Source of the DNA: Vulcanimicrobiota bacterium | GTDB taxonomy: Bacteria; Vulcanimicrobiota; Vulcanimicrobiia; Eremiobacterales; Eremiobacteraceae | Assembly (NCBI GenBank): GCA_963812135.1 | Contig: CAWETU010000005.1 | Span: 64,001 to 128,000 of the forward strand | Direction: 5' to 3' | Length of the DNA: 64,000 nucleotides | In this document: positions 1-64,000 of the stretch, piece by piece | Layout of the letters: each line of letters begins with the position of its first letter | How positions within the stretch are numbered: position 1 is the first letter of the stretch | Program-made: the position numbers and the translations under genes | The notes under the pieces: model-generated | What the model was told of the DNA's origin: nothing | The model's database searches: none | What the model saw: only the letters and a program-made list of their open reading frames with translations

Positions 1-175
1 CGCGCACATCCTCGGCCAGCACGCGGCCGGCGGCCAGCGCGCTCATCGGCACGCGCTCCGTCGCGGCGGCGCGGATCGGATGCTCGAACACGGCTCGCAA
101 GGCCTGCGCTAGGGTGACGCGACGAAGGGTCGGATCAACGGTAGACGTCGTGTGTGCCTCCGCACTAGGTAACAT
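1..175 (-). CDS. moeA: Molybdopterin molybdotransferase MoeA, 5' part (runs off window)
   Basis: Manual translation MLPSAEAH...ATERVPMSALAAGRVLAEDVR matches the MoeA N-terminal E-x-V...GRVLAEDV motif. Confidence 0.7.
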   Translation of the reverse strand, partial: MLPSAEAHTTSTVDPTLRRVTLAQALRAVFEHPIRAAATERVPMSALAAGRVLAEDVR

Positions 176-276
176 TCGCGCGAATGCGCAAGTCTGATGT
201 TAGGAATCTCGGTGTTTAGTGCGCTCCCGCAAGGCACCCTTCTGTACTAAGGGCGCCAGCGGGCGATGGAGGCCAG

Positions 277-1401
277 ATGTACCCGCATTCGCTTGAAGAC
301 ATGCTGACGCAGACGGTGCTCGCGAGCGCGTCGGATCTGCACCTGGTCGCCGGCTGTCCGCCGACGATCCGCATCAACGGCGAGCTCGGCAAGCTCAACG
401 ACGACATCATGCAAAAGGACGACATGGAGGGCGTGCTCCGCCAGATCCTGACCGACGACCAGTTCAACCAAATCGTCGTGAATCGCGAGCTCGACACCGC
501 GTACGCGCTCCAGGGCATTTCCCGTTTTCGCGTCAACATGTGCTTCGAACGCGGCCACATGAGCGGTACGTTTCGAGCGATCCCGTCCTCGCCGCCGAAA
601 CTCGAAGAGATGGACCTCCCGAAAGTCGTCACGCAATACACGCAAATACCCCGCGGCCTCATCCTCGTCACCGGGCCGACCGGCTGCGGCAAGAGCACGA
701 CGCTCGCGGCGATGATCGACTATATCAACCGGCGCTCCAAGCTGCGCATCGTGACCATCGAAGACCCGATCGAGTTCGAGCATCACAGCGATCAGTCGGT
801 GATCACGCAGCGCGAGGTCGGCCACGATACCAAAGGCGAGCAATTCGCGTTGCGCTCCGCCCTGCGCCAGGATCCGGACGTGATCCTCGTCGGCGAGATG
901 CGCGATCTGGAGACCATCAAACTGGCGATGTCCGCCGCCGAGACGGGCCACTTGGTGTTCGGCACGCTTCACGTCACGTCGGCGGCCGAATCGATCAATC
1001 GCATCATCGACGTCTTCCCGGTCGACCAGCAGGAGCAGGTGCGCGTCCAGCTCGCCGGCTCGTTCGAAGCGGTCTTCACGCAGTGTTTGCTCCCGCGGGC
1101 CAGCGGCTCGGGGCGCATCTGCGCGATGGAAGTGCTGCTCGGCACCCCGGCTGTCCGCAACCTCATCCGCGAGAACAAGCCATCGCAGATGATGACCGCG
1201 ATGCAGACGGGAACGCAGCTCGGCATGCAGTCCCTCGAGAAACATCTTGCTGAGCTGGTGGTGGCGGGGAAGATCACGCGCGACAGCGCGATCGAAGCAT
1301 CATCGCACCCAGATGAACTGCGGCGCGTATTGGGCTCCGCACCGGCCGGCCCGCGCTTCCCCACGGCGGAGACGGCCATGCCATCGGCACCGCGTCAATA
1401 G
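277..1401 (+). CDS. pilT: Type IV pilus retraction ATPase PilT
   Basis: ASDLHL, Walker A GPTGCGKST, TIEDPIE, LRQDPDVILVGEMRD, AETGHLVFGTLH, AVRNLIRE motif. Confidence 0.93.
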   Translation: MYPHSLEDMLTQTVLASASDLHLVAGCPPTIRINGELGKLNDDIMQKDDMEGVLRQILTDDQFNQIVVNRELDTAYALQGISRFRVNMCFERGHMSGTFRAIPSSPPKLEEMDLPKVVTQYTQIPRGLILVTGPTGCGKSTTLAAMIDYINRRSKLRIVTIEDPIEFEHHSDQSVITQREVGHDTKGEQFALRSALRQDPDVILVGEMRDLETIKLAMSAAETGHLVFGTLHVTSAAESINRIIDVFPVDQQEQVRVQLAGSFEAVFTQCLLPRASGSGRICAMEVLLGTPAVRNLIRENKPSQMMTAMQTGTQLGMQSLEKHLAELVVAGKITRDSAIEASSHPDELRRVLGSAPAGPRFPTAETAMPSAPRQ

Positions 1402-2677
<1,276 letters not shown>

Positions 2678-2712
2678 GAGCCGGCCCCCGCTGAGTCCAA
2701 CCTGCCGGGGTT

Positions 2713-2737
2713 ACCGCTCCATGCATGCGGTTTTTTT
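2713..2737 (+). terminator. Putative intrinsic terminator after serS
   Basis: ACCGC...GCGGT stem followed by a T run. Confidence 0.55.
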
Positions 2738-2786
2738 GCCGCGCGTGGCATCGCTTTGCATACGCGCATTCAAAGGGGGATGGTTC

Positions 2787-3299
2787 ATGAGATCACGGTT
2801 CAGGTTCCTCGTCGTCGCGATTGCCGTCGTGCTCGCGTTTGGCATCAGCCGCTCGGCGATCGCAGCCGACTCGACCAGCTCGAATATGGGAAAGACGACG
2901 GCGTCGCCGGCAAATGGCTGGACGCTCCACATCGACGCCAAGCGCCACGTGCCTGGCAACCCCGACTATGTCATCCACCATTGGTGCCGGCCTGCTGAGG
3001 GCGGCATCACCGAGTGCCAACTCTACGATAGCGACGCGCCCAACGCCCAGCTCGTCGGCGTCGAAGTCGTCGTGCCGACGGCAACTTGGAAAACGTTCAG
3101 CCCGAGCGAGCAGGCGCTCTGGCACTATCACAAGATCGAGATACCGAAGGTGTCTGCGACCCTGCCCGGGATGAGCGCCGCGCAAGCCGCCAAGGTCCTC
3201 GCGAGCCTGCAGGAGACATACGGCAAGGTCTACCTGCTGTGGGATCCGAGCAAGTCAAAGGTCCCGACTGGACAACCCTTCGTCTACGTCCTGAAGTAA
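2787..3299 (+). CDS. Secreted DUF1264/OBAP-like protein
   Basis: AGGGGG RBS, signal peptide, HHWC...ECQLYDSDAPNAQLVGVE...LWHYH and TYGK motifs. Confidence 0.7.
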   Translation: MRSRFRFLVVAIAVVLAFGISRSAIAADSTSSNMGKTTASPANGWTLHIDAKRHVPGNPDYVIHHWCRPAEGGITECQLYDSDAPNAQLVGVEVVVPTATWKTFSPSEQALWHYHKIEIPKVSATLPGMSAAQAAKVLASLQETYGKVYLLWDPSKSKVPTGQPFVYVLK

Positions 3300-3319
3300 C
3301 GAGGCGATCTCGGAAGCGA

Positions 3320-3360
3320 AACGGAGCCGGCGCGATGCCGACTCCGTTCTTGTTCTTTGT
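3320..3360 (+). terminator. Intrinsic terminator between convergent genes
   Basis: AACGGAG-CCGGC/GCCG-A-CTCCGTT hairpin followed by a long T-rich tract. Confidence 0.65.
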
Positions 3361-3377
3361 CGTTTCGTTCTTTTGGT

Positions 3378-3575
3378 TTAGGCCGCTTCAGCCTTCAGAC
3401 CCGATTGGATTTTGGACCGTAGCTCCGGCGAGTCCTGATGTCCGTGAGCCGAGACCGCATGCATCACAGCGGCGCTGAGCACTTCATCGGGTGTGCCGGA
3501 GATGTACAGCGAGCAATTGCTGTCGCTGGGCATTTCGGCGCAGTCGATGAAGACGCGCGTTGACGTGGTGGCCAT
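3378..3575 (-). CDS. Small DUF1059-like metal-binding protein (65 aa)
   Basis: AGGAGG RBS; IDC...C...G...EVL..A..HA...HG pattern. Confidence 0.75.
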   Translation of the reverse strand: MATTSTRVFIDCAEMPSDSNCSLYISGTPDEVLSAAVMHAVSAHGHQDSPELRSKIQSGLKAEAA

Positions 3576-3686
3576 AAGTGTACCTCCTAAGCGCGGGCGC
3601 GAAGACTTCGCACGAGCGGACGTCTGAGTCCCTTCGAACACGCGTTCTCGGCGGGGACGCCCGGTGCCGGGGCATAAGTCGGGCGC

Positions 3687-5288
3687 ATGAAGCACTCGAC
3701 CACATCAGATGGCGTCACGCTCCGCGCCGATCGCGTTGAGCGTCAAGACGAAATCATCACGCCCGAATCGCTCGCGTTTCTCGCATCCTTAGCGCGCGAA
3801 TTCGAGCCCACACGGCAGTCGCTGCTCGCCGCGCGCGCGCAGCGCCAGCGCGAGTTCGATGCCGGCGCGTTGCCCGATTTCTTGACGGCGACTAGCGCCG
3901 TGCGCGACGGGGCATGGACCGGACCGCCGGCGCCGGCGGACTTGCGCGACCGGCGCGTGGAGATCACCGGGCCGACCGACCGCAAGATGATGATCAACGC
4001 GCTCAACTCCGGCGCGAGCACGTTCATGGCGGATTTCGAAGACTCGAACACGCCGAGCTGGGAGAACCTCATCGGCGGCCACGGCAACCTGATCGATGCG
4101 ATCGAGCGCACCATCACGCTCGACACGCCGGAGAAATCCTATCGCCTGGTCGAGCGGCCCGCGGTGTTGCTGGTCCGCCCGCGCGGCTGGCACTTGCCGG
4201 AGCGCCACGTCGTCATCGACGGATCGCCGATGTCGGGCAGCCTCTTCGATTTCGGCTTGCATTTCTTCCACAATGCGCGGCGCCTGATCGAGCGCGGCAG
4301 CGGGCCGTATTTCTACTTGCCCAAGCTCGAAAGCCACCTCGAGGCCCGGCTGTGGAACGACGTCTTCAATTTCGCGCAGGACGCGCTGCGCATCCCGCGG
4401 GGCACCATCCGCGCGACGGTCTTGATCGAGACGATCCTCGCCGCGTTTGAGATGGACGAAATCCTCTACGAGCTGCGCGAGCACTCCGCCGGACTCAATG
4501 CGGGCCGCTGGGATTACATGTTCAGCATCATCAAAAAGTTCCGCAACCGGGCCGACTTCATGTTGCCCGATCGGGCGCAAGTCACCATGACGGTGCCCTT
4601 CATGCGAGCGTACACCGAGCTGCTCGTCAAGACGTGCCACCGCCGCGGCGTGCACGCGATGGGGGGCATGGCCGCCTTCATCCCGAGCCGGCGCGACGCG
4701 GCGGTCAACGAAACGGCGTTCACGCGCGTCCGCGATGACAAGCAGCGCGAAGCCAATGACGGCTTTGACGGCACGTGGGTGGCGCATCCCGATCTCGTGC
4801 CGGTGGCGCGGCATGAGTTCGACAAGGTGCTCGGACAGCGGCCCAATCAGCTCGAGCGCCAGCGGCCCGAAGTGTCGGTGAGCGCGCGCGAGCTGCTCGA
4901 CGTGCGCGTGCCCGGCGGCACGATCACCCGGGGTGGCGTGCGCGGCAACGTGAGCGTCGGCTTACGTTACCTGGAATCGTGGCTGCGCGGCACGGGCGCC
5001 GCCGGCATCAACAACCTCATGGAAGACGTCGCGACGGCCGAGATCGCGCGATCGCAGCTTTGGCAGTGGGCGCATCATGGGGCCAAGCTCGACGACGGCG
5101 AAGCGGTTGGGAAGAGCATGGTCCGCGGCCTTGAGGAAGACGAGCTGCGCGAGGCGCGCGGTTCGATGGACGACAAAGCGTTCTCGCACAGCCGCTTCAA
5201 AGATGCGCGCGACGTCTTCGACAAAGTCGCGCTCACGGACGACTTCATCGAGTTCTTGACGCTGCCCGCCTACGAGTTGCTTGCCTGA
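3687..5288 (+). CDS. aceB: Malate synthase A
   Basis: [48 protein letters not shown]. Confidence 0.95.
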
Positions 5289-5294
5289 CTCGAG

Positions 5295-6746
5295 CTAGTA
5301 CAGCACGTGAACCGTGTACTGCAGCGTCGTCTTGCCGTTCGCCGGCACGGTGATGGTCCAGGTCGCCGTCGCGCTCGATGACTTGACGTGCGCGAAGTTC
5401 TCGGCGATCACGCTCCAGTCGCCCGGCATCGGCTCAACCACTTTGAGCGTCACCGGGGTGTCCTTCGCGTTGCGCATCTCGATCGAGTACGAGCTGTCGT
5501 ATTGGTAGCGGTCGTTGAACGGACCGACGCGATGAAAATCGGTCTGCTTCTTCGTGGCGGTGACGTCGAACGACTCGCCGAGCAGTAGGCGGACCCGTTC
5601 GCGCCGCGCCGTGTGGTCGATGGTGTCCTCGCCCACGAACTGCGCGTTGCCTTGCGAGTCCTTTTTGTAGATGCGCACGATGCCTTTGGGCAAGGGAACG
5701 CCCAGACCGCCGCCCTCGTTGCTGAACTCCAAGAAGACCTGCGGCTTGAGCTGCTGTCCGAGATCGCTCGACGCTTGCGTGTAGTAGTAGTCTTGGCCCC
5801 GCAGCTCGAGCGATTTGGTCACAGGAATCGCGGCGGCGGAAAGCATCGCCACCTGCTTTGTCTGCTTGTCGGCGATCGTCGTCGGCCTCCCGAGCGTGTA
5901 GAGGTGATATTCGAACAGGTTCTCCTGACGCATCTGCGGCGCCGCGTTTCTCGCGAGAGTCCCGCCCAGTGCCTGCATCTCGGTGGCGGCTTGTGCGCGA
6001 TTGAGGCTCCCGGCCACGAGTTGCATGCGAGCGTTGTTGTAACTGGTGCCGCTGCTGTTGGTGAGCGTCACCAGCCCGTTGAGATCCAACCGGTCGTCGT
6101 TGGCGTTGAGCACGCCCACGTAGTCGGCACGCCAGGACAGCCCGCCGGTCAGATAGTCGAGCTCGACGGTCTGCTCGCCCTCGTATGTGTTGTCGATGTC
6201 GGTCACGAGCGTCGGGCGATCGCGCAGGTTCGATGGTATGGACGCGAACGCGAGACGCCCGTCGACGCCGGTCTCGATCCGGTTCGCGTATTGCAAGACG
6301 ACGCCGCCATTGACCGACAGCACCTTGGCTTCTTCGCGCGTGTCCACGCCCGTGCGCGGATTGGTGTGGATGACCGTCACGTCGCGGCCGACATACTTGG
6401 CGAGCAGCGTCTCAGGGCTGAGCAGGTCGAAGTTGAAGTTCTGCTCGACAACCGAGATCGCGCCTGCCGACGCGAGGCTGTGGAATAGCGCAGTCGTCGC
6501 GTCCATTTGCGCGCTGACGTCGCGCAACGCGAGCCGCTGCGCACCCTTCGGCAGCGAAAGCCGGCGCTCGTCGCGCACGAGCGCGAGGTTGTCGTTGTAG
6601 ATCGTGACGGACACGGCTTGCTGGTCGGCAAGCGTGCTCGTCCGCTCGCCCGGGTCCGCGGCGGCGACGCCGCTGATCGGCGTGAGCAGCGCGAGCGTCA
6701 CCGCGATCGAGGCAATGCGAAGATACCAGCCAGAATGGGTCGACAT
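5295..6746 (-). CDS. Secreted DUF4139-domain protein
   Basis: Signal peptide; VTIYNDNLALVRD, EQNFNFDLL, YLTGGLSWRADY, EYHLY motifs. Confidence 0.75.
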   Translation of the reverse strand: MSTHSGWYLRIASIAVTLALLTPISGVAAADPGERTSTLADQQAVSVTIYNDNLALVRDERRLSLPKGAQRLALRDVSAQMDATTALFHSLASAGAISVVEQNFNFDLLSPETLLAKYVGRDVTVIHTNPRTGVDTREEAKVLSVNGGVVLQYANRIETGVDGRLAFASIPSNLRDRPTLVTDIDNTYEGEQTVELDYLTGGLSWRADYVGVLNANDDRLDLNGLVTLTNSSGTSYNNARMQLVAGSLNRAQAATEMQALGGTLARNAAPQMRQENLFEYHLYTLGRPTTIADKQTKQVAMLSAAAIPVTKSLELRGQDYYYTQASSDLGQQLKPQVFLEFSNEGGGLGVPLPKGIVRIYKKDSQGNAQFVGEDTIDHTARRERVRLLLGESFDVTATKKQTDFHRVGPFNDRYQYDSSYSIEMRNAKDTPVTLKVVEPMPGDWSVIAENFAHVKSSSATATWTITVPANGKTTLQYTVHVLY

Positions 6747-6828
6747 AGGAGCCCTCCCGCAAAGAATTCGGCCACCCCGTACGATTATACGTCGTACGGA
6801 GCAGCCGTTGGGTTCGAAGAAGAGGCAC

Positions 6829-8640
<1,812 letters not shown>

Positions 8641-8717
8641 CGTGTGACACTTCGGCGGCCCGTCAGCGATGCCTGGCGGAGGCGCCGCGGCGCGTGCCGA
8701 ATTTCCGTGGACACCGT

Positions 8718-9728
8718 ATGACACACCCGCTCGACAGCAGGTCCCGGCCGCTCCGCGATCTGCGCATCTCGGTCACCGATCGCTGCAACTTCCGCTGCAC
8801 GTACTGCATGCCGAAGGAGGTCTTCGGCCGGGATTTCCACTTCTTGCCGGCGCGCGAACTTCTGTCGTTCGAAGAGATCGCGCGGCTCGCGCACATCTTC
8901 GCGGGGCTCGGCGTCGAGAAGCTGCGGCTTACCGGCGGCGAGCCGCTGCTGCGCCGCGACCTGCCGGCGCTCGTGCAGATGCTCGCGGACATACCGGGCA
9001 TCGCCGACCTGACCCTGACCACCAACGGCGCGCTGCTCGCAAAACTGGCGCCTGCGCTCAAGAGCGCAGGGCTGCGGCGCATCAGCGTGAGCCTCGACTC
9101 GCTCGACGACGCGGTCTTCCGCGCGATGAACGACGTCGATATGCCCGTCGCGCGGATCCTCGAGGGCATCGATGCAGCCGTCCATGCCGGCATGGGACCG
9201 ATCAAGATCAATGTCGTCGTCAAGCGCGGCGTCAACGACGCCGGCATCATCGATATGGCGGCGCATTTCCGCGGCACCGGGTGCATCCTGCGCTTCATCG
9301 AGTACATGGACGTCGGCACGACCAACGGCTGGCGTCTCGATGACGTGGTGCCCGCCGCTGAAGTCGTGCGCACCATCGATGCGGTGTTCCCGCTCGAAGC
9401 GCTCTCGCCGAACTATCGCGGTGAGGTCGCCAATCGGTACCGGTACGTCGACGGCGCGGGCGAGATCGGTGTGATCGCGTCGGTGACCCAGCCGTTCTGC
9501 GGCAACTGCACGCGCGCTCGGCTCTCATCGGAAGGGCTGCTCTACACCTGTCTGTTCGCCTCGACCGGACGCGACCTGCGCGCGCTGCTGCGCGGCAACG
9601 CTTCGGATGACGAGATTCGCGCCTTCATCGGCGGCGTCTGGCACGCGCGCGACGACCGCTACTCAGAACTGAGGACGGAACAGACGACACGCCTCCCGAA
9701 GGTCGAGATGTCGCACATCGGCGGCTAA
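8718..9728 (+). CDS. moaA: GTP 3',8-cyclase MoaA
   Basis: [18 protein letters not shown] radical-SAM motif, [10 protein letters not shown]-terminal MSHIGG. Confidence 0.95.
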
Positions 9729-9729
9729 T

Positions 9730-9754
9730 GGAGCGGTCGAATTTATTCGACCGT
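9730..9754 (+). repeat. REP-like palindrome, copy 1 (GGAG variant)
   Basis: GGAG-CGGTCGAATTTATTCGACCG-T; core identical to other copies. Confidence 0.85.
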
Positions 9755-9771
9755 CGAGCGGAGGTGGCGTC

Positions 9772-10659
9772 GTGCAGGTTATCAACGTGCTCATCATCAT
9801 CGTGGGCCTTGGTTTGGCGTTGTATTTCGGTTCGCGCGGCATGCACGAAGAGGGCAAGCATCCGGAGTTCCAGATGAATTCGCTCCTCGTCGCCGTGGCC
9901 GTGCTGATCGTCGCATTCGGCCTCGCGTCCACCTTCGGGCAAGTGCCGTCGGGCTATCGCGGCGTGGTGTTGCGCTTCGGCGCTCCGACCGGCGAGGTCA
10001 AACCCGAGGGGTTGTACACCGTCGTGCCGTTCATCACGTCGGTGGTGCTGATGAACGTGCAGGTGCAATCGTACGCGACCGATGCGCAGGCGGCGTCGCA
10101 CGACTTGCAAGACGTGCGCACGCAGGTGACGCTCAACTACTCGCTCGACCCGGGCCAGGTGGTCACTATCTACCGCGATCTGCGCCAGGACTACGTCGAG
10201 CGCATCATCTCGCCGGGCATCCAAGAAGCGATCAAAGCCGCCACTGCCCGCTTCACGGCCGAGGCGCTCATCACGCAACGGCCGGCCGCGCGCGACCTTC
10301 TCGACCAGCTGCTGGCGCAACGGCTCACGCAGTTCGGCATCAAGATCGAAGCGCTGTCGATCACCAACTTCTCGTTCAGCGATCAGTTCAACCAAGCGAT
10401 CGAGGCGAAAGTCACCGCGGAGCAAGACGCGCTGCGTGCGCAACAGGTGCTGACGCGTGTGCGCTTCGAGGCAGAGCAAAAGGTGGTCGCGGCCCGAGCC
10501 GAAGCCCAAGCGCTAGCGTTGCAGCGCCAGAACGTCACGCAACAGCTGCTCCAGCTGCGCGCGATCGAGAAATGGGATGGCAAACTGCCGAGCGTGGTCG
10601 GCGCCGGAGCTACGTTGCCCGTGCTCGGCTCGTTCGGTCCGAGTTCGACGACGCCGTAA
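9772..10659 (+). CDS. SPFH/prohibitin (band 7) family membrane protein
   Basis: N-terminal TM helices; VPSGYRGVVLRFG, DLQDV, FSDQFNQAIEAKV, AIEKWDGKLP. Confidence 0.88.
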   Translation: MQVINVLIIIVGLGLALYFGSRGMHEEGKHPEFQMNSLLVAVAVLIVAFGLASTFGQVPSGYRGVVLRFGAPTGEVKPEGLYTVVPFITSVVLMNVQVQSYATDAQAASHDLQDVRTQVTLNYSLDPGQVVTIYRDLRQDYVERIISPGIQEAIKAATARFTAEALITQRPAARDLLDQLLAQRLTQFGIKIEALSITNFSFSDQFNQAIEAKVTAEQDALRAQQVLTRVRFEAEQKVVAARAEAQALALQRQNVTQQLLQLRAIEKWDGKLPSVVGAGATLPVLGSFGPSSTTP

Positions 10660-10710
10660 ACGGTCGAATAAATTCGACCGCTACATACGTCGAATACATT
10701 CGACCGCTAC
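10660..10710 (-). repeat. REP-like palindrome, copies 2 and 3 (tandem, 26-bp period)
   Basis: Perfect GTAG-CGGTCGAATTTATTCGACCG at 10661-10684 and a degenerate copy at 10687-10710 whose TAG is the cytochrome b stop codon. Confidence 0.85.
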
Positions 10711-12227
10711 TTGTGCGCCTTGACCTGCGCCTCGGTGATCGGCGACGCCTTGTTGCCCCACGACGTCCGGATGTAGGTCAGCACCGCGGCGATCTGGGCG
10801 TCCGTGAGCTTGCCGTGCCACGCCGGCATGGCGCCGTTGAAGACCTGTCCGTTCACCTTGATCTGCCCGTGCAAGCCGTTGGCGACGATGCCGATGACGG
10901 CGTTCGGATCCCCTGTGACGATGGGGTTTCCCGCCAGCGGCGGGAATGCGCCGGTCAATCCCTGGCCGCTCGCGCCGTGGCAGCTCGCGCAATTCGTCGA
11001 GTAGACGGCTGCGCCGTCGGGTGCCGTTGCAGCGCTGGTCGACGCGCTCGTCGTCACCATGCCGCCGTTCGGAGCGCCCGCGTTGAGCGGGGCCGGCGTT
11101 GAGGGCGGCGCGCCATACCCGAGCACCGGCGTTTGGCCGGCGGGGTTCTGCTTCTGCTCGGCTCCGATCGCATCGGCCGAGTACTTGGTCAACCAGATGA
11201 TACCGATGATCGACGCCAGCGTGATGCCGATCATGAACGGCCGGCGCAAGATGGCGCGGCTCGGGTTGCGGTCAATCCACGGCAACAATATCAACACCGT
11301 CGCAAAGACGCCCGGTAGGACGACCGTCGCGGCGAGATTCATGAATTGGAGCGGCAGATGGAAGATCGCAGCGACCTGCGGTGCGATGCGCAACAGACCG
11401 TAGAGCGCATAGAAATACCACGCCGGCGCGGGTGTGAACGTGGCGTTGTTCGGGTCTGCCTTTGCCAACAACGGCGCGGGCATGAACCACGATAGTGCCA
11501 CAATCACGAGGAAGACCAGAAACGCGATCACTGTGTCCATAAAGATCTGGTCGGGATAGAAACGGCCGACCGTCTTGGGCTTTTCGTCTTGCGGCGGCCC
11601 AGCAGCGCCGTTGTGCCGGAAGATGAACAAGTGCAATCCGACCAGCCCTATGAGCAACGCCGGCGTCGCCCAGACGTGCAAGCCGAAGAAGCGGCCGACG
11701 GTGAGAGTGCCAAGCGTCGCGCCATCATTGAGGAAATAGGCCGTCTGCTGTCCGATGATCGGCACGCTCGCGGCGATGTTGATCGCGACCTGGGTGGCGA
11801 AGTACGCGTTGAGATCCCAGGGGAGCAGGTATCCGGTGAGGCCCGACATCAGCGTGAAGAAGAACAGCGTGACGCCGACGACCCACTGGATCTCGCGCGG
11901 GCGCTTATACGCTCCGAAGACGAGCACTTGCAGCAAATGCACGCTGACCAGGATGATCATGGCCGATGCGCCCCAGAAATGCAGGCTCATCATGAACTGG
12001 CCGAGATAGACGTGCTGATAGATGAAGGCGGTCGATTCCCAAGCAGTGGCGGATGATGGGGAATAGTAGAACGTGAGGAAGATGCCGGTGATGATCTGGA
12101 TGGTGAATGTGATCAGCGTCGCGCTGCCCCAGACGTACCAGTACGTCGCGCCGCCGGGGACGTCTTCGGTCAGGAATTCCTTGAGCGCCGAGACCAGGCC
12201 GGTGCGCTGTTCGATCCAGGTGATCAT
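10707..12227 (-). CDS. Cytochrome b (Rieske/cyt b complex) fused to a C-terminal class I cytochrome c
   Basis: SLHFWGAS...VHLLQV, TGYLLPWD, RFFGLHV...LHL heme b ligands; PAWY; C-terminal CASCHG...GAFPPLAG...GAMP. Confidence 0.9.
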   Translation of the reverse strand: MITWIEQRTGLVSALKEFLTEDVPGGATYWYVWGSATLITFTIQIITGIFLTFYYSPSSATAWESTAFIYQHVYLGQFMMSLHFWGASAMIILVSVHLLQVLVFGAYKRPREIQWVVGVTLFFFTLMSGLTGYLLPWDLNAYFATQVAINIAASVPIIGQQTAYFLNDGATLGTLTVGRFFGLHVWATPALLIGLVGLHLFIFRHNGAAGPPQDEKPKTVGRFYPDQIFMDTVIAFLVFLVIVALSWFMPAPLLAKADPNNATFTPAPAWYFYALYGLLRIAPQVAAIFHLPLQFMNLAATVVLPGVFATVLILLPWIDRNPSRAILRRPFMIGITLASIIGIIWLTKYSADAIGAEQKQNPAGQTPVLGYGAPPSTPAPLNAGAPNGGMVTTSASTSAATAPDGAAVYSTNCASCHGASGQGLTGAFPPLAGNPIVTGDPNAVIGIVANGLHGQIKVNGQVFNGAMPAWHGKLTDAQIAAVLTYIRTSWGNKASPITEAQVKAHK

Positions 12228-12241
12228 GAAATGCGCTCTCC

Positions 12242-12931
12242 TTAGAAGTACGAGACGATGATGCGGTTCGGCTCGTTGGCCCGATATTTGACCCACTCGA
12301 CTTGGGCGATCCCGTTTTGTTCCTGGAACGGCACGGGATCGAGCCCGCGTGGTGACGGGCCTATGTAGTTGCCCTGCGCATCACGCATGTGCACGCCGGT
12401 CTTCGAGAACTGCGAACCGTGGCACGGGCACAGGAACCCTTTGAGGCTGTCGTCCCAATCGTACTTGCAATTGAGATGAGGGCACAGCGAGCTGAACAGC
12501 ACGAAGCCCATCGTTCCCACGGGGAAGGTAACGTCACCGCGCAGCTTGGGATCGAACAGATCCGGCCGATCCGTCTTGAATTGCTGCTCCTCTTGCGGCG
12601 TCATGTGGATGCCCCACACGTAGTAGGCCTGGTCTTCAACCAGATAGCCGTCGACCACGCGTTTTTGGAAGTTGATCTTGACGGGTTTGTCGAGCGCCGC
12701 CTTGAGCGTGGCGAACTCGTCAGGCTTGATCGGAGAAAAGCCCTTGTTCGCGTCGATCAGCTCGGGCTTGGGCCATAGCGTCGGCACGAGCGAGACAAGC
12801 AACCCAACCCCGACGACCCCGCCCAAAACGACGGTCGCCTGTGCGAGGAAGCGCTGCCGGTTGATATCTTCCGTATCGTTGGTCTGACCTGCGGGTGCGT
12901 CGTCCACCACTATCCGTTCCTCCGCGCTCAT
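12242..12931 (-). CDS. Rieske [2Fe-2S] subunit
   Basis: Tat-like NRQRFL plus TM helix; CPHLNC and CPCHGSQF boxes; GPSPRGL. Confidence 0.9.
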   Translation of the reverse strand: MSAEERIVVDDAPAGQTNDTEDINRQRFLAQATVVLGGVVGVGLLVSLVPTLWPKPELIDANKGFSPIKPDEFATLKAALDKPVKINFQKRVVDGYLVEDQAYYVWGIHMTPQEEQQFKTDRPDLFDPKLRGDVTFPVGTMGFVLFSSLCPHLNCKYDWDDSLKGFLCPCHGSQFSKTGVHMRDAQGNYIGPSPRGLDPVPFQEQNGIAQVEWVKYRANEPNRIIVSYF

Positions 12932-13116
12932 CGCATCGCGCCGAATGGGCGCGCCTTCAATTGTACGCGCGCGCCGAGCTTGCGCGTAGGTTTGGCTCCG
13001 GAGCGCTTGCGGCCTTCGTCGCAGGCGGTCGAAACCGCGATTTTAGTCGCGCGCCGCGGGACTGCGAAGGTTCCGGCACGGCGCGCGGGCAAAGCCGCAG
13101 TCGAGTCACACCTCCT

Positions 13117-13911
13117 GTGGATAGACAACATATCGTCGACAAAGCGCGGGCGCAGTTCTCTGCGACCGCCGAACAATACGTCCGCAGCGTAAGGCACGCG
13201 GCGGGCGATGATTTGGCGCGCCTGGTGGACCTCGCCGCGCTGCGCGGCGACGAGCGCGTGTTGGACATCGCCACCGGCGCGGGCCATACCGCGCTCGCGT
13301 TCGCCCCGCACGTCGCCAGCGTGGTCGCCAGCGATCTCACGCCGCGCATGCTCGAGCTCGCCGGCCAGCTCGCGGTCGAGCGCGGTGTCAACAACGTGAC
13401 GTTTGTCCTCGCCCAGGCCGAGGCGCTGCCGTTCGAAGCGGACAGCTTTGATGTCGTCACTTGTCGTGTCGCGCCGCATCATTTCGCGGATCCGCTTGCA
13501 TTCGTCAACGAGACGGCGCGCGTGTTGCGGCCGGGTGGCCGTTTCTTGCTGGACGACCAAATGGCGCCCGAGGATCCGGAGCTCGACGAATTCGTCAACA
13601 CATTCGAGCGCTGGCGCGACCCCAGCCATGTGCGTGCGTATACGCCGAACGAATGGTGTCGGTGGATCGAGGCCGCCGGCATGCAAGTGGAACACGTCGA
13701 ATCGAGCCAACGCGGCTCGTATGAGTTCGCCGATTGGACCGAGCGGTCGAAAATGCCGCAACCCGACCGCGAAGCGCTCGAACGCTGGCTGATCGCGGCG
13801 CCAGCGCGCTGTGCGGAGTTCTATCGTATCAAGATAGAAGACGGACATGTGCTGTCGTTGCGCGCGTGCTTCTCAATCATCGTCGCTTCACGGCCGGAGG
13901 TATCCCCATGA
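13117..13911 (+). CDS. Class I SAM-dependent methyltransferase
   Basis: VLDIATGAGHTA, AEALPFEADSFDVVTCR, RVLRPGG, RDPSHVR. Confidence 0.85.
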   Translation: MDRQHIVDKARAQFSATAEQYVRSVRHAAGDDLARLVDLAALRGDERVLDIATGAGHTALAFAPHVASVVASDLTPRMLELAGQLAVERGVNNVTFVLAQAEALPFEADSFDVVTCRVAPHHFADPLAFVNETARVLRPGGRFLLDDQMAPEDPELDEFVNTFERWRDPSHVRAYTPNEWCRWIEAAGMQVEHVESSQRGSYEFADWTERSKMPQPDREALERWLIAAPARCAEFYRIKIEDGHVLSLRACFSIIVASRPEVSP

Positions 13912-14399
13912 TCGCTCTTCTCGCCTCGCTCGCGCTGCTCGTCGCGGCGAGCCCGCCTGTGCCGACCGCCGCGGCGGCCGCGCAAGCGCATAAAGCGGAG
14001 GCCCAAAAAGCGATCGACACTGGCAACGCCGCATACATCGCGACGTGGCAACGCGATGATGCCCACGGTTTCGCGCAACTTTTCACTGAGAACGCCGCCT
14101 CCATCGCCGACGATGGGACGATCACTCGAGGGCGCGCGACGATCGAAGCCGCGCGGGTGAAGCAGTTCGCGGCGTTCTTGTTGCTCAAAGGGACGATCAC
14201 GACCGAGGATCTCGTCGTCGAGGACGATACCGCGTATGAGATGGGCAGCTACTCGTTCACCATCAAGCCTAAGGACAAGGCGTCGGTGGCCCTCACCGGC
14301 CGGTACTTGACGATCTGGCAGCGGCAACCTGACGGCCACTGGTTGATCAAAACCGATTCTGGTCTTTCCGACCGGACCTGCACGAAGGCGGCAGCATGA
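13908..14399 (+). CDS. Secreted NTF2/SnoaL-like (DUF4440) protein
   Basis: GGAGG RBS, signal peptide, GRYLTIWQRQPDGHWLI. Confidence 0.75.
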   Translation: MIALLASLALLVAASPPVPTAAAAAQAHKAEAQKAIDTGNAAYIATWQRDDAHGFAQLFTENAASIADDGTITRGRATIEAARVKQFAAFLLLKGTITTEDLVVEDDTAYEMGSYSFTIKPKDKASVALTGRYLTIWQRQPDGHWLIKTDSGLSDRTCTKAAA

Positions 14400-14974
14400 C
14401 GACGGCGTGCACGAATTGCAACGCGCCGCTGCCCGAGGGCGCGAACTTCTGTCCGAAATGCGGAGCGTTCGCGAGCGCGAAGGATGGCACCGCGCCGTCC
14501 AGAGGCATGCCGAAATGGGTCATCGGATTGCTGATCGCGGCTGCGGTGCTCTTCATCTCGATACCCGTGCTGGGGATCGTGGCGGCGATCGCGATCCCGA
14601 ACTTCATCCACGCCAAAGCTGAGAGCATGACGATGGCCGACGAGAACAATCTCAAGCGGATCGCCTTGGCGCTCGAGCAATACGCGGTGGATCACGACGG
14701 TAAGTATCCGCAGAACCTGCCGCAGCTGGTGCCGGCGTATATCGCCAAGCTACCGGTCGTGCCCGGCGGCGACGGCACAGGCGCGTACGATTACCATCAC
14801 CCGGCATCGATGGCCGCCGACGGCAAGTATGAGATCTGGGATGACGGTTCGATGGACTCCACGACGCTCGCAAATTTGCCGCAAGGCGTGGGCGGCAAAC
14901 GCTGCGGCACCGAATGCAAATATGTCGTCTATGCTGACGGCGTCGGAATTATCGGAGTGTCGGGGCAGCAGTAA
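14396..14974 (+). CDS. Zinc-ribbon plus pseudopilin (GspG-like) domain membrane protein
   Basis: CTNC...CPKC, TM segment ending AAIAIPNF, NLKRIALALEQYAVDHDGKYP. Confidence 0.65.
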   Translation: MTTACTNCNAPLPEGANFCPKCGAFASAKDGTAPSRGMPKWVIGLLIAAAVLFISIPVLGIVAAIAIPNFIHAKAESMTMADENNLKRIALALEQYAVDHDGKYPQNLPQLVPAYIAKLPVVPGGDGTGAYDYHHPASMAADGKYEIWDDGSMDSTTLANLPQGVGGKRCGTECKYVVYADGVGIIGVSGQQ

Positions 14975-14977
14975 GCG

Positions 14978-15442
14978 CTACTGTCCGATCAACGCGGCGT
15001 GGATCCCCGAGCTCTGGCAATAACGGATGCCGGTGGTCGCGCCGTTGAAGTCGGGCAGCTGGGAGAGCGTGTCGGTCTCGTGGTTGTCGCCATCAATGAT
15101 CTTATATGCGTCGAGTGCCAGACACACGCCGTTTCCCGGCACGCGATAGTGGTACGATCCGCCGGCCGGGTCCACTGGCGTCACCGTCATGTATGGATTG
15201 TTGGGGCCGCCAAAAAGCGCCGCGTCGACCGGCGCGCTGGCCGCCGGGTATTGCCCGCTGTGGTCGACGGCGTACTCCTCGAGCGCGGTCGCGATCTGCT
15301 TCAGGTTCCCCTCGCAGGAGACGGTCTGCGCTTGCGCTCGCGCGTGCAAGTAATTTGGGATGAGGATAGCCGCGAGAATCGCGATGATCGCGACCACGAT
15401 GAGGAGTTCGAGAAGCGTAAAGCCACGAACAGCCCTATTCAT
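14978..15442 (-). CDS. Type IV pilin / pseudopilin with prepilin cleavage site
   Basis: RGFTLLELLIVVAIIAILAAILIPNY class III signal. Confidence 0.88.
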   Translation of the reverse strand: MNRAVRGFTLLELLIVVAIIAILAAILIPNYLHARAQAQTVSCEGNLKQIATALEEYAVDHSGQYPAASAPVDAALFGGPNNPYMTVTPVDPAGGSYHYRVPGNGVCLALDAYKIIDGDNHETDTLSQLPDFNGATTGIRYCQSSGIHAALIGQ

Positions 15443-15501
15443 GCACCTACGTTATATGATATCGCGAGCGCGCGAGAATGAGCGCTGGATTGGAGAATGC
15501 G

Positions 15502-15909
15502 ATGGCGGACATTAAGAAAACCGACGAAGAGTGGCGTCAGTCACTCACGCCCGAGCAGTACCAGGTGTTGCGCTGCGCCGGCACCGAGCGCCCCTTCACC
15601 GGCGCGCTGCTCCACAACAAAAATCAAGGCACGTATACGTGCGCGGCGTGCGGCAACGAGCTGTTCGCCTCGGGCACCAAGTTTGATTCCGGCAGCGGCT
15701 GGCCAAGCTTCACCGAGCCCGCCAATACCGCCAACGTCACCCTGATCGACGACGACAGCCACGGGATGCACCGCGTCGAGGTGCGCTGCAAGCGCTGCGG
15801 TTCTCACTTAGGACATGTGTTCGACGACGGACCCGGCCCGACCGGGCAACGTTATTGCATCAACTCGCTCGCGCTGGACTTCAAAGGCGCCGGAGACAAG
15901 CCGGACTAG
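15502..15909 (+). CDS. msrB: Peptide-methionine (R)-S-oxide reductase
   Basis: GTERPF, KFDSGSGWPSF, CGSHLGHVFDDGP, RYCINS. Confidence 0.95.
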   Translation: MADIKKTDEEWRQSLTPEQYQVLRCAGTERPFTGALLHNKNQGTYTCAACGNELFASGTKFDSGSGWPSFTEPANTANVTLIDDDSHGMHRVEVRCKRCGSHLGHVFDDGPGPTGQRYCINSLALDFKGAGDKPD

Positions 15910-15913
15910 CGAC

Positions 15914-16501
15914 GTGCCTGAGAAGAACACGCGCTATGGCGAAGCCACCGACGTCAGCGCTCTCAAAGTGTTGCTCATCTTTCTCGCGGCGGTGGTCGTC
16001 ACGATCGTCCTGCTCGGAGTGTGGATGCTCGCGCTGCACAACAAAGGCAGCCGGCCAGACTACCGCGATCAGAGCCGGGTCACCGTCATCAACGACGCCA
16101 CCGATCGAGCACAGCTCGATGCGATGCGCAGATCAGGCGTTGATCTTTCAAGGCCGGTGACAATGACGCATTTGCTCTACGTGCCGAGCGAAGGCTTCGC
16201 GCAAGATGCCGAAGACTCGCTGCGGGGCGACTACACCGTGACCATCGAGAAAGCGGTGCCCGCGCGCCCGGATCGCGAATGGCTCGTCATCGCGATGCGG
16301 ACAACGGTGCCGACGATGGATTACTTGCGCCAGTCCCGCTTGCAATTCGAGGATCTGGCGATCAAGTCGGGCGGCGATTACGCCGGATGGGCAATCGCGA
16401 AGCAGCGCCTCAACATCCGCGCTGTGAAAAAAGCGGAAGCTGACGTTCCAATGGGTACAGGAGCAACAAGAATCTCCTCGGTACGGCTTCTGACCTCTTA
16501 G
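15914..16501 (+). CDS. Membrane-anchored RraB-like domain protein
   Basis: One TM helix, then G-D-LS-P...H...LA...GGDYAGW pattern; start uncertain. Confidence 0.5.
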   Translation: MPEKNTRYGEATDVSALKVLLIFLAAVVVTIVLLGVWMLALHNKGSRPDYRDQSRVTVINDATDRAQLDAMRRSGVDLSRPVTMTHLLYVPSEGFAQDAEDSLRGDYTVTIEKAVPARPDREWLVIAMRTTVPTMDYLRQSRLQFEDLAIKSGGDYAGWAIAKQRLNIRAVKKAEADVPMGTGATRISSVRLLTS

Positions 16502-16531
16502 GCCTACGCATCCTTCTGAGGGGAGAGCGAC

Positions 16532-17353
16532 ATGGCTGACATCAAGCGGAGTGAATTCGTCAAACTGGTCAGCGTGCTTGGCGCGACCGCCGCGCTGACC
16601 ACGGACTGCGCGCAGAAGACGCCTTCAGGCAGCACGCCGTCTGGCGCGGTCGCGCAAGCGCCGGCGCAAACGAAAACGCCCGTCACCGAACCCGAAGCGT
16701 TTGAGTTTCTCAGCTCGACGGAGCAGGCGTTCATCGCGGCAGCGTGCGATCGCATCATCCCCGCCGATCCGCCCGGCCCGAGCGCGACCGCTGCTGGCGT
16801 GCCGTATTACATCGATCACCAGTTGGCCGGCGCGTGGGGCAACGGCGCCAGGCTCTACCGCCAAGGCCCGTGGCAAGCCGGCACTCCCGAGCAAGGCTAT
16901 CAGCTCGCGATGATCCCGCAGCAAGTATATCGCACCGCGATCCGCGCGATCGACGTGTATTGCACCAAGCAATTCAGCGGAAATTTCGCCGGTCTTACCA
17001 CTGCGCAACAGGACCAAGTGCTCTCAGGCCTCGAGAAGGGCACGATAGACCTTGGCGTGGTGCCGGCTGCGACGTTCTTCGCGATGTTGCTCGCCAACAC
17101 GATCGAAGGGTACTTCGCGGATCCGATGTACGGCGGCAACCGCGACAAAGCGGGTTGGGTGATGATCGGCTTTCCGGGCGTCGCAGCCGTGTACACCAAC
17201 CTCATCGATCAGAACGACAATAAAGCGTACGTCGTACCTCCGATCAGCATCTCTGACGTGGAACAAGGTCTGGTGCGCGACGACATGGACCAGGGTCATG
17301 TCGCGCTGGTGCGCCCCATGCACCCGGCTGCGCACGGCGCGAAGGGACGGTAG
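16532..17353 (+). CDS. Gluconate 2-dehydrogenase subunit 3 (gamma) family
   Basis: KR-type Tat-like signal; DRIIP, YIDHQLAG, EGYFADPMYGGN, GWVMIGFPG. Confidence 0.85.
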   Translation: MADIKRSEFVKLVSVLGATAALTTDCAQKTPSGSTPSGAVAQAPAQTKTPVTEPEAFEFLSSTEQAFIAAACDRIIPADPPGPSATAAGVPYYIDHQLAGAWGNGARLYRQGPWQAGTPEQGYQLAMIPQQVYRTAIRAIDVYCTKQFSGNFAGLTTAQQDQVLSGLEKGTIDLGVVPAATFFAMLLANTIEGYFADPMYGGNRDKAGWVMIGFPGVAAVYTNLIDQNDNKAYVVPPISISDVEQGLVRDDMDQGHVALVRPMHPAAHGAKGR

Positions 17354-17359
17354 GCGAGC

Positions 17360-19120
17360 ATGGCTACGAAACTCAAATCCGTCGACGCGCTCACGATCGG
17401 CGTGGGCTGGACCGGCGGCATCGTCGCGGCCGAACTCACCAAGGCCGGCATGCACGTCGTTGGACTGGAGCGCGGCGAGTATCGCAACACGTCGCCCGAT
17501 TTCCAGGTGCCACAGATCCACGATGAATTGTCGTATGCTGTCAGGCTTCGGCTGATGCAAGACGCAGCGGTCGAGACCGTCACGTTTCGCAACGACGCGA
17601 GCCAGACCGCGTTGCCGCTGCGCTACCTGATCTCGTTTTTGCCGGGCATCGGGCTCGGCGGTGCCGGCGTTCATTGGAACGGCACGACGTGGCGCTTCCT
17701 CCCCTGGGACTTCGAGACGCGCAGCCGCACCATCGCGCGCTACGGCTCCTCGATGCTCAGCCCCGACTGCACCAGTCAGGATTGGGGGATCACCTACGAC
17801 GAGCTCGAGCCGTACTACGACCGCTTCGAATACCAGGCCGGCATCGCAGGCAAAGCAGGCAATATCAAAGGCAAGGTCCAGGCAGGCGGCAATCCGTTCG
17901 AAGGCCCGCGTTCGCGTGAGTATCCGAATCCGCCGATGAGGGTCGCGTACGCGAGCAAGCTCTTCCGTGACGCGACGACGAAACTCGGCTATCACCCGTT
18001 CATCATGCCGTCGGCCAACGTCACGCGCGGGTATACGAACCCCGACGGCGCCACGTTTGGCGCGTGCGCGTATTGCGGCTATTGCGAGCGGTTCGCGTGC
18101 GAGATGTACGCGAAATCGAGCCCGCAGCTCGCTGTGCTTCCGGTCGCGATGAAGACCGGCCGCTACGATCTGCGCCTTGGCGTCAACGTCGTCAAGATCA
18201 ATCTCGACAGCGCAAAGCGGCGCGCGGTGAGCGTCACTTATGTCGACGGCGCGGGCCGCGAATTCGAGCAGCCGGCGGACATGATCTTCTTGACGTCGTT
18301 CATCTTCAACAACGTGCGGCTCTTGCTGGTGTCGGGCATCGGCACGCCGTACGATGCGCGCACCGGCGCAGGCGTTATCGGGCGCAACTACGCGTATCAG
18401 GCGAACACCGGCGCGAGCTATTTCTTTGACGACCAGACCTTCAACCCGTTCATGGGCGCGGGCGCGAACGGCATGGTCTTCGACGATTTCAACGGCGACA
18501 ATTTCAATCACGCCGGGCTCGGCTTCATCGGCGGCGCCGATATCAGCGTTAACCCGACCGGCGGGCGGCCGATCCAATACCATCCGGTGCCGGCGGGTAC
18601 GCCGGGCTGGGGCGCGGCCTGGAAACAAGCCGTCGCGAAATGGTACAGCCATGCGTTCAACGTCAACGCGCAGGGCGGCGTGCAGTCGTATCGCGGCAAC
18701 TACCTCGATCTCGATCCGACGTATCGCGACGCGTATGGTCTGCCGCTGCTGCGCATGACGTTCGATTGGGGTCCCAGCGAACACAAGCAGTCCGAATACA
18801 TGGCGGGCGTGTTGACCAAACTCGGCAAGGCGCTCGGCGCGAGTCAGATGCAAGCCCGCCCCATCACCAAGCGCTACACGACGCAGGCATATCAAAGCAC
18901 GCATAACACGGGCGGCGCGATCATGGGCTCGGATCCGAGCACGAGCGCGGTCAACAAGTATCTGCAGAGCTGGGATGTGTCTAATCTTTTCGTGTTAGGC
19001 GCAAGCTCGTTTCCACAGAACGCGGGTTATAACCCGACCGGCACGGTCGGTGGGCTCGCATACCATACGACCGATGCGGTGCTCAAGCGCTACATCAAGA
19101 AACCCGGACCGCTCGTCTGA
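17360..19120 (+). CDS. GMC oxidoreductase, gluconate 2-dehydrogenase flavoprotein subunit
   Basis: GVGWTG FAD motif, GGAGVHWNG, CAYCGYCERFAC, YQSTHNTGG, NPTGT. Confidence 0.88.
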   Translation: MATKLKSVDALTIGVGWTGGIVAAELTKAGMHVVGLERGEYRNTSPDFQVPQIHDELSYAVRLRLMQDAAVETVTFRNDASQTALPLRYLISFLPGIGLGGAGVHWNGTTWRFLPWDFETRSRTIARYGSSMLSPDCTSQDWGITYDELEPYYDRFEYQAGIAGKAGNIKGKVQAGGNPFEGPRSREYPNPPMRVAYASKLFRDATTKLGYHPFIMPSANVTRGYTNPDGATFGACAYCGYCERFACEMYAKSSPQLAVLPVAMKTGRYDLRLGVNVVKINLDSAKRRAVSVTYVDGAGREFEQPADMIFLTSFIFNNVRLLLVSGIGTPYDARTGAGVIGRNYAYQANTGASYFFDDQTFNPFMGAGANGMVFDDFNGDNFNHAGLGFIGGADISVNPTGGRPIQYHPVPAGTPGWGAAWKQAVAKWYSHAFNVNAQGGVQSYRGNYLDLDPTYRDAYGLPLLRMTFDWGPSEHKQSEYMAGVLTKLGKALGASQMQARPITKRYTTQAYQSTHNTGGAIMGSDPSTSAVNKYLQSWDVSNLFVLGASSFPQNAGYNPTGTVGGLAYHTTDAVLKRYIKKPGPLV

Positions 19121-19174
19121 ACCATCCCTCTAGCACAGGTTTTGCTCATCTGGTGACCCAACGTTTAGCGCGCT

Positions 19175-19259
19175 GGAGGGATGGCTGAGTGGTTGATAGC
19201 GACGGCCTTGAAAGCCGTTAGGCCGAAAGGTCTCGTGGGTTCAAATCCCACTCCCTCCT
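19175..19259 (+). tRNA. tRNA-Ser (anticodon TGA), long variable arm, CCA not encoded
   Basis: GGAGGGA/TCCCTCC acceptor stem, ACGGC-CTTGAAA-GCCGT anticodon arm, AGGCC-GAAA-GGTCT variable arm, GTGGG-TTCAAAT-CCCAC T arm. Confidence 0.95.
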
Positions 19260-19260
19260 G

Positions 19261-19539
19261 ATGCCACGCCTCCACCTGCGGCTGCGCGGTCGCGTTCAAG
19301 GCGTCTTCTTCCGCACGAGCGCGGTGGAGCAAGCGCGCAACCTCGGGCTCACCGGCTGGATCCGCAACCGCTTCGATGGCAGCATCGAGATGATCGCCGA
19401 GGGGAACGCTGATTCGATCGCCGTCATGCGCTCGTGGTGTGCGCACGGGCCGGCTGGCGCGAACGTTCGCGACGTTGAAGAGCTCAAAGCAAGCGCTACC
19501 GGCGAGTTCGTCGAGTTCCGCGTTCGTTCAGACGCGTAA
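19261..19539 (+). CDS. acyP: Acylphosphatase
   Basis: GRVQGVFFR, GWIRNRFDGSIE, WCAHGP. Confidence 0.9.
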   Translation: MPRLHLRLRGRVQGVFFRTSAVEQARNLGLTGWIRNRFDGSIEMIAEGNADSIAVMRSWCAHGPAGANVRDVEELKASATGEFVEFRVRSDA

Positions 19540-20143
19540 GATCGACCGGCGTATCGACGTCGTCGAACGCGTCGATGTCGAGAGCATCCACAAATACCAG
19601 CCGCTGTTTCTGGGCGGCGGCGTATCGTTTGGCGCCGCGGTCCCCCTTTAGGCGCGCGAGCGCGGCGAAATCTTTGCGCGGGAACAGCACCGGCGCGCCC
19701 CACACGCCTGCTGCGCGCAGCGCCACGACCGCCGTCGCGCTCCCGGCGCCCATCATGCGATCGAGGTCCGCTGAAATCACGAAGGGCTGATCACCCAGCA
19801 TGATGATGCACGCGTCGTCATTGCGGTGCGCGCGCAGACCGCACCGGATCGACGAGGCGATGCCCGCGCGCCACTCGTCGTTGACCGCGATGCTGCAGCG
19901 TCGCGCGTCTACGCCAGCGAGCACCGATCCGGCGTGCGCACCGAGTACGAGCGTGCAGGTCGACGCCGACGACCCGCACGCGGCGTCGATCGCCCGCTGC
20001 AGCAGCGGATCGCGACCGAGGAGCGCGACGAGTTTGCCCGGCCTCGAGCCGGCGCGACCCGGTGCGGAGCGTTTCGCGGCACCACGCTCGAAGCGCCGGC
20101 CTGCGCCAGCCGCCAGCACGATGCAGCCGATGCGGGAAGTCAG
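19496..20143 (-). CDS. Molybdenum cofactor cytidylyltransferase-like nucleotidyltransferase (MocA/YgfJ family)
   Basis: IVLAAGAGRRF, GIASSI, LGDQP, PVLF, GDRGAK, DVDTPVD; start uncertain (CTG 20143 or GTG 20119). Confidence 0.8.
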   Translation of the reverse strand: MTSRIGCIVLAAGAGRRFERGAAKRSAPGRAGSRPGKLVALLGRDPLLQRAIDAACGSSASTCTLVLGAHAGSVLAGVDARRCSIAVNDEWRAGIASSIRCGLRAHRNDDACIIMLGDQPFVISADLDRMMGAGSATAVVALRAAGVWGAPVLFPRKDFAALARLKGDRGAKRYAAAQKQRLVFVDALDIDAFDDVDTPVDLTRLNERGTRRTRR

Positions 20144-20919
20144 CGCAGCCTCCAGCGCTTCGTCTGCGCCGTTTGCGAGGCAGCGACGAGCGCGCTCAGC
20201 TCGACGTCAGCCAACGCGGCGGCTAACGCCGTCACCCGTGGATCCTCCGGTCCGCTGTCTACCTTATTGATGAGCACCGCGAACCTCGCTTCTTCGTCCA
20301 CGTCGGCGCACCGAGTCTCGTATTCGCGTACGATGGCGGCGACGTGCTCTGGGCGCAGGGCCGCGCCCATCGGCGCGCCGCTGAGCGCTGCGATCCGCTC
20401 AGGGCGGTGCAGATGCTCCTCCTCGATCGGTGCGCCGAGCGCGTCGAGTCCGATCACGACGACAAGCAACGTCGTCGTCGACGCAAGCACGGGTTCGTGT
20501 TCCGCGGGCGCCTTGAACGGCTTCATGCGCGCACCATCAGCTTCGTTGACGACATAACGCGCGCCGCAACGGAAGAACAGCTCGTCGGCGATCTCCGGCG
20601 ACACCGAGCGCAAACGTCCTTCGCGAACACCCGAACCGACAGCGATCAGCTTGGAGCGCACGAAAGCCGCAGCGACCAGCTCGTGCAGCGAACGATCGGG
20701 CAACGGCGCTTCCCAGTCGACCAGCGGCACGTCCGCCGGCGGCGCACCGGCCTTCGTCGTCGTCGTGACGATCGTCGGCCCGGCGCCTGAGAGCTCGCGC
20801 GCGAGCGACCACAGCGTCGTCGTCTTGCCGCCGCCCCCTACGAGCGCGACGTGCTCGCTCGGGCCGAGACCGAATGCGTCAGTCCACGAACGGCACGGTT
20901 CGAGCGTCTGCATCGTCAC
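20140..20919 (-). CDS. yqeC: Selenium-dependent molybdenum hydroxylase accessory protein YqeC
   Basis: VGGGGKTT, TTTTK, EADGARMKPFKAPAEHEPV, HRPE, INKVD. Confidence 0.85.
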   Translation of the reverse strand: MTMQTLEPCRSWTDAFGLGPSEHVALVGGGGKTTTLWSLARELSGAGPTIVTTTTKAGAPPADVPLVDWEAPLPDRSLHELVAAAFVRSKLIAVGSGVREGRLRSVSPEIADELFFRCGARYVVNEADGARMKPFKAPAEHEPVLASTTTLLVVVIGLDALGAPIEEEHLHRPERIAALSGAPMGAALRPEHVAAIVREYETRCADVDEEARFAVLINKVDSGPEDPRVTALAAALADVELSALVAASQTAQTKRWRLR

Positions 20920-21698
20920 GGCGCGAAGTTCTTGAGGACGTCCGTCATCGCGTCGTGGATCGCGCCGTTGCTCGCCACGATCTGACGTCCATCGAGCGCC
21001 ATCGGGCCGCCGCGATAATCGCTCACGCGACCGCCAGCCTGCTCGACGATGAGCGCACCAGCCGCGATATCCCACGCGTGCAAGTCCGGCTCCCAGAATC
21101 CGTCGAACCGGCCTGCGGCGACGTAGCACAGATCGAGCGCCGCCGATCCGTCGCGCCGCAGCGCCTGGCTGCGTACCATGAGTTCTTCGAACGGCGCGAG
21201 ATTCGGCGGTTCGCCGCCGGCGAATGGCGGAAACCCGGTCACCAACATCGCGTCGCGCATGTCCGCCGTCTTGGAAACGGCGATCGCGCCGCCGTTGCAG
21301 CGCGCAGCTTCGCCGCGCTGCGCGACAAACAGCTCATCGCGCATCGGATCGTACACGACGCCCAAAACGACGTCACCCTTCGATGCGAACGCGATCGAGA
21401 CCGCGAACAGCGGATAGCCGTGCGTGAAGTTGGTCGTGCCGTCGAGCGGATCGATGATCCAGCGCGCATCGCCGCCGCCGCGCAGTCCTTCTTCTTCACC
21501 AAGCACCGCGTCGCCGGGGAAGCTCGCTGCGATCTCGCGCCTGATGAGCGCTTCTGATTCCGTGTCCGCGTCGGTCACCAGATTGGAACGCACGCCTTTG
21601 GATCGGATCTGCAGATGCCGGCCGAATTTGGTTCGGAGCAACTCGCCGGCGTCACGCGCGACGCGCTCTGCGAGCGTAAGCCGTTCGGTCCACGACAT
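20916..21698 (-). CDS. suhB: Inositol monophosphatase family protein
   Basis: LVTDAD, GEE, WIIDPLDGTTNF, GSAALDLCYVAAG, WDIAAG. Confidence 0.9.
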   Translation of the reverse strand: MSWTERLTLAERVARDAGELLRTKFGRHLQIRSKGVRSNLVTDADTESEALIRREIAASFPGDAVLGEEEGLRGGGDARWIIDPLDGTTNFTHGYPLFAVSIAFASKGDVVLGVVYDPMRDELFVAQRGEAARCNGGAIAVSKTADMRDAMLVTGFPPFAGGEPPNLAPFEELMVRSQALRRDGSAALDLCYVAAGRFDGFWEPDLHAWDIAAGALIVEQAGGRVSDYRGGPMALDGRQIVASNGAIHDAMTDVLKNFAP

Positions 21699-21757
21699 GC
21701 GTGCCGCTTCGCGCGCAGACAAGGTTCATCATTCACCGCGTTGAACTATGCTCGACC

Positions 21758-23086
21758 GTGCTTAAAACGCATCGCGATATCCCCACGTACGAGCTCCCTG
21801 GCCCGATCGGCGCGCGCGTCGTCGCCGCGGAGCAGCGGCTCGACACGACCGGCACGAAGACCGCGCCGATCGTCGTCAAACATGCCCGTGGCTTGATGGT
21901 CGAAGACGTCGACGGCAACGTCTTCTTGGATTTCACCAGCGGCATGGTGACCGCCACCGGCCACTGCCATCCCGACGTCCTCAAGGCGATCAACGATCAG
22001 GCGCAGTCGTGGCTGTTCATCAATAGCCCAGATTTCTATTCACCGCTGCAGGCGCGCGTCGTCGAGCGTCTCGCCAAGCTCGTGCCGGGCATCGGCGCGA
22101 AAAAAGTCTTCATGTGCAACAGCGGCACCGAGGCGAACGAAGCCGCGCTCAAGGCGACGCGCTACAACAATCCGACGCGCAAGCGGCTGATCGGCTTCAT
22201 CGGCGCGTTCCACGGCCGGACGATGGGTGCGAACTCGCTGACCGCCAGCAAAATCGCGCAACGCGCGCGCTTTAGCTCGAACATCCCCGACGTGCATCAT
22301 CTGCCGTATGCGACCTGTTACCGCTGCCCGTACAAGATGTCATACCCGAACTGCGACATCTGGTGCGCGCGCATTCTGGAGGAGCTGTATTTCAAGCAGC
22401 TCATCCCGCCCGACGAAGTGTCCGCCATCTTCGTCGAGCCCATCCAGGGCGAAGGCGGCTACATCGTGCCGCCGCCGGAGTTCATCCAGATCATCCGCGA
22501 CATCGCGCAGCGCTACGGCATCCCCTATGTGGACGATGAAGTGCAAGCCGGCATGGGCAAGACCGGCAAGATGCTCGCGATCGAGCATCACGGCGTGACC
22601 GCCAACTGCACCTCGCTCGGCAAAGCGCTCGGCTCGGGCGTCGCGGTCGCCGCACAGGTCCTCGATGCAGAGCTCGATTTCGGCGTACAGGGCGCGCACT
22701 CGAACACGTTCGGCGGCAACGGCATCGCGCTGGCCGCCGCGGACGCGACCCTTGACATCTTCGAGAAGGAACATCTCGTTGAGCGCGCCGCCGAGCTTGG
22801 CGCCTATTTCATCGGCAAGCTGCGCGAGCTGGCGCATGCACACGCGGCCATCGGCGACGTACGCGGCAAAGGCCTCATGCTCGCCATCGATTTCGTGACC
22901 GATCGGGCGTCGCGCACGCCGGACCCAGCGTTTCGCGATCGGGTCGTCGGCAATTGCTTCCGCCACGGACTGATGATCTTGCCGTGCGGCTTCTCCGCCA
23001 TCCGCTTCACGCCGGCGCTGGTCGTCGATCAAGAGCAGATCGACCACGCCATCGCCGTGCTCGACCGCTCGATCCGCGAAGCCTAG
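21758..23086 (+). CDS. Class III PLP aminotransferase (GABA/acetylornithine/diamine type)
   Basis: DVDGNVFLDF, NSGTEANE, AFHGRT, EPIQGEGG, DEVQAG, GKALG, SNTFGG. Confidence 0.88.
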   Translation: MLKTHRDIPTYELPGPIGARVVAAEQRLDTTGTKTAPIVVKHARGLMVEDVDGNVFLDFTSGMVTATGHCHPDVLKAINDQAQSWLFINSPDFYSPLQARVVERLAKLVPGIGAKKVFMCNSGTEANEAALKATRYNNPTRKRLIGFIGAFHGRTMGANSLTASKIAQRARFSSNIPDVHHLPYATCYRCPYKMSYPNCDIWCARILEELYFKQLIPPDEVSAIFVEPIQGEGGYIVPPPEFIQIIRDIAQRYGIPYVDDEVQAGMGKTGKMLAIEHHGVTANCTSLGKALGSGVAVAAQVLDAELDFGVQGAHSNTFGGNGIALAAADATLDIFEKEHLVERAAELGAYFIGKLRELAHAHAAIGDVRGKGLMLAIDFVTDRASRTPDPAFRDRVVGNCFRHGLMILPCGFSAIRFTPALVVDQEQIDHAIAVLDRSIREA

Positions 23087-23119
23087 GGCTTTCCGCATTT
23101 CGTTGGCCATGCGTCTTAG

Positions 23120-23149
23120 TTGACGCCTGAGCGAACATCCCCTTACAAT
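23120..23149 (+). promoter_or_regulatory. Putative sigma70-type promoter
   Basis: TTGACG-N18-TACAAT just upstream of the GGAGG RBS of the MgtE-like gene. Confidence 0.55.
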
Positions 23150-23170
23150 GGCTTTGGAGGACGCGCCGTT

Positions 23171-24494
23171 TTGGAGCTTCAGGAAGCTTTTGTCAGCGAG
23201 CTAGTAGGCCGCTCCGTCGAGCTGTGGACGGACGGCTCGAGCATGCCGATCGGCCGTGTCCAGGACCTGGTCGTCGACGGCCGCGACAATTTTCCGCCCG
23301 TCACCGGCCTGTACGTCAAGTGCCGCGACGGGGTCATACGCTTCGCGCCGTTCGACGCGGTGCGTTCGATCAGCGATCGGGCGGTGATCCTCAACCAAGC
23401 TCCCCATGACAAGAAGTACGAACGGACGGCCGATGACGAGCTGCTCCTCAATCGCGAGCTGCTCGATCGGCAGATCCTCGACGTCGACGGCCGCAAAGTC
23501 GTGCGCGTCAACGATCTCAAACTCGCGCCCACCGGAGAACATCTGCGTCTTATCGCGGTCGACGTCGGACTTGCAGGGTTGATGCGCCGGCTTGGCCTTC
23601 ACGCTCTCGGCCGAAAATGGCTCGCGCGCGCGCCGCGCCCGGGCATCCGCCAATCGCTCATCTCGTGGGATGCGGTCGCGCCGCTGACCAGCGTGGCGCC
23701 CGGCGATCCGGTCCGGCTTCGACTTGCCGCAGGACCGCATCGAGCGCATCCACCCGGCAGATCTCGCAGCCATTATCGAAGACCTCAATGCGAGCGACCA
23801 AGCCTCGCTGCTCAGCTCGCTGCCGGAGGATACCGCGGCCGAAGCGCTCGAGCAGCTCGACGTCGACACGCAGCTCTCCATCCTCGAAGACATGCGCCCG
23901 GAGCGCGCCGCCGACCTCATCGAGAACATGAGCAGCGACGACGCGGCCGATCTGCTCGGCGAATTCGATCCCGAGACGCAACAGCAATTGCTGGGACTCA
24001 TGGAGCCCAAAGAGGCCGAAGACGTGCGCGAGCTGTTGACGCACGACGAAGACACCGCCGGCGGCATCATGACGACCGAGTATCTTTCGGTGCCGCTCGG
24101 GCTGACGGTCGCGCAGACCTTCGAACACCTCCGCGCCGCGGCCGAAGACGCGGAGCTCGTCTACTACGTCTACGTGCTCAACGAGCACGAGCATATCTTA
24201 GGAGTGCTGTCGTTGCGCGATCTGCTCTCCTCGCCGCCCGAGTCGCCCATCGCACGGATCATGAACACCGATGTGGTCACGGTGCCGGTCAACGCGACGC
24301 GCGAAGAGGTCGCGACCATGATCGCCCGTTACGATTTCGTCGCGGTGCCGGTCGTCGACGATGCGGGCATCATGCGCGGCATCATCACGGTGGACGACGT
24401 GATCGACGTCCTGTTGCCGGAGCGCCTGCGCAAGATGATCCCGCGCGTCGGTAAACGCTCGCGGCATCAACACACGTCCGAACGCAGCGGCTGA
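23171..24494 (+). CDS. MgtE intracellular-domain protein (PRC + MgtE_N + CBS, no TM region); apparent +1 frameshift near 23723
   Basis: LLDRQILDVDGRKVVRVND; then HPADLAAIIE, EDTAGGIMTTE, YVYV and GIITVDDVID in the next frame. Confidence 0.8.
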
Positions 24495-24499
24495 AACCC

Positions 24500-25693
24500 A
24501 TGACGGCAGACCAACTGGCGGAGCTGTCCGAGCGCACCGCGAGCATCGTCGCCGGCGGCGGCGGACTCAAAGCGCTCGCGCAAGCGCTCGCCGACGCCAC
24601 GCGCGGCGCGGTGCTGATCGAAGACGACCAGTGGCGCCACCTCGCGCTCGCGCAGTCAAAAGGCTCAGGCACGGTGCCGCCGTCGTTCGCGCAGTGGTAC
24701 AAGCCGTCAAAGAGCGGCAACGGCGTGATCGAACCCGCTACGAAAATCGCGGGGCTCCATCCGATCTGCGCACCGATGGCCGCCGCCGGCAACGGCGAAG
24801 GTCCGGCGGGATATGTCACGCTATTCTTGCGCGCCAAACCGTCGGCATTGACTGCGGCGGCGCTGCGCGTCGTGACGAGCGCAGCCGGCATCGAGCTCAG
24901 CCGGCGCGGCGCGGGTAGATCGCAAGCGCGCCGTGCGTTCTGGGAGCGCTACCTCGCGGGCGAGTGGACCGATCCCGCCGTTCTCAAAGAAGATGCGACC
25001 GCCGCCGGTCTCGCGCTGCCCGCCTCGTTCTTGGGCGCGGTCTTCGACGTCGAGGGCGCGTTGCCGAACGCGGCGCGCGACGCGGTCGCGCTCGCCATCA
25101 GCCCGGCCGACGGCATCTGTCCGGTCGTACCCTCTTCGGGCTCGGTGATCGCGCTTTTCCCCATGCGCCACGCAGCAGACGTGGCGCGCGCGCGCCAAGC
25201 GGCGACCAATGCGGTGCGCGACGTCCCTGCGCAGGCGACCGCCCGCTCGGTGACCTGCGGGCTTGGCGCGTACCATGCCGACATCATCGAATGCCCGCAG
25301 TCGGTGGAGGAAGGCCGGCGCGCGCTCGCGCTCGGACGCCGGCTGTATGGTCGCGGATCGGTCACACAGTACGCCGACCTCGGCGTCTATGCGTTGCTGC
25401 ACGCCGGCGGCGGGCGCGAATCGTTCCTCGGTTTCGCGGAGGCGCAGCTCGCGCCACTGCACGCGTACGATCGCAAGCACAAGACCGATCTGCTCAAGAC
25501 GCTGCGCCTGTACTTCGACATCGGCGAGAACGTCAAAGAGGCCGCCGAGCGGCTCTCCGTCCACCGCCACACGATCTTCTACCGGCTCAACCAGATCTCG
25601 CAGATCCTCAAAGTGGACCTGCACGCGCCCAAAGATCAGCTCTCGCTGCGCGCGGCGCTCGCCATCTGGCAGATGGAGCACGAATCCGAATGA
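24500..25693 (+). CDS. PucR/CdaR-family transcriptional regulator
   Basis: C-terminal LLKTLRLYFD...AAERLSVHRHTIFYRLNQI HTH. Confidence 0.85.
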   Translation: MTADQLAELSERTASIVAGGGGLKALAQALADATRGAVLIEDDQWRHLALAQSKGSGTVPPSFAQWYKPSKSGNGVIEPATKIAGLHPICAPMAAAGNGEGPAGYVTLFLRAKPSALTAAALRVVTSAAGIELSRRGAGRSQARRAFWERYLAGEWTDPAVLKEDATAAGLALPASFLGAVFDVEGALPNAARDAVALAISPADGICPVVPSSGSVIALFPMRHAADVARARQAATNAVRDVPAQATARSVTCGLGAYHADIIECPQSVEEGRRALALGRRLYGRGSVTQYADLGVYALLHAGGGRESFLGFAEAQLAPLHAYDRKHKTDLLKTLRLYFDIGENVKEAAERLSVHRHTIFYRLNQISQILKVDLHAPKDQLSLRAALAIWQMEHESE

Positions 25694-27006
25694 GCAAGAA
25701 AGACGTCGTGCGCCGCGCCAAAGAGTTGGGCATCGCGTTCGTGCGGCTGCAGTTCGCCGACATCCACGGCGTGACCAAGAACGTCGCCATCCCGGTGCGC
25801 GAGCTCGAGCTCGCGCTCGACGGCAAGATCGTGTTCGACGGATCGTGCATCGAAGGGTTCGTGCGCCACGAAGAATCAGACATGTGCTTGGCGCCCGACC
25901 CAGCGACGTTCGCCGTGCTGCCCGGCGCGCAGGGCGCGCCGCTCGAAGCTCGGCTCATGTGCGACGTGCGCAACCCAGACGGCTCGCCGTTCGAGGGCTG
26001 CACGCGCAGCGCGCTGCGGCGCGTCGTCGACGAAGCGGCCGAGATGGGCTTTGGCGCGCATGCGAGCGCCGAGCTCGAATTCTTCCTCTTTGAGCCGAAC
26101 GCGGCAGGCCAGCCGACGACGATCACCAGCGATCGCGGCTCGTACTTCGACCTCGGCCCGATCGATCGCGGCGACGTCGCACGCCGCGACGTCAGCCTCG
26201 TGCTTGAAGAGATGGGAATCCGCGTCGACGCGACTCATCACGAGGTATCGCACGGCCAGCACGAGATTGACCTTGCGTACACCGACGCGCTCTCGCTGGC
26301 GGACGCCATCGCGACCGCACGCGTCGTCGTCAAGACGGTGGCGGCGCGCCATGGGTTGCATGCGACCTTCATGCCCAAGCCGCTGCTCAACCAGGACGGC
26401 AGCGGCCTGCACCTCGCGCAATATCTCACGCGCGACGATGCCAATGCGTTTTACGATGCCGATGACCCGTTGCACTTGAGCGAGACCGGTCTTGGGTTTG
26501 TCGGCGGCCTGCTCGCGCACGCGCGCGGCTTCACCGCCATCACGAATCCGACGGTCAACTCGTACAAGCGGCTGGTGCCCGGCTACGACGCGCCTTCGTA
26601 CGTCCAGTGGTCGCAACGCGCCAAGAGCTCGCTCGTCCGCGTCCCGTTCGAACGCGATCGCGTCCGCATCGAACTGCGCTCGCCCGATCCGTCGTGCAAT
26701 CCGTATCTCGCGCTGGCGTGCATCCTGAAAGCCGGACTCGACGGTGTGCGCCGCAAGCTCGTGCCGGGCGATCCAATCGAAGCGAGCCTGGCGCAGCTCA
26801 GCGATGACGAGCGCGCCGCCTTGGGGGTCGAACAACTGCCGGCATCTCTCCAAGAGGCGGTTGGGTCCCTCGACGAGGACGCCCTTATGCGTTCCACGCT
26901 CGGCGATCACACGTATCACCGTTTTCGAGAAGCGAAACTCGCCGAGTGGGAGTCCTACCGGACGCAGGTGCACCCCTGGGAATTGGACGCATACTTACGC
27001 CTGTGA
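25690..27006 (+). CDS. Glutamine synthetase-family protein with a divergent active site (possible gamma-glutamyl-amine ligase)
   Basis: FDGSCIEGF, ELEFF, HHEVSHGQHE, ATFMPKP, NSYKRLVPGYDAP, ELRSPDPSCNPYL. Confidence 0.85.
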   Translation: MSKKDVVRRAKELGIAFVRLQFADIHGVTKNVAIPVRELELALDGKIVFDGSCIEGFVRHEESDMCLAPDPATFAVLPGAQGAPLEARLMCDVRNPDGSPFEGCTRSALRRVVDEAAEMGFGAHASAELEFFLFEPNAAGQPTTITSDRGSYFDLGPIDRGDVARRDVSLVLEEMGIRVDATHHEVSHGQHEIDLAYTDALSLADAIATARVVVKTVAARHGLHATFMPKPLLNQDGSGLHLAQYLTRDDANAFYDADDPLHLSETGLGFVGGLLAHARGFTAITNPTVNSYKRLVPGYDAPSYVQWSQRAKSSLVRVPFERDRVRIELRSPDPSCNPYLALACILKAGLDGVRRKLVPGDPIEASLAQLSDDERAALGVEQLPASLQEAVGSLDEDALMRSTLGDHTYHRFREAKLAEWESYRTQVHPWELDAYLRL

Positions 27007-27710
27007 ACCATGCAGTCTCAGTGCTGCTCGTCGATGACGAGCCGCAGATCGTCGAAATCCTCGACCGTTATCTGTCTGACGAAGGTTTCGTCGTCCACAA
27101 GGCATATGACGGACCCGCTGCCCTACGCATCGCCGCCGCGGAAAAGCCGCAGCTCGTGCTGCTCGACCTCAAGATGCCCGGGATGAGCGGATACGACGTC
27201 TTCAAAGAGATCCGCGCGGATTCGACGGTGCCGATCATCATGCTCACGTCGCGAAGCGAAGAAGTTGACCGTGTCGTCGGGCTCGAGCTGGGCGCAGATG
27301 ACTATATCACCAAGCCGTTCAGCCCGCGCGAGGTGGTGGCGCGCATCAAGGCTGTGCTGCGCCGCACCCAAGCATCGGGGCGCGCGGCATCGACCGAACC
27401 CAGCGCCGCGATCCGCGCAGGCGACATCGAGATCGATCCTGCCGAGCACGAGGTGCGCGTTCGCGGCAGCGCGATCGCGCTGACACCGACCGAGTTTCGC
27501 ATCCTCGAACTGCTCGCGTCGAACCCTGGCCGCACGTTCACACGCACGCAGCTGCTCGATAAGATCAAAGGCGACGAGCTCGAGATCTACGATCGCACGC
27601 TTGACCGGCACGTCGCCAACCTGCGTCACAAGATCGAAGCCGAGCCAGCGAATCCGAAATATGTCCTCACGGTGTTCGGCGTCGGTTACAAGATGGCGAA
27701 GGTATCGTGA
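27003..27710 (+). CDS. OmpR/PhoB-family response regulator
   Basis: LLVDDE, LLDLKMP, GADDYITKPFSPRE, winged helix RTLDRHVANLRHKIE. Confidence 0.93.
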   Translation: MNHAVSVLLVDDEPQIVEILDRYLSDEGFVVHKAYDGPAALRIAAAEKPQLVLLDLKMPGMSGYDVFKEIRADSTVPIIMLTSRSEEVDRVVGLELGADDYITKPFSPREVVARIKAVLRRTQASGRAASTEPSAAIRAGDIEIDPAEHEVRVRGSAIALTPTEFRILELLASNPGRTFTRTQLLDKIKGDELEIYDRTLDRHVANLRHKIEAEPANPKYVLTVFGVGYKMAKVS

Positions 27711-28426
27711 GCGAGCGCGACCGCACCGGGCTCTCCGAGCTGATCCACGAGTTGCGCAATCAGCTGGCGGTGGCCAAAGCCAACCTCGAGGCCTTTATCG
27801 ACGGCAAGTTGCCGCCGACGGCGCAGCGCCTCGAGAATGTCGTGCAAACCCTCAATCAAATGGAAGAGCTCATCAAAGATCTGCGCGTTTTGCAGCCGGC
27901 GGCCGACGCCGATTCGGCAGCCACCGCTGCGACGCTGACCGAAATCAACGTCTGCCAGCTCCTGGAGCGCGAGTTCGCATCGATGGAGGCGGTCGCGCTG
28001 GAGAAAAAAATTTCGCTATCGGTGTTCCGCTGCCCGCACCCGAATGCCGCCTGCCAGCACTTCTATGGCGACCCAGGCCGCATCGGCCAAATCGTGAAAA
28101 ACGTGCTGCTCAATGCGGTGCGTTACACGCCTTCGGGCGGAACGATCAGCGTGGATTGCCGCCGCCGAGCCGATGAGCTGCAAGTGACGATCGAGGATAA
28201 TGGACCGGGCGTGAGCAGCGCAGACGCCGGCCATATCTTCGAACCAGGCTTCCGTGGCACTGCCGGCGGCGAGGCGGGCTCCGGAATCGGACTTGCCGTG
28301 GTCAAAGGTCTTGTCGAGGCCCACGGCGGGTCGATCCGCCTCAATCCAGAGTCGGTTCGGGGCGCCAGCTTCATCTTGCGCTTGCCGGGGCGGCTGCCCG
28401 AGCCAGGAGCGTCCCGAATCCCGTAA
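27707..28426 (+). CDS. Short cytoplasmic histidine kinase without a sensor domain
   Basis: HELRNQL H-box at residue 14, NVLLNAVRYT, EDNGPG, GSGIGL, AHGG. Confidence 0.88.
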   Translation: MSERDRTGLSELIHELRNQLAVAKANLEAFIDGKLPPTAQRLENVVQTLNQMEELIKDLRVLQPAADADSAATAATLTEINVCQLLEREFASMEAVALEKKISLSVFRCPHPNAACQHFYGDPGRIGQIVKNVLLNAVRYTPSGGTISVDCRRRADELQVTIEDNGPGVSSADAGHIFEPGFRGTAGGEAGSGIGLAVVKGLVEAHGGSIRLNPESVRGASFILRLPGRLPEPGASRIP

Positions 28427-28496
28427 CGTCATGTGAAGGGCGCTTCACACCCCTTTCGCTCTAGTGGCAGACGGCTGCGCTACGCTTGGCGGACGT

Positions 28497-30881
28497 ATGA
28501 GCGTCGTACTGGAGCGTGCGAGTCAGGTCCGCCTCGATCAGGTCGATCGATACTGGCGCGCGGCCAACTACCTCGGCGCGATCCAGCTCTACCTGCGAGA
28601 CAATGTGTTGCTCAGGCGGCCGCTGCGCGCCGATCACATCAAAGAGCGCCTGCTGGGCCATTGGGGCACGCAGCCGGGTTTGAACATCATCTACGCGCAC
28701 CTCAACCGGCTCGTCCAGGACACGCAGGCGCAGGTGTTGCTGGTCGTCGGCCCAGGTCATGGCGCGCCCGCGATCTACGCGAATCTGTTCCTCGACGGCA
28801 CGCTCGGCCGCGCGTATCCGCAGTTCTCGCGCAACGAAGACGGCATCCACCGGTTGGCCAAGGCGTTTTCCTGGCCGGGCGGCCTGCCGAGCCACGTCAG
28901 CGCGATGACGCCGGGCGCGCTGCACGAAGGCGGGGAGCTCGGATACAGCCTCGCGCACGCGTTCGGCGCCGCGTTCGACAATCCAGACCTGTTGGTGGCG
29001 TGCGTCGTCGGCGACGGCGAGGCGGAGACCGGTGCCCTCGCGGCTGCGTGGCAATCCAACAAGTTCCTCGATCCGGCGACCTCCGGGGCGGTCTTACCGA
29101 TCCTGCATCTCAACGGCTATAAACTGTCGGGGCCGGCGATTTTCGCCCGCATGAGCGGTCTCGAGCTGCAGCAATATTTCGTCGGCTGCGGCTACGATGC
29201 TCGGCAGGTAACGGCCACGGATCCCCACGATGCGCACCGCCAGTTGTGGGCCGCTATGAACTGGGCGTATGGACGCATCTGCACGGTGCAGGCCGATGCG
29301 CGCGCGTATCGGACGACCGGTCCGCCCGCGTGGCCCCTCATCGTCTTGCGCACGCCCAAAGGCTGGACCGGCCCGCGCGAGCTTGACGGCCATCCGATCG
29401 AGAACACGTTCCATTCGCACCAGCTGCCCATCGCCGACCCGCGCGAGAACCCGGCGCACTTGCTCGCGCTCGAGGACTGGCTTCGCAGCTATCGTCCGCA
29501 CGAGCTGTTCGACGAGCACGGTGTGCCGGCAGCTGATGTCGTGGCCGTCTGTCCGACGCCTGCGCTTTGTCTTGGCGCGAACGACTCGGCCAACGGCGGG
29601 GCCGCCGATGCGCCCCCGCTGCGCCTGCCGAAGGTCAGCGCATATGCGGTCGAGGTTCGCGAACATGGCGCCGTGCAAGCCGCGGCGACCGAGGTCCTGG
29701 GCGAGTATCTGCGCGACACGTTCCGCCTCAACGACGACGCCCGCAACTTCCGGCTCACGTCGCCCGATGAGACGATGTCGAACAAGCTCGAAGCCGTGTT
29801 CGAAGCGACGGATCGCGCGTTCATGTGGCCGCTGGTCGAAACGGACGAGATGCTTGCGCGCGACGGGCGCGTGCTCGAGATCCTCAGCGAAACGACCTGC
29901 GAAGGCTGGCTTGAGGGCTACACGCTCTCGGGGCGCCACGGCGTGTTCGCATGCTACGAAGCGTTCGCCACAATCGTCGATTCGATGGTGGCGCAGCATG
30001 CCAAATGGCTCAAGACCGCAGGCGAGATCTCATGGCGCCGACCGGTACCTTCGCTGAACATCCTTTTGACGTCGCATGCATGGCGTCAAGACCATAACGG
30101 CTACTCGCACCAGGGACCTGGGTTTATCGACAACCTCGTCAGCAAGAAGGCATCTGTGGTGCGCGTCTACCTTCCCCCTGATGCGAATTGCCTCGTCTCC
30201 GCGGCCGACCATTGCTTGCGCAGCCGCAACTACATCAACGTGATCATCGCCGCGAAGCATATGGCGCCGGTATGGCTGCCGATGGAGGAGGCCAAAGCTC
30301 ATTGCGCACGCGGAGCCTCGGCCTGGGAGTGGGCGAGCAACGATGGCGGCGCGCCCGACGTGATCCTCGCCGCGGCAGGCGATGTGCCGACCCTGGAGAC
30401 GCTCGCCGCCGTCGAGCTGCTACGCCGTCACTGCGCCGGCGTGCGCGTGCGCGTCGTCAACGTCATCGATCTGTTCTCGCTCGAGACGCGGGCGGAGCAT
30501 CCACACGGTTTAGAGGATGCGAGCTTCGAACGGCTCTTCGGAGTCACGACGCCGGTCGTCTTCGCGTTCCATGGATACCCGCGCGTGATCCACGAGCTGA
30601 TCCACCGCCGGCCGGATCCGCAGCGGTTTCACGTGCGAGGTTACATCGAGGAAGGGACGACCACGACGCCGTTCGACATGGTCGTGCGCAATCGGATGAG
30701 CCGCTATCACTTGGCGCTTGACGCGCTGGCGTACGCGAAGGCTTCGGGCGCCGACGCAGACCGCGCTGCAACGTTCTTCAATGAGCGGCTCGCCGCGCAC
30801 CGCGACTACATCATCGAACACGGCGTCGACATGCCCGAAATCACCGATTGGCGGTGGACCGATGCAGCGGCGCAGGCGTGA
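28497..30881 (+). CDS. xfp: Phosphoketolase (XFP family)
   Basis: LLGHWGT, GPGHG, HEGGELGY, GDGEAETG, LHLNGYK, QDHNGYSHQ. Confidence 0.95.
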   Translation: MSVVLERASQVRLDQVDRYWRAANYLGAIQLYLRDNVLLRRPLRADHIKERLLGHWGTQPGLNIIYAHLNRLVQDTQAQVLLVVGPGHGAPAIYANLFLDGTLGRAYPQFSRNEDGIHRLAKAFSWPGGLPSHVSAMTPGALHEGGELGYSLAHAFGAAFDNPDLLVACVVGDGEAETGALAAAWQSNKFLDPATSGAVLPILHLNGYKLSGPAIFARMSGLELQQYFVGCGYDARQVTATDPHDAHRQLWAAMNWAYGRICTVQADARAYRTTGPPAWPLIVLRTPKGWTGPRELDGHPIENTFHSHQLPIADPRENPAHLLALEDWLRSYRPHELFDEHGVPAADVVAVCPTPALCLGANDSANGGAADAPPLRLPKVSAYAVEVREHGAVQAAATEVLGEYLRDTFRLNDDARNFRLTSPDETMSNKLEAVFEATDRAFMWPLVETDEMLARDGRVLEILSETTCEGWLEGYTLSGRHGVFACYEAFATIVDSMVAQHAKWLKTAGEISWRRPVPSLNILLTSHAWRQDHNGYSHQGPGFIDNLVSKKASVVRVYLPPDANCLVSAADHCLRSRNYINVIIAAKHMAPVWLPMEEAKAHCARGASAWEWASNDGGAPDVILAAAGDVPTLETLAAVELLRRHCAGVRVRVVNVIDLFSLETRAEHPHGLEDASFERLFGVTTPVVFAFHGYPRVIHELIHRRPDPQRFHVRGYIEEGTTTTPFDMVVRNRMSRYHLALDALAYAKASGADADRAATFFNERLAAHRDYIIEHGVDMPEITDWRWTDAAAQA

Positions 30882-32121
30882 AGCCAGCGCGTTAACGACC
30901 GCCTATTTGGCCTGCGATGCAGGCTCGAGCAGCTTCAAGGCCGCGTTGTTCGACATCGGCGCGCCGGTGCCGCGCGAAGCGCAAGCGCCGCGCTGGGAAG
31001 GCGCCGTCTCCTGGAAACGGTTGCCTGGCAATGCGGTCGTCACGTCGAGTTGGCACGGTGCGCGCGCCGACGAGCTTCAGGCGTCGTTGCACGTGGCTTC
31101 CGAAGCGCCGGCTCGCTTGCTCCACGGATTGCAGACGAGCGCGGGCGCAGACCAGCCGTTCGCGCAACACGTCGTGCACCGGATCGTCCACGCAGGCCAA
31201 CTCGAGCGCTCGCCCGCACGCGTCACGGCCGCCGTGCGCCGCGCGATCGACTCGGCGACGCCGCTCGCACCCGAGCACAACGCCGTCGCGCTGGCCGGCA
31301 TCGAGGCGGTGGACAACGTCTTGCCAGGCGTGGAGCAATACATCATCAGCGACTCTGCCTATCACGCCGACATGCCGCTCGCCGCGTCGACATACGCGGT
31401 CCCGGCGTCGTGGCAAAAAGTGTGGGGCATCCGCCGCCTCGGGTTCCACGGCGTGAGCCACAGCTATGCGGCGCAGCGCGCCGCGCAGATCGCCGGCCTG
31501 CCGCTGCGCTCTCTGAAGATCGTCACGTGCCACCTCGGCAACGGTTGTTCGCTTGCCGCGACATCGGCGGGAAGCAGCATCGACACGACGATGGGCTGGA
31601 CGCCGATGGAGGGCCTTGCGATGGGTCAGCGTTCGGGCAGCCTCGACCCCGGCATCATGCTCTATCTCATGGAACGTGGCCGCTACACCGCCTCAGAGCT
31701 GCGAAGGGTGCTCAATGAGGAATCGGGCCTCAAGGGGATCTCCGGCCTCTCCGGCGACATGCGCGAACTCCTCGAGGCGGTCGAATCCGGCCACCCGCAC
31801 GCGACGCTGGCGCTCGACGTCTTCGTCCACCGGATCCGCGCAGGCATCGGCGCTATGGCCGCGAGCCTTGGCGGTCTTGATTCGCTCGTGTTCACCGGCG
31901 GCATCGGCGAGGGTTCACATGAGGTGCGCCGCGCGGTGTGCACGGGCCTTGGTTTTTTGGGAATCGAGCTCGATGAGGAACACGACGCCGCAGCGGTGGC
32001 CGATTGCAACGTCGCACAACGATTTTCACGAGTCAGCATTTTTGTCGTGCAGGCCCGCGAGACGTGGGCCATGGCCCGCGACTGCGCGCTCGCCGTCGAA
32101 CATGCGGCAGTGCGCATCTGA
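30862..32121 (+). CDS. ackA: Acetate/propionate kinase
   Basis: DAGSSSFK, HRIVHAG, LAPEHN, GFHGVSH, CHLGNG, DTTMGWTPMEGL, FTGGIGE; start uncertain. Confidence 0.9.
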   Translation: MQRRRREASALTTAYLACDAGSSSFKAALFDIGAPVPREAQAPRWEGAVSWKRLPGNAVVTSSWHGARADELQASLHVASEAPARLLHGLQTSAGADQPFAQHVVHRIVHAGQLERSPARVTAAVRRAIDSATPLAPEHNAVALAGIEAVDNVLPGVEQYIISDSAYHADMPLAASTYAVPASWQKVWGIRRLGFHGVSHSYAAQRAAQIAGLPLRSLKIVTCHLGNGCSLAATSAGSSIDTTMGWTPMEGLAMGQRSGSLDPGIMLYLMERGRYTASELRRVLNEESGLKGISGLSGDMRELLEAVESGHPHATLALDVFVHRIRAGIGAMAASLGGLDSLVFTGGIGEGSHEVRRAVCTGLGFLGIELDEEHDAAAVADCNVAQRFSRVSIFVVQARETWAMARDCALAVEHAAVRI

Positions 32122-32153
32122 TGAGCGCGTTGTGAACGCGTAGGAGGTATATC

Positions 32154-32606
32154 ATGTCAGTCTTTCGTTCGTTGTTCGTCCCCATTGACGGTTCGGAGCC
32201 GTCAGACGCCGCAACCGCGCTGGCGCTCAAGCTTGCGGCCGACCAGAACGCCGCCATGACCTTCGTCAATGTCGTTGAGGTTGACAAGGTGCTCGCCTCG
32301 GTGCTCCCCGGCCAAGGATACTCCGACCCAGCGCCGGCCATCGACGCGATGCGCACCGCCGGCAAGGATATGCTCAAGAACGCGGTCAGCCAAGCACAAA
32401 GCGCAGGCATCAAAGCGCGCTCGGAGCTCATCGAAGGCAATTGCGTGCCGTGCATCATCGAAGCCGCGAAGACGGCCGGCGCCGATCTGATCGTCATCGG
32501 CAGCCACGGACGTGGCGGGTTGACGCGCCTCGTGTTGGGCAGCGTCGCTGAAGGCGTGCTGCGGCACTGCAGCATCCCGGTGCTGATCACGAAAGCGTCG
32601 CCATGA
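32154..32606 (+). CDS. Universal stress protein (UspA family)
   Basis: VPIDGS, DLIVIGSHGRGG...LGSVAEGVLR. Confidence 0.92.
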   Translation: MSVFRSLFVPIDGSEPSDAATALALKLAADQNAAMTFVNVVEVDKVLASVLPGQGYSDPAPAIDAMRTAGKDMLKNAVSQAQSAGIKARSELIEGNCVPCIIEAAKTAGADLIVIGSHGRGGLTRLVLGSVAEGVLRHCSIPVLITKASP

Positions 32607-33646
32607 AGACGTTCGTGATGAAAGAGATCGGCAAAGTCGGATTTGCCGAAAAACCCAAGCCGCAAGCGGGTCCCAACGACGCTATCGTGCGCACCACCGC
32701 GGCCTTGATCTGCACGTCCGATTCGCACACCGTGCGCGGCGCGATCGGGGATCGTCACAACCTCACGCTCGGCCACGAGGCGGTCGGCGTCGTCGACAGC
32801 GTCGGCAGCGAGGTGAAGCTGTTCAAACGCGGCGACCGGGTGCTGGTCGGCGCGATCACACCCGTCTGGGGCGATCTCGCCTCGCAAGCGGGCCATCCTT
32901 CGCAATCCGAACAGCCGCTCGGCGGTTGGCGTTTTGCGAACGTCAAAGACGGCGTGTTCGCCGAGTACTTCCACGTCAACGAAGCGGACGCGAACATGGC
33001 GCTCATCCCGGCGAGCGTGACCGACGAAGCCGCCGCCTATTGCGCCGACATGCTCTCGACGGGATTCATGGGTGCCGAGAACGCGGCGATCCCCATCGGC
33101 GGCACCGTCGCCGTCTTCGCGGAGGGGCCGGTCGGACTCATGGCGACCGCCGGCTCGCGCCTGCTCGGTGCAGGGCTCGTCATCGGCGTCGATGCGGTCC
33201 CCGCGCGCCAGGCGCTGGCGCGCTTTTACGGCGCGGACGAAGTGGTCGATGCCGACGGCGCGGTCGAGCAGATCATGCGCTTGACCGGCGGGCGCGGCGT
33301 TGACTCGAGCATCGAAGCGCTCGGCGCTGAGGTGACGTTTCAGAACTGCATCAGAGTGACCAAAGCGGGCGGAACGATTTCCAACGTCGGCTATCACGGG
33401 AGCGGCGATGTGGTCGGCATCCCCCGGGTCGAGTGGGGCGTCGGCATGGCGGAGAAAACCATCCGCACCGGCCTGTGCCCCGGCGGGCGCTTGCGCATGG
33501 AGCGCTTGCTGCGCATGCTCGAGGCCAAGCGTCTCGATCCGACTCGCATGACGACGCATCGTTTTCCGTTCGCCGACATGGAGCGCGCGTTCGAGGTCAT
33601 GGACAAGAAGCTCGACGGCGTCATCAAACCGCTTATCACGTTTTGA
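32603..33646 (+). CDS. Zn-dependent NAD(P) alcohol dehydrogenase (secondary ADH-like)
   Basis: CTSD, GHE, DMLSTGF, GPVGL, GLCPGGRLRMERL; lacks the structural-Zn Cys cluster. Confidence 0.88.
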   Translation: MKTFVMKEIGKVGFAEKPKPQAGPNDAIVRTTAALICTSDSHTVRGAIGDRHNLTLGHEAVGVVDSVGSEVKLFKRGDRVLVGAITPVWGDLASQAGHPSQSEQPLGGWRFANVKDGVFAEYFHVNEADANMALIPASVTDEAAAYCADMLSTGFMGAENAAIPIGGTVAVFAEGPVGLMATAGSRLLGAGLVIGVDAVPARQALARFYGADEVVDADGAVEQIMRLTGGRGVDSSIEALGAEVTFQNCIRVTKAGGTISNVGYHGSGDVVGIPRVEWGVGMAEKTIRTGLCPGGRLRMERLLRMLEAKRLDPTRMTTHRFPFADMERAFEVMDKKLDGVIKPLITF

Positions 33647-33664
33647 AGGCGTGAAGGCCAGCGC

Positions 33665-35521
33665 GTGAAGACCGGGCTCCCGCGCTTCCCGCTTGAGATC
33701 TACATCGCCGCGTTCGCAACGGCGGGCATCCTCGCTAGCCTCGCAATGCAATACGCGCTCGCGCTGCCTCGTTCGCTCACCGTCCTTCCGCTCTACGCCG
33801 TCCTCGTGCTGGGCGGTCTGCCGCTGCTGTTCAAGCTCGGGCGCAAGCTCATCGCGCGCGACTTCGGCTCGGATCTGCTGGCCGGTGTCTCGATCGCGAC
33901 GGCCGTGCTGTTGGGCGAATACCTCGTGGCCTGCATCGTCGTGCTCATGCTGTCCGGCGGTGAAGCGCTCGAGCTCTTCGCCGCGCGGCGCGCGTCGTCG
34001 ATCCTCGCTGCGCTTTCGCGCCGCATGCCCGATATCGCGCACCGCAGCGCCGCCACCGGCCTCGTCGATATCACGCTTGATGACATCCGCATCGGCGACA
34101 GGTTAGTCGTTCTGCCGCACGAGCTGTGCCCGGTCGACGGCGCGGTGCAACAAGGCCACGGCTGGATGGATGAATCCTATCTGACCGGCGAGCCGTATCG
34201 CACGTCGAAGGCACCGGGGTCGCACGTGCTCTCCGGCGCGATCAACGGCGACTCGGCGATGACGATCGAGGCGACGCAGCTGCCCGTCGACTCGCGCTAT
34301 GCCCGGATCATGCGCGTGATGCGCGAAGCCGAAGCGAAACGTCCGCACCTTCGCCGCCTCGGCGACCAACTCGGCGCGTGGTACACGCCGCTCGCGCTTG
34401 CGATCGGCGCAGCCGGCTGGCTGCTGACGGGGAGCGCGAGCCGGTTTCTCGCGGTCGTCGTCATCGCCACACCGTGCCCGCTGCTGCTGGCGATCCCGGT
34501 CGCGATCATCGGCGCGGTCTCGCTCGCCGCCCGCCACGCCATCGTCGTGAGGGACCCGGCTATGCTCGAGCGCATCGGCTCGTGCCGCGCGATCGTCTTG
34601 GACAAGACGGGCACGCTCACGTACGGCAAACCGTCTTTGACCGACGTCATCTGCGCGCCCGGCTTCACGCGCGAGCAGATCCTCGCGCTGGCCGGCAGCC
34701 TCGAGCGCTATTCGAAGCATCCGCTCGCCGGCGCGGTCGTCCGCGCAGCCGACGAGCAGCGCGTGCCGCTTGCTGAGGTCGCGCAGTTGAACGAGACGCC
34801 GGGCACGGGCTTACGAGGCGTCGTCGGCACGGAGACCGTGGAAATCGTCGGCCGCAACTCGGTGGAGCGTGACCGTCCTGACCTGCATGCTGCGCTGCCG
34901 GAACAGAGCGGCGGTTTGGAATCCCTGGTGCTCGTGGATGGCGCGTTCGCTGCAGCGCTGCGCTTTCGCGACGAGCCGCGCGAGGAAGGCGGTTCGTTCA
35001 TCCGTCATCTTCTGCCGCGCCACCAGGTCGATCGCGTCATGATCCTATCGGGCGACCGCGAAACGGAGGTGCGCTATCTTGCGAGCCGGGTCGGCATCAG
35101 CGAGGTCCACTACGGGAAGACGCCTGAGGAGAAGGTCCAGATCGTCGCAGAGCTGAGCCGGCTCGGGCCCACGCTGTTCATCGGGGACGGCATCAACGAC
35201 GCGCCGGCGATGCAAAGCGCGACCGTCGGTCTGGCGTTTGGACAGAACAGCGACATCACCGCGGAGGCCGCCGACGCCGTGATCATGGAGCCATCGCTCG
35301 GCAAGATCGACGAGATCATGCACATCGGCCGGCGCATGCGCGTGATCGCGCTGCAAAGCGCGGTCGGCGGCATGGCGCTGAGCTGCATCGGCATGGGACT
35401 CGCCCTTGCGGGCTACTTGCCGCCCATCGCGGGCGCCGTCGCGCAGGAGGTCATCGACGTCCTCGCAGTGCTCAACGCGCTGCGCGTGGGGTTCCCGTGG
35501 CGCGCTTTGACGGATTTCTAG
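33665..35521 (+). CDS. Heavy-metal P-type ATPase, P1B-5-like
   Basis: TGE, TPCP, DKTGTLT, HP, GDGINDAP, QSAVGGMALSCIGM (Qx4Gx3Sx3M), QEVID. Confidence 0.88.
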   Translation: MKTGLPRFPLEIYIAAFATAGILASLAMQYALALPRSLTVLPLYAVLVLGGLPLLFKLGRKLIARDFGSDLLAGVSIATAVLLGEYLVACIVVLMLSGGEALELFAARRASSILAALSRRMPDIAHRSAATGLVDITLDDIRIGDRLVVLPHELCPVDGAVQQGHGWMDESYLTGEPYRTSKAPGSHVLSGAINGDSAMTIEATQLPVDSRYARIMRVMREAEAKRPHLRRLGDQLGAWYTPLALAIGAAGWLLTGSASRFLAVVVIATPCPLLLAIPVAIIGAVSLAARHAIVVRDPAMLERIGSCRAIVLDKTGTLTYGKPSLTDVICAPGFTREQILALAGSLERYSKHPLAGAVVRAADEQRVPLAEVAQLNETPGTGLRGVVGTETVEIVGRNSVERDRPDLHAALPEQSGGLESLVLVDGAFAAALRFRDEPREEGGSFIRHLLPRHQVDRVMILSGDRETEVRYLASRVGISEVHYGKTPEEKVQIVAELSRLGPTLFIGDGINDAPAMQSATVGLAFGQNSDITAEAADAVIMEPSLGKIDEIMHIGRRMRVIALQSAVGGMALSCIGMGLALAGYLPPIAGAVAQEVIDVLAVLNALRVGFPWRALTDF

Positions 35522-35528
35522 CAACCGA

Positions 35529-38264
35529 TCAGAGCTCGAGGACAGCGTCCACCATCGAAGCGTCAGGTTCGAAGGCGCTCGTGAAGCCGAGCTCCTTGCA
35601 CACGCGCAGCATCGCGCTGTTGTCGGACAAGATATGGCCGACGATGCGACCAACTCCCTCGGCGCGCCCGATATCGATGAGCCGGCGCAGCAGCTCTCGG
35701 CCGAGCCCGTGGTGCTGAAACTTGTCGGTCACCACGAGCGCAAACTCCGCCTCGTCCCCTTCGTGCGATTTGATCAGCCTGCCCACCGCAACGATCGACG
35801 GTTGGTCCCCTGCCTGGGGCAGCGCGACCAGCGCCATCTCACGATCGTAGTCGATGAAACACGAGCGGATGAGACGGCTGTGCGCGACTCGCGCGTCGAG
35901 ACGCACGACGTGGGCATAGCGACGGTAGACACTGCTCTCCGAGAGGGTCTCGTGGAATCGCCGCAGCAGCGCTTCGTCGTCGGGCCGGATCGGACGGATG
36001 AAGAACTCGGTGCCGTCCTGCGCGGTCCAACGGCCTTCAAATTGCCGTGGATATGGCCGGATCGCCAGCTTCGGCAGCGCGCTTTCGAGCACGGCCGCGT
36101 CATGGAGCACGACGCGCGCGTCGAGCGCGATCACGCCGGCCGCTGAGGCGAGCAACGGATTGATATCGAGCTCCTTGACACGCCGCTGCTCGCTGACGAG
36201 CCTGCTCACGTTCACGAGCGTGCGCTCGAGCGCCGCGATGTCCACCGGGTCGTGGCCGCGCGTGCCGCTCAGCGCGCGGAAGATCTTCGTGCGCTCCATG
36301 AGCTGTCTGGCAAGGGTCGACGTCAGCGGCGGCAGGCCGAGCGCGCGGTCCTTGAAGACCTCGACCAATGTGCCGCCGAGGCCGAATAAGAGCACGGGAC
36401 CGAACTGGACGTCGACGCTCGAACCGACGATCAGCTCGTATCCCTCGCGCCGGATCATCGGCTGGACGGTCACGCCCTCGAAGGCGTTCGGTCCGCCCGC
36501 GTCGCGCGCCGCGCGTTCGATGGCGGTGTACGCCGCTGCAGCTGCCGCTTCGTCGACAATGTCGAGGGCAACGCCGCCGACGTCGCTCTTGTGCGATATT
36601 ACGTGCGAGTGCAGTTTGATGGCAACGGGGAAACCCATCGAGCGCGCAGTGGCCGATGTCTCGAGCGCCGACGTGGCGAGCGTCGTGGGCACCGTTGGAA
36701 TGCTGTAGGCGGCGAATAGCGATTTCGCCTCGATCTCCGCCAACAGCGTCCGCCCCTGATCCGTTGCTGCCGCGATGATCTCTCGCGCGCGCCGGCGATC
36801 GATGCCCTTCTCTTCCTGCTCGACGGGCGTCTCGTAGAGGCTGCGCAGCGTGTCGTCGTAGCGCCACATGTAGTTGAACATGCGGCTCGCGGTGTCAGGG
36901 TACGGCACGGTTGGGATGCCGGCTTTGCGCAAGCGCTCGTCGCCGCTCGACGAACTGCGGCCGCCCAGCCAGCTCGCGAGCACCGGCTTTGCGGGCACGT
37001 GCGCGTACGGTGCGAGCGCGCGCGCGATGTCGTCCGACTCGGAGACGCCCTGGGGCGCGAAAATGACGAGCACGCCCTCGACGCCGTCGTCGGCGCTGAT
37101 CGTTTCCATGGCGGTCGCGTAGCGGCGCGCGTCGGCGTCGCCGAGGATGTCGACCGGATCGTTGCGGCTCCATGCGGGCGGCAGGAACGATGAGAGATGC
37201 TGCATGGTCGCGGAACCAAGCTGCGCGACAACACCACCGCCCTCGACGAGCGCGTCGGCGGCCAGCACGGCAGGTCCGCCGGCGTTCGTCAGGATCGCGA
37301 GCCGTTTGCCGCGCGGCCGCGGCTGGCGCTCGAGCACTTCGGCCATGAGGAACAGATCTTCGATGGCGTCGACGCGCAGCACGCCGCAGCGCGAGAACGC
37401 CGCATCGAGCACCGCGTCGCTGCCGGTCAACGCGCCCGTATGCGATGCCGCGGCCGCCGCGCCCGCGTCGCTGCGTCCGGCTTTGATGACGATGATCGGC
37501 TTGACCAACGCGACCTCGCGCGCCGCCGACATGAACGAGCGCGCATCGCCGACCGATTCCATGTACGCGATGATGCTCTTCGTCTGCGGATCGTCGCCGA
37601 GATAATAAAGGATGTCCGCCCAGCCGACGTCGAGCATCGAACCGACCGACACGAACCGGCTGAAGCCGAAGTCTTGGTCGAGACTCCAGTCCAGGATCGC
37701 GCTGCCCAAAGCGCCGCTCTGGCTGGCGAACCCCAAGCTGCCTGGCCGGGCCGGCGCCCGCGAGAACGTCGCATTGAAACCCTTGCCGGGCGACATCACG
37801 CCGAAGCAGTTTGGACCGATGACGCGGATGCCGCTCGCGCGCACCGTCTTCTCTATGCGCTGTTCGAGCTCAACGCCGGCCGGGCCGATCTCGCGGAACC
37901 CTGCCGAGATGATGATCGCGCCGCGCACGCCCGCCGCGACGCACTCTTCCACGACCGACGGAACGCTGGGCGCGGGCGTGATGATGATCGCGACGTCGAC
38001 ATGCGCACGGATCGCGCCGACGCTCGGATAGGAAGGCCTGCCAAGCACCGTCCGCTGCGCCGGGTTTACCGCGAAGACATCGCCGGAAAACGTGCCGTCG
38101 GTGAGATTTTCGAACACGCGCCGTCCCACGCGGCCGGCGCGCTCGGTCGCGCCGATCACGGCGACCGATTTCGGCTCGAACAGCGTCTCGAGCGGTTGTG
38201 CACGCACGCGTGTGACATCATGCACGGGTTCGGCGAGCGACGGCTGCACGGGATCAGGCGGCAT
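35529..38264 (-). CDS. Acetate-CoA ligase-like / GNAT fusion (Pat-type protein lysine acetyltransferase)
   Basis: CoA-binding domain, [32 protein letters not shown]-terminal GNAT ([17 protein letters not shown]). Confidence 0.88.
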
Positions 38265-40887
38265 GAGCGCTCCGCCGATGGTGCCACATGTAGCGCGATG
38301 TCACGCGATGTAGCCGGCGATGCGGGTGATGCAGCACGGGTACGGGCGCAGGAGCGCTTCCCAAGGCGTGGCGATAGAACACGCTCTTGCCGGCCTCGAC
38401 AAGCGCGAAGTACGCCGTGACGATGAGCAGCATCAACACCGAGAAGAGGGCGAGCGGGAGCTGCGTGAAGCCGAACACCGATGCGAACGGGGTGAATGGC
38501 AGGGCGGCACCGGCGATGCCGACGATCAGAGTCGTGGCGGCCAGCGGCACGCTTGGCCGGCTGCGCCAGAAGGGCACGCGCCGCGTGCGGATCGCGAAGA
38601 TCACCAGCGTTTGGGTCAGGAAATTCTCCACGAAGAAACCTGAACGGAACAGCGTCGGCCCCGAATGGAAGACCCACAGCATCATGCCGAAGATCGCGAA
38701 ATCGAAGAGCGAGTTGATCGGGCCGAAGAACAGCATGAAGCGCCGGATCAGACGCATGTCCCAGCGCGCCGGGCGTTGCAACAGCTCAGGATCGACGTTG
38801 TCGGTAGGAATCGTCATCTCGCTCACGTCGTAGAGCAGATTGTTGAGGAGGATCTGCGATGGCAGCATGGGCAGGAACGGCACGATCAATGAAGCGACCG
38901 ACGTGCTCACCATGTTGCCGAAATTCGATGACGTGCCCATCAGCACGTACTTGATCGTGTTGGCGAAGATGCGCCGGCCCTCGACGACGCCGTCAGCGAG
39001 GATCCCAAGGTCTTTGGTGAGCAGCACGATATCCGCCGCATCTTTGGCGACGTCAGCACCCGTGTCGACCGAGATGCCGACATCGGCGTCGTGGAGCGCG
39101 ACCGCGTCGTTGACGCCGTCGCCGAGGAAACCGACATCGACGCCGAGCGAGCGTTGCGCCCGGATGATGCGCGATTTCTGCTCCGGCGCGATGCGCGCGA
39201 AGACGGTCGTGTGCGGCAAGGCGTCGATCAGCTGCTCATCGCTCATCGCGTCGAGCTGCGCGCCGGTCAGGGTCCCTTCCACTGCGAGCCCGAGCGCCGC
39301 GCACACTTTTTGGGCCACGCGCTCGTTGTCGCCGGTCACGATCTTGACCTCGATGTTCAGGTCGCGTAAGCGGCGCAGCGCCTGTGCCGCGTCTGTCTTC
39401 GGGGGATCAGTGAATACGAGCAGTCCCGCGGGCGTCAAATCGCACTCGTCTTGCGGTCGCAGCTCGTGCATACCGGACGCATCGCGCGTCGCGACCGCGA
39501 TGACGCGAGCGCCTGCCGCGAACTGCGCGTCGAGCGCCGCGGACAAGGCGGCGGGGACCTGCGTGCAGCACGCGAGCACCGATTCAGGCGCGCCTTTGAC
39601 GACGATCGTCCGCTTGCCTGAAGCGTCTTCCACCAACACCGTCATGCGGCGCCGGGCGTAGTCGAACGGCAACTGCGCGACCTGACTGATCTTCTCGTCC
39701 TTGAAGCGCGCGCGGTCCGGCGCGTCGAGCAACGCGCGATCGAGCGGGTTGCCGCCGAGCGCGCCCTGTGCGCTAGCGACGGCCGAATTGCAGAGCAGAC
39801 CGTACCGCAAGACATCGGGCGATGGCTTCCCCGACGCGTCGAGCCCCGCCGAGAATTCGATGCGCCCCTCGGTGAGCGTCCCGGTCTTGTCGGTGAACAG
39901 GACCTCGATGTTGCCGAAGTCCTCAATGCTGACGAGGCGCTTGACGACGACGGATTTGCGCGCCATGCGTTGCGCGCCGGTGGAGAGGCTGATCGTGACG
40001 ATCGCGGGCAGCAACTGCGGCGTCAGACCGACGGCGATCGCCAATGCGAACAGCAACGACTCGAACAGCGGATGGTGGAGCAACGCATTGAGGACGAAGA
40101 TAGAGACGGTCAACACCACCGTGACCTGCACGAGCAACGCCGAGAAGTCGTGCAGTCCGCGTTCGAACGATGTCACCGGCGGCCGCCCGCCAAGCGTGCG
40201 GGCGATCGAGCCGAGCACGGTGGACGGGCCTGTTCGCACGACGACGCCGCGCCCCGTGCCCGCGCGCACGAGCGTGCCCATGAACGCACAGGATGGCAGG
40301 TCGAGTCCTTGAGGAGGTGCTGCGAGTGCGCCGGCGGACTTGTCGGCCGGCAGCGATTCTCCCGTCAACACCGCCTCGTCGCACTCGAGCTCGCTCGCCT
40401 GCAGGAGCCGCAGGTCGGCGGGCACCATCGCGCCGGTGTCGAGCTCGACGACATCTCCCGGCACGAGCGTTTCGACCGGGCGCGCCGTCGCGCTGCCGTC
40501 ACGGATCACTACTGCTTCATGGCTCACGCGCGAATGGAGATCTTCGATGGCCCGCTCGGACCGGTATTCGTTGAACGCGCCAAGTCCGACCGACAGCGCT
40601 ACGATGGCGAGGATGATGGCGGCATCCGTCTGCTCGCCGAACACGATCGAGAGTGCTGCCGCGAATGCGAGCAGCAAGAGCAACGGATTGCGGAACTGGC
40701 GCGCGAGCGTCACTAGCAGATTCGCGCCGCGCACGCGCAGCGAATTGGGACCGACCAAAGCGAGGCGCCGGCTTGCCTCTACGGCGCTCAGACCTTCGGG
40801 CGCCGTCTCGAGCTGCGCGACGGCCGCAGCCGGCGGCATTTGCGCGGCCTGCGCGAGCGTAAGATCTTTCCAGGGTGCCGCCTTCAT
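38254..40887 (-). CDS. mgtA: Magnesium-translocating P-type ATPase
   Basis: [43 protein letters not shown]. Confidence 0.9.
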
Positions 40888-41014
40888 CGCGCGCTAGCGT
40901 TTCGGCTTCATAAGAGAAGCTCCCGGCCGCCGAATTTTCGTTCTGGTTCGGCGGCCGAGAGCTGTGCGCCGCGTCGTGGGTGCGGCGGGGAGGTTGCGTT
41001 TGTGAAAACGCCGC

Positions 41015-42202
41015 CTATCTTGACAGGCCCTTCATGTTGCCCAGTGTGGTGTTCCAGAGCAACTGGGCGCGCCAGCCTGGAGCCGTCGATCCGGAGACCA
41101 TGTTCACCTCGCCGTTGAGCATCAACGCGTTGGCGTTATTCGATGCGACGTGGCGCGAGAGCATGACGCCGAGATCGACGTAACCATAGTGGAACATCGT
41201 GCCGAGCCCATCGTTGGTCATCTCGTAGCGGCCGCCCAGCATGACTTTGCTGTCGAGGAACGGTTGGAAGACGTCAATCGTATAGCCGGAGCTGGAGGCC
41301 GGGCCGAATCCAGGGCCTGCGTTCGCGTCGTGGTTGCTCGAGTACATCGCGAACAATCCTGGCAAGCCGTGCTGCGGATCCATCTCCACGTATGGTGTGA
41401 TCGAGTTGTATTGGTCGAACGTCCCGTCCGATAGCGGCCACGAGCCGCTCGCGCCGTACACGCCGGCCTCGAATGGCTTGTCGGGCCGTGCGTACGCCGC
41501 GCGGTATTGGAACGTCTTGTCCGTCGGCGTCGTGAAGTCGAACGCGCTGTTCAAGTCGCCGCCGGGACCGGTGTATGCGCCTTCCACGACGTACCCCGGC
41601 CGGACATAGCCTAGTTTCACGCCCCAGCGGTTGGCGTCGAGCTGATACGCGTGTTCGCCGACGGTGATCTCCGGCGGCGCGAACGGTGAAAGCTCGAACC
41701 ACATGCTGAACGGCGAAGGCGCGGGGACTTCGAGCTTACCGACGGTGAGGTGCGCATCGCGGTGCAACAGGTTGTTGTAGGTGAGCCAAAGCGTGTCCGT
41801 GCCGCCGGGTTCATTGCCCTGCACGATCCACTGCTGCGCGTGCACCGTTATGTCGCTGCCGAGATATCCGGCCGCCTGTATGTTGATGTTCCCGAGCTGG
41901 ATCTTGCCGGGGTACGTGGAGTCTTGGGTGTCCTGGAAGGCCGCCATCTGGACCCACAGCGGATTGACGCCGTGCATGACGGTTGAGTCGAGCGACGCGT
42001 AACCCGTCCGCTGGACGTAGCGGCCGTACGCGTTGAGCGCCGGGATGTTCGCGTGGCATACTTCGCAATTGATGCCGTAGGCCTGCGCGAAGGGCGGCAT
42101 GGCTTGCGTTGGCCGCATGCTCTCGAGCACGACGGCGATGGCCACCACGGCGCCGACGATGAGGACCGTCGCGCGGACGGTCCCCCTGACGTGGGCCTTC
42201 AC
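41015..42202 (-). CDS. Cyc2-like monoheme cytochrome c / beta-barrel fusion protein
   Basis: Signal peptide, then PPFAQAYGINCEVCHANIPALNAYGRYVQRTGY, followed by ~320 aa rich in aromatic/Gly residues with an alternating beta-strand pattern. Confidence 0.72.
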   Translation of the reverse strand: MKAHVRGTVRATVLIVGAVVAIAVVLESMRPTQAMPPFAQAYGINCEVCHANIPALNAYGRYVQRTGYASLDSTVMHGVNPLWVQMAAFQDTQDSTYPGKIQLGNINIQAAGYLGSDITVHAQQWIVQGNEPGGTDTLWLTYNNLLHRDAHLTVGKLEVPAPSPFSMWFELSPFAPPEITVGEHAYQLDANRWGVKLGYVRPGYVVEGAYTGPGGDLNSAFDFTTPTDKTFQYRAAYARPDKPFEAGVYGASGSWPLSDGTFDQYNSITPYVEMDPQHGLPGLFAMYSSNHDANAGPGFGPASSSGYTIDVFQPFLDSKVMLGGRYEMTNDGLGTMFHYGYVDLGVMLSRHVASNNANALMLNGEVNMVSGSTAPGWRAQLLWNTTLGNMKGLSR

Positions 42203-42555
42203 GGTTTCACTTCAACGGTGAGCACCATGTCCCCGTGACCGCTGCCGCATGGGATGCTGCAGTGGATCTTGTATGTGCCGGCTTTCTTCGGCGTCACGCT
42301 AACGTCGACGAACTTGCCGGGCATGATCGTCGTTTGCGCGATTCCCAAATCATCTGACTGCAGACCATGGACGCCTTCGGACGACGTGATGTGCAAGACG
42401 GTGGTCTCGCCCACGTGCATCTCGATCGTGCCAGGTGTGAATTTCCAATTCGCTGCCACCACGTCGACCGTCGGATGGGCCATGACGGGTGCCGCGATGA
42501 ATAGGACGACAACGCCGGCCAGAACTGCCAAGCGTTGTGATGCTGTCATTAACAT
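42199..42555 (-). CDS. Secreted cupredoxin with a CuA-type ligand set
   Basis: Signal peptide, WKFTP, VHG...CSIPCGSGHGDM (H...Cx3Cx3Hx2M); stop overlaps the Cyc2-like start (GTGA). Confidence 0.85.
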   Translation of the reverse strand: MLMTASQRLAVLAGVVVLFIAAPVMAHPTVDVVAANWKFTPGTIEMHVGETTVLHITSSEGVHGLQSDDLGIAQTTIMPGKFVDVSVTPKKAGTYKIHCSIPCGSGHGDMVLTVEVKP

Positions 42556-42703
42556 AGTACCTACCTCCCACGCCTATTGTGCCAGAACCCGCGCCCGGCC
42601 CGATGAGGAGGATGTGAAGCCGAGGCGAAGGCATGTGAAGGCTGCTACAAAGACCGCATTGAAGCCCGCCGCCCACGCGCTTTTGGAGACCAAAACTCGG
42701 CGA

Positions 42704-43192
42704 ATGAGCACATTGTCGGTCCGCCATTTCACACGTTGTCCGTATAGCCGGGCCCGGGGCGCCCTGGAGCAAGCGCTTGCCGCCCTGGCTGACAACCGGC
42801 AAACCCAGACGTTGACGCTCTCGGTGCCGCTGGGCAAGGACGAAGCGGCAGGGGCGCTGCGAAAGGACGTCATCGTGTCCTACGCGCGCAGCGCCGATCC
42901 GCAGCACTTTGACCAGCCCTGGACGATCCATTGGACGCCGACGCCGGGCGGGGTGTACCCCGACTTCAACGGCGAGCTGACCGTGCGTGCGGCGGACACG
43001 CACAGCAATTGCTTCCTCGAATTGGAGGGCGAGTACACGCCCCCGCTGGGCGCGATAGGAGCGGCGTTCGACGCAGCGCTCGGCAATCGCATCGCGACCG
43101 CCACCGGCGCGCAGCTGCTCGCGACGATCGGCGAGGCGATGGAGCAGCAGTATCAACGCGAAGAGGCCGCTAAGCCGGGCGAACCGCGTTAG
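42704..43192 (+). CDS. Conserved hypothetical protein, possible SRPBCC/START-like fold
   Basis: GGAG RBS; WTP...YPDFNGEL...LEGEYTPPLGAIGAAFD...RIATAT helix pattern. Confidence 0.6.
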   Translation: MSTLSVRHFTRCPYSRARGALEQALAALADNRQTQTLTLSVPLGKDEAAGALRKDVIVSYARSADPQHFDQPWTIHWTPTPGGVYPDFNGELTVRAADTHSNCFLELEGEYTPPLGAIGAAFDAALGNRIATATGAQLLATIGEAMEQQYQREEAAKPGEPR

Positions 43193-44821
43193 TCACCACG
43201 TCCGCATCCCGGGCGCGCCATACGGATGCATCGAGATCAATTCGGTGAAGGGTCCGACGTAGGCGAGCACCGCGAGCACGACAGCCGCCAGCCCCCAGAG
43301 TCCGATGCGATCGAAGATAGCTGGTGTCGGCAGCGCCTCGTCTTGCGCTTGTGCAAAAGCCACGGGCTGATCATTTCGCTCGCGTGAGAACCGCGTGCCG
43401 ATCGCGACCGCCGCGAACATCAAAATGCTGATGAACAGGATCGTGCCGCCCACCGCCGCCGCGATCATCTCGGGCATCCACGCATGCGCGGCCGCAGTGC
43501 CGAAGTACGACACGTCATCGGTGCGGCGCGGCGAGCCCAGCAGACCGGCCCAGTGCATCGCCGTCGACATCACCAACATGCCGATGAACCAGGCCCATGT
43601 CTGCGCGAGGGCGAGTTTAGGCGCCCATAATTTGCGCCCGGTGAGCGCCGGCACGAGCCAGTACGCCGCGCCCACGAACGAGAGCGCCACCGGGCCGCCG
43701 ACCGTGACATGGAAGTGTCCGACGATCCACATCGTGTTATGGACGAGCGTGTCGATGCTGTACGACGCGTTCACCACGCCACCGGCACCGCCCAAGATGA
43801 AGAGCAGCATGCCGAGCGCCGGGCCCGAAAACGCTGGGTTGCCCCACGGCAACGAGGTGATGACGCCCCAGAAGCCGGGCCGCCCCTTTGCGCGCGCCGC
43901 CATCTCGAACGACGCGAAGATGGCGAACGCCGTCAGAATCGACGGGATGACGACGCCGTAGGTCGTCATCGTGTGGACCCACTTCCACCCCGCCGAGATG
44001 CCCGGCTCCATGAACTCGTGATGCAGTCCGACGGGCGTCGAGAGGATCAGCAGCAGTAGGAACGCGAGCCGCGTCAGTGCGTCGCTGAACACCTTGCCGC
44101 CGTAGAAGACCGGCACAATGTTGTACCAGATCAGGTACGCGCCCATGATCCAGAAGTAGACCAGCGGATGCCCGAAATACCAGAACAACATGCGCGTCAT
44201 CATGACGTCGACCGTCGGCACCCAGCCGAGCGACCACGGGATGAGGAAGACGAGCATCTCGATCGCCACGCCGATCGTGGCGATGAACCACATGACAAAC
44301 GTGCACGCCGTGCCGTGCACGACCAGAGGCAGCCGCTCGCCCGGATGAGTTTTGCGGAAATAGACGATGTTCTCGAGGATCTCGGCCAGCACGAACCAGG
44401 TGGCGACGACGAGCAGCGTCGCGCCGATGTAGAACGCCGGATGCGCTTTGAGCGGCGCGTAAAACGTGTAAAGCACTGATGCGTTGCCGCTGAGGATCGC
44501 CCACGTCGCCATCAGCGTGCCGACGAGCATCAGGAGGTAGCCCGACCAACCGAGGCGCAGCGCGCGCTCGCGCGGCACCGCGCGATACACCAAGAACAGC
44601 GACAACCCGCAGATGAAGAACGTCGTGAAGACGAGCGCCATCAACACGCCATGCGCGGTCAGCATGCGATAGTAGTCGAACCAGTGAGGCGCGACGAACG
44701 CCTTTGCGCGCGAGAACGCCTGCAGCAGCCCGAACAGCGCTCCGACGACGAGCGCTCCCGTGGCCGTGTACACGTAGGCCAGCGGCAGTCGGTTCTCGCG
44801 CTCGATCTGCGTCAACGCCAC
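43193..44821 (-). CDS. cbaA: ba3-type (family B) heme-copper oxidase subunit I
   Basis: LTAHGV, LYTFYAPL, FWYFGHPLVYFW, PVGLHH, VHNTMWIVGHFH, PRR. Confidence 0.92.
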   Translation of the reverse strand: MALTQIERENRLPLAYVYTATGALVVGALFGLLQAFSRAKAFVAPHWFDYYRMLTAHGVLMALVFTTFFICGLSLFLVYRAVPRERALRLGWSGYLLMLVGTLMATWAILSGNASVLYTFYAPLKAHPAFYIGATLLVVATWFVLAEILENIVYFRKTHPGERLPLVVHGTACTFVMWFIATIGVAIEMLVFLIPWSLGWVPTVDVMMTRMLFWYFGHPLVYFWIMGAYLIWYNIVPVFYGGKVFSDALTRLAFLLLLILSTPVGLHHEFMEPGISAGWKWVHTMTTYGVVIPSILTAFAIFASFEMAARAKGRPGFWGVITSLPWGNPAFSGPALGMLLFILGGAGGVVNASYSIDTLVHNTMWIVGHFHVTVGGPVALSFVGAAYWLVPALTGRKLWAPKLALAQTWAWFIGMLVMSTAMHWAGLLGSPRRTDDVSYFGTAAAHAWMPEMIAAAVGGTILFISILMFAAVAIGTRFSRERNDQPVAFAQAQDEALPTPAIFDRIGLWGLAAVVLAVLAYVGPFTELISMHPYGAPGMRTW

Positions 44822-44822
44822 G

Positions 44823-45290
44823 TCAGCGCACCTCGACGGTGCCGTACATATAGTGATGGCCCGCGCCGCAGTATTCGTTGCAGAGCAGCAGATATTGGCC
44901 GCGTTGACGGAACACGTGCGACGCGCTGCTCACCCAGCCGGGCACGACCAGCATGTTGACGTCGGTATTGGTGATGAAAAAGCCATGGACGACGTCCGGC
45001 GCCGTAGTGTAGAACGTGACCTTGGCGCCAAGCGGCACGTCGAGATGGCTTGGCGTGAACGAGAAGATCCTGGCGATGATGTACGCCTCGTATTCGCCGT
45101 CACGGATCTTGCGCAGCCCGGGCTTGTCGAACGGCGGTGTTTGCGCGACTCTGGCGGGATCGATCGTCTGGCGACGGCTCGGCGGGACGATGCCTTCGCT
45201 GATGGCGGCGGTCCCGATGATCCCCAAGAACACGATCAGCGCCGCGACGCCGAATCCGATCCAGATGCGTTCAACGCGATGGACGTGCAC
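44823..45290 (-). CDS. cbaB: ba3-type oxidase subunit II (CuA)
   Basis: One TM helix, DVVHGF, CNEYCGAGHHYM. Confidence 0.92.
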   Translation of the reverse strand: MHVHRVERIWIGFGVAALIVFLGIIGTAAISEGIVPPSRRQTIDPARVAQTPPFDKPGLRKIRDGEYEAYIIARIFSFTPSHLDVPLGAKVTFYTTAPDVVHGFFITNTDVNMLVVPGWVSSASHVFRQRGQYLLLCNEYCGAGHHYMYGTVEVR

Positions 45291-45291
45291 G

Positions 45292-45411
45292 TCACCACCT
45301 GCTCGCCATGAGGGCGAACATCAACACCCACACGACGACCAGAAAAATGCCAAGACCCGTCACGAACAGGGCGGTCGCCGGCAACGGCCCGTCTTGGCGA
45401 TTGTCGCTCAT
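45292..45411 (-). CDS. cbaD: ba3-type oxidase subunit IIa (39 aa, below the ORF track cutoff)
   Basis: Manual translation MSDNRQDGPLPATALFVTGLGIFLVVVWVLMFALMASRW; single TM helix directly upstream of subunit II. Confidence 0.75.
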   Translation of the reverse strand: MSDNRQDGPLPATALFVTGLGIFLVVVWVLMFALMASRW

Positions 45412-45464
45412 GCGGGACCATTCTAGCCCGGGCGCGATTATTCTACTATGAAGAAGTTGGGAAT

Positions 45465-47280
45465 TTAGCCGCGGACCGCGTCGCCGGCGGCCTCGCGCAG
45501 GCGCGCACCTTCAACCGCGACGCTCGCCAGCTGCGCGAACACTTCGATGGTCCGCACGGTCGAGTCGTCGGGCACGAGATGGTCGCGCGGCTCGTCAGGC
45601 GACAGCACGCCGATGAGCGTGCCCTGCGAGTCAAAAAACGGGAAGATGAGCAAATCGTCTTCGTGCCATTCACCGGGACCGCCGCGCGGCAAGCGCGACA
45701 GCTGCGGGTTACGCACGACGCCGCCTGGCATGTGCAGTTCCATCGGCGTGTAGTAGTATGTGTCTCGCACGCGCGCGTTCGGCGACATCGATGCGAGTAG
45801 TTCCGCGTCGGATATCTCTTGGCCGACGACCGTGTCCGGGTAGCCCAACGCGGCACGGCGCACGAACACGTTGCGCATCGGGTCGCGGACGACGATGGTA
45901 CCCGCGGCGAAGTTGAACTGGCTGAGCGCAACCTCGAGGATGCGCTTGAGGACGCGGTCCAGATCGCGCTCCTTGAAGATGGATGCGGTCAGGTCGAGGA
46001 TGCTGGATAGCCGCACGGCCTGCATGCGCCGCCCTTCGGCCGCTTGCTCCGCCTCTCGATACAGCCGTTGGATCTCGCGGTTGGTTTCGGTCAGCTCTTC
46101 GGCGCGCCGCTGCTCGGTCGTGAAGAGGTGGACGTTCTCGATGGCGGCCGCGGCGAGGTGGGCGAAGAGCGCGACGTTGTCGATCGTCCCCGCCGAAGGC
46201 ACGAAGTTGTCGGCGGGCGCGTCGGGCACGAGCAGGCCGATCACATCGCCCGACGACGAATGCAGCTGGAACATCAACGTGTCCGCTTCGTTCCACTCCT
46301 CCGGCCGGCTGCGCGCTTCGCCGAGCCGGTCGCGATCGTAGACCAACGCCGGATCGGTGTACCACGATTGCTTCTCAGCCGGCGCGTAGAAGACCCATGG
46401 GCGGATAGCAAAGCGCTTGTCCAATTTGAGATCGATCTGCGCAAACGCCACTTCGCGGTGGCGCAACATGAGCTCGACGTGCGCCGGATAGCCGCGCACC
46501 GCACTGTAGCGATAGGCGGCGCGATCGCGGTCGGCGACGAGAATCGATCCCGCGCGGAACCCGAACGCGTTGATGGTCGCTTCGAGGATCCGGTCGAGCA
46601 GCGTCGCTAATTCGCGCTCGCGCATGAGCGTCACGCTGAGCTCGACGACCTTGCGCAGCGTACTCGCTTGCGCCTTGGTCTCAGCAAGCATCGATTCTTC
46701 GATGGCGGCCGCCCGCGAGAGCTCCTCGCCGCGCCTCACCAGCGCTTGGCTGCGTTCGTCGATCTCTCGGACGAGCAGGCCGACGTTGAGCACGTTGAGC
46801 CACAGCACAGCGATCTGGAAGAACATGTTGACGGCGAGCGAGGTGTCAGCCGAGGGGTTCGTGATGTGCGCGATCACGATCACCACGGTGCCGGCCGCTC
46901 CGGAGATGAGCGCGCCCGCGTAGCGTTCGCGCGAGGCGGCGATCGCGGTGAACACCACCAATCCGACCCAGGTCGTCGGGAAAGCTTCTCTGATACGCCA
47001 GCACGAAGGCCGAAAGCGCGATGAAATCCACTACCAGCAGCGCGCGCGCCGTCCAGCGGATGACGGTCTCGCTCTGGGTCCGCCCGTTGATGTAGTACGC
47101 GACGAGCGTGCCGACCAGCCAGAACGCGATCGCGGCCGGTTTGACCCATGACGGGGCGGACTCGGGTAACGAGAACGCGATCGCGGTGCCGATGAACACC
47201 GTGATGAGGCGCACCCGCAAAATGCTGGCTTCAGCGGCGCGAGAGGCTTCGAGCGACGATTGGACGGGCGTGTTCTCCAT
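45465..47280 (-). CDS. Membrane protein with tandem GAF domains and no output domain; apparent +1 frameshift near 46978-46980
   Basis: N-terminal TM helices (start MENTPVQ) continue in the next frame into two similar GAF-like repeats (ERELATLLDRIL / ERDLDRVLKRIL; W-E-D-L-F...GLLVPD / GVLSPD). Confidence 0.65.
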
Positions 47281-47357
47281 GGTCAGGTACGCCGAAAGGG
47301 CGCCTTCCTTATTGTATCGGCAGGTCCGTCCGCGAGGGCGCGCGTAGCGGGTGCGGC

Positions 47358-47732
47358 ATGAAAGCGATCGCCACCCCCCACGCACCCGTTCCCGTCGCGG
47401 CGTATTCCCAAGGGATCGAGGCCGCGGGCTTCGTGTTCACGGCCGGCCAGGTCGGCATCGACCCCGCTACCGGCACCCTGGCCCAGGGGCTTGACGCCCA
47501 GGCCGAGGCGGCCTTCTCGAACATCGCTGCGGTCCTTCGCGCCGCCGGCCTTGGCCCCGCCGATGTCGTCAAAGTGACGATCTTCATGACGGACTTGGCG
47601 CACTTCACCCGGGTGAACGCAGTCTACGAAGGCTTCGTCGGCGCGCACCGGCCGGCGCGCTCCACCGTCGGGGTCGCAGCGCTCCCGCTTGGCGCGCTCA
47701 TCGAAGTCGAGGCGATCGCCGCCCGGCCATAG
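47358..47732 (+). CDS. RidA (YjgF/YER057c/UK114) family enamine deaminase
   Basis: YSQG, AGQVG, VVKVTIF, PARSTVGVAALP...IEVEAIA. Confidence 0.9.
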   Translation: MKAIATPHAPVPVAAYSQGIEAAGFVFTAGQVGIDPATGTLAQGLDAQAEAAFSNIAAVLRAAGLGPADVVKVTIFMTDLAHFTRVNAVYEGFVGAHRPARSTVGVAALPLGALIEVEAIAARP

Positions 47733-47735
47733 GCG

Positions 47736-48983
47736 CTACTTGTTGAGCGCAGACTCGACCTCAGCCAGCTTCGAGGCCGCTTCGGAATCTTTCGGATCTT
47801 CTGCGACCGCGATCTTGAGCTGCTCCTCGGCGAGCGGATACTTCTTCTGGGATTGATACGTCAGTCCGAGGCCGTAGTGCAGCCGCGGGTTCTTGGGCGC
47901 CAGCGCGAGGCCTTTGATGAACGCCGCCTCCGCGAGATTGTACTGGTTATGCATATAGTAGAGCGCGCCTAGATTGATGTACACGTTGCGCTCGTGCGGG
48001 TCGAGGCTGATGGCGCGCTGGAACTGCTCCACGGCTTGCGTGAAGTCGTTGAGGTGGTCGTAGGCGACGCCGAGATTCTCGTAGGCGATCGCGAGGGTCG
48101 GGTCGAGCACGATCGCATGCTTGATCTTCTCCACGCTGCCGGTGTAGTCGCCCTGATTGATGAGCTCGACGCCCCAATTATTCCATGCGAATGCATAGCG
48201 CGGGTCGATCGCGATCGATTTCTTGTACTGCGTGATGGCGTCGTCGTACCGGCCGAGCTCGCCATAGACGTTGCCGAGCAGGTTGTACGCGTCGACGTAG
48301 CGTGCGTCGCGGTCGAGCGCATATTCCAATTGCGCGATCGCGGCGTCGTATTTCTTCTCGGCCTTGTAGATCGACGCAAGATTGTAATGATTGGACGGCT
48401 CGTACGGGTTGCGCGTCTCTTCGAGCTTGTATTCGGATTCGAGCTCCCCGAGCCGGCCCTCGTCCGAGTAGAGCATGACGAGATTCGCGAAGCCCTCTTT
48501 CGAGGGCAGGCTCTTGCGGAACGCCGCGACGGCGTCATCGAAGCGATCTTCGGCGGAATAGACGCCGCCCAGTCGATTGTAGACGTCGCGGTTGGTGGGA
48601 TCGATCGAGAGCACTGCCAGGTATGCCGTTTCGGCCGCTTGATAGTGCTGCAAGCGATACTCGACGTCGCCGAGCGTGCGCTCGATCTCGATGTTGCGCG
48701 GCTCGAGCGCGACGGCTTTATGCAGCTTTTCGGCGGCGCTCTCGTTGTCGCCGCGGTCGGCATCGGCGCGCGCCGCAGCCAGCAACTGCGACGCCGACGC
48801 AGAGCGCGGGTTCGCCGGCGTGGTCACAGACGGATAGCTGGGATTGACCGGGTTGGGCGTCGGGACCACGGTCGGCGCGGGCGAGGGAGCAGGGCTGTCA
48901 GCCCGGGCGGCCGGACTGGCCGTCGCGACGGACAACGCCGCGAGCGCGGCGATGATCAGCGTATGAGAAAAACGGCTTGACAT
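47736..48983 (-). CDS. Secreted tetratricopeptide-repeat protein
   Basis: Signal peptide, Pro-rich linker, repeated AYNLLG...A...Y..AI..DP units. Confidence 0.85.
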   Translation of the reverse strand: MSSRFSHTLIIAALAALSVATASPAARADSPAPSPAPTVVPTPNPVNPSYPSVTTPANPRSASASQLLAAARADADRGDNESAAEKLHKAVALEPRNIEIERTLGDVEYRLQHYQAAETAYLAVLSIDPTNRDVYNRLGGVYSAEDRFDDAVAAFRKSLPSKEGFANLVMLYSDEGRLGELESEYKLEETRNPYEPSNHYNLASIYKAEKKYDAAIAQLEYALDRDARYVDAYNLLGNVYGELGRYDDAITQYKKSIAIDPRYAFAWNNWGVELINQGDYTGSVEKIKHAIVLDPTLAIAYENLGVAYDHLNDFTQAVEQFQRAISLDPHERNVYINLGALYYMHNQYNLAEAAFIKGLALAPKNPRLHYGLGLTYQSQKKYPLAEEQLKIAVAEDPKDSEAASKLAEVESALNK

Positions 48984-49131
48984 GGGAGTGGTTACTCGCT
49001 TGGCTGTCAGTGCGCCCGTCCATCAAGTATACTCTGGGGCGGGTGCCCGGTGCAACGCGCGACGGGACGAGGGCTCCTCGCTCGCCGTGCGAAACCGGGT
49101 CTCGGGCTTTCAACGTCTATGGAGAACATCC

Positions 49132-49476
49132 ATGCGCTACACGCTTCTCGTAGCCGCTCTCGCGGCCGCGCTGACGCTCACGGGCTGTCCGAATCCGAAC
49201 GCCATCGGCGTGCAGAAATATGGCACTGTGACGGCGACCACCGTGCTCGCGAGCAACAACCAACCGGTCGCGAACGCGCTCGTCGTCGTCAATACCGGTC
49301 CGAACGGCCAATGCTACACGCAGGCGAACGGCTCGTGCATGCTGACGAACGTGCCGGTGGGTCCGCAAGTCGTCTCCGCGTCTGCGACCGGTTTGAACGG
49401 ACCGCCCGTACAGGTCAACGTGACGACTGAGAACCAGAACTACCCCGTCACGATCCTCATGTATCCGACGACTTAA
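49132..49476 (+). CDS. Putative lipoprotein with a carboxypeptidase-regulatory-like beta domain
   Basis: GGAG RBS; LTLTGC lipobox; PVANALV...T..NG...L.NVPVG. Confidence 0.65.
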   Translation: MRYTLLVAALAAALTLTGCPNPNAIGVQKYGTVTATTVLASNNQPVANALVVVNTGPNGQCYTQANGSCMLTNVPVGPQVVSASATGLNGPPVQVNVTTENQNYPVTILMYPTT

Positions 49477-49494
49477 GCGGCCTGACGCGCCGGC

Positions 49495-50316
49495 GTGCCT
49501 GAGCTCCCCGAACTCGAGCTGCTGCGCCAGACGCTGGACGCCCGCGCCGCCGGCTGCACGATCCTCAGCGTCGTCCTCGATCCCAAGCGCGCCTTCATCA
49601 TCCGCTATCCGCCGCTGGAGTTTGCGCGCGAGCTGAGCGGCAAAGTCATCGGCGGCGTCCGACGGCGCGGCAAGTTCCTCATCTTCTCGTTCGCGGATTT
49701 CGACAAACAGCTCATCGTCAATCCGATGCTCGGCGGCCGCTTTGCGCTGGCCAGCCGAGCGGCGCCCGCGCTTCCGTCCACGTGTTTCACGTTGCAGCTC
49801 TCGAAAGCGCTCGACATCCGCTTCTTGGACTCGACGCTCATGGCGCGCATCTATCTCACGGCTGATGCCGACAACGATGTGCCCGCGTTCGCGGAGCTTG
49901 GTCCGGATGCGCTGGACCCTGAACTGACGTACGAAGAGTTCGCCAAGCGTCTACGCCGCCACCGCGGCGAGCTGAAGAACGTCCTGCGCAATCAAGCGTT
50001 CGTGGCCGGCATCGGCAACGCGTACGCTGACGAGATCTTGTTCGCGGCACGCTTGCGGCCGCTGCGACGCGCGGGAACGCTCGACGACGCGCAGCGCCGC
50101 GCCTTGTACGAAGCGATGCGCTCGACGCTGCGCGACGCGGTGGCGATCACCGCGAAGCAATACGCGGATCGCAAACATCCGCTGCACAAACAGGAACGAA
50201 GCTTCATGAAGATCCACGGGCGCAAGAAGACTGGCTGCCCACGCTGCGGCCATCGCATCTCGGTGGTCCACCCGGGCGGCGAGGCGACCTACTACTGTCG
50301 CGCTTGCCAGGTATAG
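49495..50316 (+). CDS. Fpg/Nei family DNA glycosylase
   Basis: PELPE N-terminus, RRGKFL, GIGNAYADE, C-terminal CPRC...CRAC zinc finger. Confidence 0.9.
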   Translation: MPELPELELLRQTLDARAAGCTILSVVLDPKRAFIIRYPPLEFARELSGKVIGGVRRRGKFLIFSFADFDKQLIVNPMLGGRFALASRAAPALPSTCFTLQLSKALDIRFLDSTLMARIYLTADADNDVPAFAELGPDALDPELTYEEFAKRLRRHRGELKNVLRNQAFVAGIGNAYADEILFAARLRPLRRAGTLDDAQRRALYEAMRSTLRDAVAITAKQYADRKHPLHKQERSFMKIHGRKKTGCPRCGHRISVVHPGGEATYYCRACQV

Positions 50317-50337
50317 CGGTCGAATTTATTCGACCGT
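50313..50337 (+). repeat. REP-like palindrome, copy 4
   Basis: ATAG-CGGTCGAATTTATTCGACCG-T; its TAG is the stop codon of the Fpg gene. Confidence 0.85.
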
Positions 50338-50378
50338 AAACCGCAAGGCGCGTCGCCGACAACGGAGAAGCCGCCCCC

Positions 50379-51515
50379 ATGACGCGAGAGAAGATTTTTC
50401 AGGTCCTCACCGTGTTGGGCATCGGCGCCGCGATCGCCGCGGGCGCGGGTTGCGGCCCCGGCGCCAACGGCAACGGCGGTGGTGGCGGCAATCCCCCGCC
50501 GACTCCGCCGATCCCAGCGGATATCTACTACGTCAACACCGGCGAGACCGCGAATCGGGTCGCCGCGCAAAACTCCGCGCCTGTCGCGTCAGGCGGCATC
50601 CCCTCCCCGCTGCCAGGCTCGCCCTTCGCCACCGCCCAAAACGGCGCAACCGGCGCGCCGTTCGGCATCGCGCTCGCCAAAGGCGGCACGCTGTTGTACG
50701 CCGTCAATTCCAACTCGAACAACGTCACGGCGTTTTCAGTCGCAGCGAACGGCACACTGACCATCATCTCGCCGACGAGTGTCACGGGCGGCACGACTCC
50801 GTCCGGCATCTGCGTGAATCCGGCGAGCTCGCTTGCTGTCGTGGTGGACGCGTCTGGTGCAGTGGACACCTTCACCATCAATGGCGGCACGGGTGCGCTT
50901 GTCAACGCCCATACGGCCAACGGCTTGAACACGCCGGTGACGTGCGCATTTTCTCAAGATGGAGCCCACGTCTATGTCACGAGCGCCGCGGGCATCTACG
51001 GATACAGCATCGATGCAGCCGGCGACTTGGTCGCGACCAGTGGTTCGCCATATAACATCCCGAACTCGTTCCAAGGCATCGCGACCACGTCGATCGCCGT
51101 GTTCGCCGCCAGCCTCAGCACGAGTGCGCTTGGCGTCTTCCTGATCAACGCAGATGGCTCGCTCAGCTTCCAGCAATTCGCGCCGGTGGCGGCAGCGCCA
51201 TATGGAGTCGCACTCACGCCGAGCGGCAACGCGATCTACGTCGCGTGTGCGGGGTTGAGGGCGGTTGATGGTTTCAGCATCAGCGGCCTCACGTTGAACC
51301 GGCTGGCTGGTGCGCCATATCCGACGCAGGCGAACAAGAGCGCGTATTTGTCGGTGAGCAGCGCCGGCAATCTGCTGGTCGTGCTCGACGAACTCGATCT
51401 TGCGGTGACGCTCTTCGCCATCAATAGCGACGGCACGCTCGGCTTCGCACCGACCAACATCTACGGCATCGGCGTGCCGGCAGGCGCGAACCCGGCCGCT
51501 GTGGTCGCGCGCTAG
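50379..51515 (+). CDS. Lactonase-like beta-propeller lipoprotein
   Basis: AGAGC lipobox-like signal; repeated GSPF/Y, P.GIA...G..LY.N blades. Confidence 0.7.
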   Translation: MTREKIFQVLTVLGIGAAIAAGAGCGPGANGNGGGGGNPPPTPPIPADIYYVNTGETANRVAAQNSAPVASGGIPSPLPGSPFATAQNGATGAPFGIALAKGGTLLYAVNSNSNNVTAFSVAANGTLTIISPTSVTGGTTPSGICVNPASSLAVVVDASGAVDTFTINGGTGALVNAHTANGLNTPVTCAFSQDGAHVYVTSAAGIYGYSIDAAGDLVATSGSPYNIPNSFQGIATTSIAVFAASLSTSALGVFLINADGSLSFQQFAPVAAAPYGVALTPSGNAIYVACAGLRAVDGFSISGLTLNRLAGAPYPTQANKSAYLSVSSAGNLLVVLDELDLAVTLFAINSDGTLGFAPTNIYGIGVPAGANPAAVVAR

Positions 51516-51625
51516 TTATCCACAGTGGGCTGACTTATGCACATGCCGACGCTGGGCCAACGCGGATGAGTTCGACCTACACATAAGTCGAAATGCCGCG
51601 CCGTCGCAGGCGCCGCAACCAACAT

Positions 51626-51657
51626 CCCGGGATCATTCGATCTCGGGTTTCTTTTTT
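51626..51657 (+). terminator. Intrinsic terminator-like hairpin immediately upstream of the glnA RBS
   Basis: CCCGGGATC-ATTC-GATCTCGGG followed by TTTCTTTTTT. Confidence 0.7.
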
Positions 51658-51672
51658 CAAGGAGGGATTGCA

Positions 51673-53121
51673 GTGCCGCCTCGCACCTCGAGCAAGAGCG
51701 CGCTCGACTTCATCAAGAAGTCCGGCGCGAAGATCGTCGACTTCAAGTTCATCGACATCCCTGGCATGTGGCAGCACACGTCGTTGCCTGCCGACGAGGT
51801 CGACGACGGCACGTTCGAACACGGCATCGGGTTCGACGGCTCGAGCATCCGTGGATTCCAAGAGATCCAAGAGAGCGACATGGTGCTGCTGCCCGATCCG
51901 CAGAGCGCCCGCACCGACGGCTTCTGCGCCATCCCGACCGCCTCGTTCGTGTGCGATGTCTTCGATCCGCGCACGCAGGCGCTGTACGATCGCGACCCTC
52001 GCAACATCGCGAAGCGCGCGCAGGCGTACCTCAAGAAGACCGGCATCGGCGACACGGCATATTTCGGACCCGAGCTTGAGTTCTACATCTTCGACCATGT
52101 CAGCTACGACAATCTCGCCTACATGAGCGGCTACGCGGTCGACTCTGAAGAAGCGCACTGGAATTCCGGCAACAACGAAGAGCCGAATCTGGGCTACACG
52201 TTGCGCCCGAAAGAAGGCTACTTCCCGGTCCAACCCTCCGACAAACACATGGACATCCGCTCGGAGATGGTGTTGACCCTCAAGGAGTGGGGCGTGCCGG
52301 TCGAGATGCACCATCACGAAGTGGCGACCGGCGGCCAGACCGAGATCGACATACGCTACAACACGCTGCTCCAGCAATCCGACAATGTGATGGTCTACAA
52401 ATACGTGACGCGCAACGTCGCCCGGCGCCACGGCAAGACGGTCACGTTCATGCCGAAGCCGCTGTTCGGCGACAACGGCTCGGGCATGCACGTCCACCAA
52501 AGCATCTGGAAGGCCGGCAAGAACCTCTTCTACGATGAGAAGGGCTACGCCGAAGTCTCCAAGCTCGCGCTGTACTACATCGGCGGGCTGCTGACGCACA
52601 TCGATTCGCTGCTCGCGCTGTGCGCGCCGACGACCAACTCGTACAAACGGCTCGTGCCGCACTACGAGGCGCCGGTCAACGTCGCGTTCTCGATGGGAAA
52701 CCGCTCCGCCGCGGTGCGCATCCCGATCTTCTTCAAAGGCCCGCGCTTCTCGAAGTCCAAACGCATCGAGTTCCGGCCGCCCGACCCGACCGCGAATCCC
52801 TACCTCGCGTTCTCCGCGATGCTCATGGCGGGCCTCGACGGCATCAAGCGCAAGATCGATCCGACCAAGGCGGGCTTCGGCCCGCTCGATAAGAACATCT
52901 ACGAGCTGCCGAAATCGGAAGCACGCCGCATCAAATCGGTTCCCGGCAGCCTCGACGCGACGCTCGACGCGCTCGAGCGCGACCACGACTTCATGCTCGA
53001 AGGCGGCGTGTTCTCAGAGGATCTGATCAAGACGTGGATCGAGTACAAGCGCGTCAAAGAAGTCCAAGAAGTCCGCATCAGGCCGACGCCATATGAATTC
53101 TACCTCTACTACGACCTATGA
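51673..53121 (+). CDS. glnA: Glutamine synthetase type I (GSI-beta, adenylylation Tyr present)
   Basis: FDGSSIRGF, GPELEF, HHEVA, FMPKP, YEAP...NRSAAVRIP, KNIYEL. Confidence 0.95.
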   Translation: MPPRTSSKSALDFIKKSGAKIVDFKFIDIPGMWQHTSLPADEVDDGTFEHGIGFDGSSIRGFQEIQESDMVLLPDPQSARTDGFCAIPTASFVCDVFDPRTQALYDRDPRNIAKRAQAYLKKTGIGDTAYFGPELEFYIFDHVSYDNLAYMSGYAVDSEEAHWNSGNNEEPNLGYTLRPKEGYFPVQPSDKHMDIRSEMVLTLKEWGVPVEMHHHEVATGGQTEIDIRYNTLLQQSDNVMVYKYVTRNVARRHGKTVTFMPKPLFGDNGSGMHVHQSIWKAGKNLFYDEKGYAEVSKLALYYIGGLLTHIDSLLALCAPTTNSYKRLVPHYEAPVNVAFSMGNRSAAVRIPIFFKGPRFSKSKRIEFRPPDPTANPYLAFSAMLMAGLDGIKRKIDPTKAGFGPLDKNIYELPKSEARRIKSVPGSLDATLDALERDHDFMLEGGVFSEDLIKTWIEYKRVKEVQEVRIRPTPYEFYLYYDL

Positions 53122-53588
53122 TGTAGGTCCCGGGCAAGAACCGGTCACGTTTCGGCGCGCGCGCGCCGATGACCGCGCTCCGGTGATCGAGCTCGTCTTC
53201 GACACGCTGCGCTCGTTCGACATCGAGCCCGACCCGCGGGGCTTGGATGCGGACGTGATGGAGTTCGGCGTCGCCGATCCGGCGATGGCCGAGTTCGTGG
53301 CGGAGACGGGCGGCGCAGTCGTCGGTTCGATCGCGCTGCGCGACCGTCGGCGACGGCACCGGCCACATCTCGAAGTTCTTCGTCCGCGAGGCGGTTCGGG
53401 GGCGGGGCATCGGACGCGTCTTGCTCGAGCTCTCGGTCGAAGAAGCCCGCGCTCGCGGGCTGCGCCGGCTCGACCTGTCGACGCGTTCCCAGTTCCATGC
53501 CGCCGTGCACCTCTACGAGTCCACCGGCTGGAAGCGCGGGCCCGATCCAACCGAGGCCTGCGACCGGACGTACGAGCTGGAGCTCTAA
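53093..53588 (+). CDS. GNAT acetyltransferase; apparent +1 frameshift near 53345-53348; start uncertain
   Basis: FVAETGGAVVGSIAL in one frame continues as HISKFFV...RGRGIGR...AVHLYESTGW in the next. Confidence 0.7.
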
Positions 53589-53624
53589 AGGGCGCTTCGT
53601 CGGTCGCGTTCAAGCTGAGGCGTG

Positions 53625-53729
53625 ATGGATAAACCGCCGAAATTGTGGCGCCTGCTGCTGCTGCTCGCCCTCGCCATCGTCGCCATCTACTGGCTGCACC
53701 ACTATGCCGTGCTCAACGGTGCGCGTTGA
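53625..53729 (+). CDS. Putative 34-aa single-TM small protein
   Basis: GAGG RBS; MDKPPKLWRLLLLLALAIVAIYWLHHYAVLNGAR; stop overlaps the TTG start of the next gene. Confidence 0.5.
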   Translation: MDKPPKLWRLLLLLALAIVAIYWLHHYAVLNGAR

Positions 53730-55062
53730 ATCCGGACATCTTCAAGAGCTACGACATCCGCGGCATCTACCCCACCGAGCTCAACGAACGAGATCGCGCA
53801 GCGCATCGGGCGCGCGTTCGTCGAGTTCATGCATCCGCGCGCGGTCGCGGTCGGACGCGACATGCGCCTTTCGTCGTTGCCCCTCTTCCAAGCGTTCGCC
53901 GAGGGGGTCATGCTGCAAGGCGCCGATGTGATCGACCTCGGGCTGACCTCGACCGACGAGCTGTATTTCGCCGTCGGTCATTTCGGCTATCCTGCGGGCA
54001 CGATGATCACCGCCTCGCACAACCCCAAGGATTATAACGGCTTTAAGTTGTGCCGCGAAAACGCGATACCGTTGTCGAGCGAGACAGGCGTCTTCGCGAT
54101 CCGCGATCTCGCGCTGGCGGATGCGTTCGTGCCCGCGCCTAAGCGCGGCACGATGGCGGCCCAGGATCCGCTGCCCGCCTTCGTCGAGCATTGTTTGTCG
54201 TTCATCGACGTGAATGCGATCAAACCGCTCAAGATCGTCGTCGATGCCGGCAATGGCATGGCCGGACTCATCGTGCCAGAGATCTTCAAGCGCCTTCCGG
54301 TCCAGCTCATCCCGCTCTACTTCGAGCTGGACGGCTCGTTTCCGAACCATCCCGCAAGTCCGATCGAGCCCGAGAACATGGTGGCGCTGCAAAGCGCGGT
54401 GGTGAAACACGGCGCGGATCTTGGCGCCGCGTTCGACGGCGACGCCGATCGCGTCTTCATCACCGACGAGCGCGGCACGCTGGTCGGCGGTGACATGGTC
54501 ACGGCACTGGTCGCGAAGAACCTGCTGCGCGGCAAGCCCGGCGCGAAGATCCTCTACAATCTGATCTCCTCGCGCAGCGTGCCCGAGGTGATCATCGCGA
54601 ACGGCGGTGTGCCGATCCGCACCCGCGTCGGCCACTCGTATATCAAAGCGATCATGCGCGACGAAAATGCGATCTTCGGCGGCGAGCACTCGGGACATTT
54701 CTATTTCCGCGACAACTACTTCGCGGATTCCGGCTCTGATCGCGCTGCTCGTCGTGCTCGAATTGCTGTCGGTCGAGGGTAAGCGCGTCAGCGAGCTGTT
54801 GCGGCCGCTCGACACGCGCGTGCGCAGCGGCGAGATCAACTCACACGTGCGCGATGCAGGCGCGAAGATGGCCGCGTTGGAGCAGATCTACTCCGACGCG
54901 ACGATCGACCACCTCGACGGTCTGACGATCCAGTATCCGGATTGGTGGGCCAACGTGCGGCCCTCGAACACCGAGCCGCTGTTGCGACTCAACGTCGAAG
55001 CGAACGATCCCGCGACGCTCGCCGCCAAGTGCGACGCGCTGTTGTCGATCATCCGGAACTAG
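53726..55062 (+). CDS. Phosphomannomutase/phosphoglucomutase; two apparent +1 frameshifts (~53789, ~54734)
   Basis: IFKSYDIRG; TASHNP, FDGDADR, GEHSGH; then SGEIN...DG...WWANVRPSNTEP. Confidence 0.88.
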
Positions 55063-55070
55063 CGGCGTCC

Positions 55071-56294
55071 GTGTCGGGGTTCGGGCGCTACCGCACGCTC
55101 CTCTCCAACCGCGGGGTCGTGCTGCTGGTGAGCGCGCAGATATTCGCGCGCGTCGGCGAGCAGTTCGTCGTCATCGGCTTGTTATGGGAAGCGCTCGACC
55201 TGACGCACAGCTCGGCGGCGGCCGGCATCATGCTCGGCGCCTATACCGGCGGCGTCATCGTCGCGGGTTTTTTCGCCGCGTCGCTGCTCGATCGTTATCC
55301 GCGCAAGCCGCTCATGCTCGCCGACAACGCCATTCGCGTCGTGTGCATGGGCGCGCTCGCGTGGGCCGGCATCGCGCACGCGCTGAACATCTGGGTGCTC
55401 GTCATCTTGGCGTGCATCGCGGCGATGGCGAGCGCGATCACGATCGTGGGTACCCGCGTGTATCTGCCGACGATGGTCCCCGGAGAACTGGTCGTCACCG
55501 CGTTCGCGGTCGATTCGTCGCTCTACCATATCGCCGGCATCGCTGGTCCGGCGCTCGCAGGTCTCGTGACAGGTCGCTTCGGCGCGAGCTATTCGCTGGC
55601 CGTCGCCGCGCTTTGCTTTTTACTGTTCGTGGCGATCGCAGCGTTCATCCCCACTGGCGCCATCGATGCGGGCATCCCGCCACAGGCGCGCGAGATCTCG
55701 CTCTCCGAAGAGCTCGGCGGGGCACGCTACATCATCAACCAGCCCGTGCTGCGCGCGGTCACGCTGCTCGTCGTGGTCTGCAACTTCTTCTTCACCGTAG
55801 GGATCGTCGCGCTCGCATTCCTGAGCAAGGACGCGTTCAACGCGGGGCCGCTCGGCCAAGGGATCATGCTCGCCGCGTTGGCGGTCGGTGCGCTCATCTC
55901 TAGCCTCGCGATCGGCAGCGGACGCTGGCCGTATCCGCGAGGCGCATCGCTCATCGCATCGAGCGTATTGCTGGGCATCTTGCTCGCCGTGCTCGGGCTG
56001 GCGCCCTCGCTGCCGGTGGCGTGCGTCATCCTTTTCGTCACCGGTCTCGTCGATGCGGCGTTCTTCGTCTGGATGTCCGAGCTACGCCAGCGGATCCCGC
56101 CTCCCGAGCTGCTTGCACGGACGATCAGCGCCTCGATGATCCTCAACGTGATCTCGTTTCCGTTCGCCAGCGCGGCGGCCGGATTCGCCGTCAGCGCGAT
56201 AAATGCGCGCCGCACGTTTGAGGTGGCCGGCGTCCTCATGGCGCTGTACTCCCTGCTGTTCGTCAGGAATAAGGCGCTGCGGACCGCCCCATAG
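55071..56294 (+). CDS. MFS transporter
   Basis: About 12 hydrophobic segments; LLDRYPRK motif A-like. Confidence 0.85.
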   Translation: MSGFGRYRTLLSNRGVVLLVSAQIFARVGEQFVVIGLLWEALDLTHSSAAAGIMLGAYTGGVIVAGFFAASLLDRYPRKPLMLADNAIRVVCMGALAWAGIAHALNIWVLVILACIAAMASAITIVGTRVYLPTMVPGELVVTAFAVDSSLYHIAGIAGPALAGLVTGRFGASYSLAVAALCFLLFVAIAAFIPTGAIDAGIPPQAREISLSEELGGARYIINQPVLRAVTLLVVVCNFFFTVGIVALAFLSKDAFNAGPLGQGIMLAALAVGALISSLAIGSGRWPYPRGASLIASSVLLGILLAVLGLAPSLPVACVILFVTGLVDAAFFVWMSELRQRIPPPELLARTISASMILNVISFPFASAAAGFAVSAINARRTFEVAGVLMALYSLLFVRNKALRTAP

Positions 56295-56333
56295 GGCGCG
56301 GAATCGGCGACTCGATCGCCAAAGTCTGGGGCT

Positions 56334-57449
56334 ATGGACGGACGGACGCTCGGCCATGCATTGCTGGCGATCGGCGACGGCACGTCGCATCAGGGCTCGA
56401 TCCGCATCGAAAACGGCTTGATCGCGCGCCTTGACGACGGCCCGCATCATCTCGACTATGAGTTGCCGTTCGGCAGCACCATCACGCCTGGGTTGATCGA
56501 CCTGCACGTCAATGGCGCGGCCGGTCATTGGTTCAACCGCCACCCGCTCGAAGCGATGCGCACGCTGTCGACCAGCGGCCTGCGCTGCGGGCTTACCGCG
56601 TACTTGCCGACGATCATCACCGGCCCGTGGGATCAGATGCTGCGCGCGGCGTCTGAGATCTATCGCCACATGGAGCTACCGTCCGACGGCGCCCGCGCGA
56701 TCGGCGTGCATTTCGAAGGGCCGTTCCTCAACCCGGAGTACCGCCGCTTCCATCCGCTGGAGCATCTCTTGATGCCCACGCCTGCAAGGATCGAGGCGCT
56801 GCTCCGAGCGTGGACCGGCGGCCGCTGCCGCGTGACGATGGCGCCGGAGCTGCCCGAGGCTGCGCGCGCTGCCGCCGAACTGAGCAGACGCGGCGTCATC
56901 CTCTCGGCCGGACATACCGCGGCGACCTTCGCCGAAGGTCTGGAAGCGATCGACGCCGGCTACCGCATCCTGACGCACTCCTTCAATGCGATGCCCGGCC
57001 TGCATCATCGCGCTTCTTCTATCTTAGTGGCGTACATGCTCGACCCAGCCGCGTTCTGTGAGGTCATCGCTGACGGCGCACACGTATCGCCCGAACACGT
57101 CGCGCTGCTCTATCGCCTGAAAGGGCTCAACCTCGTGCTGGCCACCGACGCGATGCCGTTGACGGAAGGACTCGTCGAGGATGGCGGCGTCGTGCGCGAT
57201 CTCGACGGCGTGATCGCCGGCAGCAACCTGCGGCCCGACGAGGCGGTGCGCAATCTCATGCGCGCGACGGGCGTGTCGCTGGCTGAAGCCGTCGTGTCTG
57301 CGACGTGGGCGCCGGCCCGCGCGATCGGTTTGGATTCGGAGATCGGAATGCTGCGCGAAGGGCTGCGCGCGGACCTGACGGTGTGGGATCGCCACAACCG
57401 CATTTCTCACGTCTTCGTCGGCGGCAAGCAAGTCTACACGAACGACTGA
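56334..57449 (+). CDS. nagA: N-acetylglucosamine-6-phosphate deacetylase
   Basis: PGLIDLHVNG, HFEGPF, MAPE, GHT, THSFNAM, IADGAH, TDA. Confidence 0.88.
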   Translation: MDGRTLGHALLAIGDGTSHQGSIRIENGLIARLDDGPHHLDYELPFGSTITPGLIDLHVNGAAGHWFNRHPLEAMRTLSTSGLRCGLTAYLPTIITGPWDQMLRAASEIYRHMELPSDGARAIGVHFEGPFLNPEYRRFHPLEHLLMPTPARIEALLRAWTGGRCRVTMAPELPEAARAAAELSRRGVILSAGHTAATFAEGLEAIDAGYRILTHSFNAMPGLHHRASSILVAYMLDPAAFCEVIADGAHVSPEHVALLYRLKGLNLVLATDAMPLTEGLVEDGGVVRDLDGVIAGSNLRPDEAVRNLMRATGVSLAEAVVSATWAPARAIGLDSEIGMLREGLRADLTVWDRHNRISHVFVGGKQVYTND

Positions 57450-57467
57450 GCCTGCCGCACTTCGCTT

Positions 57468-58496
57468 CTAGAGCGCGACGATTTCGCCGACGACGGTACC
57501 TGCATAGTTCTTGATCTTCGGATCCGCGTGGCGGGCGAGCGCAGCCGCCTGCGCGCGGCTGAGGACGTCATGCTGTACGAGCGTCTTCGTGACGAACGGG
57601 GCGATCGCGCGATAATTCCCGTCAGCGACCTTGACGGTCATGCCGAGCCGCTGTACGAGCGCCGCGGTCGCATGATAACCCTCCGCGCCGCCCTTGCACG
57701 CGATCGCGCCAGCACCGGCGGTCATGAGATCGGTATCGAAGCGCCCGGTCCCGGCAACGTATTGCGGAAACGCGGTCATGGCGCCGACGACTCGACGGAT
57801 GGGCTCGCGCCACGCCGCGGGAAAACGTTCGGGCTCGGAAAAGCGCGCGAAGCACACCGCTGCGGCGCGCATCGGCACGCCGATCACCGGAATGCCGCAG
57901 CCGTCGACGCCGACCACCATCGAATCCGGTGCGACGCCGAGCAACGCAGCGCATCCCATGAGGATCTCGACTTGCGCCGGATGATCGGCTGCGAGGTATC
58001 CTTCGGGCGCCGCGCCGCGGAAGACGGCGAGCGCCAAGATCGCCGCGTGCTTGCCCGAACAGTTATTGTGGATCGCGCTCGGCGTTTCGCCCGCGGCCGC
58101 GAGCGCTTTCGCGGACGGCTCGTGCAGGGGTGGGTGCGGTCCGCATGCGAGCGCGCGTTCGGAGAGTCCGATCTTAGCGAGCATGCTGCGTACGGCCGCG
58201 ACGTGGTACGCTTCTCCGCTGTGCGAACCCGCCGCCACGGCGAGTTCTTGGTCGGTGAACCCGAAATGGTCTGCCGCGCCGGACCCCACGACCGCCGCGC
58301 AGATCAGCGGCTTCGCTGACGAGCGCATGAACGCCGGCCCATCGATGTCGCCGACCGACGACACGATCGCGCCATCCGGCCGCGCGAGCGCGTGGCGGAG
58401 GAAGTGCTCGCTTTCGACGATGCCGGCGCGCGTGACGACGACAGCGGGAGCACTGCCGGTATCGAACGGCGTCAGATGGTGATGCGCGTCGCTCAA
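57468..58496 (-). CDS. L-asparaginase II (Rhizobium-type) family
   Basis: VESEH, RSSAKP, SHSGE, NCSGKH, DGCG, KGGAEG, KVADG; start uncertain. Confidence 0.85.
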   Translation of the reverse strand: MSDAHHHLTPFDTGSAPAVVVTRAGIVESEHFLRHALARPDGAIVSSVGDIDGPAFMRSSAKPLICAAVVGSGAADHFGFTDQELAVAAGSHSGEAYHVAAVRSMLAKIGLSERALACGPHPPLHEPSAKALAAAGETPSAIHNNCSGKHAAILALAVFRGAAPEGYLAADHPAQVEILMGCAALLGVAPDSMVVGVDGCGIPVIGVPMRAAAVCFARFSEPERFPAAWREPIRRVVGAMTAFPQYVAGTGRFDTDLMTAGAGAIACKGGAEGYHATAALVQRLGMTVKVADGNYRAIAPFVTKTLVQHDVLSRAQAAALARHADPKIKNYAGTVVGEIVAL

Positions 58497-58583
58497 GGCC
58501 ACCGCTCGTTCGCAGCGCGTCCGCGCAAAGCCTCGATGCGCCGCAAAGGTCGCACCTACTGCGTCCAAGAAACCACGGGCGCC

Positions 58584-59633
58584 ATGTCGTGGGAACCGGT
58601 GAATCCGCCCGCGGCGGCGCCTTCTGGGGCCGCCGCCTTTCGCCCGTTGAGCATCGGCGAGCTCTTCGACCGCGCGTTTTCGATCTATTTCCGCCACATG
58701 TTGACGTTCGCCGCCGTCTTGTTCGTGGCGACCGTGCCGTATGCGCTCATCGCGTTGCTGCAGATCTACATGCAGCGCGACGTACTCGACGCGTACACCT
58801 CCCTGCTCGACGGATTCATCAAGCATCCGGGCACGCCGCCCGACCTGTCCAAGATCGCCAGCGCGGCCTCGGCGCAAGATCCGATGACGATGGTCTATGC
58901 GTATCTGCTGGCGGGCTTGGGGTACATCGTCATCTTGTTCGTCCTCCCGCTCGCGAATGCGGCGGTCGTGTCAGGCGTGTCGCGAGCGTATCTCGGGTTG
59001 CCGGTGCGTTTTCGCCAGTGCTACGAAGACGCGTTCAAACGCTGGGGCTACGTCTTGCTGCTCACGCTGGTGTGGCTCGGCGTGCTGATACCGGTGATGT
59101 TCGTCGCGTTTTTCGTGTTCATCATACTGGTGCTCGTGATCGCCGCTTTCGCAGGTGCGCTCGGCACGGCCGGCGCCATCATCGGATCGATCATCGGCAT
59201 CGCGTGCTTCTTCGCGTTCTTCGTGGTGATCGTCATGGGATACATGGCTTTCGCCTCGTCGTTCATCGCGTGCGTGCTCGAGAAGGCGGACCCGATCCGG
59301 GCGTTCGTGCTCGGCATCACGCGCATCTTCGGCGAGGGCATGTTCTGGCGCTCGCTACTGGTGGCGCTCTCGATCGCGTGCGTCTACGTCGGCTATGTCC
59401 TCGTGGCGGCCATCCTCGCGGTCCTCGTGTTGTACCTCACGAAATCGTTCTACTTGTACTTCGCCGTCGCCCAGCTCATGAATCTCTTCTACGTCGCGTT
59501 CGCGTTCGTCATCGTCTCGATCTACTATTACGATACGCGCATCCGCCGCGAAGGCTTCGATATCCAGATGCTCGCGGATCAGCTCGCCGCCACGAAGACA
59601 GACAAGGCGACCCCGCCGGCGGCCACGACGTGA
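58584..59633 (+). CDS. Polytopic membrane protein of the MoxR-associated operon
   Basis: FRPLSIGELFDRAF N-terminus and YYDTRIRREGFDI C-terminus. Confidence 0.75.
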   Translation: MSWEPVNPPAAAPSGAAAFRPLSIGELFDRAFSIYFRHMLTFAAVLFVATVPYALIALLQIYMQRDVLDAYTSLLDGFIKHPGTPPDLSKIASAASAQDPMTMVYAYLLAGLGYIVILFVLPLANAAVVSGVSRAYLGLPVRFRQCYEDAFKRWGYVLLLTLVWLGVLIPVMFVAFFVFIILVLVIAAFAGALGTAGAIIGSIIGIACFFAFFVVIVMGYMAFASSFIACVLEKADPIRAFVLGITRIFGEGMFWRSLLVALSIACVYVGYVLVAAILAVLVLYLTKSFYLYFAVAQLMNLFYVAFAFVIVSIYYYDTRIRREGFDIQMLADQLAATKTDKATPPAATT

Positions 59634-60682
59634 ACCGCGCCGGCGCGCCGGTCCGCGCCAGCATCATCGCCGGCTGCACGGTATTCGCGTTCGTTTTCGC
59701 GGCGGCCGGTCAAGCGCGCGCGGATGACGGTCGAATAAATTCGACCGCTACGTACGCTGGAGAGCTCGCAACGGCGGCGAAGACGCTCGACGACGCCGCT
59801 AACGGACAACGCGCCGGTGCACCAGTGCCCACGCTGCACGTGCCGCCGGCGCCTTTGCCGGGGCCGCCCCGTTTCTCGCCGTCGCTCGACGGCTGGCTGC
59901 AACAGAACCTCACCACCGCACGGGAAGAAAAGGATGCGACGCGGCGCGCGAAGCTGCTGCGCGACACCGCGACGTCGCTGCGCTTGGCCGCGCACGACGC
60001 GGCGGCGCCGCCTGCCGGCGATCCAACGCATGCGCTCGGGTCCACGCTCGCCGCGATCCTCGCGCAGCCGGCGTATCACGAAGCCGAGTCGTCCACCGAG
60101 GCCGCACCGCACAAGACGTGGTGGGACCGCTTTATCGAATGGCTCGCCGGTCTGTTCGAGAATCTCTTCGAAGGCGTGTTCAAGGTGACGGCCGGCGTGC
60201 CGCTGCTCGGCCAGATCATCGTCGGGATCACGATCGCGGTCTTCGCGTTGCTCGTCGTGTTCATCGCTTACCGCCTGGCAAAACACCTGATCCGCACGCG
60301 CCAGGCGCGGCAAGATTCCGATGTCGGCGATCTGCTGGAGCAACGCGCGGAATCAGACGAGCTGTTGAGGCGTGCGCGCGCAGCTGCGGCCAGCGGCGAG
60401 TATGCGCTCGCGATCTCGCTCGCGTTCCGCGCGGCGTTGCGCCGGCTTGACGCCGGCGGCGTGATCGCCTACGATTCGGCGCGCACCGCGGGCGAGTATC
60501 GGCGAGCCGTACGGCGCACCTGCGCCCCCGCTGCGCAGCCGTTCGACGAGCTGGCGCACACGTTCACGCTCGCGACGTACGCCGAAGCTCCGGTCGAGGA
60601 GCGCGACTGGCAGACCGTCGACGACGCCTATGGCCGCTTCGATCCGGCGGTGCCGAAGCGCGGCGTGGGAACACCGGTATGA
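59630..60682 (+). CDS. DUF4129-like membrane protein
   Basis: Signal peptide, TM helix, AISLAFRAALRRLD...RTAGEY...F....Y pattern; GTG start overlaps the previous stop. Confidence 0.7.
   Translation: MNRAGAPVRASIIAGCTVFAFVFAAAGQARADDGRINSTATYAGELATAAKTLDDAANGQRAGAPVPTLHVPPAPLPGPPRFSPSLDGWLQQNLTTAREEKDATRRAKLLRDTATSLRLAAHDAAAPPAGDPTHALGSTLAAILAQPAYHEAESSTEAAPHKTWWDRFIEWLAGLFENLFEGVFKVTAGVPLLGQIIVGITIAVFALLVVFIAYRLAKHLIRTRQARQDSDVGDLLEQRAESDELLRRARAAAASGEYALAISLAFRAALRRLDAGGVIAYDSARTAGEYRRAVRRTCAPAAQPFDELAHTFTLATYAEAPVEERDWQTVDDAYGRFDPAVPKRGVGTPV
59727..59751 (-). repeat. REP-like palindrome, copy 5, inside a coding sequence
   Basis: Perfect GTAG-CGGTCGAATTTATTCGACCG-T on the minus strand, read in frame on the plus strand as GRINSTAT. 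Confidence 0.85.
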
Positions 60683-61914
60683 ACGCCCGCCAGTTTCCTT
60701 GGACCGAGGTCATCGTGCTCGCGCTCGCCGCGAGTCTGGTCATGGTCTTGATGTACGTGGGCTACAAACGGCAGCTGGCGACGGCACCGCGCTACGACAC
60801 ATTCTCGTCGTTCGACGCCCATTCAGGCGGCTACCGTGCGTGGTTCGAACTGCTGAGCCGCGAGGGCACGCGCGTCGTGCGCTTCCAGCAGCGGCCTGCG
60901 TTCCTCGACGCGTCGATCGGCACGCTTATCGCATCCCCGAGCTACCGCGAACTCTTGCTGCGGATGGAGCGCACAAAAGACGAGACCGGCCGGCTGCAGG
61001 ACATCGATTTTGATAACCTGCGCACTTGGGTGCAGAACGGCGGACGCCTGATCTGGGTGACGGACCACACGTGGGATGCCAACCTCGGCGTTGTGACCAG
61101 TGCGAATCCGAGTCAGGAGGGCGACGCGGCGGTCACGGTCGCGATCGCGCCCGAGACGAATGGCGTGAATGCCGTCGCCGGCGTCGACAAGTTGCGAGTG
61201 CCGTTCAGTTCCCGCTTCTACACGCCGCTCATCGCCGACAGCGGCGGCGCGGTCGTCGCCAAACGACGTCTCGGCAAGGGCACGATCATCGTCATCACCG
61301 ATCAGAGCCTGTTCGTCAACAAGCGGCTCCTCAACGCGGACAACGCTCGCCTTGCGTACGACCTCGCGGGCGGCGGATCGCACGGCACCGTCGCGTTCGA
61401 CGAGTACCTGCACGGCTATGCGGCGGGCTCGTCGTGGTGGACCATCCTGCCGGCGCCCGTGCGTGCCGCGGTGATCATCGCAGGCGCGGGGCTGCTGCTG
61501 CTGTTGCTCGGCGTGACGTTCCGCTTCGGACCGACCGCGCGGCTGCCGGACACCAGCGAGCGGACGTCGGCGGAATATCTCTCGTCGATGGCGCATCTGC
61601 TGGCCCGTGGCGGCGCCGCGCGCAAGGCCCTGCGCGATCTGGTCGACGTGACGCTGCACGAAGTCGCCGGCGGACTCGGCCTCTCGGAGCGCGCATCGAT
61701 CGACGACATCGTCGCGCGGTTGCGGTTCGGCGACAGCGGCGAGGAACGGGCCGCCCAGATGCAAGAGCTCAAAGCGTTGCGCGCGCTCGCGCAGCCGACC
61801 GACAAGGACCTCCTGCGCGCGGCACAGCTGTGCGCGACGTTACGAAAGGAATACTCGCGATATGGCCGCATCGGCTTCGGTCGTCGCGCAGCGCCTATCC
61901 GGCGGACTGCGTAA
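60679..61914 (+). CDS. DUF4350-like membrane protein
   Basis: SSFDAHSGGYRAW, WVQNGGRL, GKG, LFVN...DNA, FDEYLHG, RFGP. Confidence 0.7.
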   Translation: MNARQFPWTEVIVLALAASLVMVLMYVGYKRQLATAPRYDTFSSFDAHSGGYRAWFELLSREGTRVVRFQQRPAFLDASIGTLIASPSYRELLLRMERTKDETGRLQDIDFDNLRTWVQNGGRLIWVTDHTWDANLGVVTSANPSQEGDAAVTVAIAPETNGVNAVAGVDKLRVPFSSRFYTPLIADSGGAVVAKRRLGKGTIIVITDQSLFVNKRLLNADNARLAYDLAGGGSHGTVAFDEYLHGYAAGSSWWTILPAPVRAAVIIAGAGLLLLLLGVTFRFGPTARLPDTSERTSAEYLSSMAHLLARGGAARKALRDLVDVTLHEVAGGLGLSERASIDDIVARLRFGDSGEERAAQMQELKALRALAQPTDKDLLRAAQLCATLRKEYSRYGRIGFGRRAAPIRRTA

Positions 61915-62851
61915 GATCATCGTCGGTCAGGACGAAGCGATCTTCGCGCTGCAGGTCGCGCTGCTCAGCTCCGGCCATGCGTTGGTGGAAGGCGTGCCCG
62001 GCACCGCAAAGACGCTGCTCGTGCGCTTGCTCGCGCTGCTGCTCGGCGTCGAGTTCCGCCGCATCCAGTTCACTCCGGATCTGATGCCGTCCGACGTCGT
62101 GGGCACGACGGTCTTCAATCCGAAGTCCGGCGAGTTCTTCACGCGACGCGGGCCGATCTTCACGAACCTGCTGCTCGCCGACGAGATCAATCGCACGCCG
62201 CCCAAGACGCAATCGGCGTTGCTCGAAGCGATGGAGGAACGCCAAGTGACGATCGACGGGGTCTCCGCCGCGTTGCCGTCGCTGTTCATGGTGTGCGCCA
62301 CGCAGAATCCGGTGGAGTACGAGGGCACATACCCGCTGCCCGAAGCGCAACTCGACCGCTTCATGGTCAAGTGCCGCACGTCGTACCCGACGCCCGAAGA
62401 AGAGAGCCATCTTTTGGAGCGCGTCGCCGCCGGTTTTGACTCGCGCTATCTGGAGCGCGAGGGTATCGGTCCGGTCGTGACCGAGGGCGAGGTCGCGGCG
62501 GCGCGGCAAGACGTGCGCGCCGTTCACGTCTCGCCGGGCTTGCAGCAATACATCCGGCTCATCGTCAAGCAGACGCGCGATGCCGCCGACATCAGCCTCG
62601 GCGCAAGCCCGCGCGCAGGGATCCAATTGCTCGTCGCTACTCAGGCTGGGGCGGCTATCGAGGGACGCGACTTCGCTACGCCGGACGACGTCAAAGCGAC
62701 GGCGCCGCTCGTCTTGTCGCATCGGTTGCTCGTGCGGCCTGAAGCTGAAGTCGAGGGTCTGACCGCCGAGGACGTGGTGAAGCGCGTGCTCGACGCGGTG
62801 CCGGTTCCAAAGGAAGCGACGCCGACGACCGCAGCCGCCGCGGATGCGTGA
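61862..62851 (+). CDS. MoxR-family AAA+ ATPase
   Basis: GVPGTAKT, RIQFTPDLMPSD, LADEINRTPPKTQSALLEAM, ATQNPVEYEGTYPLPEAQLDRF. Confidence 0.95.
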   Translation: MAASASVVAQRLSGGLRKIIVGQDEAIFALQVALLSSGHALVEGVPGTAKTLLVRLLALLLGVEFRRIQFTPDLMPSDVVGTTVFNPKSGEFFTRRGPIFTNLLLADEINRTPPKTQSALLEAMEERQVTIDGVSAALPSLFMVCATQNPVEYEGTYPLPEAQLDRFMVKCRTSYPTPEEESHLLERVAAGFDSRYLEREGIGPVVTEGEVAAARQDVRAVHVSPGLQQYIRLIVKQTRDAADISLGASPRAGIQLLVATQAGAAIEGRDFATPDDVKATAPLVLSHRLLVRPEAEVEGLTAEDVVKRVLDAVPVPKEATPTTAAAADA

Positions 62852-64000
62852 TTCTCTCGCGCGCTCAGCGGCGCGCGCTCCCGCGAAAAAGATCAGATTC
62901 GACGCGGCGTTTCCATGGATCGCGCCGCGCTTCGTCGCGTGGCTGATCGCCGATGCGTGCGTGATCGCGCTGGGCGCGTTCTGGGCGCCGCTCGCCGCGC
63001 TCGGCGCGTTCGGATTGTTGGTGCTGCTCGGATTCGTGCTGGTGGACCTCGCGTCGGGTCCGCGCCGCGGTGACGTCGTGATGGCCCGCGAACCCGTCGA
63101 GCACCTCGCGCTGCGCTCGCCCGGCGCGTTGCGCTATTCGATCATCAACCGCAGCGCCGTGCCGATCCGCTATTCGATCGTCGATACGCCGGTCGACATG
63201 CTGCAGATGCCCGAGGAGCCCGTCGCAGGCATCGTCGGACCAGGGCGGCGCAAGGTCGTCGAGCTTGGAGTGACGCCGCTCGAGCGAGGCGATTGTCAGC
63301 TCGGCGACCTGTACGTCACGGTCGACAATCCGATGGGCCTGATCCGCCGCCGCTGGCGCATCTCAGATCCCACGGTTGCGCGCATATTCCCCGATCTCTC
63401 CGCGGTGGAACGCTACGGCATGCTGGCGCGCCGCGGCCGGCTCGTCGAAGCGGGCTTTCGCAAGCTGCGGCTGCGCGGCGGCGGCGGCGAGTTCGACAGC
63501 TTGCGCGAGTGGCAGCCCGACGACGAGTTCCGATCGATCGATTGGAAGGCCACAGCGCGGCGCAACAAGCTGATGGTCGCGCAGTACGACATCGAGCGCA
63601 GCCAGACGGTGATGCTGGTGCTCGACGCGGGCCGGTTGATGACGCCGCGCATCGGCGGACAGCGCAAATTCGATTTCGCCGTGACGGCGGCGCTGTCGGT
63701 CGCGTCCATCGCGTCGCTGGCCGACGACAAGGTCGGCGTGCTCGCGTTCGCGGGCGGCATCCGCGAGCACATCGCCCCGCGTTCGGGCAGCCGCCACGTC
63801 GCAGGCGTCGTGCAGCGCATCTACGATCTGCAGCCGCGCTTCGAAGAATCGGACTATGCGGGGGCCTTCGCGTACTTGCGCCGCCGCCAGCCCAAACGCA
63901 GCCTCGTCATCTTCTTCACCGACATGTTCGACCCGGTCGCATCGGCAAACGTCCTCGCCAACGTCGCGGTACTCTCGCCGCGCCATCTGGTGGTGTGCGT
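62844..64000 (+). CDS. DUF58 (vWA-like) protein, runs off window
   Basis: Manual translation: TM start, EFDSLREWQPDDEFRSIDWKATARRNKL, LVLDAGRLM. Confidence 0.85.
   Translation, partial: MRDSLARSAARAPAKKIRFDAAFPWIAPRFVAWLIADACVIALGAFWAPLAALGAFGLLVLLGFVLVDLASGPRRGDVVMAREPVEHLALRSPGALRYSIINRSAVPIRYSIVDTPVDMLQMPEEPVAGIVGPGRRKVVELGVTPLERGDCQLGDLYVTVDNPMGLIRRRWRISDPTVARIFPDLSAVERYGMLARRGRLVEAGFRKLRLRGGGGEFDSLREWQPDDEFRSIDWKATARRNKLMVAQYDIERSQTVMLVLDAGRLMTPRIGGQRKFDFAVTAALSVASIASLADDKVGVLAFAGGIREHIAPRSGSRHVAGVVQRIYDLQPRFEESDYAGAFAYLRRRQPKRSLVIFFTDMFDPVASANVLANVAVLSPRHLVVC

Follow-up and report, generated by a model that had tools for sequence, protein, structure and literature searches.

Two minus-strand genes in the window (the 64,000-nucleotide stretch of Eremiobacteria DNA analyzed here) encode a predicted cytochrome-porin and a secreted copper protein, with the three genes of a ba3-type oxidase upstream, raising the question of whether these five genes form one path for electrons across the cell envelope and in which direction such a path would run. 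The first-pass annotation had proposed uptake from Fe(II) or another external donor through a Cyc2-like protein and CuA to the oxidase. Comparison across related loci provides strong sequence-level evidence for a partnership of the porin with the CuA protein, and the link to ba3 is looser than that annotation stated.

The presence of Cyc2 in the Eremiobacterota is already in print: Cyc2-like genes in Eremiobacteria MAGs have been interpreted as possible Fe(II) oxidation (PMC8357290; PMC13594681). The passages of these papers that concern Cyc2 say nothing of gene context, a CuA partner, a link to an oxidase, or a survey of the class, and the genes they describe may be either the subfamily treated here or more distant paralogs. 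No mention of the CuA partner was found in the literature searched. For neutrophilic Cyc2 proteins, the soluble partners have yet to be identified (PMC13692758).

Results

A divergent Cyc2-like cytochrome-porin

41015 to 42202, minus strand: Cyc2-like monohaem cytochrome-porin, identified from ORF anatomy, fold prediction, and profile homology

The ORF begins at a GTG codon and encodes 395 aa. As initially annotated, a hydrophobic leader (residues 1–34, ending in TQA; judged by eye) is followed by MPPFAQAYGINCEVCH, and the only CxxCH of the protein (C46/C49/H50) is N-terminal. The probable beta-barrel is borne out by the predicted model, which has 16 strands (mean pLDDT 95, pTM 0.91) and finds its top structural match in OprP (2o4v; Z 22.2, rmsd 3.2, 283 residues aligned), the same template reported for Cyc2 (10.1101/228056). 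Searches with the sequence found no family match in Pfam or NCBIfam and no match in the PDB. The members of the family share a conserved Met at the predicted mature N-terminus; a further PDB search lent no support to a cytochrome f-like N-terminal ligation.

The protein would carry a single haem in the outer membrane. The host is a diderm, with BamA in the genome and a Gram-negative envelope in a cultured member of the class (PMC9758169), so the monoderm host that the first pass named as a refuting condition does not apply. A cytochrome c assembly protein is also present in the genome.

Several features used to define Cyc2 (10.1101/228056) are found in the protein: a signal peptide (by eye) with a single CxxCH near the mature N-terminus, a 16-strand OprO/OprP-like barrel in the predicted model, a length of at least 365 aa, and PxL four residues after the CxxCH, with P and L invariant in 116/116 relatives. 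The defining upstream motif, AXPXFAR[Q/K][T/Y], is replaced by AMPPFAQAY, which has the Cyc2-like position and spacing noted in the first pass and five of the seven specified residues, with other residues in place of R and Q/K. None of the 120 relatives carries the strict motif, all of the 120 listed have a single CxxCH, and the C, C, H, P, L, N, G, and R of the haem motif are invariant in the 116 that were scored. Both sequence caveats raised in the first pass, FAQ in place of FAR and the absence of a terminal Phe, are accurate; the latter does not count against a barrel, because the last strand of the model stops ~10 residues short of the C-terminus and relatives run on past that strand into fused domains.

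In an hhalign comparison, profile A2 matched profile A4, composed of unnamed FARKY-type proteins that bear the Cyc2 motif and include no characterized Cyc2, over the whole length (probability 99.8, E 3.8e-28, 339 columns). A quick IQ-TREE tree (71 rows, each core represented by its first 365 residues) recovered the family as its own supported clade (SH-aLRT 100). Judged by profile and motif, the protein belongs to a divergent Cyc2-like branch and is filed as Cyc2-like and not as a strict member because the strict upstream motif is lacking. The function of distant Cyc2 homologs is uncertain (10.1101/228056), as had been cautioned.

A free CuA protein paired with the porin

42199 to 42555, minus strand: secreted stand-alone cupredoxin with a full CuA ligand set, overlapping the porin gene by 4 nt

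The coupling of the two genes claimed in the first pass holds. The cupredoxin has the fold, the His, and the Cys-x3-Cys-x3-His-x2-Met of a CuA center (H63, C99, C103, H107, M110), and its best PDB matches are the CuA domains of ba3 oxidases (E 1e-9 to 1e-11); NCBIfam matches to CoxB and NosZ fall below the cut-off. CuA is known mainly from oxidases and N2O reductase, where it is a built-in site of electron entry. A cupredoxin lies immediately upstream of the porin gene in 77/80 loci, and the ligand set is complete in 75 of these 77, the exceptions being a frameshift (L008) and a loss of ligands (L044). Among the three loci without a separate upstream cupredoxin, L039 has a fused one, and in L022 a trihaem cytochrome c and a HiPIP take its place.

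Fusions make the partnership stronger than could be known from the window. Porin and CuA are joined in proteins P0123, P0275, and P0276, with fusions read directly in DNA at L047:8001-9542 and L039:5514-7064, a feature of one clade; cytochrome c domains occupy the porin C-terminus in several separate branches, and CuA occurs as tandem double domains in P0271–P0273. A complex prediction for porin, cupredoxin, and haem scored 0.01 and 0.25 against a mark of 0.32, the cupredoxin being supplied without an alignment, and weighs neither for nor against contact; the natural fusion P0275, also folded without an alignment, reached pLDDT 33. The cupredoxin would bind copper and touch the porin directly, and it is highly probable that the two are redox partners.

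Alternatively, the cupredoxin could buffer copper, or deliver it as a chaperone, while the CuA and CuB sites of the oxidase are assembled, and the haem of the porin could be structural or regulatory. This would fit the His that begins the mature cupredoxin in 58/77 neighbors, a possible extra copper site, and the weak PDB matches to other copper-binding cupredoxins (4hcf). We regard this as very improbable, given that the full CuA ligand set is kept (75/77), that the cupredoxin accompanies the porin (77/80) and not the oxidase (25/80), and that its place can be taken by cytochromes c and HiPIP, carriers of electrons and not of copper.

The ba3 oxidase and its regulation

43193 to 44821, minus strand: cbaA, B-family haem-copper oxygen reductase subunit I (H57, H218, Y222, H267, H268, H369, H371)
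44823 to 45290, minus strand: cbaB, membrane-anchored CuA subunit II, matching Thermus ba3
45292 to 45411, minus strand: ORF for a cbaD-like 39-aa single-helix subunit IIa
42704 to 43192, plus strand: 162-aa ORF of an Eremiobacteria-specific family with homologs and a weak SRPBCC-like lead
42613 to 42639, minus strand: tandem TTC repeats with an 11-bp period, ~60 bp upstream of the cupredoxin start, a candidate OmpR-type regulator site
45447 to 45466, minus strand: TTC-N8-TTC site, 55 bp upstream of cbaD
27021 to 28426, plus strand: genes for an OmpR-family response regulator (27021 to 27710), a candidate regulator, and a small histidine kinase, lying at the island's far end
28441 to 40887, strand unassigned: rest of the low-oxygen island, drawn from its gene families and a motif site

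The best solved relatives of cbaA and cbaB are the Thermus ba3 subunits (E 1.6e-124 and 1.4e-36), and the full-length alignment of cbaA to Thermus ba3 compares with E 6e-14 for the best A-family chain. The six His ligands, the cross-link Tyr in HPxVY, the CuA subunit II, and the small subunit IIa of a ba3-type enzyme are all present, and 20 small ORFs homologous to cbaD were called in the surveyed loci. By analogy with its family, the enzyme probably contains haems b and a3 and has a high affinity for O2. As the only high-affinity oxidase detected in the genome, it would sit in a low-oxygen island anyway.

The placement of cbaD-B-A ~640 bp upstream on the same strand, as first annotated, is correct to the extent that 637 bp separate cbaA from the cupredoxin start; what had been passed over is that this gap is occupied by the 162-aa gene, convergent with the cbaA stop and divergent from the cupredoxin. 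The gene belongs to a real family (homologs in 31/80 loci; Atlas clusters at 0.98–0.99), and its opposite orientation implies that cba and the cupredoxin-porin pair are two transcription units.

A tandem TTC-N8-TTC site is common to both units. The site upstream of cbaD is one of 6 positions scoring at least 19 among the 5,587,728 of the genome, and a matrix built from cupredoxin upstream regions exceeds the threshold upstream of cbaD in 10/19 loci versus 2.6% of shuffles. A genome-wide regulon scan, which missed short genes, yielded few convincing additional sites; a sigma-70 promoter scan returned 0 sites, and terminator counts matched those of shuffles (4 vs 3.8). Based on the shared site, the porin-CuA pair and ba3 are apparently switched on together, and the OmpR-family protein would be the regulator responding to low oxygen. 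Between regulator and porin, the island contains a TTC site at 28441, phosphoketolase, acetate kinase, a universal stress protein, a Zn-alcohol dehydrogenase, a P1B ATPase, an ADP-forming acyl-CoA ligase-GNAT, and MgtA.

One soil RNA run contains short, near-identical contig pieces in the porin, cupredoxin, cbaD/B, and mgtA genes; contigs cannot show transcription.

Occurrence across the class

The porin family occurs in 163/231 genomes of the class (~70%), mostly from soil organisms, and at E<1e-50 is found in 106/121 cbaA-positive (88%) versus 57/110 cbaA-negative genomes (52%), a contrast with overstated significance because class genomes are kin and not independent. The distance between the two is variable: cbaA lies within 10 kb of the porin in 35/86 genomes and more than 35 kb away in 14/57 same-contig cases, while all 13 same-family genomes with both coordinates listed have it within 3.5 kb. 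The exact arrangement of cbaDBA immediately upstream on the same strand was found in 11 of the 72 loci with 3.5 kb of upstream DNA. The linkage whose absence would have refuted the original reading is conserved, with the cupredoxin in 77/80 loci and a B-family cbaA in 25/80; cbaA is missing from 55/80 (27/45 where flanks are full). Three of the four refuting conditions of the first pass (no predicted barrel, a monoderm host, no conserved linkage) fail to refute it. Five loci have another haem-copper enzyme, divergent and tyrosine-less, in the place of ba3.

The 162-aa family (31/80) and universal stress proteins (32/80) are as common as cbaA in these loci, so the association of porin and oxidase may reflect a shared regulon. 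In one alternative, porin and CuA would constitute a small-flux module that senses redox state, acquires iron or copper reductively, or serves in detoxification. It would be co-regulated with ba3, and ba3 would be fed by other c-type cytochromes or by the cytochrome c domain attached to cytochrome b. The separate promoters and intervening opposite-strand gene, the varied spacing and orientation to cba, the cytochrome c domain that QcrB itself bears, the near-core distribution in the class, VIT1 transporters in 2/80 loci, and the P1B ATPase of the island are all in keeping with this alternative. Enrichment of the porin with cbaA (88% vs 52%), the substitution of another haem-copper enzyme at the same position, and the repeated fusion of dedicated electron carriers to the porin point instead to respiration, and no TonB receptor or siderophore family was present among the families common to at least 4 loci. 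We consider it rather improbable that the two units are co-regulated without forming one chain.

Discussion

Direction of electron flow

The reading we prefer, to which we give an even chance, is a low-oxygen conduit with inward flow from an external reductant through CuA to ba3. An outer-membrane one-haem cytochrome-porin and a soluble periplasmic CuA would together conduct electrons across the envelope, and an OmpR-type regulator would induce them with the high-affinity ba3 at low oxygen. A dissolved reductant would enter the pore, with Fe(II) as the leading candidate and reduced humic quinones possible, and reduce the haem plug at the periplasmic mouth, from which electrons would pass to the soluble CuA, on to the CuA site in cbaB, and finally to O2 at cbaA, so that a heterotroph would gain additional proton-motive force. 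Of the uptake chain first proposed, the link of porin and CuA is borne out, and the fusions strengthen it; the five genes are not one operon, and 57/110 cbaA-less genomes keep the porin. Both direction and donor are what we infer, and Fe(II) as the donor is possible but somewhat doubtful. The near-core spread through the class (163/231) is unlike the pattern of a specialist iron-oxidizer gene, and neither RuBisCO nor a NiFe hydrogenase large subunit was found in the 98%-complete genome. Typical CuA potentials are ~+0.25 to +0.29 V, and by a rough estimate the Fe(OH)3/Fe2+ couple lies above this range below ~pH 5.5.

By the same estimate ferric hydroxide would be a better acceptor than a typical CuA below ~pH 5.5, and the conduit may run outward or reversibly: under hypoxia, menaquinol would feed the Rieske/cytochrome b-c complex, CuA, and the porin, with Fe(III) or humics as acceptors and ba3 as the other co-induced low-oxygen sink instead of a partner. 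A Rieske protein and a cytochrome b-c fusion are encoded at window positions 10707–12931. We judge outward flow a serious rival, though less likely than inward flow, and it has several points in its favor. The neighbors of the module include genes of fermentation and stress, among them phosphoketolase, acetate kinase, alcohol dehydrogenase, and universal stress protein, and Hsp20, PEP synthase, and PNPOx-like genes join them in related loci; RuBisCO was not found; and the pair occurs without cbaA in 57/110 genomes. According to a review (PMC8790237), rusticyanin and Cyc2 have been proposed to act as the path of terminal ferric reduction in A. ferrooxidans growing anaerobically, and acidophilic heterotrophs reduce Fe(III) micro-aerobically. 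Against outward flow, every biochemically tested Cyc2 protein in the literature examined was assayed as an Fe(II) oxidase, only dissolved acceptors are within reach of a single buried haem, and both the repeated tight placement behind terminal haem-copper enzymes of two kinds and the accompanying high-potential carriers (HiPIP) fit flow to an oxidase.

The genomic pattern suggests that Eremiobacteria trade electrons with their surroundings when oxygen is short. A broader proposal, which we hold at slightly less than even, is that most Eremiobacteria carry an unrecognized low-oxygen module: a Cyc2-like porin that evades motif filters, a free binuclear CuA protein as periplasmic shuttle, and an exchangeable terminal enzyme, with ba3 serving for O2 and the tyrosine-less relative for NO. 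Such hosts would be overlooked redox cyclers of iron or humics in acidic soils, with a conduit possibly running in or out by pH and oxygen. The family may be undercounted because it lacks the motif by which the Cyc2 reference set was assembled (10.1101/228056). The natural porin-CuA fusions are one-gene test constructs, and the direction of flow would tell whether these soil heterotrophs oxidize or reduce iron at oxic-anoxic boundaries.

Comparison with known systems

The Acidithiobacillus rus operon (cyc2-cyc1-cup-coxBACD-rus; PMC10654088) similarly combines a Cyc2-type gene with genes for a periplasmic copper protein and a haem-copper oxidase. None of its cyc1, rusticyanin, or aa3-type coxBACD occurs at this locus: the dihaem Cyc1 is lacking, the carrier has a binuclear CuA ligand set in place of the mononuclear sites of rusticyanin and AcoP, and the oxidase is B-family ba3-type and not aa3. 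The genes here also form two transcription units in a low-oxygen island of a host without RuBisCO.

With fused cytochrome-porins such as A. ferrooxidans Cyc2, M. ferrooxydans Cyc2PV-1, G. bivora Cyc2TAG1_1, and Leptospirillum Cyt572, the porin shares a signal peptide, one N-terminal CxxCH, the positions of the upstream motif and of PxL relative to it, and a 16-strand OprP-like barrel. Unlike these named proteins, the porin described here has AMPPFAQAY, a clade of its own, a conserved Met at the predicted mature N-terminus, and a periplasmic tail that accepts fused carriers.

The oxidase shares the three-gene layout (CbaA, CbaB, CbaD), His-Tyr active site, all His ligands, and CuA subunit II of Thermus thermophilus ba3. 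The Thermus enzyme receives electrons from cytochrome c552, whereas no soluble cytochrome c gene is at this locus. Lastly, the cupredoxin has the ligand set and fold of the CuA domains of oxidase subunit II and NosZ, but is a free, secreted 92-residue domain with neither membrane anchor nor catalytic partner that also occurs as tandem doubles and porin fusions; a free CuA protein dedicated to an outer-membrane cytochrome would, if true, be a new kind of shuttle.

Gene organization of the locus

All five minus-strand reading frames of the proposed chain, which the first-pass annotation had located in the window, were recovered in place. In order of transcription, with one gene on the opposite strand, they are:

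45292-45411, minus strand, cbaD of the ba3-type oxidase (first)
44823-45290, minus strand, cbaB (second)
43193-44821, minus strand, cbaA (third, followed by a 637-bp gap)
42704-43192, plus strand, intervening gene of 162 aa inside the gap
42199-42555, minus strand, CuA cupredoxin (fourth, 4-nt overlap with the next gene)
41015-42202, minus strand, Cyc2-like cytochrome-porin, here called the barrel (last)

The annotated distance from cbaA to the cupredoxin was accurate, but the plus-strand gene that occupies the gap had been overlooked, and because of it the five genes must form at least two transcription units. The intervening gene belongs to a large, Eremiobacteria-specific family (~160 aa, often in multiple copies per low-oxygen island) with a weak SRPBCC lead and no Pfam family; the Atlas clusters containing it derive mostly from the host phylum. 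Immediately upstream of cbaD, 45465-46961 encodes a membrane-anchored protein that has two GAF domains but no evident output domain, syntenic in related loci L001-L004. L001, from a record titled Candidatus Binatus sp., has 83% identity and synteny with this Eremiobacteria locus, probably reflecting a label or binning error.

The cytochrome-porin as a relative of Cyc2

An AlphaFold2 model of the mature 361 residues (128-row alignment, mean pLDDT 95) places a short helical haem domain ahead of 16 predicted strands, in agreement with the beta-barrel first proposed. Among 48,161 solved chains the top match was OprP (Z 22.2, rmsd 3.2, 283 aligned), followed by other 16-strand porins, and passages of 10.1101/228056 report OprP and OprO as templates for Cyc2. 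The signature printed in the same source has AXPXFAR[Q/K][T/Y] before CxxCH and PxL after it; the barrel has identical spacing, the invariant PxL and AMPPFAQAY upstream. While this spacing, the PxL, the fold and a profile alignment with 74 distant proteins (339 columns, probability 99.8, E 3.8e-28), whose consensus does satisfy the strict pattern, all favor the Cyc2-like identity originally suggested, the strict upstream motif does not, as it occurs in 0 of 120 listed relatives. The family forms a separate clade (SH-aLRT 100; quick tree, 71 rows), and the barrel is filed as Cyc2-like, set apart from strict Cyc2 members.

Met35 lies 11 residues ahead of the first Cys and is kept in 115 of 116 relatives. 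Reaction-centre tetrahaem cytochromes, in which Met ligates haem, match the barrel weakly (E 0.016) with Met35 in the same register, and for this reason Met35 could be the sixth haem ligand, as a lead only.

Distribution and paralogs

The named homologs belong to Candidatus Eremiobacterota (Vulcanimicrobiota). Excluding the window's own genome, 222 of 231 class genomes have a barrel match at E 1e-5 and 163 at E < 1e-50; outside the class, 7 of 69 genomes match, every match being weak. These tallies take in six genomes flagged as unpublished (G128, G232, G237, G245, G247 and G263), on which no single claim depends.

Most class genomes have 2-5 barrel paralogs, and the cupredoxin-barrel unit is duplicated in tandem in L047, L070 and L072. 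The window's genome also holds a disrupted paralog of the type in which cytochrome-porin and cytochrome c are fused (G000:C1:1340208-1341460, L083). It is frameshifted after the leader; its haem motif and most barrel sequence are gone, its two C-terminal cytochrome c domains are intact, and a multicopper-oxidase-like gene follows it.

Periplasmic carriers

The top solved relatives of the cupredoxin are ba3 CuA domains, and its ligands are present (H63, C99, C103, H107, M110). Among the best 80 of 224 matches, a selection biased to close kin, a cupredoxin lies immediately upstream of the barrel gene in 77 loci, so the linkage noted at first pass is conserved, and 75 of these 77 have the full CuA ligand set. 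As for the exceptions, barrel and CuA form a single protein in L039, a trihaem cytochrome c is accompanied by a HiPIP in L022, and neither arrangement is seen in L033. Further barrel-CuA fusions are P0123, P0275 and P0276, and because the fusions fall in one clade of a quick tree they are read as one event; C-terminal cytochrome c domains occur in nine other relatives spread over several separate branches. In the same best 80 of 224, trihaem cytochromes c lie beside the pair in 9 loci and HiPIP genes near the barrel gene in 2 (L022:3198-3536 and L069:10393-10677). With upstream cupredoxins, fusions, trihaem cytochromes c and HiPIPs accompanying it, the barrel thus has a periplasmic one-electron carrier close by, the carriers being interchangeable. 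This association is the strongest functional evidence, and the barrel-CuA partnership is well supported; that the cupredoxin acts as a copper chaperone is highly improbable.

The predicted mature cupredoxin begins with His (42475-42477), a residue that 58 of 77 neighbours share and that may provide an additional copper site. P0271-P0273 are double-CuA proteins, and another CuA cupredoxin from this family (G000:C1:1307361-1308131, 52% identity) sits behind a fused N-terminal domain with no adjoining barrel gene. VIT1-family metal transporters occur near the barrel gene in 2 of the best 80 of 224 (L047:6872-7576 and L064:1869-2522).

Association with the ba3 oxidase

The alignment of CbaA with subunit I of Thermus ba3 covers the whole chain (E 1.6e-124), and all ligands and the active-site tyrosine are kept. 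The cbaA gene occurs in 121 of 231 class genomes, and the barrel family is present in 106 of these 121 vs 57 of the 110 lacking cbaA, counts in which kin are non-independent. Among the best 150 of 596 barrel matches, 86 genomes gave coordinates for both genes: 21 within 3.5 kb, 14 beyond that but within 10 kb, 8 beyond 10 kb but within 35 kb, 14 beyond 35 kb and 29 on different contigs. From the same best 150, the distance is within 3.5 kb in all 13 genomes of the host's family that gave both coordinates, and in 5 of 5 of the same genus the spacing is too small for the intervening gene.

The oxidase linkage drawn at first pass stands for strand and proximity, but is weakened by the division into at least two transcription units and by the presence of cbaA in only 25 of the best 80 of 224 loci (in 11 of 72 of that set it immediately precedes the pair in tandem). 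Universal stress proteins (32/80) and the intervening family (31/80) are equally frequent neighbours in that set, which counts against a specific link; a small-flux module independent of ba3 is rather unlikely.

Five loci hold another haem-copper enzyme beside the pair, a divergent subunit I with Asn for the cross-link Tyr:

L056:15245-16195
L060:2266-3720
L061:2007-3434
L065:4719-6098
L066:4-975

In these loci it is accompanied by a membrane cytochrome c and a subunit II of CuA type. Passages of PMC11214002 describe B-derived families that lack the tyrosine and have CuA subunits as proposed or shown NO reductases, and the Asn-bearing enzyme is likely an sNOR/bNOR-like NO reductase.

A candidate low-oxygen regulon

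Two copies of TTCAC occur upstream of the cupredoxin in 22 of 77 loci vs 1.2% of random windows, the seed having been picked after inspection of 12 of those same regions. A matrix (TTC-N8-TTC, 11-bp period) was refined on the cupredoxin upstream regions and run on independent ones, where it exceeded threshold ahead of cbaD (10/19), the intervening family (12/16), usp (6/20) and phosphoketolase (1/9), vs 0-3% of shuffles. Tandem repeats of 11-bp period are the expected pattern for OmpR-family sites. The best-scoring site in the window, equalled by one inside a coding region, lies 55 bp ahead of cbaD and is one of 6 genome positions scoring at least 19 among 5,587,728. The surrounding island contains phosphoketolase, acetate kinase, usp, alcohol dehydrogenase, two P-type ATPases and an acyl-CoA ligase, and at its end:

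27021-28426, OmpR-family regulator and kinase

From island and motif we infer a low-oxygen regulon with this OmpR-family protein as candidate regulator; the barrel-CuA pair and ba3 probably share it. The genome's top-scoring upstream site (20.5) precedes a sulfide:quinone reductase-like gene (G000:C6:306-1733, L081, also on C2; NF049943 E 1e-15, below cut-off), which may belong to the same regulon.

Host and direction of electron flow

The 2.79 Mb genome (98.4% complete) encodes BamA and a cytochrome c assembly protein. The first-pass concern over a monoderm host is answered by BamA together with the Gram-negative envelope of a cultured class member, described in passages of PMC9758169. RuBisCO and NiFe hydrogenase large subunits and bd oxidase were looked for in this genome and not found. 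It has two haem-copper oxidases, the B-family enzyme at the locus and one with a cytochrome c domain on subunit II, and 28 kb from the locus:

10707-12931, a Rieske protein and a cytochrome b whose C-terminus carries a cytochrome c domain (menaquinol:cytochrome c reductase)

The best reading, to which we give an even chance, is that a dissolved reductant would pass electrons inward through the barrel haem and soluble CuA to ba3, supplementing the energy of a heterotroph. Outward flow is the main rival, a serious though less likely one. The Fe(OH)3/Fe2+ couple shifts by 177 mV per pH unit, and the resulting estimates (~+265 mV at pH 5.5, ~+530 mV at pH 4) exceed a typical CuA potential. They are anchored at 0 mV at pH 7, from passages of 10.1101/228056, with the slope taken as general background. 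For A. ferrooxidans growing anaerobically, a route of ferric reduction through Cyc2 and rusticyanin has been proposed (passages of PMC8790237). Because measured Cyc2 potentials span -130 to about +700 mV (PMC13692758), sequence cannot decide the direction, and both donor and direction stand as candidates.

Comparison with known systems

Cyc2-like genes are already in print for Eremiobacterota (passages of PMC8357290 and PMC13594681), as are chains of Cyc2, copper protein and oxidase from the rus operon (passages of PMC10654088 and PMC13741234). A Cyc2 with a CuA partner or B-family oxidase was not found in the searched literature, which leaves most subscription papers outside, nor in the checked passages of PMC12016527, 10.1101/2022.05.06.490989 and 10.1101/2020.03.01.968255. 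The barrel shares with Cyc2 the 16-strand OprP/OprO-type fold, the motif spacing and PxL, but differs in having AMPPFAQAY in place of AXPXFAR[Q/K][T/Y]. The chain proposed here follows the rus operon in joining a Cyc2-like protein, a copper protein and an oxidase; what seems new relative to the Cyc2 systems in the searched literature is the CuA partner and the probable ba3 association.
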